Origin: a virus
Lineage: Duplodnaviria; Caudoviricetes
Virus record (IMG/VR): IMGVR_UViG_3300028832_000127
Location: 12,470-76,469 of that record
Length of the DNA stretch: 64,000 nucleotides
Strand: one strand, 5' to 3'
Shown here: in pieces, positions 1 through 64,000 of the stretch
How positions within the stretch are numbered: position 1 is the first letter of the stretch
Layout of the letters: the number at the start of each line of letters is the position of its first letter
Made by a program: the position numbers and the translations under genes
The notes under the pieces: generated by a model
The model's database searches: none
Seen by the model: the letters and a program-made list of their open reading frames with translations, nothing else
What the model was told of the DNA's origin: nothing

Positions 1-114
1 GGGCATAAATACTATGAGGAGCATCGCGTATTAAAGGCAACCTCCCGAAAGGCAAAGAAAATAGAGCAACAATCCCGTGAATACTACGAAAAAGCGCGGC
101 AACTGAAAATTTAG
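1..114 (+). CDS. 3' end of a hypothetical protein (truncated by window start)
   Basis: Open frame GHKYYEEHRVLK...ARQLKI* ending at TAG 112-114, convergent with the next gene. Confidence 0.45.
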   Translation, partial: GHKYYEEHRVLKATSRKAKKIEQQSREYYEKARQLKI

Positions 115-395
115 TCGTCGTACAGACTGCTGGCTATTCTGTCCTGCTCGCGTTTCGACAACTTAGCCCACCGCCCCGTTATCGTCAAATCATCAACGGG
201 GTGGTTTTTCAATTCGTCTGCCGTTGGCTTGTAATTGTCCGCCACAAACTTGATTATTTCGTGAAACTCGTCCACGGTTACGCCCAGCCCTTGTCTGCAC
301 ATCTGACTGATGTCGCCGCCGTTTTTTTCGTGGCTGGCAACATTAATCCAATATGCAGGATGGGGGGTAATTTCGGATATTGAAGTGTATTTCAT
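111..395 (-). CDS. hypothetical protein (94 aa)
   Basis: ORF with ATG after an AT-rich leader; small-gene cluster. Confidence 0.7.
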   Translation of the reverse strand: MKYTSISEITPHPAYWINVASHEKNGGDISQMCRQGLGVTVDEFHEIIKFVADNYKPTADELKNHPVDDLTITGRWAKLSKREQDRIASSLYDD

Positions 396-479
396 AATAT
401 TTGATTTTTTAGTATCACAAAATTACATTTTTTTTCTGATATAACAATATTTAGATGCCATCATAAACGTTAATTTTTG

Positions 480-764
480 TTAACCGTAAACAAACCGCCG
501 CCGCAGGTCGGCTATCAGTTCTTTGTACGATGTATTGTAGAGCCGTTTCATAGTCAGAAAATCCACGCCCTTGCAATATCGTAACAACGCCTCGATGTCT
601 TGCACCATTTGGGCTGATGCTTTTTTGATGCCGCCCTTGCGCACCCATTGCTTGCAGAAGGCGTCCTTGTCGAGGTCTGATGCCATATATTGCCGCTCGA
701 TTTGGCGGTATATTTTGTCGGTGGGTACAAACCCCGTCCGCGCTGTAAACTCTGATTTTAACAT
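480..764 (-). CDS. hypothetical early protein (94 aa)
   Basis: ORF in leftward cluster downstream of cassette A. Confidence 0.7.
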   Translation of the reverse strand: MLKSEFTARTGFVPTDKIYRQIERQYMASDLDKDAFCKQWVRKGGIKKASAQMVQDIEALLRYCKGVDFLTMKRLYNTSYKELIADLRRRFVYG

Positions 765-816
765 AATTTTTGCGGTTTTTATGGCGGTTTGATGCTATCG
801 CCCCGCCTGTTAATAT

Positions 817-1116
817 TTAGTCTTCGTTTTGGCTGTTTATAAAGTCCGCCAATGCAGCCAAATCGCGGTGTTTCAGGAGTTCGTCGCGCAATTTCGGCAC
901 GGCGTTTTTAACGTCCGCGATTGTCATTTGGCGTTGGTCGGTGGTGTTTTTGATGTTGCCGTCGTTGTCAACGGTGACTTGCAGAAAACTGCCGCCAAAT
1001 CGGTCTGTTTCAAAGGTGAAGAAACAAAATCCGTAGGGGGTGTCGCTTTTGTGCCAAAGGACTTGCGCATCGTGCGCAATACCTGTAAGGATAAGCAAAA
1101 CTGCATATTGTTTCAT
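817..1116 (-). CDS. hypothetical early protein (99 aa)
   Basis: ORF in leftward cluster. Confidence 0.7.
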   Translation of the reverse strand: MKQYAVLLILTGIAHDAQVLWHKSDTPYGFCFFTFETDRFGGSFLQVTVDNDGNIKNTTDQRQMTIADVKNAVPKLRDELLKHRDLAALADFINSQNED

Positions 1117-1136
1117 AGTCGTATGGTGTTAAATGA

Positions 1137-1634
1137 TTAATCAAACTCGCCGTGCAAAAATTCACAACTTACCGTCAACGTTGACTCGCTGTAATTTTTA
1201 GGGTACTCCCTAAACCACAGCCAACCGTTGTAAACCTCGCATTCGTGCTGTATCATATTAGCGTAGTCGTAATCTGTCAAGTTAGCCTCCAAAACGCCCT
1301 CCGCCTTATATTTGGGATTTTGGCTCAGGGTGTAAGTAACAGGGCTCAGGGTGCGCTTAGCGTTTTCAAACGCCTCCATATATGCTTTTTCGTTGTCATA
1401 ATACACCGTTTGGGACAGCGTGCCGTTTTCACGTACACAATAGGTGGGGTGGCTGTCGGAGTACCACTCAATTTTGTTTTGCTTTACATAGTCCTCAGAC
1501 ACAACCCTGATGCCGTATGTGCCATAAGGCAGGGGGTAAACTTTTTTGGGGACTTTGCAAGCCTCTTTGTACGTGTTTGCATCAATCTCAAACATTATGT
1601 AAACATAGTTGCAAGTTGCAAAATATTTTTTCAT
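1137..1634 (-). CDS. hypothetical early protein (165 aa)
   Basis: First gene after the left promoter of cassette A. Confidence 0.75.
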   Translation of the reverse strand: MKKYFATCNYVYIMFEIDANTYKEACKVPKKVYPLPYGTYGIRVVSEDYVKQNKIEWYSDSHPTYCVRENGTLSQTVYYDNEKAYMEAFENAKRTLSPVTYTLSQNPKYKAEGVLEANLTDYDYANMIQHECEVYNGWLWFREYPKNYSESTLTVSCEFLHGEFD

Positions 1635-1645
1635 TTTAGTAGTGT

Positions 1646-2175
1646 TTTTAAAGTTAGTTACTTTGTTTGTTGTTTGTACTTTATTAAACGCAAAATTATT
1701 AAAAATGTTTCATAAAACACAAACTTTTTTCAAACTTTTTTTTAAAATATTTTTCAAATGCCTAAAAATAAGCAATTTACAAAGACATTTTTTTTAAATA
1801 TTTTTTTTGATTGATTGATATTTATATAAATCTTACATCTATATATATATGAATGTTTCAGGGTGCAAATTTTCTTTTGTATGCCTGTTTTTCTTTGATT
1901 TTAGGCATTTATAAAAGATTGTTGATTATTGCATCAATACAGACAAAAAACACCCCTAAAATCGAAAATCTTAAAACATCATTATATATATGTAAGTCAA
2001 AAACAAAGAAAATATAAAATATTTTCAAAATTTTTATCTTTATAAAACACTGATTTTAAACAAGTTGAAAAATATTTTGTAAAAATCTACAAAAATATTT
2101 TTGATTTTATGAAACACTTTTAATAATTTTGCGTTTAAATAAGTACAAACAAAACAAAAACACTAACTTTTAAAA
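1646..2175. repeat. AT-rich bidirectional promoter cassette, copy A
   Basis: Near-identical to 53643-54160, 63737-64000 and (right half) 42713-42975; ~70-bp inverted ends each carrying TTTATGAAAC...TAATTTTGCG. Confidence 0.95.
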
Positions 2176-2191
2176 TTTGGAGGGCTGAAAA

Positions 2192-2383
2192 ATGAAAACG
2201 ACATTAGAAAAAATATTCAAAGACTACAACAAAACCATCCGCCATCTTGGGTACAGCGACACTTGGGTGGTAAAGATAGAAGGCGTGCTGAAAACCGACA
2301 CCATAATGGAGTTGGTAGCCGAGGGTTATCAGTTTGAAGTAGAGCCACAAGGCGATCGCCGTCTTAACGTAAAAATTGTCTAA
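2192..2383 (+). CDS. hypothetical early protein (63 aa)
   Basis: First ORF after the right promoter of cassette A. Confidence 0.7.
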   Translation: MKTTLEKIFKDYNKTIRHLGYSDTWVVKIEGVLKTDTIMELVAEGYQFEVEPQGDRRLNVKIV

Positions 2384-2404
2384 CATTCAAAAAACGCAAA
2401 GAAA

Positions 2405-2863
2405 ATGAAAACAGACGACGCAACATACATTAAGTCAAACACGGTGGTGGCGGTTGCCCTCTCCAAATTCTCAAAAAAAGAATTTCAGGCTGTCCTGAAC
2501 TCCAACGAAACAGCCGCCAACCGCCAAAAAACGGCGCAATCACTTTGCGACTACCTTTGCGGCAAATTCAAAATGCCGCGTGTTTCGGTGGTCGTAACAG
2601 ACAGGGCGCAGCCTCATTCTACAAACAGCCGAGGCAGCCTGCACTCAAAGACGCTCGGCAATTACGCCCCTTTGTCTATGGTGATAACGCTGTTTAACAA
2701 AACCGCCGTAAAACGGCAAATTGTGGCGATAAAGACACTTGCAGACACTTTGCTGCACGAATTTATCCACCACTACGACTACACCCGCCTGAATTTGGGC
2801 GCATCGCCGCACACGGCGGGATTTTACCGCCGTATCGGAGACCTGAAAACGAAATTAAGTTAA
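2405..2863 (+). CDS. SprT-like HExxH metalloprotease-domain protein
   Basis: TLLHEFIHHYD zinc motif followed by HTAGF. Confidence 0.6.
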   Translation: MKTDDATYIKSNTVVAVALSKFSKKEFQAVLNSNETAANRQKTAQSLCDYLCGKFKMPRVSVVVTDRAQPHSTNSRGSLHSKTLGNYAPLSMVITLFNKTAVKRQIVAIKTLADTLLHEFIHHYDYTRLNLGASPHTAGFYRRIGDLKTKLS

Positions 2864-2882
2864 ACATTCAAAACACAACATT

Positions 2883-3119
2883 ATGACCGTACAACAAATC
2901 ATCGACGCCCTCAGTCAGTTTGACCCTGACACCGAGGTAATGACCGCCGCACCGTCCCACGACTATTGGGGCACGGTAACCGCCAACAAGGTCGGCACAA
3001 TCGACACCGCCAACGTAACGTACAGCGACTACCACAACACTCACAAGGTCGTGGACGACGAAAAAATTTACAATTACGACGGCGACGAAGTAAAAGAAGT
3101 CGTATTACTCTCAATGTAG
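2883..3119 (+). CDS. hypothetical protein (78 aa)
   Basis: MTVQQIIDALSQFDPDTEV start typical of small phage proteins. Confidence 0.7.
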   Translation: MTVQQIIDALSQFDPDTEVMTAAPSHDYWGTVTANKVGTIDTANVTYSDYHNTHKVVDDEKIYNYDGDEVKEVVLLSM

Positions 3120-3166
3120 ACCACGGGGGGGACGGCAATCCCCCCCCCACTAAAAACCGCTAAATT

Positions 3167-3409
3167 ATGGCACAAAAAAGCATTGTTAACAAAGTAATTT
3201 TGTGGTGCTACAACTATTCACGCCCCGAAGATTTTATCGCAGAAATCGAGCCAAGGGGCAGCGTGATGTACGCCCACTACCTCAACAAGTGGACGGCAAT
3301 CGCCCACCGTTATTCAGGAGCGGACGTTTTCTGCCGTTTCTATCTTGAACTCGACATCGAACACCGCGAAAAATTCGATAAGTTTTTAACAGAAAAATAC
3401 AAAGGATAA
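3167..3409 (+). CDS. hypothetical protein (80 aa)
   Basis: ORF coupled to the next gene (TAATG). Confidence 0.7.
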   Translation: MAQKSIVNKVILWCYNYSRPEDFIAEIEPRGSVMYAHYLNKWTAIAHRYSGADVFCRFYLELDIEHREKFDKFLTEKYKG

Positions 3410-3612
3410 TGGCAACAATGACTAAAAACGGCGTTTCTACCTGCAACGCCAACGGCACGGAGAAATACGAAAAATTTTCTACCCACAGCCGCAAAACACC
3501 CACCGCATATCACTACGACTACCGCACGTCTGACGGCGAACTCTTCTCAATCGTCCGTCCCACCCTTGCGGAGTGCCGCGCCGAAAGGGACAAGTGGCTT
3601 GCAAACAGGTAA
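3409..3612 (+). CDS. hypothetical protein (67 aa)
   Basis: ORF overlapping the previous stop; followed by a hairpin. Confidence 0.7.
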   Translation: MATMTKNGVSTCNANGTEKYEKFSTHSRKTPTAYHYDYRTSDGELFSIVRPTLAECRAERDKWLANR

Positions 3613-3622
3613 CAGACAGACA

Positions 3623-3661
3623 AACAAAGGGACACCGCAGCAATGTGATGCCCCTTGTTTT
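3623..3661. terminator. bidirectional intrinsic terminator
   Basis: aaacaaaggg-acaccgcagcaatgtgatg-ccccttgttt between convergent genes. Confidence 0.6.
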
Positions 3662-3905
3662 ACAATTTTATTCCTTGTTTTTCGACCCATAGGCGCAATG
3701 CCGCCTCTATCACTTCCGACTTGTTGGGTTGCATCTGCATAAATGCGTACAAGTCGGGGGACAGCCGTGCCGCCACGGTCTTTTTTGCGCCTGCGAATTG
3801 CGATTTTCGACCCGCGCCGCGCCTATATCCGCCCCATCCGTTGTTCTTGGGTTTTTCCGCCTGAGCGGGTGCCTCGGTTGCTGTGATGTTGTCCTTTTCT
3901 TCCAT
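3660..3905 (-). CDS. small DNA-binding protein (GGxRxGAGRK motif plus ribbon-helix-helix-like C-terminus)
   Basis: WGGYRRGAGRK and KKTVAARLS...NKSEVIEAALR; own promoter near 3925. Confidence 0.6.
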   Translation of the reverse strand: MEEKDNITATEAPAQAEKPKNNGWGGYRRGAGRKSQFAGAKKTVAARLSPDLYAFMQMQPNKSEVIEAALRLWVEKQGIKL

Positions 3906-3947
3906 AGTATTAAAATTTGGGTGCAAAGTTAATAATTTGATTTAATT

Positions 3948-4679
3948 TTACAAATTCAAACCGTAAATTCGGCATATTTCCGCCTTGACCGTCTCGCTCT
4001 GTATCTGCGCCGCCCTTGCCCTGCGCTCGCTGGTGTCCTTCACCCTTGCAAACGCCCTTTTGACGGACAGCAACTCCCTCGCCTCATCGTCCGTCATTCC
4101 TTGGATTTGGAACGGCTTTTTTGTCGGTGTCTGCGTCGCCACGGTCTGCATCATAGGCAGTTCAGGCTCGGCTGTCTGTGTCGCCGAGATAGCCGCCCTT
4201 GCCTCCGTGGTAGGTGCGGGAATGGGTGTCGGTTCGGCAATTTCGTTGACGGGCTGTTTTGCTTTGTCGGCACGGTCTTTTTGGAACAAAAAACACTTGT
4301 ACCAATACGCCGCATCGTGACCATCCACCTTGTCGGTAGTCGCCGCCTTATCTTCCTGACGCTTGATTATGTAGGCTACAATGAGGGTGTAAGTGGTGTA
4401 AATGCCGAAATACACGCCCACCACGGTCTTGAAGTTCTCGCCGTGTACGCTCAAATGGGAATACACGGCGAAACCGTCCAAAATCGCAAAACACACCGCC
4501 GTAAAAGCCGACTGCAACTTGAACAATGAGAGGGTGGAGATGAGGCTGTATGTCAGCGCGAAAAAGACCATAAGGGCGGTCATTCCACGCGACACCTCCG
4601 CGCTCGCCTCTATCATCAGGCTTGCATTTGTGTATAAAAGGTTAGCACATAAGGCGATTAAAATTATTTTTAGTATCAT
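3948..4679 (-). CDS. multi-pass membrane protein with soluble C-terminal domain
   Basis: About four hydrophobic segments after MILKIILIALC; start chosen at 4679 within the longer listed ORF. Confidence 0.7.
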   Translation of the reverse strand: MILKIILIALCANLLYTNASLMIEASAEVSRGMTALMVFFALTYSLISTLSLFKLQSAFTAVCFAILDGFAVYSHLSVHGENFKTVVGVYFGIYTTYTLIVAYIIKRQEDKAATTDKVDGHDAAYWYKCFLFQKDRADKAKQPVNEIAEPTPIPAPTTEARAAISATQTAEPELPMMQTVATQTPTKKPFQIQGMTDDEARELLSVKRAFARVKDTSERRARAAQIQSETVKAEICRIYGLNL

Positions 4680-4690
4680 TTTTCCATTTT

Positions 4691-5485
4691 TTAAAATAAT
4701 TCCAATACATATTGACCGTGTTTGTCGGTCTTTGTTGTGGTCTTTGGTTGTGCAGTTGATTTCACAACCACCGCCGTGTAGGGGTAACTTCCGTCCCCTA
4801 TTTGGCGGTAAAAGTGCGCACAATTGAAGATGTAGGCAGGTGTGAACCACGCCTCGGTGTATTTCAACATCAGCGCGTCGCCCTTTCGCACCACGGCAGG
4901 AACGCCAAGCACTGATAAGACAAGATACGTCATGTGTACGCATCGGCTGTCTATGTCGCCACAATCAACGAAGATGTTATGGGCGTAGTTTATCCGCAGT
5001 TGCATCAGTTTTTCGATTGCGGCGATAATAAGACCGCCCGCGCCGCAGGTCGGCTCGTAGAGAGTGAACACGGCATCGGGGTTTCCGTTTAGTTTCGCCC
5101 TCACCTCGTCCTCACGCACCGCCATCTGCGCCGTAACCTTTGACACGGTGTAGGGCGTGAAGTACTGCCCCATTCGGGAGTTGGAAGTGCCGCTCTCCAT
5201 ATAGAGTTCGCCGCACCAATCGCACAACTCGCCCGCGTCCATTGATGCCTTGATGTCGTCCATCAAAAGACCAAGAGCCACCGTAAACTTGTGGAATTGC
5301 TCATCTGTGTACTTTTTGCGTGTGTTTTCGTACCGCTCCTCATACACTTGCCGCGTTTTGCCGAGGTGTACGGCGTTGCGGAAACTGATTGCGGACAACT
5401 CGAAAAAGTCGGCAATCACCGTGTAGAAGTCGCGGTCGGTGAAACTCTCGAAGATACGCCTTATATCTCGCTTGTGATTGAACAT
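4691..5485 (-). CDS. N-6 DNA methylase-like (HsdM-related, short form) protein
   Basis: GQYFTPY, EPTCGAGG (SAM-binding motif I), GDID, KGDAL; no clear NPPY motif. Confidence 0.65.
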   Translation of the reverse strand: MFNHKRDIRRIFESFTDRDFYTVIADFFELSAISFRNAVHLGKTRQVYEERYENTRKKYTDEQFHKFTVALGLLMDDIKASMDAGELCDWCGELYMESGTSNSRMGQYFTPYTVSKVTAQMAVREDEVRAKLNGNPDAVFTLYEPTCGAGGLIIAAIEKLMQLRINYAHNIFVDCGDIDSRCVHMTYLVLSVLGVPAVVRKGDALMLKYTEAWFTPAYIFNCAHFYRQIGDGSYPYTAVVVKSTAQPKTTTKTDKHGQYVLELF

Positions 5486-5509
5486 TTTTCATTTCTTTGG
5501 GTGGGTATA

Positions 5510-5842
5510 TCAGAACAGGCGGAACTCAAACGGCTCGCCCTTATTGCCTTTCATTTCGTTGATGTCGGACTTGATTACGTCCAACTTCCAACTATTCTCG
5601 CGTACTTGGTTTTTTATAGTGTCAGAATTACACTCAATAGCCTCAACCTTGACCGTGAGGGTGTCAATCTTGCGCTCCACGATGCCGAGGTGCGCCGTTA
5701 AAGTGTCAATTTTACACTCAATAGCGTTAATCCTTTCGTCAAAGTACGCCTTGCTAACGCTGCCGCTGCAAAGGTCTATGACGAAGTTGGCGGCGACGGC
5801 GATAATCACCACCGCCACCACAATTCCAATTATTCCTTTCAT
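5510..5842 (-). CDS. membrane-anchored coiled-coil protein
   Basis: N-terminal TM helix then KIDTLT heptad repeats. Confidence 0.7.
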   Translation of the reverse strand: MKGIIGIVVAVVIIAVAANFVIDLCSGSVSKAYFDERINAIECKIDTLTAHLGIVERKIDTLTVKVEAIECNSDTIKNQVRENSWKLDVIKSDINEMKGNKGEPFEFRLF

Positions 5843-6780
5843 TTCTGCATAGCCTTTATCATTTCGTTGTATTGGCGGCTAATCTCCGCCGTGAGTTCGT
5901 ATTCGTCCGCAAAGGTCTTTTTGAGGATGAGGCTGACACGGTAGTCCGTGAGTTGCCACCCCTTAGCCTTGCAGATGCTTTTGATTTTATCGGCATCAAA
6001 AACAAAAACAACGTTGTTTTGATTTGTTTTTGATGTTTGTCGCGTCGTTTCCGTTTGTTTCGGCGTAGATGTCGATGTCGTAAGATAGTTGCACCCCCTT
6101 GTCAACAAAACCGCCAACAAAACCGCCAAAACAACCGTGTAGATAATTTTGATTTTTGACGGTCGGCTTTCGGTTTTGTAAGCCGAAACAACGGGGGAGA
6201 GTGTTTCCTGCGTGTACGCCCTGCCGTCGGGTCGCACAATGCCGAGCGCGTTGATTGCGTCCACGATGTACTGCGGCACGTTGCTCGGCAAGGCGTACAC
6301 GTTGCTGTAAACGCCTTCGGAAATGCTTTTCACCCAGCCTTTCTCAGTGATTTTCTCCAACGCCTGCGCGTGAAGTTTCACAATCTTTTTCGTAGTCAAC
6401 GGCGGCTTTTTGGCGTTCCTTGCCGCCGTTGTGTCGCGGTATGACGACGTGCTGGATGCTGTCGCGGTGTTGTCGTGATGCTGTGGCGGCGTTGTCGTGA
6501 TGCTGTCGCATTCCTGTCGCATTTCTGTCGTATCGTTGTCGCAACGTTGTTGTAGGGCAAGTTGAGCGTTTTGCTTTGCGGCGATGATGAACACCCCCAA
6601 TAGGGTGGAGAAGTCGCGGTAAGGAATTAAGAAGTCCCCCACCCCGACGGCGTGGCTGTCCGTGCCGTTTTCGGAGTGAAACCACGGCTCGCCCTCGTCG
6701 GCATACCTCACCGTCCCCACCGTATTGGTTGAGGTGTCGAAGTAACGCTGCGCCTCATCATATCTCATCAACTCTTCCAT
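5839..6780 (-). CDS. putative membrane-anchored DNA-binding protein
   Basis: HTH-like N-terminus (YDEAQRYFDTSTNTV), IVDAINALGIVRPDGRAYTQETL segment resembling a recombinase-type DNA-binding motif, TM helix IIYTVVLAVLLAVLL. Confidence 0.55.
   Translation of the reverse strand: MEELMRYDEAQRYFDTSTNTVGTVRYADEGEPWFHSENGTDSHAVGVGDFLIPYRDFSTLLGVFIIAAKQNAQLALQQRCDNDTTEMRQECDSITTTPPQHHDNTATASSTSSYRDTTAARNAKKPPLTTKKIVKLHAQALEKITEKGWVKSISEGVYSNVYALPSNVPQYIVDAINALGIVRPDGRAYTQETLSPVVSAYKTESRPSKIKIIYTVVLAVLLAVLLTRGCNYLTTSTSTPKQTETTRQTSKTNQNNVVFVFDADKIKSICKAKGWQLTDYRVSLILKKTFADEYELTAEISRQYNEMIKAMQK
6460..6552. repeat. array of TGTCG pentamers with 11-bp periodicity
   Basis: TGTCG at 6460, 6471, 6493, 6504, 6515, 6526, 6537; one-mismatch copies at 6482 and 6548. 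Confidence 0.85.
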
Positions 6781-7343
6781 TATTCCGTGTATATGTATGT
6801 TAAAAATTTGTCTTTGTCAAAATTTTTTCCGCAACAACTTGTTCCGCCTTGACCGTCCCAATCTCTGTGGATTTTGATTTTGTCTTTTGTCAGGTCGTAC
6901 TTCCAAGCAAGGTAGTTGACCAAACATATTAACAAAATTTGTTGTTTGAGGGTCGGACGCTCAACATCAAAATTGCCGTGCAGACAAATTCCGATGTTGG
7001 CGGTGTTGTTGTTCAATACGTGCGCACCTTTGTTTTTGTCGTAGCGCACCTTGTAGATGCGGTCGGGGGTGATGTAGTAGTTGTAGGCGAACCCACAAGA
7101 CCACTTGCGCACCTCCTCGTGGAACTTGTCAATGTCTTTAAGAGACACCTTTTTTGCAAGTTCTACCGCGTCGTGGTGTATGGTGATGGTCAGCACGGTG
7201 TCGGCGGCGTTCCCCTGATTGAAACAGGTCGTAACGTCCTGATAGTAATGGTTGACCACCGCAAGGCAGCCGAGCCACACCACCAAGACGACTACTGACA
7301 GCCGCCACACAATCCGTACTATTTTCCTGAGCCACTTAACCAT
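6780..7343 (-). CDS. N-acetylmuramoyl-L-alanine amidase (Amidase_2/PGRP type) with N-terminal TM anchor
   Basis: ITIHH, AYNYYI, GAHV, NIGICLHGNF, IHRD, TSCCG motifs; hydrophobic N-terminus. Confidence 0.85.
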   Translation of the reverse strand: MVKWLRKIVRIVWRLSVVVLVVWLGCLAVVNHYYQDVTTCFNQGNAADTVLTITIHHDAVELAKKVSLKDIDKFHEEVRKWSCGFAYNYYITPDRIYKVRYDKNKGAHVLNNNTANIGICLHGNFDVERPTLKQQILLICLVNYLAWKYDLTKDKIKIHRDWDGQGGTSCCGKNFDKDKFLTYIYTE

Positions 7344-7777
7344 TCACACATAGTTTTGTATAGGGCGTTTAGACCGTCCCACCCTTGATTGCTTAAAAAA
7401 AGCGTTACGAGGACGACCGCAGCCGCGCCCATTATGATTTTTGCAAACGGCTTGATGCCGTCAATGACAAAATCAAACAGCCGTTTGAGGACGTAAAAAA
7501 CCACGTTCCTTATGAAAAGGATGGCGAGGTCTATGCCGAACAATGTTGTCAGCACGGGCAGGAATACAAGGGGGTAGTATCCGAACTTGTAGCCTATCCA
7601 TACGCTGTCCGACATTACGCCGAAGTTTGAGCATACCCACGCGGAGCATGGGAAATACTCGCTGCGGAGGGTGCGCTGTACGAACACCCCGCCATCCGTC
7701 ACGTCGTCAACGGGAACGTAGCCATCCGCATCGTTGCCGATTGTGTCGGCGGCTATTTCAGAAAACTTCAAATCCAT
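7319..7777 (-). CDS. membrane protein
   Basis: Several hydrophobic segments; first gene after the promoter near 7800. Confidence 0.65.
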   Translation of the reverse strand: MDLKFSEIAADTIGNDADGYVPVDDVTDGGVFVQRTLRSEYFPCSAWVCSNFGVMSDSVWIGYKFGYYPLVFLPVLTTLFGIDLAILFIRNVVFYVLKRLFDFVIDGIKPFAKIIMGAAAVVLVTLFLSNQGWDGLNALYKTMCEWLSGSGK

Positions 7778-7802
7778 AATTTCCTTTTTTTGTTTTTGAT
7801 TG

Positions 7803-7837
7803 CGCAAAAATAAATCAAAATATTTGATTGTGCAAAC
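7803..7837 (-). promoter_or_regulatory. class II promoter (TTTGCAnAATCA ... TAnnTTTGC)
   Basis: Minus strand gtttgcacaatcaaatattttgatttatttttgcgc; same architecture near 11980-12015, 13690-13725, 21270-21305, 22757-22792 and 44075-44110. Confidence 0.65.
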
Positions 7838-8072
7838 TTTTTTCAAAAAATATTATAAAAATTTTTCTTTTTTTCGGTCTGCATACGCGCATTTTTTTTC
7901 TGTTTTTGCGTGAAAGAGATATTTTTTTATAACATCAAAGGGCGTTTGTCTCCAAAAATGCCGAGAAAACACCAAGCCTCACCCCCACAATGTCATATTT
8001 TTTTATCACTTTGCCCTGACTTTTGGAAATTGCCGCCACCGTGTATTTTTGCGGTGTAAATCATAAAAAAAT

Positions 8073-8519
8073 ATGTCTTTTTCGATACATACAGCCGAGA
8101 ACGCCGTGCGCCTCCTGATGATGCAGGGGGAGAAAGAGCCGACGGAGATATGCCGCCGCCTTTTCCACGCCGATATGCTCCACCTCTCCAAGTACGGTCG
8201 CAGCATATTGCGGGACACCTACACGCGCCAAGGCACGACACCCATACCGCAAAGGACAGCCGCCGCACTCAGCAACCCCGACTTCGACCCAAAGGAATAC
8301 GACGGCGACTACTTGTCTGTGTCAGACGTGGAATGCCTGAAAGCGTCCACCGCCGAAGGGACGGCGCAAACGCAGAAAGCGATAGGGGACACGCCCGACG
8401 GCTGCGCTATCACCACGGAAACGATGCTCCGCGCAATGGGGGAGGACGATGGCTTCATTGATTACGTCCTTGAACAAGAGGAGTTGGAGCGTTGGCTCTC
8501 AGGCAAAACGAAATTATGA
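8073..8519 (+). CDS. hypothetical protein (148 aa)
   Basis: ORF after tatttttgcgg promoter at ~8045. Confidence 0.7.
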   Translation: MSFSIHTAENAVRLLMMQGEKEPTEICRRLFHADMLHLSKYGRSILRDTYTRQGTTPIPQRTAAALSNPDFDPKEYDGDYLSVSDVECLKASTAEGTAQTQKAIGDTPDGCAITTETMLRAMGEDDGFIDYVLEQEELERWLSGKTKL

Positions 8520-8545
8520 CACGAAACCCTTAAAATATCAAGATT

Positions 8546-8875
8546 ATGACGATAAGAGAATCCCTGCGGCAGATTAACCTGTTTCCTATCCCCGACGCGA
8601 CCATTGAGGACGTATGCGAGAAACGCGGACTGACACCCGACGCGACCACGGACGCGGAGACACGCGCAGCCGCATCTTTCCGCCTTGCCACCGCCGACAT
8701 CTACAAGTGGCTCGCGTTCTGCCCCTCGTCAGTGAGCGAAAACGGCATTTCTTTCTCCATTTCGGAGAGCGACCGCCGACGCTTCCTCGACGAGGCTAAC
8801 AAGATTTACGGCGAGTTAGAGCCTGACGAAATCTACGGTCTGAGCACGATTACCGACCGCTCGTATATGTGGTAG
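8546..8875 (+). CDS. head-tail adaptor-like protein (DUF6706-type)
   Basis: MTIRESL..FPIP..KRGL..FRLATADIYKWL..SENGISFS..ANKIYGE..ITDRSYMW pattern typical of Bacteroidales phage neck proteins. Confidence 0.65.
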   Translation: MTIRESLRQINLFPIPDATIEDVCEKRGLTPDATTDAETRAAASFRLATADIYKWLAFCPSSVSENGISFSISESDRRRFLDEANKIYGELEPDEIYGLSTITDRSYMW

Positions 8876-8983
8876 GGTCTGCGATGAGGCAAAGGAAAGG
8901 GGGACACCGTTTGTGCGATGCCCCCCTCGTTTTTGGGCTGCGTCCCCTTAAAACGCCGCCCGATTGTGGGTCTTGCCAAGTAC

Positions 8984-9761
8984 CTAAAATAATGTCTTTT
9001 GCATCTGTTCGGCTTTTATGCGCCTGATGGATGCGTCGTAGTATTCCTTGTTGAGTTCAAAGCCGATGAAGTGGCGTTTTTCTCTGATTGCGGCGACCGC
9101 CGTCGTGCCGCTGCCAGAGCAGTTGTCTAAAATTACCTCCCCCTCGTTGGTGTAAGTCGCTATTAGATAGCGTATTAGCGAAATAGGCTTTTGCGTGGGG
9201 TGGAATCCGTCTGCATCACGGTCGTATTGAATGATGTCGATAGGGTAACGCTCGCCGCTGCTGATTGTCTTGACCTTCTCAAACTTGCCGTAATTCGTGC
9301 CTTGTCTGCCTGTCTGACATTTGTACGGCTCAAACCCTTTCCGCATTATGGGGTTGTACGTCGGCAGGTCTTTGTAGAACACAACGATATTTTCGTGTAT
9401 TTTTAGCGGCATTTTCTTTGCGTTCAAGAACCCCGTGCCGTTTTGCTTCTCCCATATCCATTCATATCGGAACATTTTCGGGTTGCTCATCACCAACGCC
9501 GAGGTGAACGGCTGCTGGCTGAACAGCACGATGGGCGCGGACGGCTTGCAGATGCGCTTGTATTGCGCCCACAGCTTGTCGAGCGGAATCACGCAGTCCC
9601 ACGGGTTGCGGGTCGTGCCGTTATCCGTAGGGCAAGTCGCAAATTATCGCGTCAACCGAGTGGTCGGCGATAAACGACATACCATCCAAGCAATCGCAGT
9701 TGTAGATGGAATCCGTCTCGACTTGCCCTACGTTCTTCAAATAGTCTAAATCCTTAGTCAT
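8984..9761 (-). pseudogene. beta-class N4/N6 DNA methyltransferase interrupted by a 7-nt insertion
   Basis: 9761-9621 encodes ..IYNCDCLDGM..DAIICDLPYG*; removing 9618-9624 restores DLPYGTTRNPWDCVIPLDKLW continuous with HPTQKP and LDNCSGSGTT. Confidence 0.85.
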
Positions 9762-9956
9762 TGCGTTTTATTTAGTCCATTTGCGCCTTGATAAACTTAA
9801 TCGCCACCTCCACCTCCCTTATACGCTCCATATTGTCGGCTGTGCGGGGGCGCAACTTTTTGAGGTAGAGGATTTGTTGGAGTTGCGGCAGCGTCATCTG
9901 CTTGTAAACCTCACTAAGAGGTAATTTGTTTGTCATTTTCGTGATTTTTTGGGGGG

Positions 9957-10475
9957 TTAACGTCCTGTCGAACCGTAGCCGCCTGAGCCACGATCCGTTG
10001 TTCCGAGTTCTTCAAGTGTGGCGACCTGCTCCCATTCGATGTCCTCGCCGTTGGAGAGGGCGATTTGCACAATTTTGTCGCCGATTTCGTAGTCTGAGCC
10101 ACCGACAACGCGATAATATACGGCTTTGTACTCACCGCGATAGCCTGCATCGCCTACGCCCACACCGTTGGAAAGAACCATATCATCGCCCGACAAAACG
10201 CCGTTTTCGGGATAGTTCAGGCTAATGCCAACGCCGTTTGTCAGCATCAAACCCTTTTTGCAGATAGAACTGCGGGCGAACAGAAGGAGGCTTACCTTTT
10301 TGCCATCCTTGTCGATAGGCGGAAACGCCAAGTGTATGCCTGTGCCGTAGGTAACACAGCCTTTTAGCGGTGTGTTGTCGTGCTTGGACGTTGCCTTTAC
10401 GTCCCATCCGAAGTCGTCGTCGTGCGCCCTTTGGGGCATCGTTGCACCCTCTTCAAGGTAAATTTTTACTTTCAT
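9957..10475 (-). CDS. dut: trimeric dUTPase
   Basis: DFGWDV, ARSS, GDAGYRGE, KIVQ, RGSGGYGSTG motifs. Confidence 0.9.
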   Translation of the reverse strand: MKVKIYLEEGATMPQRAHDDDFGWDVKATSKHDNTPLKGCVTYGTGIHLAFPPIDKDGKKVSLLLFARSSICKKGLMLTNGVGISLNYPENGVLSGDDMVLSNGVGVGDAGYRGEYKAVYYRVVGGSDYEIGDKIVQIALSNGEDIEWEQVATLEELGTTDRGSGGYGSTGR

Positions 10476-10487
10476 ATTTGTAGTTAT

Positions 10488-10991
10488 TTAGAATGGCAGC
10501 GGTTCGCCTGTCTGCTGTTGGTAGGACGGCTGCTGCTGTTGGGCGGAATACGCCGCCTGCGGTTGCTGATAGTAGGGCTGCTGCGGTGGTTGCTGATACG
10601 TCGGCTGTTGGTACGTCGGCTGTTGGTACGCTCCGCCTTGTTGCGGCTGTTGTGCGCCTTGTTGCGGGTGCTTCGTGCAGAGGTCAACCTGCTGCCCGAT
10701 AATCTCAGTTATCTGCCTTTCCGCGCCGCTTTGGTCGTTGTACTTGCGGTAGGTGAGTTTGCCCACCACGTTGAGTTTGTCGCCCTTGTGGATGTAAGGG
10801 ACGACACCGCCCATATTTTTCAATACGATGCGGTGGAAGTCGGTGCGGTCAGGGACTTGCTGTCCGCTCTTGGTCGTGTAGCCTTTCTCGGTGGTGGCGA
10901 GGCTGAACGTGGCTATCGCGCCGCCGTTGTCAAACGTTTTTACGTCGGGCTCGCCACAGACGTTGCCACTCAGGAATACTTGATTAATCAT
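10488..10991 (-). CDS. ssb: single-stranded DNA-binding protein
   Basis: MINQVFLSGN, ATFSLAT, TDFHRIV, KGDKLNVVGKL OB-fold; Q-rich linker; PLPF end. Confidence 0.92.
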   Translation of the reverse strand: MINQVFLSGNVCGEPDVKTFDNGGAIATFSLATTEKGYTTKSGQQVPDRTDFHRIVLKNMGGVVPYIHKGDKLNVVGKLTYRKYNDQSGAERQITEIIGQQVDLCTKHPQQGAQQPQQGGAYQQPTYQQPTYQQPPQQPYYQQPQAAYSAQQQQPSYQQQTGEPLPF

Positions 10992-11332
10992 TTGTCGTTG
11001 TGTTTATATGTGTTAATAATTGCTGATGCTGCAATATAGACGATGAACGCACCAAGGAAGATGTAAATATATTCCACGTCCCACGCTTGGGCGGCGTCCT
11101 CTACCTCCCACTCCCATTGTTGGAAGTTGGCGAAGGTGTCGTATATTTGTTGCAGCGTGCCTGTCATAGCGTTTTGTCGCTGCCCATTTCGGACAGCATT
11201 TTGTTTATTGTTCCGTTTGCTGTTTCTTTCAGAACTACGAATTTGTTAGCTTCTTGCGGAAGTAACTCGCAGTATTTTTTCAAAAACAAGAAATTCTTGT
11301 CTTGTATGTTGTTTGTAATGTTCATTGTCCTA

Positions 11333-11527
11333 TCATTTTAAGTTCAACCATTTTTTCGCGAGTTCGTCGGGTATCTGCATCACGGTTTTGTACCCTGCCT
11401 TGATGCCCTCTGTCACGATTGTTCGCACCTCTCTGTCCTTCAACTCACGCCCTTCAAGCGTGATGTAGCCGTGGAGGTTTTTGCGCCAATGTGGGCTTTG
11501 ACGTAAGCCTTGTAAGTTGCAGTCCAT
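11333..11527 (-). CDS. hypothetical protein (64 aa)
   Basis: ORF coupled to the YopX gene. Confidence 0.65.
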   Translation of the reverse strand: MDCNLQGLRQSPHWRKNLHGYITLEGRELKDREVRTIVTEGIKAGYKTVMQIPDELAKKWLNLK

Positions 11528-11529
11528 TT

Positions 11530-11949
11530 TTACTCTGTTTTAGTGGTTAGTAATTCGGGGTTGTCATGTATGTTGCCTACTATTTGCAAATAGGCAGATG
11601 CGAGAGACAAGTGTTCAATCGGTCTAAATGCACACTTGTCGAATTTTACAACAAACCTTTCAATTTTCGGCTTCCACGGGTCATTTTTTGACTCGCGATA
11701 TTCGCCTACTACGTAGTCGATGATGTCTCCATCGTATATAGGATTTTCATCACAATCTTTTAAGTCGGCATACTTGCCGACGGTTTCAGGCTTGACCACC
11801 GCCCAACTTTCAATGCAAAGTGCGCCGTTGTAAATGTAAGCGTCGTAATCAAAGGGGACAATGATACACTCGCCCTTGTCGTCTTGAATTAGATTGCCGT
11901 ACACCCACTTGCCGTTCTCGTCTTTACCTCTGTATTTGTTTTGTGTCAT
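11530..11949 (-). CDS. YopX family protein
   Basis: YRGKD..GKWVYG, TVGKYADLKD..IYDGDII, IVGNIHDNPELL. Confidence 0.85.
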   Translation of the reverse strand: MTQNKYRGKDENGKWVYGNLIQDDKGECIIVPFDYDAYIYNGALCIESWAVVKPETVGKYADLKDCDENPIYDGDIIDYVVGEYRESKNDPWKPKIERFVVKFDKCAFRPIEHLSLASAYLQIVGNIHDNPELLTTKTE

Positions 11950-12029
11950 AGTGCAAAAGTTTTTAGTGTTTCTTTACACCGCAAAGATATATCTTTTATC
12001 TTGATTGTGCAAACTTTTTTCAAAATATT

Positions 12030-12464
12030 TTAGTTAATTTTTGTTAACGGCTTTTTTCGCCGTCTTTTGAGGATTTCGGCAACAAAGACCGCCGAGTTCG
12101 CCTCGAACATAGCCTCCTGAAACTCTCGAAAGACTACCATAAAATGGTCTTTTTGTGCGTAGATTAAAAACATATTGCGCAGCCTTTTCCATCGCGCATA
12201 GGTGTATTTTTTTTGAAATAAGTGCTTCACGCCCTCATACCCCGACACTTCGGCGTACTCTGCGACAACGGCAAGCACCTGATAGCGCGGAAAGTATTTC
12301 TTCGCCTTGTCGGTGGCTCGTTTCAGCACACCCCTGCCCCACCGTTCCTGTTTCTCGGCGTAATAGCCGCCGCCGACGATGCGCGGAGTGCCGTCCTTTT
12401 TCAAAGCCGCCACGCTGCCGTCCTTGCGTATGCAGCGACCGTCTATCTGTGAACCGTCAACCAT
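12030..12464 (-). CDS. hypothetical protein (144 aa)
   Basis: ORF downstream of the Dam-like gene. Confidence 0.65.
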   Translation of the reverse strand: MVDGSQIDGRCIRKDGSVAALKKDGTPRIVGGGYYAEKQERWGRGVLKRATDKAKKYFPRYQVLAVVAEYAEVSGYEGVKHLFQKKYTYARWKRLRNMFLIYAQKDHFMVVFREFQEAMFEANSAVFVAEILKRRRKKPLTKIN

Positions 12465-12478
12465 ACTCGCCCCCTTTT

Positions 12479-13666
12479 TTAGAATAACAAACCTATCCTT
12501 TTTTTATACTCGGCTAACTGATGCCGTGGCACGTATAGCCTTTCCGTCGCTGTCTTTGCATTGTTGTACGCAGACAAAGTGCAAACAACTTTTGTCTGCG
12601 CGACCGCCACGAAATCGGGCTCGGGCATATTGTATTCCGATATTATCACTAATGGCTTTTGCCTCATCGCCCAATCGTAAAACGCCGCGTGGTCAAAGTC
12701 TCCCGTGACATATCCCGCTGCGGAAGAATAGGGGATGTCGCAGTACACCACCGAGTTAGGCGCAATGTCCACATCGTAATAGTTTTCACGCAGACCACGC
12801 AGACGCTGTATTTTCTGCCAATGTTCCAACGAATAAAAAGACGTGATTTTTTCAAGGCTGATGAGGCTGCGGATGTCAACGTCCGCCGTGTATCCGTCAA
12901 GCCCAAACAAGCTTTCATAAGAACGCGGCAGCGGCATAAACTCCTGCATCTTGGCGTATGCCTCCGCTGTCGGGAACTCCCACTGCGACCGTCCGAAGTA
13001 ATGCCGCTCCATATTTGTGCCGAGCCTTATGCCTACCTCGCGCTTGGATTTTAGACCTGATTGTTTAAATGCGTCGCAAAGATATTCGCGCAGTTCTTCC
13101 TCACGCTGTTTGATTTGCGTGTGTAGTTTGCCCTTGTAGTCTGCGTATGTAAGGTCTGTTTTTAGCACCTCGGACAGATACCAATCGGTGTAGGCGTGTT
13201 TTACAGTCTCCAAATGCTCAAAAATCCACTTCCTTGATGCCGACGGACAGCCCATTTCTTTGAGGTCTGACATATCGCCGAAAACCCGCGCCTTGTGCAG
13301 CGCAGCCTTGAAAGGTTCGAGTTCCTTGGCGTAAAGATAGTTCTCGCCGTTGCCGCCAAAACTATAACAGAAAAAGGCGATTTCGTCGGTGGTGCGCGTG
13401 CGGTCGTACTCCTCGCGGCTTATGAAGTGTTGCAGCCTCTCGTCGGAATATTCGCCGTTTGCCGCCTTGACAAAGCCTTGGCACAAGGGGTTGAGGTCGT
13501 TGAATACGAAGTTGCGGAACTTGCCGCTGCGGATTGCCGCGTGGGTGACAGCACCCCCACCTCCGAACAGGTCGTAGAAGTTGTCGGCGTGGGGGATGTT
13601 GTCTAACACCCATTCCGCTATCTTGTTTTTACTACCTTGGTAATTCAGACCGTACTTTATTAGCAT
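12479..13666 (-). CDS. Dam/D12-class N6-adenine DNA methyltransferase with an internal HTH-like insert
   Basis: YQGSKN, YDLFGGGGAV, FNDLN, VVYCDIPY, IISEY; insert with MERHYFGRSQWEFPT. Confidence 0.85.
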   Translation of the reverse strand: MLIKYGLNYQGSKNKIAEWVLDNIPHADNFYDLFGGGGAVTHAAIRSGKFRNFVFNDLNPLCQGFVKAANGEYSDERLQHFISREEYDRTRTTDEIAFFCYSFGGNGENYLYAKELEPFKAALHKARVFGDMSDLKEMGCPSASRKWIFEHLETVKHAYTDWYLSEVLKTDLTYADYKGKLHTQIKQREEELREYLCDAFKQSGLKSKREVGIRLGTNMERHYFGRSQWEFPTAEAYAKMQEFMPLPRSYESLFGLDGYTADVDIRSLISLEKITSFYSLEHWQKIQRLRGLRENYYDVDIAPNSVVYCDIPYSSAAGYVTGDFDHAAFYDWAMRQKPLVIISEYNMPEPDFVAVAQTKVVCTLSAYNNAKTATERLYVPRHQLAEYKKRIGLLF

Positions 13667-13756
13667 TTTTGGCGTGGTTTGTAATGATGCGCAAAAATAC
13701 ATCAATTTTTATGATTTTGCAAACATTTATCAAAAATTGCAAAAAAAATTATCATA

Positions 13757-14878
13757 TCAGAACAGCGTCAACTGCGCGTCCTCGTTGGATGTGTCGATAA
13801 ACATTTTGCGGAATATCGCCTCCAACACGTCCACGACGATAGAGTTGCCCGCGAGTTTGTATTGTTGTGAGTTGCTTATCCCTGCGGCTTGGATGCGGTC
13901 TATGTAGATGTCGTCCACGTCCATAAGTCTGAAACATTCGCGAGGGGTAAGGCGGCGGATGCGGTCGCCGTGTTGCTTGCTGAGGATTTTCGGTTGTAAG
14001 TTGCCGCCCTCGCAGCAATTGAGGGTGGGGGATATGCCGTCGGGGGAATAGACGCGGCGTGTAGATTCGTGCGCGTTCATATTTGCAATGCTGTCGACGC
14101 ACTCTATCTGAGGCTCGTTGACTTTAAGCAAGAGCGGTTCTATGCCCTCGTGCGCGGTGATGCAACGGCTTATCTTGTCGCCGTAGGCATCTTGCACGTA
14201 CTTTCGCATTTTGTATTTCGAGGCGAAGCGTCCCTCTAACTGCGCGTCGGTGTAGTAGAAGTGCTCGGGTACGCCGTCAACTTCGAGGACGTGGCAGAGC
14301 CTTTTTTCGAGCCGTTTTTTCTTTGGAAAAAAGAACGGCGCTTTGCCGAGCGCCGAAACAACAAAGAGGCGGTTTCTTGATTGCGGCACTCCGTAGTCTT
14401 TCGCGTTGAGGCATTTGGCGTAGTTGGTGTAGCCGTAGCGCGTGAGGGTGTCGAGCCAACGTCGCAAAAGGGGCATAAAGGTCTTGGTGGTGAGTGCAGG
14501 GACGTTTTCCATCAAGAGCCATTGGGGCCTCTTGGCTTGGATGGCTCTTTCGACTTTCCATAACAGGCTCGACCTCGTGCCGCTGCCTTTCTCTCCCCCT
14601 GCTTGCAGTCCTGCGATGGAGAAGTCTTGGCAGGGGCTGCTGTAAGTCAAAAGGTCGAAGTCAGGCACTTTGTCCCAGTCTATCTTGCTGATGTCGCCGT
14701 AGTTTGGAACATCCTCGCCGTGTACCGCGTGGTAGGCTTTGATTGCGTGGGGGTCAATCTCCGAAATGCCGACGGGGACGACCTTGATTTTGTCGGGGTG
14801 GGCGCGTTCCAAACGCCGCAACGCCATCAACTGCGAGCCATAGCCCGCGAAACTCTCAAAAACTCTGATTGTCTGCAT
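13757..14878 (-). CDS. C5-cytosine DNA methyltransferase
   Basis: FESFAGYG, SPCQDFS, MENV, PQSRNR, RRLTPRECFRLM, YKLAGNS. Confidence 0.93.
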   Translation of the reverse strand: MQTIRVFESFAGYGSQLMALRRLERAHPDKIKVVPVGISEIDPHAIKAYHAVHGEDVPNYGDISKIDWDKVPDFDLLTYSSPCQDFSIAGLQAGGEKGSGTRSSLLWKVERAIQAKRPQWLLMENVPALTTKTFMPLLRRWLDTLTRYGYTNYAKCLNAKDYGVPQSRNRLFVVSALGKAPFFFPKKKRLEKRLCHVLEVDGVPEHFYYTDAQLEGRFASKYKMRKYVQDAYGDKISRCITAHEGIEPLLLKVNEPQIECVDSIANMNAHESTRRVYSPDGISPTLNCCEGGNLQPKILSKQHGDRIRRLTPRECFRLMDVDDIYIDRIQAAGISNSQQYKLAGNSIVVDVLEAIFRKMFIDTSNEDAQLTLF

Positions 14879-14889
14879 TTTATATGTTG

Positions 14890-15564
14890 TTATTTATTTA
14901 AAAACTTTACACTTAATCCGTTTGCGTCGATAATGCGCAAAAGGAGCGTCTCGTCGGTCTCAAACTTCGCGTCGAGGATGTGGAACGCATCGACCACCTG
15001 CGACATATCGAAGTTTTTGTCTATCACGTTGTCATAACATAGCGAGATAGACGTTATGTGCTTGTTGATTGCGGTTATCCCCGTGTTCGTGCCGTCCACG
15101 CCCGCCATATTCGCAAAGCGAGCGATTCCGTTGTCTTGAATGATTAACTGCGAGAGTTTGGATAATAGCCAACACTGCATAAAAGCCGCCACAAGGTTGG
15201 CGCGTTCCGTGAAAGCGTGGTGGAGATTGTTGGTAATCGTGCATTTCATAATCGTTTCGTCGGCGAGGATAGGCTGCGCGATTTCGAGGTACTTCTGCCG
15301 CATCACCGCCTCGTCGCCTTGGAATTGTTGGTATTCGTAGTTCTTGATTGCCTCCCTGAGTTGTCTAACGTACTTCCGCACGTTCTTGTAGTTGCTGCGA
15401 TATTCGGGTGTGGTCTCGACTATCTCGATGAACTCCTCCGCCCTGATGTCGGCGAGGATGCCGATGAACATCGCCTGATAGAGAAAAGCGAGTTTCCGCG
15501 TCTGCGCTTCGGTGAGCCATTCGCCCTGATTTTGTGCGTTTTGTGTTTGTTTGTTTGTATCCAT
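14890..15564 (-). CDS. hypothetical protein (224 aa)
   Basis: Long ORF in the replication operon. Confidence 0.7.
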   Translation of the reverse strand: MDTNKQTQNAQNQGEWLTEAQTRKLAFLYQAMFIGILADIRAEEFIEIVETTPEYRSNYKNVRKYVRQLREAIKNYEYQQFQGDEAVMRQKYLEIAQPILADETIMKCTITNNLHHAFTERANLVAAFMQCWLLSKLSQLIIQDNGIARFANMAGVDGTNTGITAINKHITSISLCYDNVIDKNFDMSQVVDAFHILDAKFETDETLLLRIIDANGLSVKFLNK

Positions 15565-15703
15565 TTTTTTAAGTGTATTTTTTACACGCGCTAACCCTTG
15601 ACCTTTTAAGCTGTTTTAGCGCATTAAATTTTAAAGATGATTATTTTATTTGCTCCGCCATAAAAACCGCTAATTTTTGAGATTTTGCGGTAAATATGGG
15701 ATT

Positions 15704-16456
15704 TTATACATAGTCACGGATGTCCTTGCCGCTCTCTTTTACTTTCTCAAAAAATTTTATGACAAGTGCGGTCTTGCTTTTTATGACCGCATGCAACTTG
15801 GCAATGTCGGTGTCGGCAACGCCAATTGTGACAATCCCCTTCCTACTTCTCGCTGCCACCCTGCTGCATTCACTCTTGAAGTGATAGGCAAAAAGTCTGT
15901 TTTTTTCCTCGTCGGTGGGCTTAATCGCCTTGATAGCGATTAGGTAGTCATAGGACATGCCGTGGAAGTCTAAGAACTCGCCTTTTTTAAGCCATGATTG
16001 GTAACTCATGTAAATAAGTTTGCGCCGTTGCTCGTTGTCCTCCGCCTCGGTCACGGTCGCTTTCTGCGGAAGTGCTGCTACGGCTGCGGCTTTTTTTGCG
16101 TTGTTTTGCGCAGCTATGCGGTCGGGGTCGGTAATGTAGGCGTTGAGCCAGTCCACGATGGCGCACACCGACACGCTGTAAACTTCGCCGTACTTGCCCA
16201 GCACACCGTCACCGATTGCCTTTTTGATGTCATACGGCGTAAGGGAGCGAAATTGCTGGTTTATGATTTGGCGGAGGTCTGTGCAGACCATATCCAGCGT
16301 TCTCGGTTCTATGGACTGCCCCTTGCGGAAGTATGCGAGGGAGACAGCCTGTCGGAGGTCGTCGTTAGAAATTGCCGATTGCGGCAAGGTATTGGGTTGC
16401 TGCGTCGGTTGTGTCGCCACCGCTTGTGTTGTCTGTGGTTCCATTTTGTTGTTCAT
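15704..16456 (-). CDS. hypothetical replication-associated protein (250 aa)
   Basis: Immediately follows the initiator; role inferred from position only. Confidence 0.6.
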   Translation of the reverse strand: MNNKMEPQTTQAVATQPTQQPNTLPQSAISNDDLRQAVSLAYFRKGQSIEPRTLDMVCTDLRQIINQQFRSLTPYDIKKAIGDGVLGKYGEVYSVSVCAIVDWLNAYITDPDRIAAQNNAKKAAAVAALPQKATVTEAEDNEQRRKLIYMSYQSWLKKGEFLDFHGMSYDYLIAIKAIKPTDEEKNRLFAYHFKSECSRVAARSRKGIVTIGVADTDIAKLHAVIKSKTALVIKFFEKVKESGKDIRDYV

Positions 16457-17447
16457 AAATTTGCGTTAATGTTTCGTATGCTGCGAGTGCCGCCCCTGCG
16501 CCTGAGAGTTTGGCGGGTCTTGGCTGCATTGGTGCGCGTTCTCGGTTGTACTTGCCTTCTAAGACCTTGACGAAGTTTTCGGGTCTGAAAAGCCAGTTGA
16601 AGTCGGCGAGGAAGTTTTCGGATGTCTCGGCGTTCAGGAACTTGGACTTTGCGGCGTTCTCGATTACCGTGGCGATTGCGTTCTTGCCGTGTTCTCTTGC
16701 CCTTGCCGCCACCGCTTGTTGCCGTTTGCCCGTGATGGAGGTGATTTGGTGTATTCCGCGTCCCTGCATCGTGTTGTTGAAAAAATCTTTGAGGGCGTCG
16801 AAGTCGATGGCGTCGTCTTTTTTTCTTTTGGCGCAACTTTTCTTTTTTTCTGCGTCGGCGGTCGGGGGTATAAGTGTGAGGGTGTCCGCGTCCTCGTTTT
16901 TCGGCTCGTTTTCGGGAATGTCGGTGGGGGTGTCCCCTTGCGCCGTCGTCCCCGACGACAAAGGTGCGTTAGCACCTAAATTTTGATATATATTTTTTTG
17001 TTTTTTGTTTATTGTTATATTGTTTATTGTTACGTTGTTGTCAGTCGGCGTGTCACTTGGCGTGTCGGTCGGCGTGTCAGTCTGTATGTCACTTGGCGTG
17101 TCGGTCTGCGTGTCGCTTTCCGTTTTTTGATTTTGGTAAGCATCATAATTACAGATAGTTATGATACTATTTTTGTTTGTCGCTTTTATCGAAATTTCAC
17201 CCGTTTTTTCGAGGTGTGAAAGGACGGTTCTGACGGCACGAATTGTAAGCCCTGTGTCGGAACAAATGGTGCTTAAACTCGTTATCAACTGACCGCGTTT
17301 TACGTCATATTTTGCTTGCCATTTTTTGTCCCCCGTGTTGGCGTTGAACACAAGATAGACAAACACCTTGAAGATGTCGGAATTGGATTTGAACCACTCC
17401 CAATTCTGCATTTTCCGATGAAGGCATATCCAACCGTTGACTAACAT
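16365..17447 (-). CDS. phage replication initiator (O-like, N-terminal wHTH)
   Basis: GWICLHRKMQNWEW, RGQLITS, SIITICNYDAYQ, ADFNWLFRPENFVKVLEGKY; internal iterons. Confidence 0.8.
   Translation of the reverse strand: MLVNGWICLHRKMQNWEWFKSNSDIFKVFVYLVFNANTGDKKWQAKYDVKRGQLITSLSTICSDTGLTIRAVRTVLSHLEKTGEISIKATNKNSIITICNYDAYQNQKTESDTQTDTPSDIQTDTPTDTPSDTPTDNNVTINNITINKKQKNIYQNLGANAPLSSGTTAQGDTPTDIPENEPKNEDADTLTLIPPTADAEKKKSCAKRKKDDAIDFDALKDFFNNTMQGRGIHQITSITGKRQQAVAARAREHGKNAIATVIENAAKSKFLNAETSENFLADFNWLFRPENFVKVLEGKYNRERAPMQPRPAKLSGAGAALAAYETLTQIYEQQNGTTDNTSGGDTTDAATQYLAAIGNF
16975..17114. other. putative replication origin: six 12-bp iterons plus AT-rich stretch
   Basis: GGCGTGTC-type units at 17047, 17059, 17071, 17083, 17095, 17107 next to the AT-rich 16975-17040. 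Confidence 0.7.
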
Positions 17448-17452
17448 TTTTT

Positions 17453-17692
17453 TTAGTATTTTTCGTTAGCGATTGCCACCAACTCCGCATTTGTCGCCTG
17501 ACGATTGCGGAACAGGTAGTCCATTATCTCCGACGGCTTGAAAAACACGGTCTTGCCGCCGTCGGGCTTGTAGCAAGGAATCTGCCGCAGGCTTATCTTG
17601 TTGTAGATGGTTTTTTTTGTCCACCCCGTCACTGACATAAGGTCGGCGACCGTCCATACTACTTTCGTGTGTATTTCCTCTGTCCTGCCCAT
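17453..17692 (-). CDS. excisionase-like HTH protein
   Basis: VWTVADLMSVTGWTKKTIYNKISLRQIPCYKP..VFFKPSEI. Confidence 0.7.
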   Translation of the reverse strand: MGRTEEIHTKVVWTVADLMSVTGWTKKTIYNKISLRQIPCYKPDGGKTVFFKPSEIMDYLFRNRQATNAELVAIANEKY

Positions 17693-17949
17693 AATCCCAG
17701 TTTTTTAATGATGTTGATTACGCCTTGGGGTGTTTGCACGCCGTCGGCAAGGCGTGTTTCTGTCTTTGCAACATATTCCGCTATGCGGGAGGGGCGGAGC
17801 GTCGGGTATTGTGCGCGCAATTCGAGGAATTTTGTTTTTATGCGCTCCCTGCGTTTCTCCGTTGCGATTTCGCGCCTTGTCTTGATGTCGTCGGGGATTG
17901 CCATGCCGATGCTGTCAGGCGTGGGTGTTTGGTTGGTTTTTTCGTCCAT
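17659..17949 (-). CDS. hypothetical protein (96 aa)
   Basis: ORF in leftward operon. Confidence 0.6.
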   Translation of the reverse strand: MDEKTNQTPTPDSIGMAIPDDIKTRREIATEKRRERIKTKFLELRAQYPTLRPSRIAEYVAKTETRLADGVQTPQGVINIIKKLGLWAGQRKYTRK

Positions 17950-18319
17950 TTTTCTGTCTGTTTTTTATGTTATTGTAATATTTTACCTATGACTATTAAT
18001 GCCGCGCCGATTACCACTAAAACAAGGGCAAGACGTGTTGGTTTTTCGTCCACCACGGTCGCGGGCGAGGGCAGCAACATACCCCCACCGAATAGGGCGA
18101 GGGCGATGCCGCCAAATTGGAGAAGTGCCGCTATCATTTGTCGCCTCCGTCTTTTACGTCCATAATGCCGCAGCAAAGAATGATGCTGCAAATTATAAAG
18201 CCGTACAACCAAAATTGGTTTATGTAGGGCGATGCGTCGATTGGCAGGTTGATGAGTTTGTAGCCGAGGGCGAGCGTGCCGATGCCGCCAAAAATCAATT
18301 TTTTCATATTCAGATAGTT

Positions 18320-18757
18320 TTAAGCGTTAATAAATTTTTTGTAGGGGTATGCTTTACGGTCGAACACTATGCTGTCAGTGTCGGCAGTGTACCTGATGCC
18401 GTGGCGTGTGCCGTCCGCGCCGATTTGCATAGAAAAAAACTCGTCCGCGTGTGCCTTGCAGAACTGCGCCACCTCCGTCCGCGTGTTGCAAAATTCAGAG
18501 CGTTTGTCGTTGTCGAGGTAGAACTTGAAAGGGTCGGTGTGGTATTTCGCCTCAATTTTTTTGCATGTGAAACACTTTAACTCGTTGTCTCGATTGAATT
18601 TAAAACTAAATTCGTAGCGATTGCCCTTGTCGTCGAAAATGTCGTCAAAATCACGGGAGAGATTAACGGCATTGTGGCGGTAGTTGTTTAGGCAAAATTG
18701 AAACAAATGAGCCACCAAACCCGTCTGCGTGTATTCTTTGTTGTTGTGCCTGTACAT
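18320..18757 (-). CDS. hypothetical protein (145 aa)
   Basis: ATG at 18757, just after a 12-bp hairpin at 18774-18811. Confidence 0.65.
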   Translation of the reverse strand: MYRHNNKEYTQTGLVAHLFQFCLNNYRHNAVNLSRDFDDIFDDKGNRYEFSFKFNRDNELKCFTCKKIEAKYHTDPFKFYLDNDKRSEFCNTRTEVAQFCKAHADEFFSMQIGADGTRHGIRYTADTDSIVFDRKAYPYKKFINA

Positions 18758-18821
18758 GATAGCGATTTTTTTAACGGTGGTGGGGGCGGTTGTGGATGTC
18801 CCCACCACCGTGGTGATTGTG

Positions 18822-19508
18822 TTACAAGTTGAGCAACTGCATTTGCGCAATGTCGTCCATGTATCGTGGGTCGTTGCTAAAATTCTGCACGATGTAGTCG
18901 TACCACGCCTTCGCATTGTCCGTCTTTTTCTCGTTGTAAAAGGCGTACAACTTGTTTTTTGCCGTGGCAAAGTCGTACTTAGGCTGTGCAGGGGCAGCGG
19001 TCGGTGCTGATGCAGGGGCGGCTTGTTGTGTCTTTTTGCCGCCGTTGCCGTTGGAGAAGGTAGCGTCAGGGTCGAGTTCGGTTTGCAGACCGAGTGCCAT
19101 GCCGAGCAGATAACGCTGTGCGTAGGTTATCGTTGAGCCGTCGGATTTGATGGCTTCGGGATTGTTTGCGAGCCGAAACGGGTACATAAGCGGCTCGGTG
19201 CGCTCCCCCGTCACGGTGTCCACGAAATTAAGCGCAAATACGCGAAAATTCGAGGCGAGGAGCGGCAGGGTGTGTTCGTTCAAAACCGCCGTGATTTCGT
19301 AATCGAGTTGGTTCTCCGCAAGGATGGGTGTCACCACTTTGAGGATGGCGGTGAGGGAGGCGTAGTTGATTTTTTTGCCGCCACCGACTATTGCGTCGCT
19401 GTCCTTGCCTATCACCCCCACCGCGTTCTTTACGGCGAGGATTTTGGCGGCGAGCGACGGCGTGGTGGTCGTCGCTGCCGCAGGTGCCTGTGTTTCTTTT
19501 GTTGCCAT
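18822..19508 (-). CDS. erf: Erf-family single-strand annealing protein
   Basis: INYASLTAIL, GSTITYAQRYLL..ALGL..DPD. Confidence 0.85.
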   Translation of the reverse strand: MATKETQAPAAATTTTPSLAAKILAVKNAVGVIGKDSDAIVGGGKKINYASLTAILKVVTPILAENQLDYEITAVLNEHTLPLLASNFRVFALNFVDTVTGERTEPLMYPFRLANNPEAIKSDGSTITYAQRYLLGMALGLQTELDPDATFSNGNGGKKTQQAAPASAPTAAPAQPKYDFATAKNKLYAFYNEKKTDNAKAWYDYIVQNFSNDPRYMDDIAQMQLLNL

Positions 19509-19702
19509 ATTCGTAAAGTGTTAAAGTGTTTAACTTCAAAAAAATTGCCCCTTCTTGCGTCACGGGCGGGGCGTGACCTGTGCCGCTGCACATCAATCCG
19601 TCAGGGTGGAGAGTATGCGGTGCAACCAGTCCCCCGATTAGAGTTTTTTGCGTGGTTCTAATACGACTCCCACATTTTTTTTGTGAATTAAAATTTTGGT
19701 CT

Positions 19703-19776
19703 TATCTTTGCACCTTATTATTAAAAGTGTTTTAATATTTCTTTTAATTCACTTTGCAAATGTATAAACTTTATAC
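19703..19776. promoter_or_regulatory. lysis/lysogeny switch: face-to-face promoters with palindromic operators
   Basis: TATCTTTG on + (19703-19710), TACATTTG on - (19757-19764); palindromes TATTAAAA-gtg-TTTTAATA (19719-19737) and GTATAAA-c-TTTATAC (19762-19776). Confidence 0.6.
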
Positions 19777-19842
19777 GTAACCTACAAATTTTTGTTTAGG
19801 TTTTTTAGTTAATTAATGTTAATTACCTATAAAACGTTTATT

Positions 19843-20301
19843 ATGAATAAGTTAGAACGAATAAAAAAGGCTGTAAAAATGGCTGTTGCGCTTGGTTATG
19901 GCAAAAATCAGGCAGAAATAGGGCGATTGTTAGGATATAACAACGGCGCGGCGTTTTCGCACGTCCTAAATGGCGTTGACAAAATGCCTACTAATTTTAT
20001 AGATAAATTACAAAGTGTTTTACCTACACTAAATATAGAATGGATTGAGACTGGGCAGGGCGAGATTTTCAAAGACAAGGCGATACCGCAAAAAACACCC
20101 CCCGCCATCCATTCCGCTGGCGACGTGGCAATGTTCAATTCGCAGATTAACCACGACAACCTTGCCGCCACGCTGCAACGCCTGACCGACGAGATAGCCG
20201 AGCAACGCCGGACATACACGGAACTATTAGCCGCAAAAGACGAACAAATCGCCAAAAAAGACACGCAGATTGACCAACTTTTAAAAATCATATCAAAATG
20301 A
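19843..20301 (+). CDS. CI-like XRE HTH repressor
   Basis: NQAEIGRLLG..AFSHVLNG..LNIEWIETGQGE; coiled-coil C-terminus with no peptidase domain. Confidence 0.8.
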   Translation: MNKLERIKKAVKMAVALGYGKNQAEIGRLLGYNNGAAFSHVLNGVDKMPTNFIDKLQSVLPTLNIEWIETGQGEIFKDKAIPQKTPPAIHSAGDVAMFNSQINHDNLAATLQRLTDEIAEQRRTYTELLAAKDEQIAKKDTQIDQLLKIISK

Positions 20302-20696
20302 CACTGAAAGACCGCATCAACAAGATAATAGACCTCAAATCCAACGGAAACACCACGCACTTCGCAAAATTGACGGGGTGGTCGTGCGAGACCGTCCGCA
20401 ACGTCAGACGCGCAGGAACAAACAACGTTACTCTGATAACAGACTTGCTCCGCGCAGTGCCTGAAATTTCCGCGCGTTGGCTGCTGCTTGGAGAGGGCGA
20501 GATGCTCCGACCCTTCGGTCTTGCCTACGCCGAGGGCGAGTTCCTTAAAAGGCTTGCGCGCCTTGCCGACATAGCAACCCTTGTGCCGCGCATGGACGCC
20601 GCGCAGTTGCGTAAGTTTCAGGTAGCCGTAGCGCAGGGCAACTTCCCCGACTTCACGCCTGACGAAATCGCCGCCCTGAAAGATAACAAGCGATGA
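20298..20696 (+). CDS. XRE HTH transcriptional regulator
   Basis: LKDRIN..HFAKLTGWS..ISARWLLLGEGEM. Confidence 0.75.
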   Translation: MTLKDRINKIIDLKSNGNTTHFAKLTGWSCETVRNVRRAGTNNVTLITDLLRAVPEISARWLLLGEGEMLRPFGLAYAEGEFLKRLARLADIATLVPRMDAAQLRKFQVAVAQGNFPDFTPDEIAALKDNKR

Positions 20697-20868
20697 GGCG
20701 AGGGTGTGGGGATAGGAAACAAAAACGGCGGACATTTCACAACGCCGCCGAAAAAATCGCTTCTTTAATGTAGCAAGAAACACATCTTAACACTTAATAC
20801 TCTAAAAATCTATCCTTCCCTACTGAAAAATGAAAATGAAAAACTTTAACGATGCAAAAATACACAAT

Positions 20869-21255
20869 TTATTTGAATTTGCAAACATATTCCACCTTGT
20901 CTATCTCCATAAGCCAAAACCTAATGAGGTTGTAGAATTGGGGGAAATTGCGGCAAATGACGTATTTGTAGCCTTGTTGCTCCACCGCTGCCTGCCATTC
21001 CTTTTGATGCTCCGACTGAACCCCGTCTTTTGTTTTCATTTCGATACACAGACCGTGGTAGCCTCGGCTCGGGTACAGGAACAACAAGTCGGACACGCCC
21101 GCCACAATGCCCTCTTTGGTCATTATAACCGCCGTTATGCGGTCTCTCTTGCCCCCATTCGGCACGGAAAAAAGGAGTGGTCGCAGGTCTTTGTATTGCA
21201 GCCTGAACCACTCCACACACTTCTGCTGGATATGGCTTTCTAAGTATCTTGGCAT
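20869..21255 (-). CDS. VRR-NUC domain nuclease
   Basis: ESHIQ..VPNGGKR..EGIVAGVSDL..IEMK..QSEHQKEW. Confidence 0.85.
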   Translation of the reverse strand: MPRYLESHIQQKCVEWFRLQYKDLRPLLFSVPNGGKRDRITAVIMTKEGIVAGVSDLLFLYPSRGYHGLCIEMKTKDGVQSEHQKEWQAAVEQQGYKYVICRNFPQFYNLIRFWLMEIDKVEYVCKFK

Positions 21256-21365
21256 AATTCCTTTCTTTACGGCTGCAAAGATATATATTAAATTTTGATT
21301 ATGCAAAACATTTTCAAACTTTTTTTTGCATATTTTTCTTCGACTTAGACCGCCTCATCAGTCAG

Positions 21366-22430
21366 TCAGATTAACTGCGGTATCTTTCCGACCGCCTCGC
21401 GTTTTGACTTGTCCACAACCTTTGCATAAATCATCGTCGTGGCGAGCGACTTATGCCCCAACAGCTTCTGTATCGTCGCAATGTTTACATCAAGTTCTAA
21501 CATCATAACCGCGAATGTGTGCCTTGCGGTGTGGAACGTTACGTGCTTGCCCGTGATGCCCGCCGCCGCCGCCCAATCCGACAGATAGTCATTCGGGCGT
21601 GTCCGCATCTTGAAAACCTTGTCCGCGTCCCCCCTGCGCTCCCCCATGAGTTCCACAGCCTGCGGCGTGATGTCGAGCCATTCGCGCTTCTTTGTCTTGT
21701 GCTGCCTGAACATAATGCGCGTTATCCCGCCCTCGCCCATCTGCACGTTGCCCCACGTCAGGGCGTTGATGTCGATGCAGCGCAGCCCCGTCAGGCAGGA
21801 GAACAGGAATGCCCGCTTGACCACCTCGGCACGGCACGGCGCGGCTGCAAGTCTGCGCACCTCGTCCATAGTCAGGTACTCGCGCTCGGTGTCCGTGAGC
21901 GCAAAGCACTTTACCGCCGCCACCGTTTCAAGCCTCATCTTGCCCTCTTTCACTGCCTTAAAAAGCGCGGTTCGGAGTTTGGCGAAATAGATTGCCTTCG
22001 TGTTCCGTGCAATGGGCAGTGCGCCGATGTAGTCCTTTATGTCCGACAGGGTGTCCGCGCCTATGTTCGCAAGCCTCTTGCCGCCGTACTTCTTCGCGAT
22101 GGTGTTTATCAGTGTGCGCAATATCTCCGTCCTCTTGCCCTGCGTCTTCAATTCCTCTCTGTACGCCCTGAGATAGCCATCGAGCGTGGTCTTGTCGTCC
22201 GTGGACAAGTCATACCGCCGCCGCTCCACCTCAACGGTGCGCTGCGACCTGATTATTTCCGCGAGCCTCATCGTCTCCGCGTTCTTCTGCCTGTCCGCCC
22301 TTGTCCGCTCAGGGACGAGGTAGAGTTTGAGGAACTCATAGCACCGCTCGCCGTCTGCGTAGATGTCGAGATATAAGGAGCGCGAGCCGTCCTTCAACTT
22401 TTTTTCTCTAAGCCTAACCTTGTCTTTCAT
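21366..22430 (-). CDS. int: tyrosine integrase (Bacteroidetes Arm-DNA-binding + SAM + catalytic domains)
   Basis: SLYLDIY..YEFLKLYL, FSCLTGLR, VTFHTARHTFA, LLGH, TMIY. Confidence 0.93.
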   Translation of the reverse strand: MKDKVRLREKKLKDGSRSLYLDIYADGERCYEFLKLYLVPERTRADRQKNAETMRLAEIIRSQRTVEVERRRYDLSTDDKTTLDGYLRAYREELKTQGKRTEILRTLINTIAKKYGGKRLANIGADTLSDIKDYIGALPIARNTKAIYFAKLRTALFKAVKEGKMRLETVAAVKCFALTDTEREYLTMDEVRRLAAAPCRAEVVKRAFLFSCLTGLRCIDINALTWGNVQMGEGGITRIMFRQHKTKKREWLDITPQAVELMGERRGDADKVFKMRTRPNDYLSDWAAAAGITGKHVTFHTARHTFAVMMLELDVNIATIQKLLGHKSLATTMIYAKVVDKSKREAVGKIPQLI

Positions 22431-22471
22431 TTTCTGTTTCAATTTCTGTTTTAAAAATTGTAGATTTTCGG

Positions 22472-22709
22472 GTAACAAAGGAATAACAAAAATTTTAGAA
22501 AAAAAAGGAAAATAGGGGAAAAATAAGGAATAAAGCAAAATTAACTGCAAGAGCCTAAAAAGGCGTTTTATTCCCTTTGTATGTCGTTTTGTTCCCGATT
22601 GTCTGAACGAAACAAAATTTATAATAAAAATTGTGCTTTTATTGCAACTATCTATACATCAACATATTACAACAATCAATTTTTTGTCAGTAACAAGGGG
22701 GAAACAAAA
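22472..22709. other. putative attP region
   Basis: Arm-like repeats GTAACAAAGGAATAACAAAA (22472) and GTAACAAGGGGGAAACAAAA (22690); IHF-like AATCAAttttTTG at 22674; directly upstream of int. Confidence 0.5.
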
Positions 22710-22817
22710 CGGCTTGCGCTATCTAACATTAATTACGACAAAAAAAAATATGAATTTTGTTTGCAAAATCAAAAGTTTTTTTGTATATTTGCGGAAACAA
22801 TTTAACACAAAAGTTAT

Positions 22818-23201
22818 ATGGAGCAAGATAAATTACAATCTGCAATAGCCTATTTCCACGGTCAGGCGGAAATATCACCATTCGCCGCCGAGGTGGAGGG
22901 GTATCTGCAAGAGTTGCACGACCTCAAATTCGGCGACAAAAAGCCGTTGAAAGTGTATAAGTTCGTTGGTGATGACGATATACGATGTGGCGACGGTCTT
23001 GCAATCGTCGCTGCGGAAAACGACAGCCAAGCGTGCAGACTGATGGATGATGCGGCAAAGGGCGACATCACCGACGCGGACGACAACGACATCCAACATC
23101 TTATCAGTACATTAGATACGATTAATCCTATTGAAATTCCGTGCCTGTCAGCGTCGTTGTCAGAGCCGACAATCATTGCTATACGCGCATACGAGGAATA
23201 A
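22818..23201 (+). CDS. hypothetical protein (127 aa)
   Basis: ORF after a class II promoter; C-terminal half resembles the next gene. Confidence 0.7.
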   Translation: MEQDKLQSAIAYFHGQAEISPFAAEVEGYLQELHDLKFGDKKPLKVYKFVGDDDIRCGDGLAIVAAENDSQACRLMDDAAKGDITDADDNDIQHLISTLDTINPIEIPCLSASLSEPTIIAIRAYEE

Positions 23202-23204
23202 AAA

Positions 23205-23408
23205 ATGAAGGTATATATTATGTCGGCGACAGAAAAATATTATGGCAATATGTTCATCGCCGCTGAAACCGAGGAACAGGCACGAGGTCTAACGAACAAA
23301 GGCAAGGGGGTATTCTCCGACGATAGGATAGTCGTAGAAGAACCTATGCTGTCGGCAAACGTGGACACGCCGCGAATTATAGCTGATTTGATGTTTGTCC
23401 GTCAATAA
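23205..23408 (+). CDS. hypothetical protein (67 aa)
   Basis: KVY..IAAETEEQA..LSANVDTPRIIA, paralogous to the previous gene. Confidence 0.7.
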   Translation: MKVYIMSATEKYYGNMFIAAETEEQARGLTNKGKGVFSDDRIVVEEPMLSANVDTPRIIADLMFVRQ

Positions 23409-23518
23409 TAATCCTTGCAACTTTTTTGCTACATTTGCGGAAACAGACAACAGCATCGGAAGAACCGTTGGTAAAACCTTTTGGTTAACTCCTTTTCAAA
23501 TCGGGACACGTAGAGTGA

Positions 23519-23604
23519 GGGAACGTTATTCGAGTTCGAGTAAACGAGACCCGCATTCGCACCGTTATTCGTGTTACCCCCAAACAACAGACCGCGAAGG
23601 GACG
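23519..23604 (-). ncRNA. DGR template repeat (TR), 3'-truncated
   Basis: 86-nt direct repeat of VR; rich in AAC/AAT codons; 6 of 7 mismatches fall at TR adenines. Confidence 0.9.
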
Positions 23605-23700
23605 GCGTCGCCGCCCGACCAACCCTGTTAACTATATTTTACATTTTGCGCCCCTTCCGAGGGCGTGGACGGTCGCCGCCTTTGGGCTGGCTCCGACGCT

Positions 23701-24966
23701 TTACGCGACAAAGCAGAGACGCGAGCCGACAGCCGGATTCGTATACGTGGGAACGTGATGCGAATTCGAGGAAACGAGACCCGCAGTCGCACCGTTAAGC
23801 GTGTTACCCCCAAACAACAGACCGCGAAGGGACGTACTATCTATATTAACGTAATGATAGTCGTGATAGTATGTGTCCGCGCTGCCACCGACTTTTTTTG
23901 CCGTGATGTCGCCGTACTGCCCAAAGTGGATTTCCTTGACGTAACCGTTGCTTCTTGCTTCGTTGCCGACGGAGCGGTAGTTTGAATAAGAAGTTGAGGA
24001 AAACAGCGAGGGACGGCTGCAAGCATAGACCGCGCTTGTGCCGCTTGTCCCCGACACTACGTTGACAAGTACGCCGTCCGTCCACTTCCAAATGTGTCCA
24101 AACGGGTTTTCTATGCCACGGTAACGAGGCACGGACACAGTTACAAGGGTGCTGTTGTTTGCGTCCTTGACGGCGAGGGATTTTACGCCTGTGCCGTTGC
24201 CGAGTTCGTCGGTGTAGCCGCAGGGGACGATGGGATAACGACCGTTGTAATTATTCCACGATGTGTCGTTCCAATCTGTTACGCCCGCGCCGAGACCGCC
24301 TTGGTGGTAGCCGTTTGCGTCCAAATTAGCGTTAAATGCCGCCTGTGAATTGAACGTGCAATACTCGACCGCGAAGAGCCAAAACAGCCACTTGTGCGCG
24401 TCGTACACATTGCAGTTCCACCGCGTGTCGCCGTTATTTCGGTTGCGTGCGTAGGTGCGAAAGTTGGTAAGGCTGATGCTTGTTGCGGGCATACCGAGTT
24501 GGCTGCGGTACGTGCCGTCCCACGCGGATTGATTGTTTCCGCCACGGTAGTCTGCGGTGGTGTTGACGATGCTGCAAAGTTTGTTTGTGGAGCGTTGGAG
24601 CGATGCTTCGTATGCGCCGACGTAGTAGCGCGGAATGTGGGTGAAGCCCGACCGAGGTGTCGCCGAGAGCCAAACGCGGTTGATTGTGTTCGATGCGCGT
24701 GTGCCGTCGAACTTTATCCAATGTTCTGGGACGCGCACCATCACCTGTCCGAGCGAGCCGTCCCTTGTCGCCGAAGTCCAGTCGTCGTAGGGAAGCTCCA
24801 TAACCTCGTTGCCGAGGTCGTCGAGGATAACGCCTTTCATCTCCGACTGCACTGGTAGCAATCGGTGCGCGTCCTTGTCGCCGATGCGGTGCATCACGTC
24901 GTTCACCGTGTCGAAGTCGATGCCGTAGGGGGCGAGTTTTTCATATATTTTACGTCCTGTTATCAT
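23701..24966 (-). CDS. DGR target protein (C-type lectin/FGE-sulfatase-like tail adhesin)
   Basis: YVGAYEA, GIENPFGHIWKWTDG, C-terminal LFGG..G..AG..S..VGSRLCF. Confidence 0.85.
   Translation of the reverse strand: MITGRKIYEKLAPYGIDFDTVNDVMHRIGDKDAHRLLPVQSEMKGVILDDLGNEVMELPYDDWTSATRDGSLGQVMVRVPEHWIKFDGTRASNTINRVWLSATPRSGFTHIPRYYVGAYEASLQRSTNKLCSIVNTTADYRGGNNQSAWDGTYRSQLGMPATSISLTNFRTYARNRNNGDTRWNCNVYDAHKWLFWLFAVEYCTFNSQAAFNANLDANGYHQGGLGAGVTDWNDTSWNNYNGRYPIVPCGYTDELGNGTGVKSLAVKDANNSTLVTVSVPRYRGIENPFGHIWKWTDGVLVNVVSGTSGTSAVYACSRPSLFSSTSYSNYRSVGNEARSNGYVKEIHFGQYGDITAKKVGGSADTYYHDYHYVNIDSTSLRGLLFGGNTLNGATAGLVSSNSHHVPTYTNPAVGSRLCFVA
23749..23834 (-). repeat. DGR variable repeat (part alignable to TR)
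   Basis: Encodes GGNTLNGATAGLVSSNSHHVP versus TR GGNTNNGANAGLVYSNSNNVP. Confidence 0.9.
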
Positions 24967-24977
24967 AGTGTAATGTT

Positions 24978-25682
24978 TTATTCGTTTGATACCGTGAAAG
25001 TTCCGCTACTTGCAACGTTGCCGTAGAACTTGCCGCTCACAGCATCGTACATTCCGCACTCGTCTGCCTGACGCGCTATGCCATTGCCGTCCAAAGATGC
25101 GGGTATTGCATGGAGTAGCCGGCAGGGGGTGAGGTTCATTATTGTAGCGTTGTTTTTAATAAAACGGAAGTAGGCACATTTGACATTATTAGAATCAGCA
25201 TAAGCAACAAATTCAGAATAGAACAATCGAAATTCTTTTGAACCTAACGCTCCCTTAGTTACCTGATGGGAATCCCCATTTATAACTATTGTATTCGATT
25301 GTGTGCTGATAGTCACATTAGTGGCTGCGAAAGGATTAATATTAATCTCAGATGAGTTGTTGGCAACTCGTAGCCCTTGATAATAGTCCACCGTCTTGCC
25401 AACCATTGTATTTCTTCCATCATCTGAACCAGAGCCAAAGCGTCTCCAAAACAGACACTTCCTATCAGACAAGTTATCTACTTGCGTTTCCCAATCTAAG
25501 TCTTCATTAAGATTATGCAGTGTGTCAATATACGCTGTCCCATCCCCCATCAGCCACGGGTACGACGCGAAGTCGTCTCCCTCGACGAGCCGCGTGAGTT
25601 CCTTGCCGATGCGCACCGTGCTGACATCAACGCCGTTGCGGACGATGCGCTTAATCTTGTGTCCGTTGTAGTATATCGACAT
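24978..25682 (-). CDS. putative tail-tip/receptor-binding protein (LamG-like)
   Basis: WLMGDGTAYIDT..LTPCR..GMYDAVSGKFYGN; low-GC central part. Confidence 0.55.
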   Translation of the reverse strand: MSIYYNGHKIKRIVRNGVDVSTVRIGKELTRLVEGDDFASYPWLMGDGTAYIDTLHNLNEDLDWETQVDNLSDRKCLFWRRFGSGSDDGRNTMVGKTVDYYQGLRVANNSSEININPFAATNVTISTQSNTIVINGDSHQVTKGALGSKEFRLFYSEFVAYADSNNVKCAYFRFIKNNATIMNLTPCRLLHAIPASLDGNGIARQADECGMYDAVSGKFYGNVASSGTFTVSNE

Positions 25683-25685
25683 AGC

Positions 25686-28600
25686 CTAATAGATGTTATC
25701 GTATGTAAAATATACTTGATTCTGCACCACCGTTCCTGCTGTTTCAAGGTCGGCGTAGTCGTCCTCGGTGATAAGGTTCTGCCCCACCCACTGATTGCAA
25801 AGGGTGTTGATGTTAACGCCGACAAGCCGCTGATTTGTTGCGTCCCACACCATCACCTGTCCGTTGCTAAGGTTGCCGCTCTCATCCCTTGTCGCTATCG
25901 GTTCGAGCGTGCCACCTTCATCTCCAATACGGAATACACCCGATGCGTCTGTGCCGAACAGCAAGTCGTTGCTAAGACCGTCGTAATTCTCGACTTTCGT
26001 GCCGCTTAACGAGCCGCTTGCAATTGCCGTCTGCGCACCGTCGCGTAGCGTGATAAAGTTGTTTTCGGACTTGATGTTTACGATTTCCTCGACCGTCTCC
26101 TTGCCTGTAACGTTTAGATTACCGCTGACGGAGAGGTTGCCCGACACCGAGCCGTTGCCCGTTATCGCCGTGCCGCTTGACGAAACCTCGACCTTGTTGT
26201 TTCCGCTCTGTATCTTCGTGTCGGTGTTCTGCGTGTGCCTTTTCGACACCGCGTCGGCTGCATCTGTTGTCGCAATCGAAGTCGCCGCAACCTTGCCGCT
26301 GCTGTTGCTTTCGAGGATTTTCGACGCTGTGAGGTCTGCGGTCGTGATGCTTGTCGCAGCACCCGTGATTGTCGCTTGTTTGCCTTGTATTGCAGTCTCC
26401 GCCGCCGTCATTCGCGTTTCGAGGTCGGAAACCGCGCCCTCACTCGACGGCTGCACGTTGATGCGCTGCCAGCCACCCGTGCGAATAACGATGTCGGCTG
26501 ACGGTGTAATACGCTGCACTCCGCCATTCCACAAGTTGCCAATAGGCTGTGACGCCTTGATTACGTGAGGGTATGAATAGTCGGAATAAAACTCGTTGGA
26601 CACGACATTGTTGCTCATCAGACCCAAAGAATAATATTCCACACCGTGTTCGTCGAGCCATACAGACGGATAGCCTTCACCACCCGTCGCCGCCGTGTTT
26701 ATGATTTCCACGCCGTTGTCAAGTTGCACAGCGTCCACATCCCATACGTTTTCGGCATATTGATATTGATGATAAATTACATTGACAATCTTGTGCGCGT
26801 CGCCGTTTGCGTCTGCCGTGTACGTTCCTATCAACTGCTTGCATCCGTCCTCGGTTTGATAACTTGCGGGGTACGTAATATAGTATTTTAGACCGCTGAC
26901 CATTATTTCTCGCATATCTTGCCGCACCTTGAAGTCCTTTGTGATTGAAGTTGCGCGGTAAATGTAGCCGCCGTTTGGGTTTGGATAAACGAGAACCTGC
27001 TGACCTGCTGGGATAGTTGCGACTACTTCCCCTGCCGTGTATTGATACACATATCCGTCGGTGTAGTTCGCTGTGGTCGTTCCCCTGTGCTGCACGATTT
27101 CGCCATTTGTCGTGCCTTGGTAGGTCGTCAAGTCAACTTGTTTTAGCGCGTCGGGAACGTTGCCGACCGCTGCGTCAATCGCCGCCTTAATGCCGCCGCT
27201 CGTTACGGGGTTGGTGCTTGCCGCCGTCGGTGTGCTGTCAAAGGTGAGGGTGTCTTGTTTATTTGCTATCGCCGCCACGTTGTCCTCGTGTCCCTTCAAC
27301 AACTTGCCGATTGCAACGTTCATACTGTCGCCAATTGCTGGTGCGGAATAGGTCGAAGCCTTGACAAACGCGCTTGTAAGGTTGACGTTTGAGCCGTCGT
27401 AGATGTCCACCAAGTCTTTAAGCGACACCCTGATAACAGACTTGCCGCTGGCTACATTGAACGTGAATTTGAGGTAGGGGACTTCCACCGTTACGCCTTG
27501 CTCCGCCGTTGTGTATAGTTGCACGTTGTCGAGCATACCGTCCACGATGAACTGCGACATATCCACATACGACACCACCGCGCCGCCCTTGCCTTTCAGT
27601 TCAAGATGCTGATTTGAGGAGTTGTAGGCGATGTCGATGGACGAGCCTATTGCGTCGTTTGTGAGGGTCAGGAAGTTGTCGCCTGATGCCACGCCCGTCG
27701 GTGGCTGTGTCGGTGATTGCGTCCACGACTGCGAGCGGATAATGATGTCAGCCGTTGCCGTTATCATTTGTGTGGTCGCGCCCAAAGCCGTGCCGAGGGG
27801 TGCTGTGGCGAGTAGGTAATGCTGCGTTTCTGCCGCGTTTGTGGCGAAGTCTTTGGAGAGGAGCGTATATTGCGCCCCTGCATAGTATTTCGTGCCGTTT
27901 TTGGCGTAAAAGTCGTATATCGCTTGCGTTGTATGCTGTGTCCCCGAAATCGGCAGCACAACGCCGTTGTCGAGGGTAACGGAATTAATCGTAGTGTCCG
28001 TCGCGCTGACGCTTGCTATCTGATGCAAGTCGCCCTCGCTGTCGGGTACGTAACAGCCAACCAACTTCGATTGCTCCGCCGTCGGCAGCGTGGCGTTTGT
28101 GAATATCGTGTAGGTGATGCCCGACACTTCCGCCGTGTAGTAGGACAGCATCTTTGTTGTCGATGCGTCAACGGTCATGTCAGACACGTACTCCACGCCG
28201 TCTTGCATCAATGACACATACCGCGTTCCTTGCGTTATGGTCTTGACGGTCGCGCCAAGTGCGCATTTGTAGGTGTAGCCGTTGACGAGTTGCGCCGTTG
28301 TTGCGCCGTTGTGCATCACAATCTCGTCGTCCTCGCCCGTGTAGGCGTTGATGTCGCGCTGTTTGAGAGCGTCGGACGTTCCACCGCCACCCTCGTTGTT
28401 CTCCAATACTTCAATCCGCCTTTCGTGGTCGGTCAGGGTATCGGAGAGGTTGGCGATGTCGGAAATTTCGTGTGTGTGCTGTGCCGCCGCCTTGCCGTCG
28501 AGTGCTGTTTGCAAACCGTTAACGTCACTTATATTATGTGTGTGGCTTGCCGCCGCCTTGCCGTCCAACGTGGTTTGCAAATTGTTGATTTCGGAGATGT

Positions 28601-29018
28601 TGTGGGTGTGTACTGCCGCAGCCTTGCCGTCCAATGCAGCCTTGACACCGCCCGACTTCACGGGATTTGAGGAATTGGCGGTCGGCTCGTTGTCGAATGT
28701 CAGCGTGGCTTGCTTGCCGTCGAGTGCGGTCTGCAACCCGTTAACGTCCGCGATGTTGTGGGTGTGCGCTGCATTTGCCTTGCCGCTCAATGCGGATTGT
28801 AATGCGCTGATTGCCGCCTCGTTGTTTCCGCAGCGTTCCTGCAATGCGCTGATTGCCGCCGAGTAGTCCTCGCCGCTGCCCGTAATCACAGACACCGCTA
28901 TCTTGACGCTGTTTCCGTTGCTGTCTATGCCATAGACGTAAGCACCCGTCACTGACGTTATCGCCGTACACTCCTGCACGAAGACATTAATTTTTTTATA
29001 TTCTACCGCCGCCGCCAT
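25686..29018 (-). CDS. tail fiber protein (1110 aa)
   Basis: Four HTHNIxDVNGLQTALDGK repeats, duplicated LTFDxxPT..NPVxSGG modules, beta-rich C-terminus. Confidence 0.8.
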   Translation of the reverse strand: MAAAVEYKKINVFVQECTAITSVTGAYVYGIDSNGNSVKIAVSVITGSGEDYSAAISALQERCGNNEAAISALQSALSGKANAAHTHNIADVNGLQTALDGKQATLTFDNEPTANSSNPVKSGGVKAALDGKAAAVHTHNISEINNLQTTLDGKAAASHTHNISDVNGLQTALDGKAAAQHTHEISDIANLSDTLTDHERRIEVLENNEGGGGTSDALKQRDINAYTGEDDEIVMHNGATTAQLVNGYTYKCALGATVKTITQGTRYVSLMQDGVEYVSDMTVDASTTKMLSYYTAEVSGITYTIFTNATLPTAEQSKLVGCYVPDSEGDLHQIASVSATDTTINSVTLDNGVVLPISGTQHTTQAIYDFYAKNGTKYYAGAQYTLLSKDFATNAAETQHYLLATAPLGTALGATTQMITATADIIIRSQSWTQSPTQPPTGVASGDNFLTLTNDAIGSSIDIAYNSSNQHLELKGKGGAVVSYVDMSQFIVDGMLDNVQLYTTAEQGVTVEVPYLKFTFNVASGKSVIRVSLKDLVDIYDGSNVNLTSAFVKASTYSAPAIGDSMNVAIGKLLKGHEDNVAAIANKQDTLTFDSTPTAASTNPVTSGGIKAAIDAAVGNVPDALKQVDLTTYQGTTNGEIVQHRGTTTANYTDGYVYQYTAGEVVATIPAGQQVLVYPNPNGGYIYRATSITKDFKVRQDMREIMVSGLKYYITYPASYQTEDGCKQLIGTYTADANGDAHKIVNVIYHQYQYAENVWDVDAVQLDNGVEIINTAATGGEGYPSVWLDEHGVEYYSLGLMSNNVVSNEFYSDYSYPHVIKASQPIGNLWNGGVQRITPSADIVIRTGGWQRINVQPSSEGAVSDLETRMTAAETAIQGKQATITGAATSITTADLTASKILESNSSGKVAATSIATTDAADAVSKRHTQNTDTKIQSGNNKVEVSSSGTAITGNGSVSGNLSVSGNLNVTGKETVEEIVNIKSENNFITLRDGAQTAIASGSLSGTKVENYDGLSNDLLFGTDASGVFRIGDEGGTLEPIATRDESGNLSNGQVMVWDATNQRLVGVNINTLCNQWVGQNLITEDDYADLETAGTVVQNQVYFTYDNIY

Positions 29019-29181
29019 TGTTATAGTTATAAAATTTTAACACATTTTTAATGTTTTGATGTTGCAAATATATAAAAAAATATCTATGTTTGCAACATCT
29101 TGTAGTGAAATATTTGTTGTTTTTAAGCCTATATTAAGATGTTTGATTGTAACCGCTCTGTCTCACGACGGGGCGGTTTTT

Positions 29182-30087
29182 TTATTTTGTCAGTGGTGTG
29201 CCGCCGTCCGTTGTAAGCACGAACTCCGCCTCATCGTCCGACAGCACCGCCATAGAGTAGCGGTTCACCACCGTAAAGGTCAGGGTGAAGGCTATGCCCG
29301 CGTTTCCGCTGTTTAGTTTCAGGCAGACATCCTCGCAGGTCGCGGATTTGTAGTAACAATCAATCATTTCCGAGAGAGAGCCGACGAACAGACAGCGCAA
29401 TTCGGGAGCCACGATGCGGTTAAGCAACGTGTAATAATTCCTTACGCAGACGGGCATAGATGCCGCACGAATAAGGCATTTTACGCTTATCTCGTTGCTT
29501 GCTATCTGAATAGTGCCGCCGCCGTCATACACCGCACCATTCTCGCTGTTATCGTCGATTGTAAGGCGTTGTTTGACCTTTCCTTGCTGCCTTATCTTGT
29601 CGGTCGTGCCGTCCAAGACGTACACGCCGAACTTGTCGAGACCCTCGTCGTCGAGCGTGATGCCGCCGCCGCCAAGATGCCACTGCGGAACAAGGAGCGA
29701 ATTTGGAGAGTATGGCTCGTCGTCATAGAACGATATGCTAAAAGACTGCCATTTTTCGCTTGTGTGTTTCAGGCTGTTACTATCGACACGCAGGACGATA
29801 AACACGCCCAAATCGGCAAAATTCCATTCAAAATTTGCCTTTGTTTCGAGATGCGCCATAAACCGCTCGTAGCCGTCCAAGCCGTTAGCGTGGAAGTTGA
29901 GCGTTACGGTGCGTTTTGACAGCGTGGGGTTGTGCAAGTCCGCCTCTATGTAGTCGTGCTCCGCCCAATCGTTTGTTTTAACCGATTTCAAGGCGGGAAA
30001 CTGCAAGAGCGACTTGTAACTATCAGGGGCGAGAATTACCCCCAAGTCCTCCAACGGTGCGCCGTCTATGTATAATTGTGCGCTCAT
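29182..30087 (-). CDS. distal tail/minor tail protein
   Basis: LYIDG..DLGVIL..LKSVKTNDWAEHD..DLHNPTL; two-repeat layout typical of Bacteroidales Dit-like proteins. Confidence 0.65.
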   Translation of the reverse strand: MSAQLYIDGAPLEDLGVILAPDSYKSLLQFPALKSVKTNDWAEHDYIEADLHNPTLSKRTVTLNFHANGLDGYERFMAHLETKANFEWNFADLGVFIVLRVDSNSLKHTSEKWQSFSISFYDDEPYSPNSLLVPQWHLGGGGITLDDEGLDKFGVYVLDGTTDKIRQQGKVKQRLTIDDNSENGAVYDGGGTIQIASNEISVKCLIRAASMPVCVRNYYTLLNRIVAPELRCLFVGSLSEMIDCYYKSATCEDVCLKLNSGNAGIAFTLTFTVVNRYSMAVLSDDEAEFVLTTDGGTPLTK

Positions 30088-30284
30088 TTCAGATACTTGT
30101 TAAAAAGTTCGTCAATTGTCACCTTTCCCCCTTTTTCGTACAGCAACAACTTCATTCTGTACGCCTGCGCCTTTGCCGCCACTTTCAGGTTGTGGCGTTT
30201 CTGCAAGTCCTTTGCCTGTTCCGCCGCGCTCATCAGCCGCTTGTACTCGGCGCGGATGGCTTCAATCTGTGTGTCCTCACTCAT
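30084..30284 (-). CDS. hypothetical protein (66 aa)
   Basis: Overlapping small-gene run. Confidence 0.6.
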   Translation of the reverse strand: MSEDTQIEAIRAEYKRLMSAAEQAKDLQKRHNLKVAAKAQAYRMKLLLYEKGGKVTIDELFNKYLK

Positions 30285-30504
30285 TGTCTTTCAGTGATAT
30301 TAATTGCCTTAATAAACCGTCTGTCATTTCGCCGTCTGAATAGAACAGCATTTTGAACATCTCGAAGTACACCGCAGCCGCGCCGAGGTGGTAGTTCCTT
30401 GCCGCGCCGTCCTCTGTCTGTTCAGACCTCGCGATGCACTCCGCGTATTCTCGTTTAATGTGGCGTTTTACCGCCGCCATTTTTGTTTTTTCTGATATTG
30501 TCAT
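30277..30504 (-). CDS. hypothetical protein (75 aa)
   Basis: ATG at 30504 overlapping the previous stop. Confidence 0.6.
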   Translation of the reverse strand: MTISEKTKMAAVKRHIKREYAECIARSEQTEDGAARNYHLGAAAVYFEMFKMLFYSDGEMTDGLLRQLISLKDNE

Positions 30505-30671
30505 TGCTTGCCAAATAAACGTTTGTAAATTTCCGAGTATGCCTTTAACAGACAATCCCACTTGTCCGCCGACACGCTGTCGTGTATCGTCTGACTTGCA
30601 ATCATCAGCCGCTCCGTTTCCTTTATCTGCAAACGCAAATAAAGTTCTACCTCTCGCATTTTGTCCGCCAT
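30501..30671 (-). CDS. hypothetical protein (56 aa)
   Basis: Coupled small ORF. Confidence 0.55.
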   Translation of the reverse strand: MADKMREVELYLRLQIKETERLMIASQTIHDSVSADKWDCLLKAYSEIYKRLFGKQ

Positions 30672-30672
30672 T

Positions 30673-30822
30673 TCATGCCTCCTTTTTTGCCTTGTAATCA
30701 TTGCAAGATTGTGAGCCGTATTTCCGCGTTTCCTGATACAAACAAGCATACTTAATTCGCCGACCATCACGGTACGGATAACGGTTCGCGCAACCCTTGC
30801 AAATGTCGTTCTTTTTGTTCAT
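30673..30822 (-). CDS. small Cys-rich protein (CxxC...C...C)
   Basis: MNKKNDICKGCANR..ACLY..SCNDY. Confidence 0.55.
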   Translation of the reverse strand: MNKKNDICKGCANRYPYRDGRRIKYACLYQETRKYGSQSCNDYKAKKEA

Positions 30823-30911
30823 AGTCTTATATTTTTTTATCAGTTTTTGGCGTGATGTCTCCAAAATCTCCGAGAAAGCACCAAACCGCCAACCGAAAAT
30901 GTTATATTTTT

Positions 30912-33900
30912 TTATGATGTAGCATCTTTCAATATGAAAATCTGCAAGTCGAAGTCACCGTTGTCGGGCGTTTCGACCGCAAAAGTCCAATTGGAAGACC
31001 GCTCGTCCGTGTATCGCGGTCTGTTCACGTCGTTATAGTGCCAATAGCGGCAGAACGCGGAATACCTCGGCTGACAGACAACAAAGCCGCTGAACAGAGA
31101 GAAGGCGTTGTACCAACCGCCGACACCGACCAAGACGCAGTCATTTTGCGGAGAGCCGACGGCAAGGGTCATGTTTCCGCTGCCGACAACCGCAGAATAG
31201 AACGTATCAAACGGCACGTTGCCCTTGTACGTCTTGTTGTTTTGCGTCATACTTGCGTTCCACCTTACGCGCCTGTTCGCGCTCCTGAGCCAAATGCGCC
31301 CCGACCATATCAATGTCGGCACAAGACCCGCGACGGGTTGCAGGCTAACATATTTCAATTTCTTTACCCCCTCCATGTTTCCGCTAAAATGCGAGAACGA
31401 GGGCTGAATGTAGGACGACACGCGGTCGGCTGCGTCTATGTCGGTGGCAACCTCTATTTTTTGCCTTGCGAACAGCCGACGGCTGTCTATGTCGTAAGCG
31501 CGGAAAGAGGTCGTTGAGCGCATCGCCCACGTCGAGAGGGTCGTATCCATGAAGAACCTGCCCTCAACACCACGGAATAAAAACGAGCCGTCCGCAAAGA
31601 ACACTATTTTCGCGTCAGTGAGGATTTTTTCAATGTGGCTGAACACCTCGCCCGTGTTCGGGTCAACATAGTCTATCACGGTCGAAATCGTCAACTTTGC
31701 GCGGTTTCCAATCCAAAACCTGACAAGCCGACGGTAGAAACCCTCGACTTGCTCGCCGAACAGCACGTTGCCGCCCGTAAATCCGCCGTAGTTGCGGTCG
31801 TTTTCCTTGCCGATAACGAGGTCGGACGTCAGCGCACCGTCTTTTATGTTGATGTTGCCTTGTATGACGTTGTTTACAAGGTCAATAAACGTGTTTGTAT
31901 CATTGCTTACAATCTGCGACAGCCGAATTTGGCTGCCTGAAATTTCCACAGACCCAAAGACGTTTGAGTAAGACCGCGAGCCGTTCACCTCAGAGTTCAG
32001 GATACCACAAAGGAAATAGTAATATTCAGGCGTGGACTGCGGCAGGTAGGTGTCCTCCTTGATTTCGACAAGTTCAAAGGATGCGTATATGGTCGAAGGC
32101 TTGTACTTTCCTATGTATTGCGAAACGGCGCGTGTGTCCGCCTTGATGTATAGGTAGTAAGGCGACTGCGGATGCTCGGGGTGCAGCCTTGATGCGCCGT
32201 ACAATCCCCAATAGGGGAACTCTCCGTCCGTGAATTGCTTTACCTCGCCGTCATTGCCGCCGCCGTCGGGGTTGGTGTAGTAGCGGTGGCGCAGCACAAA
32301 GTCCGTTGCATCCGCACCCTCGCCGTACCTGAAAGGCAGCACTATGTCGCCGTGCGCCTCATCCCATTGCGGGTTCCACGATTTTACTTCATAGCCGCCG
32401 TCGGGGACTTCTCCATCCTCGCCAAGCGTACCCGTGATGATACCAAACTGATATTGCAGCGACTTGTCGCCGACAAGCAACTGCATCGTTTGGACGGTCA
32501 CGGGGGATATTCCGCTTGTCCAATAGTTGTTAATAGTCTCCCCCCACTCCTGCAACGCCTTCTGCGTTTCCTCTTGGTCTCGGAAACTGCGCCTTTGGGC
32601 AAAGTTCATTGCCTCGGCGACCTTTGTGTCGGTGTAGGTCTGATTTTGCGCGATTTTCTTTAATTCGCTACTGATGCCCTGCGACACGGTGGAGTTCGAG
32701 AGCGTCAGTTCGGGCGCGTGGGGGTTCGTAAGGTAGGTTTTTATGGAGAGTATGCGGAGCAACCGCCCTGCGGAACAGAAGGCGTCGTCCTTGAAGTTGA
32801 TATAGCCGCCGAGGACAAAATAACGCTCGATTTCGTCCCACTTGTTGACGCTCCAAATGGGGTCAACCGTGCCGGAGAACTCGACCTCAACCTCGGAATG
32901 TTTGTAAAGGTAGTGGCAAGCCTCCAAAAGAAGTTCACGCTCCGCCTCCTCGATATACTCATTTGGCAGCATTACGTGAAAAACGGCAAACTCATCGCCG
33001 ACCTTGGGAACATAACCCGTGCCGCTCTTGCCGTCCTTGTCGGTCACGATGTTGGGCGGCTCTTGTTGGTCATAGTAAGGCAGGTCGGGCATCGTGATGC
33101 CGTCAATCTCGGTGGGTTGTATCAGGAACTTGTGCGTTGCGGGGTCGTAACATTTGCCGTCGCCCATGTCCGCAAGGTTGAACTCCTTGCCCGCCAACAT
33201 TCCCGTATTGAATACGATTGTCACCTGTTCGCCGCCTATAAGATAGTCGTTATAGTTCACCTCGTTGGCATCGGCGAAGATGTCCCAAAAACGGTTTGAC
33301 ATTTCCGCCACCTGTTCGGTGGTCATTGTGGAGCGGTCGCCCGTGTAGCCGTGCAGATAGACGGACGAGATTGTCAGCACCTTGTGGGGGTAGATGTCGG
33401 TGAGGTCGGTGCTGTCCTCATAGCCGTTGTTTATGTAGTCCTGCGGTCTGCGGTGGATGCCGAAGCCGTCCGCGTCCGTGGTAACAACCATTGAAGTCGC
33501 CATTATGCCCTCGCGGACAGAGGGAATGAAAGCGTCAACCTCAGCCTGAGAATACACCGTGCCTTTTTCGGTCGGCTCGGTCGGTTGCACATAGTAGAAC
33601 GTGCCACTCCTCGGAAGTCGGAGTTTGTTTGCGTGGAGCGTCTGCGGTTGTCCTTCTATTACCTTGTCGTAGGTGTAGGTCTGCGCGTTTATGTTGCGGT
33701 CGCCGCCCTCGACCCACAGCACGTCAACCGCTTTTTCTCCGCTGTTTTGGCGCGATACGCCCGTCAAAAAGCCTTTGCCCTTGCCGTACTGCAAAGTGTT
33801 TCTGTCTGACTTTATTTTGTTATATTCCGCCTTGCGTAGATTGATAGTATAGCCGTCGGTAATCTCCCATTCGGTCTCAAAGAGTTGCGCAATCTGATTT

Positions 33901-34367
33901 AGCGCGTCCATTAGCGTGTTATGGCTGAAAGACGCGGTTTTTTCCGCAGATTGGACGCACTCGCCCACCGTCCACGTATTGCCGCCGTCGCGGTAGTTCA
34001 TATTGTCCACGATGTGTTGGACGTACTCAAAGGGCTGCGCAGTCAAGGTGAAGTTCAGCCGACCGTCAACCATATTGCGGAACTTGTATGAGTTTAGGCG
34101 TTTTTGCGGTGCTTCAAAGGTCAGGGTGTAGTCGTACTGCCGCTCGTTTACTTTTGTGACTGCGCCGAGTTCAAGCAGTGTATATTCGCGGCTGTTAAAG
34201 GAGATGTGACAGCCAATGGGAAAGTCGTAAAACTCCGCCATCGAGAATTGTAGGACAATATTGTCGTCGCCCATAATCTCCTGATAGGAATATGAGCCGT
34301 CCGATATTGCGGGCGTTTTTAACACCGTCCGCTCCTGTCCTCGTCCTGTGTAGATTTCTATCTCCAT
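30912..34367 (-). CDS. baseplate hub/Tal-like tail protein (1151 aa)
   Basis: QEIMGDDNIVLQFS, LQYGKGKG, GGDRNI, PKVGDEFAVF, NPHAPELTLSN. Confidence 0.75.
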   Translation of the reverse strand: MEIEIYTGRGQERTVLKTPAISDGSYSYQEIMGDDNIVLQFSMAEFYDFPIGCHISFNSREYTLLELGAVTKVNERQYDYTLTFEAPQKRLNSYKFRNMVDGRLNFTLTAQPFEYVQHIVDNMNYRDGGNTWTVGECVQSAEKTASFSHNTLMDALNQIAQLFETEWEITDGYTINLRKAEYNKIKSDRNTLQYGKGKGFLTGVSRQNSGEKAVDVLWVEGGDRNINAQTYTYDKVIEGQPQTLHANKLRLPRSGTFYYVQPTEPTEKGTVYSQAEVDAFIPSVREGIMATSMVVTTDADGFGIHRRPQDYINNGYEDSTDLTDIYPHKVLTISSVYLHGYTGDRSTMTTEQVAEMSNRFWDIFADANEVNYNDYLIGGEQVTIVFNTGMLAGKEFNLADMGDGKCYDPATHKFLIQPTEIDGITMPDLPYYDQQEPPNIVTDKDGKSGTGYVPKVGDEFAVFHVMLPNEYIEEAERELLLEACHYLYKHSEVEVEFSGTVDPIWSVNKWDEIERYFVLGGYINFKDDAFCSAGRLLRILSIKTYLTNPHAPELTLSNSTVSQGISSELKKIAQNQTYTDTKVAEAMNFAQRRSFRDQEETQKALQEWGETINNYWTSGISPVTVQTMQLLVGDKSLQYQFGIITGTLGEDGEVPDGGYEVKSWNPQWDEAHGDIVLPFRYGEGADATDFVLRHRYYTNPDGGGNDGEVKQFTDGEFPYWGLYGASRLHPEHPQSPYYLYIKADTRAVSQYIGKYKPSTIYASFELVEIKEDTYLPQSTPEYYYFLCGILNSEVNGSRSYSNVFGSVEISGSQIRLSQIVSNDTNTFIDLVNNVIQGNINIKDGALTSDLVIGKENDRNYGGFTGGNVLFGEQVEGFYRRLVRFWIGNRAKLTISTVIDYVDPNTGEVFSHIEKILTDAKIVFFADGSFLFRGVEGRFFMDTTLSTWAMRSTTSFRAYDIDSRRLFARQKIEVATDIDAADRVSSYIQPSFSHFSGNMEGVKKLKYVSLQPVAGLVPTLIWSGRIWLRSANRRVRWNASMTQNNKTYKGNVPFDTFYSAVVGSGNMTLAVGSPQNDCVLVGVGGWYNAFSLFSGFVVCQPRYSAFCRYWHYNDVNRPRYTDERSSNWTFAVETPDNGDFDLQIFILKDATS

Positions 34368-34368
34368 A

Positions 34369-34878
34369 TTATTTAAGCGTACACGGTTTGATTTCGTGGC
34401 ATTTGCCCCGATAAACGCACTCTTTTACCATAAACTCCGCCATTATGTGGTCGTGGTCTCTCATCTTGTCTTTTACCGCCTCCCACACCTTGCGCGTTTC
34501 TGCGTGTGCCTTTCCGCACAGCCTTTTGCGGCTGATGTTTATGAGTGCCTGCGCGTTGGCGGAGATAAGGAGATTTACGGGCGCGTCTTGCGGCAATTCG
34601 GAGCGCGGTGTCTGCGTTGCCGTTCTGTCCTCCCTCGACGTTGACATATAGTAGTTTACGCCTATGAAGTGGGTGCGGAAGTGGTTCGCAACCCAGTACG
34701 GCACACCCACCAGCTCTATGTGGTAGATTTTCTCGCGTAAGGGCGAATGTTCCGCCATTAGCATCGTGCGCACCCACTCCTCTGTCGCCGAGTTTACGAC
34801 CGTGGTCTTGCCGACGGTGTAAAGTGCCGCCTTCTTCACGGTGTCCCAAGTGGTAATATCAGTAATTTTAACTTCCAT
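34369..34878 (-). CDS. thyX: ThyX-like FAD-dependent thymidylate synthase
   Basis: AEHSPLRE, HFRTH, SREDR, NAQALINISRKRLC, CVYRGKCHE. Confidence 0.65.
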   Translation of the reverse strand: MEVKITDITTWDTVKKAALYTVGKTTVVNSATEEWVRTMLMAEHSPLREKIYHIELVGVPYWVANHFRTHFIGVNYYMSTSREDRTATQTPRSELPQDAPVNLLISANAQALINISRKRLCGKAHAETRKVWEAVKDKMRDHDHIMAEFMVKECVYRGKCHEIKPCTLK

Positions 34879-34960
34879 AATCTCAAAAATAAAAATGGCG
34901 GCGTTGCGACGCTCATTGCTGCCAATGTCTGCGGTTGATTCCGCCCGCCGCCATCGTGGT

Positions 34961-35140
34961 TTATCTCCGTGGTTCGCCAAACGGCAAAACAACGCCGTTT
35001 TTGGGCGTTTTGTCCTGTGCCTCGACCTCTGCGCCCTTGATGATGAATTGCGCCAATTCCGCCCGCATTTCAGGCGGCAGAGACATAACATCATACAGGA
35101 CGCCATCCGATGCCTTGACTAATATTTGGACTATCTCCAT
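34961..35140 (-). CDS. hypothetical protein (59 aa)
   Basis: Small ORF between holin and thyX. Confidence 0.55.
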   Translation of the reverse strand: MEIVQILVKASDGVLYDVMSLPPEMRAELAQFIIKGAEVEAQDKTPKNGVVLPFGEPRR

Positions 35141-35147
35141 AATCAAC

Positions 35148-35600
35148 CTATTTTTTTTCGTCCAACTTCTCGCTGATTGCATCAATCAACGCCTTTGCGT
35201 CATTGTCCTTTGCCGCCTTAGCCAAGAACTTCGCCACCATCTCCATGTTCGCACGTTCCTTGTCCGAGGTGCGCTCATAGATGCTCTTTAATTCTATGAT
35301 GCACAAGAAAATAGTGCCGACAAAGGAAAAAAACGGCATCTTTACAACATCAAAGCCGCCCTGCCAAATGCCGACCATTTGCACGGCATCTATGACCGAC
35401 ACGACGAACATCATATTGTAATACTGCCCTATTTTCCTGACGGTCTGCCGCAGACCTTTCGACGACCAAATGAAGCCGTCCTTCTTCGCCTTGCGCCACC
35501 CCGCCACAAAGTCGGCGATGATTGCAAGGAATACTGCCGCATAAAGACCTGCAAATATGATTAAATGCGGCAAAATTACGTTTATAATGTCTCTTATCAT
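35148..35600 (-). CDS. holin (family 4-like)
   Basis: TM..ADFVAGWRKAK..SKGLRQTVRK..TM..IELKSIYE. Confidence 0.75.
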   Translation of the reverse strand: MIRDIINVILPHLIIFAGLYAAVFLAIIADFVAGWRKAKKDGFIWSSKGLRQTVRKIGQYYNMMFVVSVIDAVQMVGIWQGGFDVVKMPFFSFVGTIFLCIIELKSIYERTSDKERANMEMVAKFLAKAAKDNDAKALIDAISEKLDEKK

Positions 35601-35633
35601 TGTTTTTGTTGTCTTGGTTGATGAGGCTGTAAA

Positions 35634-36026
35634 TTAGCCGTTTTGGGTTGTTTCCGTGGTTGTGCCGTCCGTGGTGTCCGTGCCTGTCGTTTCGGGTGTT
35701 TCCTCGTTGTCAGGCTCTAAAAGCGCGTCCAACTTGTCGTACATGTCCGCCTTGCTCTCGAAGAAGTCCCACTTTCTGCTGCCCATCGTGTAGTCGTTGT
35801 TCTCGGTCTCCGACGGCGAAACATTCAGGAACACTTCGCCGCTGCGGTATGCCACACGGTTAACGATGCCGTGGCGTATGCGTATCTCCGCCTTTTCCGC
35901 CCTGACGCAGAACACCTCGTCGCCCCTCTCGAACTGCTCCGAAATGCGCTCCATCTCGTCGAACTGACCGTCCACCTTGTCGTGGTCTGCGCGTATAAGG
36001 TCTGTTATAGTCGTGTTTTCTGCCAT
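35634..36026 (-). CDS. hypothetical protein (130 aa)
   Basis: First ORF after a minus-strand promoter near 36060. Confidence 0.65.
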   Translation of the reverse strand: MAENTTITDLIRADHDKVDGQFDEMERISEQFERGDEVFCVRAEKAEIRIRHGIVNRVAYRSGEVFLNVSPSETENNDYTMGSRKWDFFESKADMYDKLDALLEPDNEETPETTGTDTTDGTTTETTQNG

Positions 36027-36230
36027 TTTTCGTGGTTTTATTGGTTAACGTCTGCGCAAAGTTAAGGGAAGAAATGCGGCGTAAAAAGTTAGGATATTTG
36101 CCTACTTGAAAAATGTAAACAAATTAACTTTTTTTAACTCAAAATGTTTTTCGATTTATGAAACATTTTATATATTTGCATCGTTAAACAAATAGAAACA
36201 AAAAAACACTAACACTTAATATATAGGCTT

Positions 36231-36467
36231 ATGAAAAAGATACACATTTTTGAAACGGGCGACGCATCAGTCGGCATCCAAGGACAGACCATTGCGACGC
36301 TTCAAATTGAGGACGAGTACATAACTCCAATATTAGAGGAGGAGGACGGCTTGTCAAATCTTAACGAATTTGAAAAAAAGTTGGCACAATTAGTAGAACA
36401 ATATTTTGGTGCTGACACAAAAATAGACGTTGAGGACGACATCACCCCCACGCCTGATTGGTACTAA
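36231..36467 (+). CDS. hypothetical early protein (78 aa)
   Basis: Follows class I promoter at 36155-36180. Confidence 0.7.
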   Translation: MKKIHIFETGDASVGIQGQTIATLQIEDEYITPILEEEDGLSNLNEFEKKLAQLVEQYFGADTKIDVEDDITPTPDWY

Positions 36468-36488
36468 CTATCTAAAACATCAAAGAAA

Positions 36489-36836
36489 ATGAACACGAAC
36501 AGAACAAAATTTTGCCGCAATTTGACGGCAGCCGAGCGCAAAGAGTTAAAAAAGGTCGGCGAGATTGACGGCATCGACAACACCGCGCCGTTGCTGTCTT
36601 GGTGTCATCAGAAAAAGACAAAAGACCGCGATTTTGACAACGCAATATACTTCTTTGAGGTATGGGCAAACTGCCTTATGTTGGATTACGTTGCCACGGC
36701 GGGCGGCATCGTGATTGTCATGCAGACGGCGGGCGGCGTGGAGAGGCTGTACCACTTTGAGGAGAGCGAATACGCCGAGGCTATCGACTTTTACAACAAG
36801 ATGCAGGTGGCTCTCGAAAAAAACAACAATTTTTAA
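36489..36836 (+). CDS. hypothetical early protein (115 aa)
   Basis: ORF in rightward cluster. Confidence 0.7.
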   Translation: MNTNRTKFCRNLTAAERKELKKVGEIDGIDNTAPLLSWCHQKKTKDRDFDNAIYFFEVWANCLMLDYVATAGGIVIVMQTAGGVERLYHFEESEYAEAIDFYNKMQVALEKNNNF

Positions 36837-36850
36837 CAAAGGAGGCAATT

Positions 36851-36994
36851 ATGCACGAAGTACCCCCAAACTATTTGGTAGAGGTTGAGCCGTTTGGCAC
36901 TCTACTTCGCAAAGAGGCTGCGCCTAACGTACACAGATGTACGGGCTGCGTCGGACTAATAAACGCTCCCGTAGCCTCCGCCCACTTGATGTAG
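36851..36994 (+). pseudogene. truncated duplicate of the 43169-43390 gene
   Basis: 36854-36969 matches 43193-43308 with 4 mismatches in 116 nt; same RBS context. Confidence 0.8.
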
Positions 36995-37170
36995 CGAGTG
37001 GTGCAGGCGAGGTTTGGCACTACCCACATATATACGCAGACAATTTCCTTGAAAAATGGGGCGCAGAGGTCGAGCATCACAATGCTGTCCTTGCCTGTCG
37101 CCGAGTGGAACAGCAAAATTTTGTCTGTCTGTTCCGCAATCCTTTTGATGCAGTCTGTCGCTTTACTCAT
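36970..37170 (-). pseudogene. N-terminal fragment of a PAPS-reductase-like protein
   Basis: ILLFHSATGKDSIVMLDL..EIVCVYM..YIKWAE, then runs into the reverse strand of the duplicated gene. Confidence 0.7.
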
Positions 37171-37351
37171 GTTATAATGTGTATTGATTTCGGTGCAAAG
37201 ATAGGGGGCGGGGACGGATTGTAAAAGTTGCTTTGATTGTGCAATTAATTAACATCTTTTAAGTATTTTATTTTGGTAGATTGTAACATTTATAATAATT
37301 TTGCGTTATAGAAAATAGAAAACAAAGTTACTAACTTAAACACTTAAAGAA

Positions 37352-37597
37352 ATGAAAGAAGTTGACAATATCAAAAACGTTGATTTTTCAAATTGCGGCG
37401 GCGTATTGGATATGCAAGAGGCAATTTTGAGCGAATATTTTGGCGACAGGTTTCGTGCCGACGCAAACGGTACTTTTGTAAACCGCACAAACCAAAATTA
37501 TTATTCTGCAACGACCTTGCAACTTTGCGACAAAGAAGATGCAGAATGGCATTTTCAGGGCGCAGTCAAGGGCGGTTTCTACATAAAGACATTGTAA
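37352..37597 (+). CDS. hypothetical early protein (81 aa)
   Basis: Follows a class I-like promoter at ~37280-37305. Confidence 0.7.
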   Translation: MKEVDNIKNVDFSNCGGVLDMQEAILSEYFGDRFRADANGTFVNRTNQNYYSATTLQLCDKEDAEWHFQGAVKGGFYIKTL

Positions 37598-37638
37598 ACC
37601 ACGGGCGGCACACCACCGCCCACAAAACACAAACGAAA

Positions 37639-38094
37639 ATGGCAAAGAAACAAATAAGCGAGGATTACGTCTTATTTAAGACCGCCGAACTTCTGAAACA
37701 AAAGGGGTTTGACGAGCCGACAATAGGCTATTACATCGCCGAAACATCGCAATATATGGGACAGACCTTCAAGCGAGGCGAGTTTGCAGAGTCAATTTCA
37801 AGAGTTCCGTGGAATCACGGCATCAAGGAGACAGGCGTACAACACCTTGCCGCCCCTACTGTGCAAATGACTATCGAATGGCTGCGCGTGAGGTACGGTC
37901 TGTTTGTTACCGTAAAATTCGACGGCTGCACCGACAAGACACACCAATATTATTTCACCGTGCAATGGGTGGGAGAGGGCGAGCCGACTTATGCGCGTGA
38001 AAAATTAGACGGGCTTGGGCGTTTTCTGCGGCACGAAACGCCGTCAGACGCTTACAGAGCCGCAATAGACGAAGTATTAACCAAAATAATATAA
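37639..38094 (+). CDS. hypothetical protein (151 aa)
   Basis: EDYVLFKTAELLKQKGFD..APTVQMTIEWLR, a common phage protein pattern. Confidence 0.7.
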   Translation: MAKKQISEDYVLFKTAELLKQKGFDEPTIGYYIAETSQYMGQTFKRGEFAESISRVPWNHGIKETGVQHLAAPTVQMTIEWLRVRYGLFVTVKFDGCTDKTHQYYFTVQWVGEGEPTYAREKLDGLGRFLRHETPSDAYRAAIDEVLTKII

Positions 38095-38322
38095 ACGTAC
38101 GGCGACATCTTGCAAGACGACGATGATTGGAAATTTGTCGTATTTTGGAATGAAATGTATATGGAGTGGGCGTACCGCCGTATTGACACGGGACAAACGT
38201 TTGCCTTCGCAATGTCGTCACAGGCACTCCGCCACTTTACGGTGGTGGGCAACATTCACGACAACTCCGAAATGTTAACCGCTAAAACACTACAAGAATG
38301 TACGATATACGAAAGGAAATAA
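38095..38322 (+). pseudogene. C-terminal half of a YopX gene
   Basis: YGDILQ..VVGNIHDNSEML; 19-nt identity with the YopX gene at 45025-45043; no N-terminal half. Confidence 0.6.
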
Positions 38323-38891
38323 TCAACACCCTCGCCGTCCTGAACCTTAACCGCTCGCAGTTCTGCAAGAAGTTCGGCTTCGACCTGCCGAACTTCTCAA
38401 CATTCCTCAATGGCGGCAACACCCTCGGCACGGACAAGATACAGCAAATTTTCAACATTCTCGCCACCGAAAAAGAGAAGTTGCGGTGGTTTGAGATAAC
38501 ATTACTTCTCGCTAACGGCAACCGCCTGAACGTGCGCGTGGAGGCGATAGACGGCGACACGGCAATAAAGCGCATCAGCCGACAGCCTGAATTTCTGCAA
38601 ATGCTGCATCAACTGGGCGACGCAGAAATTATCAGCACGACATTCAAGGAATTTAAACCGCCGAAACTTGACCCTAAAAACTACGTATTGCAGCCGTCCG
38701 AGGACGAGGGCTGGTGGGTAGTTACGGACACGGTGCGCAATATCGTGTGCAAGTTCCACGAGGGCAACTTCAACAACACGCAGACGATAACGCCGCTTTT
38801 CGACAGCACCGACATCGACGAATTAGACCACGCCACGGCGATGAGGCAGATGGGCGACTTTATCCACGACTACCACAAGGAATTGCTCTAA
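38298..38891 (+). CDS. XRE HTH-domain protein
   Basis: YDIRKEI..NRSQFCKKFG..NFSTFLNG. Confidence 0.7.
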   Translation: MYDIRKEIINTLAVLNLNRSQFCKKFGFDLPNFSTFLNGGNTLGTDKIQQIFNILATEKEKLRWFEITLLLANGNRLNVRVEAIDGDTAIKRISRQPEFLQMLHQLGDAEIISTTFKEFKPPKLDPKNYVLQPSEDEGWWVVTDTVRNIVCKFHEGNFNNTQTITPLFDSTDIDELDHATAMRQMGDFIHDYHKELL

Positions 38892-39207
38892 CTCCCATAA
38901 AAGCGACCGCCACACGCAGGGGACACCCCTACAATGTGGCGGCTTTCCTTATCTGTGTAGATACGGGGTTTTCCCAGGCTTTTTAGAATGTGGATGATGT
39001 TAATCGGCTGCAAATATACAAAACCCTTCCGCCGTTGCAAAGTCGCAACAAAACGCAGGGCGCGATATGTGCCAAGACAGACCGCGCCCCGAAACTCTCA
39101 CCGTTTGCGGCGGAGCATCTTTAACAAGGCAACTTGTACCATTTCGCGGTACAGCCTCATCGTCCCGAATGTAAAGTGCAATCAACTTCCTGACGTCAGC
39201 AAAATGA

Positions 39208-39645
39208 TTACAGGTATTTGTAGTGCTGTTTTCCGCAGTTGCACTTGGGGCATACCGCCTCGGCGACCAAGGGGTACATTCCCTCGCCTATCTCGCCCTG
39301 AATGTATGCAGATTTCTCGCCGTCCGTGGCATACCCGAACCGCTCGCAGATGTGCGCCGTCAGGTGGTTGATTTCGTGGGTTACAGTGTTGAACAATTCG
39401 GCGTAATTGGTTGCGTGTGATATGGCGATGAGGGAAAAGCATTTGCCGCTGTCCGTGAATATGTAGCCCGTGTTTGGCTTGCATAAGGTTTCCACGGCGT
39501 TCCGCGCCCTCTCACGCCCCGCACCTGCCGATAATATCGCACCCCACACCTTGTCCAAGTCCTTGTCCGTGTTGATGCCGCAATAGACCATCACCCACCA
39601 CGGCTGCGGTATTTCCTTTTTTACGTAAAAGCCCTGTTCTATCAT
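39208..39645 (-). CDS. HExxH-motif hypothetical protein
   Basis: NTVTHEINHLTAHI..EKSAYIQG. Confidence 0.6.
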   Translation of the reverse strand: MIEQGFYVKKEIPQPWWVMVYCGINTDKDLDKVWGAILSAGAGRERARNAVETLCKPNTGYIFTDSGKCFSLIAISHATNYAELFNTVTHEINHLTAHICERFGYATDGEKSAYIQGEIGEGMYPLVAEAVCPKCNCGKQHYKYL

Positions 39646-39887
39646 TTTTTTATCTCCTTTTTTACCATACTCCAAAACTCTGTTTTTCAGGTCTTTGCGC
39701 CGTTCTTATCTTTTTATTTGATTTTCTGCCACAAAAAGGAAAATAAAAACCGCCAAAAATCTGATTTGCAGCGTTTTGTTTAACTTGCCTACAACTTGCC
39801 GAAACGTCCAATATTGCGTCCAATTCCGCCGCCTTTTTGGACGTATTCTTGGTCATTTCAAACGGTTACAAAATGTCACCGTTTGAA

Positions 39888-40286
39888 TTAGATGTAGTTT
39901 TCCCAAAATATTGGGACACGCATCGCGCACATTTTCGCCGTGAAGCACTCCAACACCGCCGACGGTGTGCAGTCGGGGTCGCAGATTGTCTCCTCGACAA
40001 ACGCCGCCCTCGCCTCATCGGTCTTTAATGACTTGGGGTAGTCGGCAAGCGACATATTGTAGAGATACCACGCCGTGTATTCCGCGCCGTCGGGCAGTCT
40101 GACATTGTTTTCTTTCAGGATTTCGCGCACGTCCGCCCATTCCACAGACTGCAACTTCTTCAACTTGCCCGTGGTGGGGTCTGCGGTCTGCATGTTGCCA
40201 ATCGCCCACTCCGCCAACCGTTTCGAGAAGAACCCGTGGTTGTTGTCCTCATAGGCTGCGCGCCCCTCGCTTATGTATTCCTTCAT
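39888..40286 (-). CDS. hypothetical protein of the five-gene cassette
   Basis: HGFFSKRLAEWA..AWYLYNM..D. Confidence 0.7.
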   Translation of the reverse strand: MKEYISEGRAAYEDNNHGFFSKRLAEWAIGNMQTADPTTGKLKKLQSVEWADVREILKENNVRLPDGAEYTAWYLYNMSLADYPKSLKTDEARAAFVEETICDPDCTPSAVLECFTAKMCAMRVPIFWENYI

Positions 40287-40381
40287 TTGATTGCCATATT
40301 TAAAAAAAGGCGGTCGGCACACGTACCAACCGCCCCAAACATTTAACAATAATTATAATTGAAAAACAAAAAAGGACTTAA

Positions 40382-40615
40382 TTACAAGTATCGTCCCGAG
40401 CCGCGACCGCTGCGGAACTCATCGTCTTTCTCCGCCTCGCAGTCCTCGAAACCGTGCTTGTAGCCCTCGCGGTAGCCGTCCTCGTAGGACATCATTCCGC
40501 TGTTGTTGCGGTAGTAGCCGCCACCGCTGCGCCTGCGCCTCATCTCTTCGCGCATTTGGGAACGCATCTGCGACTGACCGCCCTGACCGTCCCTGTCAAC
40601 AAAAATGTAGCTCAT
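40382..40615 (-). CDS. small Arg/Gly-rich protein
   Basis: MREEMRRRRSGG..YEDGYREGYKHGFED. Confidence 0.7.
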   Translation of the reverse strand: MSYIFVDRDGQGGQSQMRSQMREEMRRRRSGGGYYRNNSGMMSYEDGYREGYKHGFEDCEAEKDDEFRSGRGSGRYL

Positions 40616-40621
40616 AGTTCC

Positions 40622-41167
40622 TTATGGTTTTTTGGGGTTCTCACCCGTCAGTTTTTTGAGCATCGCAAGCATCTGCGCGTTGTCGGTTTCAAGTTTTGCG
40701 AACCTCTTGGACATATCAGAATAGCCTTTTTCAAGGTCGGAAATGGTCTGCGCCTGTTTCTTCTCCTCCGCGTATTTGGGGTTCAAGACTTCAAGCATCT
40801 TGTCGCCCTCGGCTATCATCGTCTTGTGGTATTCCACATCGCCCAACGCCTTTTTGGACTGAGAGATGAGGCTGTCAATCACCGAAATCATAGCGTCCCG
40901 ACTGCCCGAAAACACCTTGTCGCCTGACTGAGCGACCTCGACGTTGAAAGGAATGTCCGTAAATGTCTCGTCCCTGCCGTCTATTGTCGCCGTGACGTTT
41001 ATTACTTGCTGTATGTTCGTGCCGTTGAAAGCCGTGGGGACGGATTGCGCCTGATACTTCGGCTGCGGCTGCGTCTTTGACTTCACCGTGCCGATTTGCA
41101 GGGCGGGTGTCCCCGACTTCCTAAGCACATAGAACGGAGAACCGTTCACTAACGAGTTGAAATCCAT
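40622..41167 (-). CDS. hypothetical protein with C-terminal coiled coil
   Basis: Long ORF in cassette. Confidence 0.75.
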   Translation of the reverse strand: MDFNSLVNGSPFYVLRKSGTPALQIGTVKSKTQPQPKYQAQSVPTAFNGTNIQQVINVTATIDGRDETFTDIPFNVEVAQSGDKVFSGSRDAMISVIDSLISQSKKALGDVEYHKTMIAEGDKMLEVLNPKYAEEKKQAQTISDLEKGYSDMSKRFAKLETDNAQMLAMLKKLTGENPKKP

Positions 41168-41192
41168 TGTTATTTACTTTGTTTAGTTGAGT

Positions 41193-41555
41193 TTAAGCAC
41201 CGCCGCTTGCCGCCGCAGGTGCCGTCTGTATCAGTTGCAGTATTCCGTTGTACTTGTCGTTGAAAACGAGCAAAACGCCCGTGCCTGACAAGTCCGCGAC
41301 CGTTACAGCCGCGCCGCCAAAATACGTGAGCGGTCTCGTCGTGCCGTTGAGCGTCAGGCTGACGGGCAGCGTCCCCGTCGTTCCCGTAGGGATTGCGCTT
41401 GTCACCCTGACCACGAACAAACCGACGGGCGACAAGGGTCTGAAACCAAGGGCGAGGTTAACCGCCGTGTCAGACACAAGCACGTTTGTCGTCGGGATGT
41501 ACGGAACGCCCTCCGTGTTTGCCGTTATGATGTTGTTACACGCCATATTTCTCAC
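41193..41555 (-). CDS. small beta-rich protein
   Basis: VVRVTSAIPTGTTGTLPV. Confidence 0.7.
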   Translation of the reverse strand: MRNMACNNIITANTEGVPYIPTTNVLVSDTAVNLALGFRPLSPVGLFVVRVTSAIPTGTTGTLPVSLTLNGTTRPLTYFGGAAVTVADLSGTGVLLVFNDKYNGILQLIQTAPAAASGGA

Positions 41556-41564
41556 GTTTTTAGG

Positions 41565-42521
41565 TTAGAAGTTGTAATAGTTGCCGTTTCCGTAGCCGTA
41601 GCCGAAACCGCCTGTGTAGGGGGTGTTGTTGACAGCCACGAGGTTGGGGTATTGGACGGGGACGGTGTTGGGCATACGGTTCTCAATTTCCGTCACCTTG
41701 TTGGCGAGTGCCGAAATCTGCGCGTTGAGCGGAGCGACCGCCTGACCTACCACGCCCGCGAAGTAGTTGTTTTGGTTAGCCTGCGAAATCTCGCCCGAAA
41801 GTTTGGTGTTTTCCGCCCTTGCAGCGTCGAGTTTGTCTTGCAGCGTCTGCGTCTGCATCTCGGACAACTTGTTGAGGATAGCCTGAGTGTTGGCGTTTCC
41901 GCTGTTTTGGAGGGTGTTGGTCTGTTGACAGATTGCGAGGGTGTCTGCTGCGCCAAATGCCGCCACCTGCTGCCCCACGCCGTTGATTGCAGACTGCAAG
42001 GCGTTGGTCTGATTGCAGATTGCCAACTTGTTTTCGCAACAGCAATTTGCGAACTGCGATGCGAGCGAGGAATTGCCCGCTTGGATTGCGTTCTGAATTT
42101 GCAGTGTTGACATTCCCTGCTGCGCTGCGAGGGTCGAAAGGCTGTTCTGTACGTTCTGCACGGCAGCGTTGACGGTTGCGTAGTCCTGACCGAGCATCGT
42201 CGCAAGGTTCTGAATTGCAGACCTTGACGCTTCACCGTTGCCGTTTATGGCGTTCATAAGAAGTTCACGTCCGCTGTCGTTGTTGAGTTGGTTTGCGAGG
42301 TATGCGCCGTTCATACCGTTGTTTCCGCCGAAGCCGAAGCCGCCGTTGCCCCAGCCGAAGATGCTCGCGATGATGGCGAACCCGAACAGGTCGAGGAGGT
42401 TGGTGTTTCCGTTGCCACCGAACAGACCGTTGCCGTTGCCTCCGATAGGAATGGAGAAGGGCAGTCCGCCGACATTTCCGCTGTTGCCTCCTCCGTCGGG
42501 GAGTTGATAGATTTCTGCCAT
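41565..42521 (-). CDS. Gly-rich hydrophobic N-terminus plus coiled-coil protein with CCC motif
   Basis: FAIIASIFGWGNGGFG..FANCCCENK. Confidence 0.8.
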   Translation of the reverse strand: MAEIYQLPDGGGNSGNVGGLPFSIPIGGNGNGLFGGNGNTNLLDLFGFAIIASIFGWGNGGFGFGGNNGMNGAYLANQLNNDSGRELLMNAINGNGEASRSAIQNLATMLGQDYATVNAAVQNVQNSLSTLAAQQGMSTLQIQNAIQAGNSSLASQFANCCCENKLAICNQTNALQSAINGVGQQVAAFGAADTLAICQQTNTLQNSGNANTQAILNKLSEMQTQTLQDKLDAARAENTKLSGEISQANQNNYFAGVVGQAVAPLNAQISALANKVTEIENRMPNTVPVQYPNLVAVNNTPYTGGFGYGYGNGNYYNF

Positions 42522-42712
42522 TTGATTTTAGGTTTAAGTTGGTTTTATTAGGTTGATAATGTTGCTTGCAAGCGGTGGCAAAAGAACAGCATAAAAGAGG
42601 GGCGCAAAAGTCGGAGCGCGAGGGGCGGCGTTTAAGTTTAAGGCAAACACAAAGTTACAGCGAAAAAAAATTTATTGTTGGTTTTTCTTTTGTTTTTGGC
42701 GATGTTTTAAGG

Positions 42713-42975
42713 TTGTTGATTATTGCATCAATACAGACAAAAAACACCCCTAAAATCGAAAATCTTAAAACATCATTATATATATATGTAAGTCAGAAAC
42801 AAAGAAAATACAAAATATTTTCAAAATTTTTATCTTTATAAAACACTGATTTTAAACAAGTTGAAAAATATTTTGTAAAAACCTACAAAAATATTTTTGA
42901 TTTTATGAAACATTTTTAATAATTTTGCGTTTAAATAAGTACAAACAACAAACAAAGTAACTAACTTTTAAAACA
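42713..42975 (+). repeat. promoter cassette copy B (right half)
   Basis: Near-identical to the right half of copies A and C. Confidence 0.95.
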
Positions 42976-42984
42976 CTTACTAAA

Positions 42985-43152
42985 ATGAAAACAGACAACA
43001 CAATGCCGAGATATACGGCGCAAGAGATTGCAGACGATTTTTTCACTGATGGCGTATTGTGGGACGTGTGGGGTCATTCGTCCTGCATTGAGGGCGACAA
43101 ACTCAAAGTAACAACCCCCGACGGTGTGTCTTATTACGACATCAACAAGTAA
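42985..43152 (+). CDS. small early protein (55 aa), not in the ORF track
   Basis: MKTDNTMPRYTAQEIADDFF..SCIEGDKLKVTTPDG; paralog at 63043-63192. Confidence 0.7.
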   Translation: MKTDNTMPRYTAQEIADDFFTDGVLWDVWGHSSCIEGDKLKVTTPDGVSYYDINK

Positions 43153-43168
43153 AACAAAGGAGGCAATT

Positions 43169-43390
43169 ATGTACGAAGAACCACAAAACTATCACGAAGT
43201 ACCACCAAACTATTTGGTAGAGGTTGAGCCGTTTGGCACTCTACTTTGCAAAGAGGCTGCGCCTAACGTACACAGATGTACGGGCTGCGTCGGACTTACA
43301 AACGCTCCTATTTGCCACATACTGAATTGCCGCGCAACGGCACGAAAAGACGGCAAAAATGTAATTTTAGTGCCGTACAAAGAGGATTAA
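43169..43390 (+). CDS. small Cys-rich protein (73 aa)
   Basis: CTGC..C..LNC..RKDGKNVI. Confidence 0.7.
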   Translation: MYEEPQNYHEVPPNYLVEVEPFGTLLCKEAAPNVHRCTGCVGLTNAPICHILNCRATARKDGKNVILVPYKED

Positions 43391-43427
43391 CAACGGGGCG
43401 GCAACGCCCCACAAAAACAAATAGAAA

Positions 43428-44030
43428 ATGAAAGCGAAACATTTAGTACGTGGTAAAGACACCGTGACAGGCGCGTGGCGGGTCGGCTATCTTGTAATGA
43501 TAGACGGCAAACCGCACATCATAGAAAACCGCGACATCAGCGAGGTGGGACACCACTTCCAACAAGATGGCGACAGACCAACGTGGGTTGCCCCCAAGAC
43601 GGTGGGCAGCATTGCACCGCGCCAAGACACCGACGGCAAAAACGTTTTCGAGGGGGACGTGGTGGAGTACACCGACGAAATTTATTCATTCCGCATCCGT
43701 GCCTTCGTCGAGTACGGCGAGTTCAGGGCGGACAATAGCGACGGCGAGTACGCGGGCGCGAGGGTGTACGGCTGGCACGTTTCGCTGATTTCGGCGACAC
43801 CGCCCGAATGGGACAAGGAGGCAGAATTACCGCAATGGTTGAGGGTGCAGAGTTTGCTCGAAATTCCCGACTTCAAGGTCGTAAGCAACGAGTGGGATAT
43901 GTCCGTTAATGCCCCCGTGGGCGGTATGAGCCAAAACACGGCAGAAGAACTGATTGAAAGGCTCGGCAAGGTACAGCGAACAATGCAGAAAACAGCAGAG
44001 AACGCGCTCCGCTATATCAACAACTATTAA
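43428..44030 (+). CDS. YopX family protein
   Basis: RGKD..GAWRVGYL..TVGS..DGKNVFEGDVV. Confidence 0.75.
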   Translation: MKAKHLVRGKDTVTGAWRVGYLVMIDGKPHIIENRDISEVGHHFQQDGDRPTWVAPKTVGSIAPRQDTDGKNVFEGDVVEYTDEIYSFRIRAFVEYGEFRADNSDGEYAGARVYGWHVSLISATPPEWDKEAELPQWLRVQSLLEIPDFKVVSNEWDMSVNAPVGGMSQNTAEELIERLGKVQRTMQKTAENALRYINNY

Positions 44031-44126
44031 AAAGGCTGCAATTAACATTTTTTTTACAAAAATAATTTGATTTTTGTTTTGCGAAATCAAATTATTTGCT
44101 TAAATTTGCAGCATAAAACAAGACAC

Positions 44127-44268
44127 GATGGCTTAGTTTAAGCGTCCCAAGACGCTATATCCGACGAGTAGCCTACGGAGCGGTGCGGAGACACCGAGCA
44201 AGAGGCGAAAGGGAGACGAAAAAACGCCGCCGAAAGGGTGGACGATGCTGTGCGAGCCAGCAGCCATC
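44127..44268 (+). ncRNA. candidate structured RNA (sRNA or 5' leader)
   Basis: Closing stem GATGGCT/AGCCATC with four internal hairpins, starting just after promoter TAAATTTG at 44101. Confidence 0.5.
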
Positions 44269-44290
44269 ACTAACAAAAAAAACAGACGCT

Positions 44291-44482
44291 ATGAGAGTTC
44301 CCAAGCATAAGACCTGTGCCGCCTGTCTGTGGTACGCAGCCGCCAAGCAGACCGCAAACGGCGTTATTGACGGCGAGTTTTTCTGTCACCACGCCGCGAA
44401 CAGCCACAAAAGCAAGGGGTGGGGCGGTCGGGTGCATAAGAACGACCGAGCGTGTGAGAATATGGAAAAAACTAAAAACTAA
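44291..44482 (+). CDS. small Cys/His-rich protein (63 aa)
   Basis: TCAACLW..FCHH..ACE. Confidence 0.6.
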   Translation: MRVPKHKTCAACLWYAAAKQTANGVIDGEFFCHHAANSHKSKGWGGRVHKNDRACENMEKTKN

Positions 44483-44488
44483 AATGCT

Positions 44489-44806
44489 ATGAAAAAGATG
44501 TTTTATCAGGTAACGGTGGCAGCCCCTACGCTGCCCGACGGTTACGACGAGGAGACAAAGACGGGACAGATGCTTATTGCCAACTATGACAATTCCGCGT
44601 CCGTCTATGCAAACCTGAAAGCGTTTTTTAATGTGGCGATACCTGAGCCGTCCAAAGACACCGCTTTTAGCATCGTAAGGCAAATAGTAAACATTGCGGA
44701 CAAGGCGTTCAAACCCGATTTTGTCGGCTGCGACGTGGACATTCCGCTTTGTGGCAGCCAATACAAGCGAATACACTTCAAATGCACACCCTTACAAGAC
44801 TACTAA
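44489..44806 (+). CDS. hypothetical protein (105 aa)
   Basis: ORF in rightward cluster. Confidence 0.65.
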   Translation: MKKMFYQVTVAAPTLPDGYDEETKTGQMLIANYDNSASVYANLKAFFNVAIPEPSKDTAFSIVRQIVNIADKAFKPDFVGCDVDIPLCGSQYKRIHFKCTPLQDY

Positions 44807-44819
44807 ACGCTATGAAAAA

Positions 44820-45209
44820 ATGAAACCCAAACTATACAGAAAATTCCGAGCCGTTGAGCATAAAACCTACAAATTCGTGTACGGTGCTTATGTCGAGTAC
44901 ATCGACCAAGACAGACCCGACGAAATCATAGAGGACAACGGAACGGTTCACAAAGTGGCAAGTTGGACGGTCGGCGAGTTTACGGGTTTTGTTGACGGTT
45001 CAAGTCCGCGCCGTGAAATATACGACGGCGACATCTTGCAAGAGCCTGACCACTCCGACACCTACGTTGTCTTTTGGGACAAGGGCGAGGGGCAGTGGGC
45101 GGTCAAATTCCGCGATACCACAATGCCGCTGGCAAGGTTGCGCCGCGCTTATGGCTTCGTCGCCAAGGTAATCAGTACGACAACAGCAGACATAACCACA
45201 GAAAAATGA
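44820..45209 (+). CDS. YopX family protein
   Basis: KFRA..FVYG..TVGEFTG..EIYDGDIL. Confidence 0.75.
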   Translation: MKPKLYRKFRAVEHKTYKFVYGAYVEYIDQDRPDEIIEDNGTVHKVASWTVGEFTGFVDGSSPRREIYDGDILQEPDHSDTYVVFWDKGEGQWAVKFRDTTMPLARLRRAYGFVAKVISTTTADITTEK

Positions 45210-45379
45210 CACAAGACCACCCCGACATAATCGCCGCGCTTAACGAGACGGTGGCAAGGCTGACAGCGGAAAACGCCGCCAAGGACGCGCAAATACAAGC
45301 CTTGCAGGACAAACTCAACCGCGCAAACGACGCTCTCACGCAGATGGTGGAGAGCAGGAAAGAATATTACGACGTATAA
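45206..45379 (+). CDS. small coiled-coil protein (57 aa)
   Basis: ATGA overlap with the previous gene. Confidence 0.6.
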   Translation: MTQDHPDIIAALNETVARLTAENAAKDAQIQALQDKLNRANDALTQMVESRKEYYDV

Positions 45380-45390
45380 ACATTAAGACT

Positions 45391-45681
45391 ATGGCAACAA
45401 AAAGACCCCTATTCTCCAACGGCACGGAGTTTATGTTTTGGAGTTCCCGAAACTGCGAACACTGCCACAAAGCCGTGCAATACAACGAGGGCAAAAACTA
45501 TATGCCCAAGTATCGGTGCGCGATACAGCGCGACATCGAATTTGCGGCGATAGACGACGGCTGCGGCAACGATAGGGCGTACAATGCCGCAAGGTCGCCA
45601 CGCTGTCCCTACTTTGTAGAAAAGGGCAGCGTAAAGCGGAAACGAGCAAAAAAGAACGACACACAGCCGACGCTGTGGTAA
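45391..45681 (+). CDS. Cys-rich hypothetical protein (96 aa)
   Basis: FSNGTEFMFW..NCEHC..C..CP. Confidence 0.65.
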   Translation: MATKRPLFSNGTEFMFWSSRNCEHCHKAVQYNEGKNYMPKYRCAIQRDIEFAAIDDGCGNDRAYNAARSPRCPYFVEKGSVKRKRAKKNDTQPTLW

Positions 45682-45895
45682 AAATATTGACACTATGGAA
45701 AGAAAAGCAACTAACGAGTGGGAGTTTCGCCGAATGTGTGCAAACATAGACAGCGAGGACGGCAAGCAAACATAATAGTACATTTTAGTTTTTTTGGCGG
45801 AGGCGTTGTAAAACGCGCTCCGTCTTTTTTTTGCCCCGAAACAGCCTTATTTTTGCGCCAAAAGTACGACAACCTATCAAACTCTCAATACGACA

Positions 45896-48800
45896 ATGGC
45901 AGCGGAAAATTTAGGCGAATTAGAGGCGGGCGTGAAACTCACCCCCGACACCTCGGATTTTGATAAAGCCTTCGGCGATACCATATCAAAGGCAAAGGCG
46001 CAACTCGACAGCCTCAGCGGTCAGACCCTCACGCAATTAACTAACAATTTCAAGGGGTTTGCGAACTCCGTGACGGGCGGTCTCGACGCTATCAACGCGA
46101 GCATCGCCAAGGTGCAGAGCATCGCATCCCTCGGAATATTAGGCGGCGGCTTGGCGGGTCTTGTGCATCAAGTCTTCCAAACTCGCTCCTACTTTCAGGA
46201 TGCAGCCTCATCAATGAAAACGTTTCTCGGCGATGCGGAGAAAGGCGCGAAGTTCACCAAGGAATTGCAGGACTATGCGTTCTACAATATGTACGAATTT
46301 CAAGACCTCGTGGGCGCGTCGCAGCAACTCATAGCCTACGGCACAAAGGACAGCAAGGAGATAATCGGCGTTATCGACCAACTCTCCAACATCGCCACAG
46401 GCACGGGCGCGTCGCTCAACGGAATGATAGACATATACAACAAGATAAAGGCGCAGGGCAAGGCTAACGGAATAGTGTTAGACCAATTGGCGAGCCGTGG
46501 TCTTTTGGTGAAACAGACACTTAAAGACATGGGCGAGACGGTCAACGGCAACACCGTAACGTTTGAGCAATTCCAAAAGGTTTTGAAGCACGTCACGGAC
46601 GAGGGCGGCATGTTCCACAACCTTATGAAGGAGCAGTTGAACAACCTGTCGGCGAGCGCGGCGCAGTTGTCGGACGTGATGACCAATATGTGGAACGAGA
46701 TAGGCGAACAGGCAGAGCCGTATATGAAGGAGGCGATAGATTTGGCGGCTATGGTTGTCGAGAATTACAAGGAGATTGCGGCGGTGCTGTTCGACATAGC
46801 CAAAGCGTATGCAATCTACAAGGTGGCGGCATCCGCTATTGAGTGGAACAAGAACACGATAGCGGCGGAGCAGTTCGAGATGGAGAAGGCAGCGTTAGAG
46901 GGTGCGACGGAGGCGTTAGAGGGTGCGACGGAAGCAACTGAGGACAACGCGGAGGCAGACATCAAGGCGCGTGTCGCAAAGGGACAACTGACAGAGGCGC
47001 AGGCAAAGGAACTTATAGCGATACAGCAAGGATTGGAGAAACGCAAGCAGGAGTTGATGTTAGTGCAGCGTCAGGCGACGGCGGAGGCGACGGCGGCGGA
47101 AAAGGAGATTGCAGCCCTGAAAGCCAAGATAGCGATGCAGGAGCGGTCGCTAAAAATCACGGGTGACTTGTCGAGGGCGTCAGAAATCAACGCTATGAAG
47201 ACGCAGGTGGAGACGTTGGAGAAAGGGCGGCTTGCGGCGGCTGAACGTGCGGAGAACGCGCAAAAACAGATTTCCGCAATCAATACGGCGAGGGATGCGG
47301 CGGCGCAGGTAGCGGATGCCAACGCCACAAGCCTATTGACAAGGGCAAAGTTGGCGGCTGGGGCAGCAATCAAAGGCATAGGCAGCAGCATAATGTCGAT
47401 GATAAACCCCACGGCACTTGCGACGGCGGCAGTCGGTTTCCTTGTTACCAAACTGATTGAGATGGCGATGGCGGACACCACGTTGGAAAAGGAAATGAAG
47501 AAACTCCGCGACATTGAGAGCGAGTATTTCAACAACGTAAGGAAAGAGCAGGCTACGCTTGATGAGGCTTACGGCAAGACGCTTAACCTGAAAGAGGGAA
47601 CAGAGGAATACAACAAGGCTAAGACTGATTTGATTAATCAGTATAGCGAGTATCTGTCGGGTCTGTCAGCCGAGGAGACGAAGTTAATGTCCATAAAAGA
47701 CCTTTACGAAAAAATAACGGTTGCGATTATGGACAAGTACAAGGCGCAGGCGTTGGAAAAGGCAAGGGACACATTCGGACAGACGGTCGGCGACGCCAAG
47801 ACAGAGGCGATAAAAACGATGTTTACCGAGCTTGACAAGGGAACGGATGACGTTCAAAAGGCGGCTATCAAGCAACAAGCGGACAAGATGTTCGACGACT
47901 ACATTGCAGCCACAAAGAAAATAAAGGAAATACAAAGGGAGAACGCTATGATACAATTTAGCGACCCCGACGCATATAGTGAAAACTTACAAAAAATGAG
48001 GGTGATTGTTGACGAGTACAAAAATACTTATCAGAATTACTTTGACTATATTAAAAAATTCAAATTAGGCAATAAATTTGCCTTTGACTACGAAATAAGC
48101 AAAGCCTTTTTTGGAATATTTGAATCTGACAAAAATGCCGCTACGGACTTTATCGACACGGAGACTGCGGCAATGAAAGCCTTGTCAGATGCCGAGGCTA
48201 TGTTTGCGAACAACTGGAACAAGGCGACAGGGGGCGGCACTACCCCCGAAGTCCCCCCCGCAGCCCCAAGGATAAAAAAAGCAAAGGAAGAGGACAAAAA
48301 ATTCATTGAGGCTTATGCAAAACTCGTTGAGGAGCGAAACAAAAAAATAGCCGACATTGAAAAGGAATACGGCACTTCCGATGAAGTCAAACAGTACAAA
48401 ATCCAACAAATTGAAGTCCAATATGATTGGAAAATCAAGGATTTGGCTGCGGGCAACGGTCTGACTGAAAAACAAGAGCAGGCACTTGTAGAGAAATATG
48501 AGGCTGCCGCAAATTCTGAACTTGACATTGCAAAGGAACAGTACCTCAAAATCAAAGATGAGATTGCCAAATATCAGAAACTACAATCAAACATTCAACT
48601 CACCGACAAAAACGCAAATCAGGCAGAACTGGACAAGAGGATGGCGACATTCAACGCCTACACTAAGAAAATAGCCAGCCTAACGGCGGAAATGGAGGGC
48701 TATGAAGCTGTCATCAACAAGTCTTTTGATAAGACTGATTACGCAAAAAAAGCGTCAGCGTACACAAAGTTTGCCGAGGATTATTCCGCCAGCCTCATCG

Positions 48801-50740
48801 CTGTTAAGGCGAAAGAGGTGGAAATCAAAAAGAAAATAGCAGACCTTGACAATCAAGCAGCCAAAACATCCGACACGGATGCATTGGCTGACATCAACAG
48901 GCAGAAGGCAAACGCGCAGACAGAACTGGACAACTTCAAGATAGAGCAGGAAACCAAACGGCAGATTTTGGTGGAGGGGTTTGACGGCACGGCGACCGAC
49001 GTTACCGACATCATAAACAAAATGATGGAGCAGACGTCAAATCTGACATTTGACCAGTTGCAAAAGGAAATTGTCAAGGTAACGGGGAAGCTCCGACAAC
49101 TGCAAGCACGGCAGCAAATGGGTGAGGATGTGTCGCAGGAGATAGCCGAAACGTCGGCACAATTAAAGATTTTGGAGGGTGCGAGCGAGGCAGCCAAGAA
49201 AGCCATGCAGATTGAAAAAGGCGACGACCCGATAGACTATTGGAAAGACAGCAAAAAAGCAGTCGGACAACTTGCCAACGCCTTTAAGGATTTGGGCAGT
49301 GCGATAGGCGGTTCTACCGAGGAAGCACTCAACACGGCAAGCATGGTGCTTACAACCACCGTTTCCCTTGTTGACAACATCGTAACTTTCACCACGACGA
49401 GCATATCCGCCATCAAGACGGCGGAAACGGCAGGTGTGGCGGCGGTAAAGGCGGTGGAGGCGGCATCGGTCATTTTGGCGATAATTTCCGCCGTCATCCA
49501 GTTGGGACAGGCGATAGCCAGCCTTTTCAATAAAAAAGACCCTATCGACGAACTTAAAGACAGCCTCCACGACTTCAACCTCGAATTAGAGGAAACAAAA
49601 CGCCTTGCCGCAAACGAAGCAAGTTTCAAGCCCTTTGAAACAATATTCGGAGACGATGCATGGGGAGCAATGACCAACAACATACGCATAGGAGCGGAGG
49701 CGTTGGAAACATACGAAAAGACGCAGCAAGACATAATTAAGAACGCCCAGACTATGACGGGGCAGATGAAACAGGGCGTAGGTGGAGCAATCGGCTCGGC
49801 TATTCTCACGGGCGGTTGGTGGTCGGGAGGAAATCACAGTGCGGTTACCGCAGCAGGACAATACGACAATGTGGACGATACCGTGGCGAACATGAAAGTC
49901 AAGGTGCAGCACAAGACGTGGATTAGGAACGAGAAATCATCAACTTTAAAAGACTTTGTTCCGTCCCTTTTCGACGACCAAGGCAAACTTGACAAGGACG
50001 CGCTGCATAAGTTTGTCGAAAGCAACAACGATGCTTTTCAAAAGTTGAGCCAAGACAACCAAGACTACCTCAAAAAAATGGACGAAAGTTGGCAGGAGTA
50101 CCAAGAGGCTGTCGCGGCGGTTAAGGACACCTTCTCCGAGTTCTTCGGGGATTTGGGAAGTCAGATACAGGATGTGTGGACAAATGCGTTCCGCAGCGGT
50201 GAGGACGGACTGGCGGACTTTGAAAAGTCGTGGGACAGCGCAATCGAGAATATGATACAGTCGATGGCATATTCCAAGACGCTGGGCAAGGTTATGAGCG
50301 ACATGGAGAACGACTTAGACGAGGCTGGCTTTTTTGACGACCCAAACGCAAACATGGATAAAGCCGTGGGCATTATGGAAGAATACGAGCAGAAATCGCT
50401 TGCCACAAAAGAGGCTTACGACCAAATCCTTGAAACTTGGCGCAAAAAAGGCTACTTCAAAGAGGAAGAAGCACAACGTCAAGCCGTGTCGGGCGGCATA
50501 GCCAACGTAACGCAAGACACCGCCGAGGAAATGAATGGTCGGCTCACGCAGATACAAAGCCACACGTTCTCAATCAACGAGGGCATGAAACAAATGGTAA
50601 CAATGCAGACCACGCAACTGGCGATACTGCAAGGAATACACACCGACACGGCACGACTGGCGACGATACAGGGCGAAATCACCGCTGTAAGGGCGGCGGT
50701 CGCAGACATCCAAATCAAGGGCATCAAGTTGAAGTCGTAA
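45896..50740 (+). CDS. tape measure protein (1614 aa)
   Basis: Tape_meas-type N-region (FLGDAEKG..LIAYG..LSNIATG), long Ala-rich helices, QDTAEEMNGRLTQIQ end; own promoter at ~45850. Confidence 0.92.
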   Translation: MAAENLGELEAGVKLTPDTSDFDKAFGDTISKAKAQLDSLSGQTLTQLTNNFKGFANSVTGGLDAINASIAKVQSIASLGILGGGLAGLVHQVFQTRSYFQDAASSMKTFLGDAEKGAKFTKELQDYAFYNMYEFQDLVGASQQLIAYGTKDSKEIIGVIDQLSNIATGTGASLNGMIDIYNKIKAQGKANGIVLDQLASRGLLVKQTLKDMGETVNGNTVTFEQFQKVLKHVTDEGGMFHNLMKEQLNNLSASAAQLSDVMTNMWNEIGEQAEPYMKEAIDLAAMVVENYKEIAAVLFDIAKAYAIYKVAASAIEWNKNTIAAEQFEMEKAALEGATEALEGATEATEDNAEADIKARVAKGQLTEAQAKELIAIQQGLEKRKQELMLVQRQATAEATAAEKEIAALKAKIAMQERSLKITGDLSRASEINAMKTQVETLEKGRLAAAERAENAQKQISAINTARDAAAQVADANATSLLTRAKLAAGAAIKGIGSSIMSMINPTALATAAVGFLVTKLIEMAMADTTLEKEMKKLRDIESEYFNNVRKEQATLDEAYGKTLNLKEGTEEYNKAKTDLINQYSEYLSGLSAEETKLMSIKDLYEKITVAIMDKYKAQALEKARDTFGQTVGDAKTEAIKTMFTELDKGTDDVQKAAIKQQADKMFDDYIAATKKIKEIQRENAMIQFSDPDAYSENLQKMRVIVDEYKNTYQNYFDYIKKFKLGNKFAFDYEISKAFFGIFESDKNAATDFIDTETAAMKALSDAEAMFANNWNKATGGGTTPEVPPAAPRIKKAKEEDKKFIEAYAKLVEERNKKIADIEKEYGTSDEVKQYKIQQIEVQYDWKIKDLAAGNGLTEKQEQALVEKYEAAANSELDIAKEQYLKIKDEIAKYQKLQSNIQLTDKNANQAELDKRMATFNAYTKKIASLTAEMEGYEAVINKSFDKTDYAKKASAYTKFAEDYSASLIAVKAKEVEIKKKIADLDNQAAKTSDTDALADINRQKANAQTELDNFKIEQETKRQILVEGFDGTATDVTDIINKMMEQTSNLTFDQLQKEIVKVTGKLRQLQARQQMGEDVSQEIAETSAQLKILEGASEAAKKAMQIEKGDDPIDYWKDSKKAVGQLANAFKDLGSAIGGSTEEALNTASMVLTTTVSLVDNIVTFTTTSISAIKTAETAGVAAVKAVEAASVILAIISAVIQLGQAIASLFNKKDPIDELKDSLHDFNLELEETKRLAANEASFKPFETIFGDDAWGAMTNNIRIGAEALETYEKTQQDIIKNAQTMTGQMKQGVGGAIGSAILTGGWWSGGNHSAVTAAGQYDNVDDTVANMKVKVQHKTWIRNEKSSTLKDFVPSLFDDQGKLDKDALHKFVESNNDAFQKLSQDNQDYLKKMDESWQEYQEAVAAVKDTFSEFFGDLGSQIQDVWTNAFRSGEDGLADFEKSWDSAIENMIQSMAYSKTLGKVMSDMENDLDEAGFFDDPNANMDKAVGIMEEYEQKSLATKEAYDQILETWRKKGYFKEEEAQRQAVSGGIANVTQDTAEEMNGRLTQIQSHTFSINEGMKQMVTMQTTQLAILQGIHTDTARLATIQGEITAVRAAVADIQIKGIKLKS

Positions 50741-50743
50741 CGC

Positions 50744-51214
50744 CTATTTTGCCTTAAATGTCATTTTGATAGGGGTTTCGTTATGGTAATAGGAAACCTC
50801 TATCTGTGACATTGCCATAAGATTGGGAACAGACCCGTCTAAGCCTATATCATAACCGCAAGGAAAACCAAGTAAAGGCTCGGCATCGTGCGTATGTATA
50901 GGCATCAGATACCAATATTTGATGCCGTTAATTACCACATAGTCATCCACAACCAACTTCTCATCAAAAGAGAATTGCGAACTTTTTGAGGGAAGAAATA
51001 TGGAATATGTCGTGTCATTTTTTGATGATACGCCCGCAGTCAACAACGCCTTGCCATTCAAAGTGTCGTTTTGGATTACTTCCTCACTTTCGATAAAGTA
51101 ACCAACATACGTTTTACCCTCAAACTCGATGTGTTTTTTCTGCCATCCGCCCTTTTGTGCGCATCCTGACATTGCGGAAACTGCCAACGCCGCGAGAAAT
51201 AGTTTTAGTTTCAT
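50744..51214 (-). CDS. lipoprotein (possible superinfection exclusion)
   Basis: Signal peptide with lipobox AMSG-C; lower GC; separate promoter. Confidence 0.7.
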   Translation of the reverse strand: MKLKLFLAALAVSAMSGCAQKGGWQKKHIEFEGKTYVGYFIESEEVIQNDTLNGKALLTAGVSSKNDTTYSIFLPSKSSQFSFDEKLVVDDYVVINGIKYWYLMPIHTHDAEPLLGFPCGYDIGLDGSVPNLMAMSQIEVSYYHNETPIKMTFKAK

Positions 51215-51482
51215 TTGTTCGTTGATTATTGTTAATGTTTTCGTTTATCCAAGTTGCAGCAAAGACCTTGCCCCGCCCCGACGATTAACACATTTTAACT
51301 AATTTTTCTTTGTGCTTTATGAAACATTTTGTAATTTTGTGTCGTTAAATAGAATAGAACAGCCAAAATTGAGCAACGCAAAAAAGAGTATGATAATTTT
51401 ATGCAACGAGAGCCTGACGCGCAGTTTCCTGAGTGCGAAAAGGCTGAATTACCATTTTAATGACAATCTAAAAAACAAAATT

Positions 51483-52295
51483 ATGTTTAGAGAGATAATC
51501 GCGGCACGTTTCGCCGCAGAAAAAGTTTCATTCCGCACCGCCGCAATCGGCGCGGGTGTGGATAAGACGTGCTTGTTCCTTTACCTACAAGGCAAACCCG
51601 CAATCGGTCTCAAATCCGTGGAGGCTCTCAACAAGTTTTACGGCATCAACGTCGTAAACGCGGAGACGGGCGAGTTCTTCTACCACGGCTACGACATCCG
51701 CGAGGCTGTCAAACGCGGAATGACCGAACAGCACGTCCTCGTCAAGGACATCTGCGAAGCCGCCGACATCAAGCAGCCAAACGTAACGGAATATTTGCAG
51801 GGGCGTTCTTATGTTCGACCCGTGAAAGCCGAATTAATGCTCGCACGGCTCGGTCTGACCGTGGCGTATGTTCCGACCCCCGACCGCATCCCACGTCTGA
51901 AAACGGGGAAACGCCTCACGTTCAAGATAGGTGCGGACATCAGGGCGGCGATTGAGAAAAAGGAAATGTCACCGTTCAAGTTTGCCAAAGAAAACGGTTT
52001 CAATAACTTTGCAACGTTCCTTGACACGGGGCGGCTCATATCGCCCGACCGCGTGAAAAAGATGCTTGCTCTGTTGGACATCACCATCACCGACGGCGAG
52101 ACCGACTACGGCACGGACATCAGGGCGGCAATACAGGCGGCGCGGAAAAAGCGCAAGGTGACGTACAGAGAGTTAAGCACCGTTGCAGGGTGCAGCGGTC
52201 TTATGGTCACGTACTACCTGACGGGGCGGAACGAGACGAGCATAAAAAAGGTGGACGCAATGTTCACCCATTTGGGGCTGTCCCTCAAATACTGA
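51483..52295 (+). CDS. protein with four tandem XRE-like HTH domains
   Basis: Four ~60-aa units ((D/F)IR..I..YL.G..(L/Y)G(L/I)); follows a class I promoter at 51316-51339. Confidence 0.75.
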   Translation: MFREIIAARFAAEKVSFRTAAIGAGVDKTCLFLYLQGKPAIGLKSVEALNKFYGINVVNAETGEFFYHGYDIREAVKRGMTEQHVLVKDICEAADIKQPNVTEYLQGRSYVRPVKAELMLARLGLTVAYVPTPDRIPRLKTGKRLTFKIGADIRAAIEKKEMSPFKFAKENGFNNFATFLDTGRLISPDRVKKMLALLDITITDGETDYGTDIRAAIQAARKKRKVTYRELSTVAGCSGLMVTYYLTGRNETSIKKVDAMFTHLGLSLKY

Positions 52296-52355
52296 CAGCC
52301 ACGGCATAAAGAAAACGGCGGTGGGACGCGAGCCTCATCGCCGTTTTTGTGTGGT

Positions 52356-52601
52356 TTAAAACAAAAAATGTGTGGCGGAGGACACTCTATCGCCAATAAA
52401 TTTCAGGCGGAGTTCGTCTATCTTTGCCGCCACTTCGTCAGCCGTGCCGACAAAGTGAAATTTTGTGCGCATATTGTAGAATTTTTCACCCTGTTCGAGG
52501 GCGTATGTATTGCGGCAAAGTCTTTTTACAATGTAAAAAACGCAGCCGCCTTGCAGGAGCAAATATTTGTACCCTTGTAGTGCTTTAATTTTCGTCTGCA
52601 T
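52356..52601 (-). CDS. hypothetical early protein (81 aa)
   Basis: Leftward cluster of cassette C. Confidence 0.6.
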   Translation of the reverse strand: MQTKIKALQGYKYLLLQGGCVFYIVKRLCRNTYALEQGEKFYNMRTKFHFVGTADEVAAKIDELRLKFIGDRVSSATHFLF

Positions 52602-52640
52602 AGCGTATTAAATGTGATAATTACACTTATTTTGCGGTTT

Positions 52641-52901
52641 TTAGTTGTTGACAATTTCGCCCACCGTCATTAAATACTCCTGCATATTTTCGGCTGTCAG
52701 GGGTTTGGTGGGACGTATGAACGCGCTGTGTACGTTTTCAGGCGGGCAATATTCGACCGCGCTTGTTATTTCGTACAGCCACCCCTCTTTTTTTGACAGG
52801 TTGGCAAGGTCTTTTTGCATCATGGCGGCGGCGGTCTTTGCGTCTTTTGCGCCATAACAAAGGATTTTGTTGTCGCTGTGGTCATATTCTATATGTGCCA
52901 T
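52641..52901 (-). CDS. hypothetical early protein (86 aa)
   Basis: Leftward cluster of cassette C. Confidence 0.65.
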   Translation of the reverse strand: MAHIEYDHSDNKILCYGAKDAKTAAAMMQKDLANLSKKEGWLYEITSAVEYCPPENVHSAFIRPTKPLTAENMQEYLMTVGEIVNN

Positions 52902-52914
52902 TTTTTTGCGGTTT

Positions 52915-53151
52915 TTAGTGATATTTTTCTTTGAAAATTTCGATTATCAGGCGTCGCTCGGTGTGCCAATTGATGTCCTCCAAATAGTCGAGAAAACTCG
53001 GGCTTACGTGCTTGCCGTACTTGTCCCAAAATTTGCGGACTGCGGGGCGGGTCATTGCGTCCCTTGTTTCGCGGTCTGCCTCAATATCCAAAGCATCGAG
53101 AACAGGCTCGCAAATGTCGTACAGGCGATTGAATAATGTTTCGTTTTTCAT
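52915..53151 (-). CDS. hypothetical early protein (78 aa)
   Basis: ATG at 53151. Confidence 0.65.
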   Translation of the reverse strand: MKNETLFNRLYDICEPVLDALDIEADRETRDAMTRPAVRKFWDKYGKHVSPSFLDYLEDINWHTERRLIIEIFKEKYH

Positions 53152-53227
53152 TTTCGTAGTGTTTTTGATTGTTAGACAATTTGAAAAACGGTTTTGAGGA
53201 TTACCGTAAACCTTGCTTGTGTGGGTG

Positions 53228-53632
53228 TTAGTCAATCATAACCGCGTTTTGCAGTGGGTTAAAATTGCGCTTTACCCATTCGATTTCGGGGGGTGTAAGA
53301 CCGCGCTCGCCGCCTGTCTTTTCGTTGTACTTGCAAATCAAAAGCGTGTTGCAAAGGTTGTAAGCCTTGTCCGTCCTTGACTTGACGCTGAACACGGGCG
53401 GCTTGTCCTTGATGCAGCTCTCGTCGTCAACTATGAAGTCAAACGGCACGCCGTTGATGGTGCGCTCTGCAATGTCGATGCGCTCGCAGCCCAGTTTTTT
53501 GTAGAACGCCTTGCAGGTGTTTTCTACGTTTACCACCCTGATTGTGCAAGAACCTGCCTCCCAGCCTTGTCCGAAGTCAACTGCCTCCTTCTTTACAAGT
53601 ATCATTTTTACTTTGTTGTCTGTCGTTTTCAT
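53228..53632 (-). CDS. DUF3846-like protein
   Basis: YKKLGCERIDI..FIVDDES..KPP. Confidence 0.5.
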   Translation of the reverse strand: MKTTDNKVKMILVKKEAVDFGQGWEAGSCTIRVVNVENTCKAFYKKLGCERIDIAERTINGVPFDFIVDDESCIKDKPPVFSVKSRTDKAYNLCNTLLICKYNEKTGGERGLTPPEIEWVKRNFNPLQNAVMID

Positions 53633-53642
53633 TTTCTTATGC

Positions 53643-54160
53643 TTTTAAAGTTAGTGTTTTTGTTTTGTTTGTACTTATTTAAACGCAAAATTATTAAAAA
53701 TGTTTCATAAAACACAAACTTTTTTCAAACTTTTTTCAAAATATTTTTCAAATGCCTAAAAATAAGCAATTTACAAAGACATTTTTTTTGAATATTTTTT
53801 TTGATTGATTGATATTTTATATAAATCTTACATCTATATATATGAATGTTTCAGGGTGCAAGATTTTCTTTTGTATGCCTGTTTTTCTTTGATTTTAGGC
53901 ATTTATAAAAGTTTGTTGATTATTGCATCAATACAGACAAAAACACCCTAAAATCGAAAATCTTAAAACATTATTATATATATGTAAGTCAGAAACAAAG
54001 AAAATATAAAATATTTTCAAAATTTTTATCTTTATAAAACACTGTTTTTAAACAAGTTAAAAAATATTTTGTAAAAATCTACAAAAATATTTTTGATTTT
54101 ATGAAACATTTTTAATAATTTTGCGTTTAACAAAGTACAAACAAAACAAAAACACTAACC
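53643..54160. repeat. promoter cassette copy C
   Basis: Full-length direct repeat of copy A with only scattered substitutions and indels. Confidence 0.95.
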
Positions 54161-54177
54161 ACTAAAAACATAAGAAA

Positions 54178-54426
54178 ATGAAAACAATAGACACAAAAAC
54201 AGATACACAACGCCACGGCGAAATGTCGAGGCTTGTTAGCGAAGTTCTTTCTAAGAAAAAAGTTCGCTACGAAATTGACACAATTGGCGTTTTGGAGTTG
54301 GAGAAAACGCCTGAATGGTACACTGCAACATTCTATTGGGGCGAAAAATGGCGGATGCACGTAACCAACTCTGCCGAGGCTCTTTACGATTATCTTTGCG
54401 GCTTTATAGACGCAATCTATATCTAA
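54178..54426 (+). CDS. hypothetical early protein (82 aa)
   Basis: First gene right of cassette C. Confidence 0.7.
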   Translation: MKTIDTKTDTQRHGEMSRLVSEVLSKKKVRYEIDTIGVLELEKTPEWYTATFYWGEKWRMHVTNSAEALYDYLCGFIDAIYI

Positions 54427-54476
54427 TACTAACAGGCGGCGCGATAACATCAAACCGCCACAAAAACGCGAAGAAA

Positions 54477-54686
54477 ATGAGAGAGGATTTAATTGCATTG
54501 TTTGCGAAAATTGCCCAAACCGCCACAATCGCAAATTATCAACATATCGGCTACAAGGTGCTGTTTGACACCGTGCTGACCGCCGACGACATCAACAAAA
54601 TCAACGAATTGTGTAAAAGATACACTTACCGTTGGATGTTGACGATATTAAACGACAGATTTTGTTTAACGATTTTTAACAAATAA
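54477..54686 (+). CDS. hypothetical early protein (69 aa)
   Basis: ATG at 54477. Confidence 0.6.
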   Translation: MREDLIALFAKIAQTATIANYQHIGYKVLFDTVLTADDINKINELCKRYTYRWMLTILNDRFCLTIFNK

Positions 54687-54690
54687 AATT

Positions 54691-55275
54691 ATGAAATATT
54701 TTATCTCCAAAAAAATCCGTGCATCAGTAGAACGCAATGCCGACGGCACGTTGAAACTGACAGACCTCAGCGGCAAAATACCGCAGCCACTTGCCAACGC
54801 GGGCGCATTGATTATGTCCTTCGGCAGCATCGACGGTTTTCTCGCCCGTTGTGTGGATGAGGCGCAGTACAAGGCTTTTTTAGAAAATCAAGCGTACCTT
54901 GCGTCGCCCGAATATAAGGCGCAGAGAGAGGCGCAACGTGCCGCCGCCGCAGAGCGTCAAAGAGTAGCGACAGCCGAAAAAAACGCCGCAATAAAAGCAA
55001 AGTACGACGCTTTGCTTGCTCAAAACAATGGCGTAATCCCCACGACGGCAGAAAATGTCGCAATCGTCCTCCGCTACCTTAACACCCGAAATTGGGGCGG
55101 TTGGGAGTTGCCAAAAATGACAATCGGCTACACTTGCAGCCAATATGACTGCGACGGCAAACAAGCCTCCGCAATGAAGCTCGACAAGGCAATCCCTGAC
55201 GGTTACGACGGCAAATCCGACAAGTTTTGTGTCGGTGCGCCTCGCGGTTACCTCAACAAGTACACACGAATTTAG
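54691..55275 (+). CDS. hypothetical early protein (194 aa)
   Basis: Long ORF followed by terminator acgccc..gggcgttttttt. Confidence 0.75.
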   Translation: MKYFISKKIRASVERNADGTLKLTDLSGKIPQPLANAGALIMSFGSIDGFLARCVDEAQYKAFLENQAYLASPEYKAQREAQRAAAAERQRVATAEKNAAIKAKYDALLAQNNGVIPTTAENVAIVLRYLNTRNWGGWELPKMTIGYTCSQYDCDGKQASAMKLDKAIPDGYDGKSDKFCVGAPRGYLNKYTRI

Positions 55276-55413
55276 TAGTTAGTTGTTTTGATTGTTTGTT
55301 ACGCCCTGCATCGGCAACGGTGAGGGCGTTTTTTTGTGCCGTTTTTCGCACGAAGCAGACCACGGCATAATATCCACCCAAAACAAACAAAACGCCTGAA
55401 AAACGCAAAAAAA

Positions 55414-55704
55414 TCAGCCGTTCCGCCGCGCAATGTGCTCCATCATAAACTTGTTTATGTCCGCCTTTGACGTCAGCACCTCGCCCTTGTCCCTTTCCTT
55501 GCCCTTTTTCTTGTCGGGGTTGTAGGACGGCAGCGTCCGCGAGTACATAATCAGGTTTTCATACGATATGTCGTACAAAACCACGTCAAACGGCACGTTG
55601 AAGGACTTTACGAAGCCTGCGGCTGTCGCCCAGATGCTGTCGTTCCTTTCGTCGCTTTCAGATGGTTTACTCGGTGCAGGGAAGTAATAGAAACCAAAAA
55701 AAAA
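55414..55704 (-). CDS. tail assembly chaperone C-terminal (GT-like) frame
   Basis: DSIWATAAG..VLYDISYENLIMYSRTLPSY, open in the -1 frame from the T9 run. Confidence 0.65.
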   Translation of the reverse strand, partial: FFFGFYYFPAPSKPSESDERNDSIWATAAGFVKSFNVPFDVVLYDISYENLIMYSRTLPSYNPDKKKGKERDKGEVLTSKADINKFMMEHIARRNG

Positions 55705-56132
55705 GCCACGTCCATTGTGCCGAATACCTTTATGAGCATTTCCGTTATGTCCTGCGGCGTGAGCGTCTCCTTTATCACCCTTGCCAACTTGTCGAGGCGG
55801 TGCGACCGGCACACCGTGAACCCAAAAACCTTGTATTCCTTTCTTGCCGCCTTTGCGCCGAGGACAATCATCGCCAAGATGCGCTCCATGCCGTCGTAAT
55901 GTCGCGCCACCCTCAGCACCTCGGACACGGGATCGTCGGGGGTCTCGTCGTACTCCACGTCCTTGTATTCCGCAATCATCGCCGACACCTCAATTATCGT
56001 CGCCAACGTCGGGCGCGGAACTTGGTATGTCTTTTTGCCTATCCTTACTTCTATCGGCTTTTGCAGTATAGCGTCCGCCGTTCTCTCCTCAACGTTTTGA
56101 GAGGTATTTTGAGCCTTTTTGTTGTCTTCCAT
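55608..56132 (-). CDS. tail assembly chaperone (G-like)
   Basis: TADAILQKP..Y.VPRPTLATIIEVS; directly after the tail tube gene. Confidence 0.75.
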   Translation of the reverse strand: MEDNKKAQNTSQNVEERTADAILQKPIEVRIGKKTYQVPRPTLATIIEVSAMIAEYKDVEYDETPDDPVSEVLRVARHYDGMERILAMIVLGAKAARKEYKVFGFTVCRSHRLDKLARVIKETLTPQDITEMLIKVFGTMDVAFFLVSITSLHRVNHLKATKGTTASGRQPQAS

Positions 56133-56236
56133 TATAATTATCGTTTTTGTGTTTTGATGCCCTGAATTATAAAAAGAGGGCGGGTTTCACGCCGCCCCCT
56201 CGGTGAGTTGATAGTTGGATGGTTGATGGTATTCTT

Positions 56237-56971
56237 TTAGTCGCCGCTCTGTGCCGTTCCCGCCGCCTGCAAAACCTTGAACGAGCCGCTCTTGCCGCTT
56301 GTCGTGGTGAGCGTTACGACAGCCTCGCGCTTGCTTGTGGTGGCGTTTGCCGTAACGGTAACGGTAACGGTCTTGCCGTCGCTGCCTACCTCCGCAGTCG
56401 CCCACGTCTCGGAAGATGAGGCTGAGAGGGTGTCGGACGCTCCGACCTCAGCGACAACAGTCTGTCCCGTGGTGTCCGCTGTGTTGGCAAAGGCAAGGTA
56501 GTTCTTGTCGGTGTTGATGTTGGACGCTGCGACAAACGCATCCATAATCTCGACGCGACCCTTTCCTACAAGTCCGTTGAAGGTGTAACGCCAAATCATG
56601 CCGTCTGCGACGGTGTGGCTCTCCACGCACGATACTGAGCATTTCCACAGCACGAAGCCGTAGGTCTCGGGGTCTTCGGGGGTGAGCCTGATGGCGTAGT
56701 TCTTGGAGATAACGCCGTTAACGTCCGCAATGGGTTTCTGAAATCCTTTCTTTGCGTAAAGGTCGAATGTCAGGGAATACTTGCTTGCCTTGCGGTAACT
56801 GTCCACAAGACCGCCGCCCTCCTCCAAATACTCGGTGTTGTCGCCCTCTTGGGTCTCCATGCTTGTCGTGCCGTCTTTCGGGGTGTCAATCTTGACCCAC
56901 GGGGACATGTTGTCGTCCGCGTCAAGTTCGGCAATCTCGATAATCGGCTTTCCGTATGATAATACTGCCAT
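56237..56971 (-). CDS. major tail tube protein with C-terminal BACON/Ig-like domain
   Basis: LSYGKPIIE..TPKDGTTSM..EEGG..VD; ETWAT..VTVTANAT..REAVVTL. Confidence 0.85.
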   Translation of the reverse strand: MAVLSYGKPIIEIAELDADDNMSPWVKIDTPKDGTTSMETQEGDNTEYLEEGGGLVDSYRKASKYSLTFDLYAKKGFQKPIADVNGVISKNYAIRLTPEDPETYGFVLWKCSVSCVESHTVADGMIWRYTFNGLVGKGRVEIMDAFVAASNINTDKNYLAFANTADTTGQTVVAEVGASDTLSASSSETWATAEVGSDGKTVTVTVTANATTSKREAVVTLTTTSGKSGSFKVLQAAGTAQSGD

Positions 56972-56983
56972 TTTCTTTGAATT

Positions 56984-57403
56984 TTAGGTTGTTAGATAAT
57001 CAAACTTTATTTTGACGGAAACAAAGAACTCCTCGGTGTCAGGCTCGGCGTAGTTGCCGACGGCATCAAAAAGCCGTATTCCGTTGTATTCGGGCAGGAG
57101 CGCAAGGAGTTCTTCGGGGAGGCGGTCAACAAGCCGCTCTATGGCTGCGATGCGCCGCTTGTCGGGAACTATCCAGCCGTCAGAATGTTTCGCCTGCGGT
57201 TGCAGATAGACCATCACAGACACCGTCCCCTCCTGCATTTGCTTCGCCGACAACGAGGCGACCTTGATAATGACATCTTCCTTTTTCGAGCCTTTCGGAC
57301 GTATGCCGTACTTATAGACATCACCGTTGACTTCGTGCGCCAATTCGGTCTTTTTGACCGCGTTGTAAAAGTCCTGTTCTATGTCGCTCCACGTCTTCCT
57401 CAT
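56984..57403 (-). CDS. tail terminator
   Basis: MRKT..IEQDFY..VNGDVYK..RP..SKKEDVII. Confidence 0.7.
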   Translation of the reverse strand: MRKTWSDIEQDFYNAVKKTELAHEVNGDVYKYGIRPKGSKKEDVIIKVASLSAKQMQEGTVSVMVYLQPQAKHSDGWIVPDKRRIAAIERLVDRLPEELLALLPEYNGIRLFDAVGNYAEPDTEEFFVSVKIKFDYLTT

Positions 57404-57831
57404 TGTGCATTTATTTTGTCGCAAAACTCCTTGAATTGCCTTTCTGCGTTGATTACCGCGCTGTCGAGTACGTCGTACCCCCTGACATGCACGTCCATCG
57501 CATATTCCGCGCCCGCCACTATGATTAAGGCGAACCCCTCGCCGTACTTGCCGACCTGCGCCATTGCGCACTGCCGACCCTCCGCGCTGATGAAGTCCTC
57601 CGCCACGGGCTGTCCGTCCGCCGTGACGAGGAAGCCGATGCTGTTGTGCAGCCGCCCCGTCCTGTTCTTGTACGTCCCCCCCTTGTCGGGCAGACTTCGC
57701 GCTATCTCCACGCTCTCCTTTCCTATCTCGGCAAGGCGCGTGATTACGATGTTTCGCATCTTCTCCCTGCAAGCCGCCTTTAAAGCGTCAACCGATGCCT
57801 TTGACGGTGGAATGAGCTGCGCCTTTATCAT
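57400..57831 (-). CDS. tail completion/neck protein (HK97 gp10-like)
   Basis: YKNRTGRLHNSIGF..LIIVAGAEYA..V..RGYDVL. Confidence 0.8.
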   Translation of the reverse strand: MIKAQLIPPSKASVDALKAACREKMRNIVITRLAEIGKESVEIARSLPDKGGTYKNRTGRLHNSIGFLVTADGQPVAEDFISAEGRQCAMAQVGKYGEGFALIIVAGAEYAMDVHVRGYDVLDSAVINAERQFKEFCDKINAQ

Positions 57832-58142
57832 ACCGTAATCCTTGTTTGGTTTACGATTGGCGACACCTGCCGCGTCCTCACGGAAAACTCGCCCAAGAGT
57901 GCCTTCGCCTTGTCGTACAGCCTGACGCGCTCGGACACGGCGTCCATACGCCTGAAATACACCGTGTACGTCGGCTTTTCATAGCGTATTCCGCTCTCCG
58001 TCTTGTAAGCGTCGGTGTTGCGGTTGCCCTCGATGCAGGCGGGAATGTAGTCAGACCACTGACCGCCGCCGCTTATGGGGTTGCCGTCCTCGTCTATGAG
58101 CGTCTGCGCCGTCAGGTATTGTATGTAGCCGTTTTCTATCAT
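57828..58142 (-). CDS. head closure protein
   Basis: MIENGYIQY..DEDGNPI..WSDYIPA..LGEFSV. Confidence 0.7.
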   Translation of the reverse strand: MIENGYIQYLTAQTLIDEDGNPISGGGQWSDYIPACIEGNRNTDAYKTESGIRYEKPTYTVYFRRMDAVSERVRLYDKAKALLGEFSVRTRQVSPIVNQTRITV

Positions 58143-58211
58143 TTCAGGGTGGATTGCTTTAAAAGACAGCCGCAAAACCGAAGTCTTACGGCTGTCAGAT
58201 AAAAACTGCTG

Positions 58212-58454
58212 CTATTCCTTGCTGCGCTTGCGCTTGTTGGGTATCGTGTCGTCTGTGGGGGTCAGCATTTCCAAGTCTGGGGTCGCAGCCGCCTTTTCAG
58301 GCTCTTTGACCGCCCCCTTTTCGCCTTCCGCGAGCCCGTATTCGACAAGCCTCGCCGCCCTCTCGTCATCGACCTCGATTACGTCGCCGACGCTGTAAGC
58401 CTTGGAGAAGTCGTTGATGTCGCGGAATGGTGCTTTTACAATTACCTTTTTCAT
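58212..58454 (-). CDS. small head-associated protein
   Basis: VIVKAPFRD..YSVGDVIEV..RAARLVEYGLAE. Confidence 0.65.
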   Translation of the reverse strand: MKKVIVKAPFRDINDFSKAYSVGDVIEVDDERAARLVEYGLAEGEKGAVKEPEKAAATPDLEMLTPTDDTIPNKRKRSKE

Positions 58455-58470
58455 GTTTCACCCCCTTTTT

Positions 58471-59553
58471 TTACTGCTGAACGGTCTGCGAATCCAACAG
58501 GTAGATGCGGTCAACGTTGTTGAGAATCGGCACTGCCATAGCCTGCGATGCGGTGAACTCGCGCCACGGGTCGTTTTCGGCGTACTGGGAAACGAGGATG
58601 AAGTCGTCCACGTCCTGATACAAAACGCCGGGGACACGGCGGGTGCTTTCCACGGTGGTAGTCCACACAAGAGAGCCGATTTTCTTGTCGCATACGAAAG
58701 ATGCAACGCCAGTCGCCCACGATGTCATGTTGGTGCGCACGCCGTTGAGTTCTGTCTTGAACTTGCGGGCTACGCGGTGGAGCGTCACGCCGTACTTCCT
58801 CATAAGCACGTCCGCAGCCTGCTCGAATGAGAGGACGGGAATGTTGGAGCCAGCAAAGCCGAGGTTGAAGGCGTACTGCGTCTTGACTTGGTCGTTTGCG
58901 TAGAACTCTTTGAGCCACGTGTCGTCGGCGTAGATGTCGGTGATTACGTTGCCGTCCGCGTCCGCCTTGTCAAACACCTTCTGTAAGTCGTCAAGTGCCT
59001 TGCCGCTCGAAGTGTTCCACCTTGCGGCGACGCCGAACTTGTGGTCGTTTTGGAAGTTGAGGTCAATCCTCACGCCCGTGCCCGTCGATTTGTCGGCGAG
59101 ACCGATGCCGCTCGACATCTCGGACTGCAAGATAGCCTCGATGCGCTCGTAGATGCTCTCGATGCAGCGGGGAACGTCTTGGAAAAGGTTGTTGAGGATT
59201 ACTTGGGTGTAACGACCGTTGCCGTTCTGCGAGATGAGCGCGTCAATCTTCTTAACTTGGTTTTCGGTCATACACATCTTCAAGCCGAGCTTGGGAATCT
59301 CGCCGTTTACGACCTCGATGCTGTCGCGGCTCTTGATGGGCAGCGAGGAATCGAGGGAGATTACGTCGGCGGTGATGCGGCTGTTTTTTGCCAAGATGCT
59401 CGCCCAGCGTCCGTCAACCGAATAGTCGGGGGTGAGCAAGTCGCGGAAGAGGTATGTGAGTTCGCCCCTCTTGTCGTTCAACTTTTCCGCGACGGAAGTA
59501 ACCAATGTCGGAAAAGTCTTGTTTACGTAGTCAAAATAAAGTGTCTGTTCCAT
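58471..59553 (-). CDS. major capsid protein (HK97 fold, capsid E-like)
   Basis: ADVISLDSSLP.KSR..GEIPKLG..SQAMAVP.L..IYLLD. Confidence 0.88.
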   Translation of the reverse strand: MEQTLYFDYVNKTFPTLVTSVAEKLNDKRGELTYLFRDLLTPDYSVDGRWASILAKNSRITADVISLDSSLPIKSRDSIEVVNGEIPKLGLKMCMTENQVKKIDALISQNGNGRYTQVILNNLFQDVPRCIESIYERIEAILQSEMSSGIGLADKSTGTGVRIDLNFQNDHKFGVAARWNTSSGKALDDLQKVFDKADADGNVITDIYADDTWLKEFYANDQVKTQYAFNLGFAGSNIPVLSFEQAADVLMRKYGVTLHRVARKFKTELNGVRTNMTSWATGVASFVCDKKIGSLVWTTTVESTRRVPGVLYQDVDDFILVSQYAENDPWREFTASQAMAVPILNNVDRIYLLDSQTVQQ

Positions 59554-59555
59554 GG

Positions 59556-59981
59556 TTAAGCCTCCTCGTCAGAAATGAATTGAACATCGGTTAACGCCGC
59601 CTTGATTGCGGAAGTGTACGCGGGAAGTCCTGCCGCCTGAGCAGCCGCCTCGTTGACAACGCCCTGAATGAGGATGCTGCCCTGCGGGTCTGTTCTGGTG
59701 ATTGTGCGGTAAAGGATGCCGCATACTGCGAAGCCCTCGGTGATAGTGCCGTAGGTGTCGGGGTTGGGTGCTGTTCCCGCCGTGATGGGGTGCGGACGGT
59801 AAACGATTGCGCTTGACACCGTTCCCTTGATGATTACCGTACCCGCCTTGATGTTGTCGCCAGTCCAGCCTGTGAAGTCAATCGTCCTGCCGCCCGGAAT
59901 GTCGGAGACGAGCTTCGGGACGATTACGTCGTCCTTGGTGAACACGACCTCGGTCTGTGAAATGGTTAAGTTACGTTTCAT
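59556..59981 (-). CDS. head decoration protein
   Basis: IPGGRTID..IKAGTVII..GILYRTI..GVVNEAA; between scaffold and MCP. Confidence 0.7.
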   Translation of the reverse strand: MKRNLTISQTEVVFTKDDVIVPKLVSDIPGGRTIDFTGWTGDNIKAGTVIIKGTVSSAIVYRPHPITAGTAPNPDTYGTITEGFAVCGILYRTITRTDPQGSILIQGVVNEAAAQAAGLPAYTSAIKAALTDVQFISDEEA

Positions 59982-60003
59982 TTTAGGTGCTGTTTAATTC
60001 GTA

Positions 60004-60984
60004 TTAGAGGTTCTGGACGAGTGCCTCCGCAATCTTGTCCATCTGCGCCTTGACCTCAGTGGAGTTTCCGCCGCCAAGGTTGGGGACGCTGACGCCATCC
60101 TGCGGCAGCATGTTCGCCCTAATGTTGTTTGATACCGTGGTGAGCATGTTTATGATTGCCGCCTCATCTGCGTTGTCTGGGATGTTGAAGCCCTCACTGA
60201 TGCGCCATTTGGGTATCTGCAATTCCTCAGCTTTGCCGAGGATAAAATTTCTGCGGTTCTCCGCCGCCTGTGCCGCCTTGTAGTCCACGTTTTCCTTGAC
60301 GAGTGCCTGCACTTGTTCGGCGAGGCTCTTGTTTGTGGCGAGTATCTCCGCCGTCTGCTGTGCGTTTGCATCCGTGTAGGACTTCATCTGCTTGTTAAAG
60401 TCGTCGATGAGGCTCTTGCGGAAGGCTTCGACATTAAAGGCGTTTTGCTGCGGTGGCTGTGGCTTGTCCTCGGTCTTTTTTTCCGACTTCGGCTCGGTCT
60501 TGGTCTCGGTTTCGGGTGCCTTGCCTGTGATAAAGGCGAGCAGGTCGTTTTTGCGCTTCTCAAAGTCCGCGCTCTGCTGTTCCGCCTTTTTCTGCAACTC
60601 CTCCAACTGCGCTTGCAAGGCTTGTTTCTCTTTGAGTTCCTGCTGCTGTTTGAGCAGTTCGGACTTGGAGAGTTCCTGCTGCTGTTTGAGTTCGTCGATT
60701 TGTTTCTGCAACTCCGCCTGCGTCTCTGCCGCCGTTTTGGTGAGGTTCTCCTTGTCCTTTGCGTTGTTTGCGCTTGCCTTGGAGAGTGCGTCCGCCACCC
60801 TTTTGTCGTTAGAGGTCTGCACTGCGCGGAGACCCGTTTCCTGTGCCTTGACCACCGCGTCGAGGTTTTCGTCTGTTACGAACCCCAAAGATGCGAGGGT
60901 TTCTGCCTGCGCTTGGAGAAGCGCGTCGCCCAACCCAAGCGAGGAATACGCTTGTTTTAAGGCGTTAAAAATTTTGTCCTTCAT
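60004..60984 (-). CDS. capsid scaffolding protein
   Basis: MKDKIFNALK..YSSLGL.., coiled coil, AEELQIP. Confidence 0.75.
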   Translation of the reverse strand: MKDKIFNALKQAYSSLGLGDALLQAQAETLASLGFVTDENLDAVVKAQETGLRAVQTSNDKRVADALSKASANNAKDKENLTKTAAETQAELQKQIDELKQQQELSKSELLKQQQELKEKQALQAQLEELQKKAEQQSADFEKRKNDLLAFITGKAPETETKTEPKSEKKTEDKPQPPQQNAFNVEAFRKSLIDDFNKQMKSYTDANAQQTAEILATNKSLAEQVQALVKENVDYKAAQAAENRRNFILGKAEELQIPKWRISEGFNIPDNADEAAIINMLTTVSNNIRANMLPQDGVSVPNLGGGNSTEVKAQMDKIAEALVQNL

Positions 60985-61229
60985 TGTTCAAAAAAGAATT
61001 GAGTTAATGGTTTTTACAGCCGCAAAATAAAGTGTTAGGAATACACAAAAAAAGTTGTATAAAATTATAATGATGTAATATGTTGATTTTTAGGCGTTTG
61101 CGGCTGTCTTTGTCGGCGTATGTGATAAATAAATAATATATCAGTGGGGTGTGATTAAACAAATAAGGGGCGGCATCCGCCACCCCTGAAACAAACAAAC
61201 TGATTAACAATCAAAATGCAAAAGTTCAA

Positions 61230-62654
61230 CTATTCCTTTGTTTGGCTTTGCGCGGTTGGCTGCGCCTTTGTCGCGAGTTCCTGAGCCTGTTTCTGCGCCG
61301 CCGCGTCCTTTATCGCTTGTATCTCCGTCTCGGGTGTCTTGGTCAGGGCGAGCAACTGCACCGCCGTCTCCAACGTCACCAACCCTGCGGAATAGGCTTG
61401 CAGCACAAAGGATTTCTCGTTTTGGTTGTCCTCGGCGAAAGGCTCGGTGTAGTCAAATTGTATTTGCAACTCCTCAAACGCCTTTTCCAACTCGGGGTGT
61501 TGGTAGCCGAGGATTGCCTTGATGAGGTTCTTGTCGCGGTCGATGAGTTCGGAATAAATCTCCTTGCGGTTGTCCGCTTTCAAAAAGCCGAGTATCATTG
61601 CGTTTTTGATAGCCGCGCCGCTGACAGAGCCGAAACCGCGCATATTTTCAAAGGAGAAATCGGGCGTGAACGTGTCGAAAAGTATTGACTTCTCCAAGTT
61701 TTCCTGCTCCGCACGGCGTGTCTCCGACGACATAGGCGGGTTCACGTAGTCAAATACGGAGTTTGAGCCGTTCAGTTGTATGAGTTTGCCCGTCGTTTCG
61801 GGACTTGCTAACGATTGGATAACGTCGGCGGAAGCCTTAGCCACGGGGTCGGCGAAGTAGTTGTTGGTGTCGCCCATCTTGCTGTCGAGCATTTCCTCAC
61901 GCTCCAAACGAGGCTCCACGCCGTCCCACGCTTTCGGCTGTCGGTAATAGATAACGTTGATGCGCTTTGTGGGGTTCGGACGTGAGGTCACCGTCCATTC
62001 CATTTCGCCCTGCGTACACTCGAAGATGTCGTCCTTGGTCTCTATTTCCCAATGCTGCACGGTCTTGTTGTCCGCGCCCTTGGTCTTATACCCGTATGCG
62101 AAAGACACGAGGTCGCCGTATTGGTTGAACAAGGGGCGGATGTCGTAACCCGTGGAACGAGCCAACACCACCGTTTTCACGCCGATTTTGCCGTTTTCGT
62201 TGTATAAGTGGTACAATTTTGCGCACTCCGTTTCCGCACCCGCCAATCGCTTTATTTGACGCATCTTGGCATCAAAACGGCTGTCCCTGATGAAGTCAAG
62301 GAACAACTTATAGGCATTGTCGTCGCCGTCAAGTTTCGTCCACCTGAGCGGAGAGCCGAAAAGGAAGAACAACTCCACCTCGTTGATGTATTTCTGCCGA
62401 TTGCGCGGCAGTTTCTCGGTGATGTAGGGGCGGTCGTTTTTGCGTGGTTTGTTCCGCCGATACATTACCTTGTGTGTTTGGGGGTTGTATTCCTTGATTG
62501 CGTTGTCCACCTCCTCCTCTCGGTTTTGGAACAGGGAGAGCGCGGCGGACACGTTGCCGTCCTGCAAATATCGGTACAAGTCCCCCTCGATGCCTTGGGC
62601 GTTCAGGGTCTTGGACTTGAATTTGGTTATAATTTCTGAGATATAGTTTAACAT
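61230..62654 (-). CDS. portal protein (SPP1 gp6-like)
   Basis: RQKYINEVELFFLFG, AGAETECAKLY, D.NNYFADP, TPDFSFENM..SG.A. Confidence 0.9.
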   Translation of the reverse strand: MLNYISEIITKFKSKTLNAQGIEGDLYRYLQDGNVSAALSLFQNREEEVDNAIKEYNPQTHKVMYRRNKPRKNDRPYITEKLPRNRQKYINEVELFFLFGSPLRWTKLDGDDNAYKLFLDFIRDSRFDAKMRQIKRLAGAETECAKLYHLYNENGKIGVKTVVLARSTGYDIRPLFNQYGDLVSFAYGYKTKGADNKTVQHWEIETKDDIFECTQGEMEWTVTSRPNPTKRINVIYYRQPKAWDGVEPRLEREEMLDSKMGDTNNYFADPVAKASADVIQSLASPETTGKLIQLNGSNSVFDYVNPPMSSETRRAEQENLEKSILFDTFTPDFSFENMRGFGSVSGAAIKNAMILGFLKADNRKEIYSELIDRDKNLIKAILGYQHPELEKAFEELQIQFDYTEPFAEDNQNEKSFVLQAYSAGLVTLETAVQLLALTKTPETEIQAIKDAAAQKQAQELATKAQPTAQSQTKE

Positions 62655-62735
62655 TTGCGCCTTGTTGGTTGGTTGTTATTTCAGGCGCAAAATAAGGCAT
62701 AAAAGCGACGTTTTAAAAGTCGCAAAGTGCGGAGG

Positions 62736-63032
62736 CTAAAACGCAAATGGTTTCACTTCTCGCCGTTTTTCTATCCAACGAACAACACCCATTTTAATGG
62801 TTTTGGCTGCCTTGGTAACTACGACGAGCCTTACATTGTGAAAGTTGCCTTCTTTTGCCGTTTTTTCGGCATTTTTTAAGGCTGTTACGTTTCGGGTGTT
62901 GTCAAGCCCATCATATTTGCGTTTTTCTCCAAAACCTGTGATTTTAAAGAAAAGCGTATCGCTTATTACTTGGTCTTTGCCCGCAATTTCACTATCACCA
63001 ACAAGATATGCGGTTTTTTGTATTATAGCCAT
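62736..63032 (-). CDS. hypothetical early protein (98 aa)
   Basis: Leftward cluster of cassette D. Confidence 0.65.
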   Translation of the reverse strand: MAIIQKTAYLVGDSEIAGKDQVISDTLFFKITGFGEKRKYDGLDNTRNVTALKNAEKTAKEGNFHNVRLVVVTKAAKTIKMGVVRWIEKRREVKPFAF

Positions 63033-63042
63033 TTTTTTATAT

Positions 63043-63192
63043 TTAAAGATTAAAATACTCTACCCCGTCGGGGGTTGTTACTTTGAGTTTGTCGCCCTCG
63101 ATGCAGGACTTGTACTCGGGCAAATCCCACAAGATGCCGTCGGCAAAATACTCCTTGGCAATTTCTTTTGCTGTGTATGTTTCGTGTATCAT
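63043..63192 (-). CDS. small early protein (49 aa), not in the ORF track
   Basis: MIHETYTAKEIAKEYF..SCIEGDKLKVTTPDG; paralog of 42985-43152. Confidence 0.7.
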   Translation of the reverse strand: MIHETYTAKEIAKEYFADGILWDLPEYKSCIEGDKLKVTTPDGVEYFNL

Positions 63193-63250
63193 TTTTTTAG
63201 ATATTTAGTGGGCGGTTTGATGCTGTCGCGCCGCCCGTGTTGTTACTATG

Positions 63251-63727
63251 TTAGAAATTTGGGTCGATGTATGTGCGGGCGTAACCCAAAGTGCAGTAAA
63301 CGTTGCCATTTGCCGCTGCGTAGCCAACCTCGAAACATACGCCGCATTTGCGCACCGAAAACCATCCCAACGTGTTGCCCGTTGACTTGTCGCTCACCTC
63401 GCACTCGCCCTCGTAGGGGGACGTGTGCTTGTACTCCAACTCCTCAACCCTGAATCGGCTGCCCTTTACCTCGGTAATCACGCCGCCGCGCTTGTCGGAG
63501 TAGTAAACTACCGTCACCTTCTGACCGACAAAGGGGTGGTTCTGTATTTCTTTGAAGGTTGCCTTAAACTCTTTTTTGAGTTCGTCAATCTTGCCATACA
63601 TTGCGCGAGCCTCATCGCCCCTTGCATTGCTTTTGTGGGCAGCTTCGAGCCTTGCCTCAATCTCTCTGTCAAGTGCCTCATACTTAGCTTGGAGGTCTTG
63701 TCCGTTGATTGTTTCGATTGTTGCCAT
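63251..63727 (-). CDS. hypothetical early protein (158 aa)
   Basis: First gene left of cassette D. Confidence 0.75.
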   Translation of the reverse strand: MATIETINGQDLQAKYEALDREIEARLEAAHKSNARGDEARAMYGKIDELKKEFKATFKEIQNHPFVGQKVTVVYYSDKRGGVITEVKGSRFRVEELEYKHTSPYEGECEVSDKSTGNTLGWFSVRKCGVCFEVGYAAANGNVYCTLGYARTYIDPNF

Positions 63728-63736
63728 TTTCTTTGC

Positions 63737-64000
63737 GTTTTAAAGTTAGTTACTTTGTTTGTTGTTTGTACTTATTTAAACGCAAAATTATATAAAATGT
63801 TTCACAAAACACAAACTTTTTTCAAAGTTTTTTCAAAATATTTTTCAAATGCCTAAAAATAAGCAATTTACAAAGATATTTTTTTTGAATATTTTTTTTG
63901 ATTGATTGATATTTTATATAAATCTTACATCTATATATATGAATGTTTCAGGGTGCAAGATTTTCTTTTGTATGCCTGTTTTTCTTTGATTTTAGGCATT
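63737..64000. repeat. promoter cassette copy D (left half, cut by window end)
   Basis: Near-identical to the left halves of A and C. Confidence 0.95.

Follow-up and report, generated by a model that had tools for sequence, protein, structure and literature searches.

The window analysed here, a stretch of 64,000 nucleotides, comprises bases 12470-76469 of the 76,469-bp viral record IMGVR_UViG_3300028832_000127, with 12.5 kb of the record lying upstream of it; positions below are those of the window unless given as genome positions, which count along the record. The record encodes a tyrosine integrase (21366-22550), portal (61230-62654), major head, tape-measure and tail proteins, together with TerS, TerL (genome 5535-7658), a ParB-like protein, a helicase, a VRR-NUC nuclease and an ERF-family single-strand annealing protein (18822-19508, minus strand; PF04404, E = 2e-13). 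The combination of an integrase with portal, head and tail genes and with TerS, TerL and ERF therefore marks a temperate siphovirus-like phage. No tRNAs were found in the record, and Rfam gave no match to known RNA families at the gathering threshold or at E <= 1. TTTG, or TAnnTTTG, is the promoter consensus type of Bacteroidota and differs from that of sigma-70, and the promoters of this phage match it; the phage is a temperate, gut-type phage of Bacteroidota and belongs to a poorly studied lineage.

An element with a GC content of 19%, compared with 49% for the genome, recurs along this record. Its copies were located by repeat finding, BLAST and alignment, and a nhmmer profile of its module added weaker ones. 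Copy A is a full head-to-head dimer at 1646-2175, and copy B, also a full dimer, lies at 53643-54167, is 95% identical to A by BLAST and carries promoters at 53686-53718 (minus strand) and 54092-54123 (plus strand). The left half of copy C (264 bp, 63738-64000; 95-97% identical, promoter at 63783-63815, minus strand) is truncated by the end of the contig as well as by the window, and its right end (131 bp) was found at genome 1-131, corresponding to element positions 401-529. Copy D (42681-42973, plus strand; promoter at 42896-42927) is a right-module monomer that includes the central dyad and corresponds to element positions 242-530 at 93% identity. The four copies of the preliminary description, all in one orientation, were thus recovered near the coordinates first given for them, and internal orientation was identical in 9 of the 9 copies seen. 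Upstream of the window we identified the right part of copy E (genome 3466-3797), whose left half is decayed and promoter-less (nhmmer match at genome 3531-3352, minus strand, E = 7e-6). Four minimal cores of ~110 bp each, consisting of promoter plus leader, were also present, at genome 11663-11775, at 36095-36218 (plus strand; 36141-36219 in the annotation of promoter and leader), at 37272-37343 (plus strand, with the variant spacer TTGTAACATTT) and at 51309-51367 (plus strand). In copy-A coordinates the left edge of E falls at ~1843 and that of D at ~1887-1917, and because these edges are unequal, some junctions arose by illegitimate rather than homologous events. Both ends of the record fall within copy C, of which ~136 bp are missing; this repeat is therefore where the assembly broke, and a circular or permuted genome is probable. 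The label "linear, 66% complete" (CheckV completeness, 66%) probably reflects this repeat-induced break.

Alignment of the left half with the reverse complement of the right half gave 66% identity and a score of 237.5, compared with 103 +/- 8 for shuffles, and repeat finding placed inverted arms at 1662-1823 and 1999-2160 in copy A. A full copy is therefore a head-to-head dimer of a module of ~265 bp, in agreement with its first description as a degenerate dimer, and copies D and E are essentially monomers. In copy A, the left leader (1646-1690, minus strand) is predicted to be unstructured and ends at the start codon of a 165-aa gene (1137-1634, minus strand). It is preceded by the left class-1 promoter (1691-1723, minus strand), with TTTG at 1723-1720, the spacer TGTTTTATGAAACATTTTTAA and TAATTTTG at 1698-1691. 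Further inward lie a AAAATATTTT box (1744-1753), which is conserved in the related copy M1b described below, and a weaker box, AAATATTT (1796-1803). The centre is a nested dyad of 67 bp (1897-1963) with a common axis near 1930, composed of GATTTTAGG (1897-1905), TTGAT-N6-ATCAA (1922-1937) and CCTAAAATC (1955-1963); these blocks pair in the predicted fold, which is AT-rich and without a U tract. The right arm contains a distal AAAATATTTT box (2016-2025), a 35-bp palindrome holding two AAAATATTTT boxes and adjoining the -33 box (2068-2102), the right class-1 promoter (2100-2131, plus strand; TTTG, spacer ATTTTATGAAACACTTTTAA and TAATTTTG) and a leader running to the ATG at 2192 (2132-2191, plus strand). 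The AAAATATTTT boxes are self-complementary, and 17 of the 21 exact occurrences in the genome fall within full, half or split copies of the element (18 when the minimal module at genome 11748 is added). The central dyad was found in all 7 copies that cover the region, namely A, B, D, E and the copies M1a, M1b and M2 from other contigs, and the right-arm palindrome was unchanged in every copy, M1b included. Any role of the ~110-bp centre of the dimer is putative.

Neither an intrinsic-terminator-like site within any copy nor an Rfam match or conserved ORF within the element was identified. The central small ORFs were rejected as coding sequences: A and B differ by a 1-nt indel that puts these ORFs out of frame, so that they are not conserved. 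The hairpin at 1882-1908 (ATGCCT...AGGCAT) was rejected as an essential part, being replaced in E and M1a. The IHF-like site first noted in each module is real in A (2043-2055) and D (42839-42851), but its supposed conservation fails, as it is lost in B and in the divergent M1b, and it was dropped as a conserved feature.

An AT-rich sequence with repeated boxes and dyads would also suit a replication origin, partition or packaging site present in several copies, and the helicase gene in one arm and the ParB-like gene in the record point the same way. We consider this highly doubtful. Three to five such sites would be unusual in one 76-kb genome, the promoters and leaders are the best-conserved parts, and no initiator gene is linked to the element.

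Both ends of the element were originally described as carrying outward-facing promoters, and we confirmed that both contain exact matches to TTTG-N20/21-TAATTTTG, for which activity is predicted from the consensus. The genome holds 12 promoters of this class 1, with the common spacer (T)TTTATGAAACATTTT and the -7 box TAATTTTG followed by GCGTT. Common to these 12 is a leader of ~55 nt (GTACAAACAACAAACAAAGTAACTAAC...) that reaches the start codon, often as ATGAAAAC, and is predicted to be unstructured (z = +0.3 to +1.3). The activity, strength and timing of the promoters are predictions from consensus matches. One of the minimal class-1 promoters (51309-51367) heads a gene for a 308-aa protein with two or three HTH regions (51369-52295; HTH_3 at residues 255-307), and the gene is followed by a strong terminator with a 15-bp stem (52311-52348). 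The protein is a candidate regulator of the class-1 promoter family.

We searched for the element in several collections. The INPHARED phage collection gave no element match, exact-pattern scans of IMG/VR gave none, and scans of GTDB genomes returned nothing but one chance match in an AT-rich Mycoplasma. Among 165 relative loci, gathered via the portal, TerL and a cargo protein and searched with BLAST and the nhmmer profile, none carried the element, and only weak promoter-plus-leader matches with a ATGAAACAT-type spacer were identified, twice in L017 and in L012. Promoter and leader thus recur in these relatives without the long cassette, which therefore arose later than the promoter class. 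In L011, the nearest relative by portal sequence (82% identity), the corresponding place is taken by an ordinary divergent promoter region of 170 bp. A metagenome scan identified two contigs from another project, L091 and L092, that hold the element at 74-93% identity, so that carriers in the collections searched amount to three contigs, this record included. L091 (12.6 kb) has two full copies, M1a (704-1223) and M1b (10215-10774), and L092 (1 kb) has one, M2.

These contigs bear on whether the copies and their scrambled order are real or result from a chimera joined at repeats, a reading invited by the contig breaking inside copy C and by the CheckV value. L091, an independent assembly, reproduces TerL, arm genes, a full element and then the 49-aa gene that precedes portal here, and its second copy has the same neighbours as copy A. 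Further, copies differ from one another by 3-8% and the left arms from the right arms by ~20-27%, a divergence that short reads can separate, and an assembly artefact is extremely improbable.

M1b is the positional orthologue of copy A, with a 169-aa gene on its left that corresponds to the 165-aa gene here (71% amino-acid identity) and 67-, 78- and 79-aa genes on its right. It is 74-80% identical to A, and the flanking coding DNA is 75-79% identical. Within this background no base has changed in M1b in the palindrome with the -33 region (36 of 36 bases), in the promoter (31 of 31) or in the distal box block (27 of 27), and the same holds for the left box, the left promoter and the three dyad blocks; the least conserved stretches are 1853-1869 and 1970-1987, where identity falls to 39%. 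Conservation is thus patchy: constraint acts on parts of the long upstream region, which were not merely copied recently. The high identity among paralogues could nonetheless come partly from recent duplication rather than from selection.

This pattern raises the question of a regulatory hub only, in which arrays of binding sites (AAAATATTTT boxes, the ATGAAACAT spacer and the dyad) would let a phage regulator switch these operons jointly, in the manner of P1 C1 operators or of cluster A mycobacteriophage stoperators, and recombination would be incidental. The boxes, palindrome, spacer and dyad blocks are the best-conserved parts of M1b, the ATGAAACAT-type spacer and leader recur in the more distant L012 and L017, and the 308-aa multi-HTH protein is itself under a class-1 promoter. 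However, the upstream arrays are missing from the four minimal promoters, so that membership of the promoter class does not depend on such arrays, and the boxes fit a generic A/T pattern of the UP-element kind; we take the box and palindrome pattern to resemble the E. coli UP-element consensus. The replaced flanks and mosaic site patterns reported below would also be left unexplained. A hub alone is rather unlikely, and it is compatible with, not exclusive of, the explanation that we prefer, in which the element is a promoter cassette and a recombination linker at once.

Every arm had been described as driving a run of short unknown ORFs. This held for most of the cargo, as Pfam gave nothing above its curated cut-off for 26 of the 29 arm proteins tested and almost all arm proteins lacked PHROG or Pfam matches, but the C-right, C-left and D arms are exceptions: the first encodes a 398-aa helicase, the second continues into the portal and head genes, and the third lies upstream of the tape-measure block. 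Early expression and a host-takeover or anti-defence function of the cargo, as first proposed, found no support; nearly all cargo genes are orphans, and two of the arms lead toward structural genes. The domains DUF3873 and DUF3846 were identified in arms, and Pfam gives DUF3873 a B. thetaiotaomicron gene description. The 165-aa flank protein of copy A had no relative in IMG/VR. We also observed a 181-aa E-arm protein (genome 4790-5335) that is 91% identical to its L091 counterpart and otherwise has homologues (42-53%) only in five viral contigs that have no other relationship to this phage (L175-L179); three of the five are jumbo-sized (204-376 kb) and the others measure 23-31 kb. This distribution indicates horizontal spread of arm cargo.

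The GC hairpin GGCGGnGCGAyArCATCAAACCGCC was identified within the A-left arm (783-807, minus strand), after the first gene of the B-right arm (54435-54459, plus strand), after the first gene of the C-left arm (63211-63235, minus strand) and in L092 (925-949). It is always in sense orientation, stands between unrelated genes after the first or second arm gene and has no U tract, and it represents a second "linker" or RNA element. Arms also share duplicated gene fragments, a further sign of recombination, with 36835-36969 and 43153-43308 being 97% identical. Further arm duplications were observed between 43080-43160 and 63029-63109 and between 36970-37170 and genome 9249-10220; the 55-aa and 49-aa genes are paralogues, and one duplicated fragment copies the N-terminus of a PAPS-reductase-like gene.

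Flanking genes differ between carriers of the element. On M1a, M1b and M2, homologues in this genome were lacking for 5 of the 6 arm-proximal genes; sequence homology ends at the junction of leader and ATG and restarts a few bases ahead of the ATG of the next conserved gene. The check proposed in the preliminary description, that the element would be kept while its flanking genes vary, was thus borne out by L091 and L092. In this genome the order is C-left arm, C, a 3.3-kb island with the helicase (genome 142-3465), E and E arm, so that the direct copies C and E bracket the island. The island is absent in L091, where the C-left flank (99% identical) is joined through the single copy M1a to the distal E-arm genes (92.7%), and M1a itself has a left half like those of A, B and C and a centre of the E-type variant. 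As the comparison of C-E with M1a is unpolarised, the difference in the island may be an insertion or a deletion. Further, a 152-aa gene has changed sides: it takes second place in the right arm of A and in the left arm of M1b, with outward transcription both times.

Exchange is also visible within the copies. Four-gamete violations were identified in 6 of 10, 6 of 10 and 90 of 171 informative site pairs, two leader variants are spread over both left and right arms, and the AAA variant GAAAATATG is common only to the two L091 copies, which are themselves just 74% alike. Such widely conflicting site patterns among copies point to gene conversion. Copy A is closer to its paralogues B and C (93-95% by alignment and BLAST) than to its positional orthologue M1b, which indicates concerted evolution or mosaic exchange. 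With its sequence kept while flanks are replaced, with the island indel and with mosaic sites, the element behaves as a recombination seam, as do the promoter-early stem-loop (PeSL) mobile regulatory cassettes of T4-type myoviruses (Arbiol et al. 2010, PMC2839356; Comeau et al. 2014, PMC4122927). Its description as a recombination platform for swapping gene islands is upheld by the same evidence. Variation next to the element is by itself not proof of causation, as phage accessory regions vary anyway.

The same description had called the element mobile, and in the sense of transposition this was not upheld. A MITE-like non-autonomous transposon with long terminal inverted repeats could look similar, given 530 bp of AT-rich DNA in multiple copies with inverted arms of ~160-200 bp. 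However, neither target-site duplications nor an empty site were found, homology between copies reaches the start codons on both sides of every copy with no insertion scar, the inner ends of the half copies differ, and no transposase was identified among the annotated proteins. The transposon reading is scarcely credible.

Swapping by a site-specific cassette system of the integron or shufflon kind is very unlikely as well. Here the dyad and the CCTAAAAT-type repeats would be the target of a recombinase such as the tyrosine integrase at 21366-22550, and inverted arms around a 6-bp spacer do have the layout of a recombinase core site, present wherever the dyad region is covered. Junctions, however, vary (~1843, ~1887-1917 and leader/ATG) instead of falling at one short core site as in integrons and shufflons; the M1a crossover lies to the left of the dyad, and flank replacements break at start codons, ~230 bp away from it. 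In addition, the dyads are all in direct orientation, so that recombination between them would delete essential genes.

We analyzed the gene order around TerL and portal in relatives. In 125 of the 125 relative loci that contain both, the two genes were adjacent on the same strand, and the gap between them had a median of 108 bp. In this genome ~7 kb lies between them, occupied by the E arm, the island, copy C and the C-left arm, and in L091 they are 2.9 kb apart, with the interval built likewise of element-led arms. A TerL-portal island in the relative L065 was considered as an analogue and rejected, being mostly co-directional. No other consensus promoter was identified between C and the portal gene, so that the head operon may now be expressed from the left promoter of C. 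In the relatives seen, the tape-measure gene and the gene for the 1151-aa tail protein lie on the portal strand. In this genome the tape-measure block (42985-50740) alone is reversed, lying on the other strand from portal and the gene for the 1151-aa tail protein. A class-1 module flanks it on either side, D (plus strand) and B-left (minus strand), and the two face in opposite directions. Inversion between these modules is a candidate origin of the reversal and is consistent with the data; such an inversion would swap the gene sets of the two promoters and leave neither orphaned.

We conclude with moderate confidence that the element combines the roles of a co-regulated promoter cassette and of a linker for homologous recombination, in a PeSL-like manner. 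Each module comprises, from its end inward, an unstructured A/C-rich leader of ~55 nt ending at the start codon of the first gene, a canonical Bacteroidota housekeeping-sigma promoter with TTTG at -33, TAATTTTG at -7 and the unusually conserved spacer TTTATGAAACATTTT, UP-element-like AAAATATTTT boxes that may bind protein, with the 35-bp palindrome in the right arm, and more AT-rich DNA. The 67-bp nested dyad, a probable protein-binding site, forms the unique centre of the dimer. In the proposed mechanism the unit, probably a strong cassette, would fire two divergent operons of mostly orphan small genes, and the full and half copies together with the four 110-bp cores would place ~12 transcription units under one promoter type. 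Scattered stretches of 110-530 bp that are 80-97% identical and face either way along the genome, the copies offer substrates to homologous or "relaxed" recombination. The ERF protein of the phage, which presumably falls in the same functional class of single-strand annealing proteins as the Rad52-like annealases, is a candidate enzyme that could catalyze recombination between copies. Rad52-like annealases are known to drive recombination between diverged repeats in temperate phages (PMC3945230). The outcomes would be gene conversion among copies and insertion, deletion or replacement of the attached gene sets, with inversion probable. Because both ends would fire outward and the copies supply both orientations, any deletion, insertion or inversion would leave each block with a promoter facing into it.

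A stronger version of this reading would make the dimer a dedicated device for genome plasticity, in which the dyad and boxes recruit a phage protein that couples regulation to recombination; we regard this as distinctly unlikely. The recruited protein could be the multi-HTH regulator or the ERF/VRR-NUC pair. If this version were true, accessory islands could sit inside obligatory late operons, as at the split TerL-portal junction, and whole structural blocks could flip, as in the reversed tape-measure block.

Among known systems, PeSLs are ~100 bp long and unidirectional, with a terminator stem-loop adjoining the promoter, and recombination between neighbouring copies gives mini-circles (PMC2839356, PMC4122927). 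Shared with the element are a repeated host-type promoter with an AT-rich upstream region ahead of orphan genes in variable regions, differences between close relatives that consist of indels and replacements with the repeats at their edges (here against L091 and L092) and the supply of expression to whatever is attached. In contrast, the element lacks the terminator stem-loop, GC hairpins being found only elsewhere in the arms after first genes, and at 530 bp it is five times longer and a bidirectional dimer; only the four minimal copies are ~110 bp. It also uses the Bacteroidota -33/-7 promoter, belongs to a temperate siphovirus-like phage and splits the TerL-portal junction. The initial analogy to longer, bidirectional PeSLs therefore stands for the promoter, the AT-rich upstream region and the flank variation, but not for the terminator or the short unidirectional format.

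Other systems share single traits with the element. Lambdoid phage morons and the linker sequences at module boundaries, part of classical modular theory and reportedly described by Hendrix, Juhala and co-workers about 2000-2001, likewise combine accessory genes that stand inside conserved operons under a promoter of their own with short conserved junction sequences that favour exchange. The promoters and terminators of different morons are unrelated, and insertion is probably illegitimate, whereas here one long sequence facing both ways is reused for all islands. The C1 operators of P1 and the stoperators of cluster A mycobacteriophages similarly put many transcription units across a genome under one conserved control sequence. 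However, those are sites of 13-17 bp with a known repressor, compared with 265-530 bp of conserved sequence and a putative binding protein here. Bacteroides invertons, in which short inverted repeats surround one promoter that flips, share the host phylum, the promoter consensus and inverted repeats around regulatory DNA. In contrast, the promoters of the element lie within long inverted arms, both facing outward, and the nine copies seen, all with one internal orientation, give no indication that the centre flips.

The element represents a sequence-defined example outside the T4 group of a reused promoter that is also a seam for the exchange of gene blocks, and it offers one explanation for the scattered, partly flipped morphogenesis genes of this phage. 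The 110-bp core with its leader, the 265-bp monomer and the 530-bp bidirectional unit are parts worth testing as expression tools in Bacteroides. Such repeats also break short-read assemblies of these phages, as in the contig here, which ends inside a copy.

Elsewhere in the record, a DGR-like TR/VR pair (23519-23604 and 23749-23834) is 92% identical, with differences mostly at TR adenines, and sits at the 3' end of a tail protein gene (23701-24966). A PF00078 search identified no reverse transcriptase in the record, and a link to the element was rejected, as the pair is unrelated to it. Further, a second promoter family with the conserved -33 context TTTGCAnAATCAAA was identified at 7805-7836, 11982-12013, 13692-13723, 20855-20885 and 21276-21307 (all minus strand), at 22760-22791 and 44078-44108 (plus strand) and at genome 11231-11262 (minus strand). 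A box similar to TTTGCAnAATCAAA precedes the portal gene in L011. Promoters of this second family precede the operons for TerS/TerL, amidase, methyltransferase, nuclease and tape measure, and the family may represent a middle or late promoter class.
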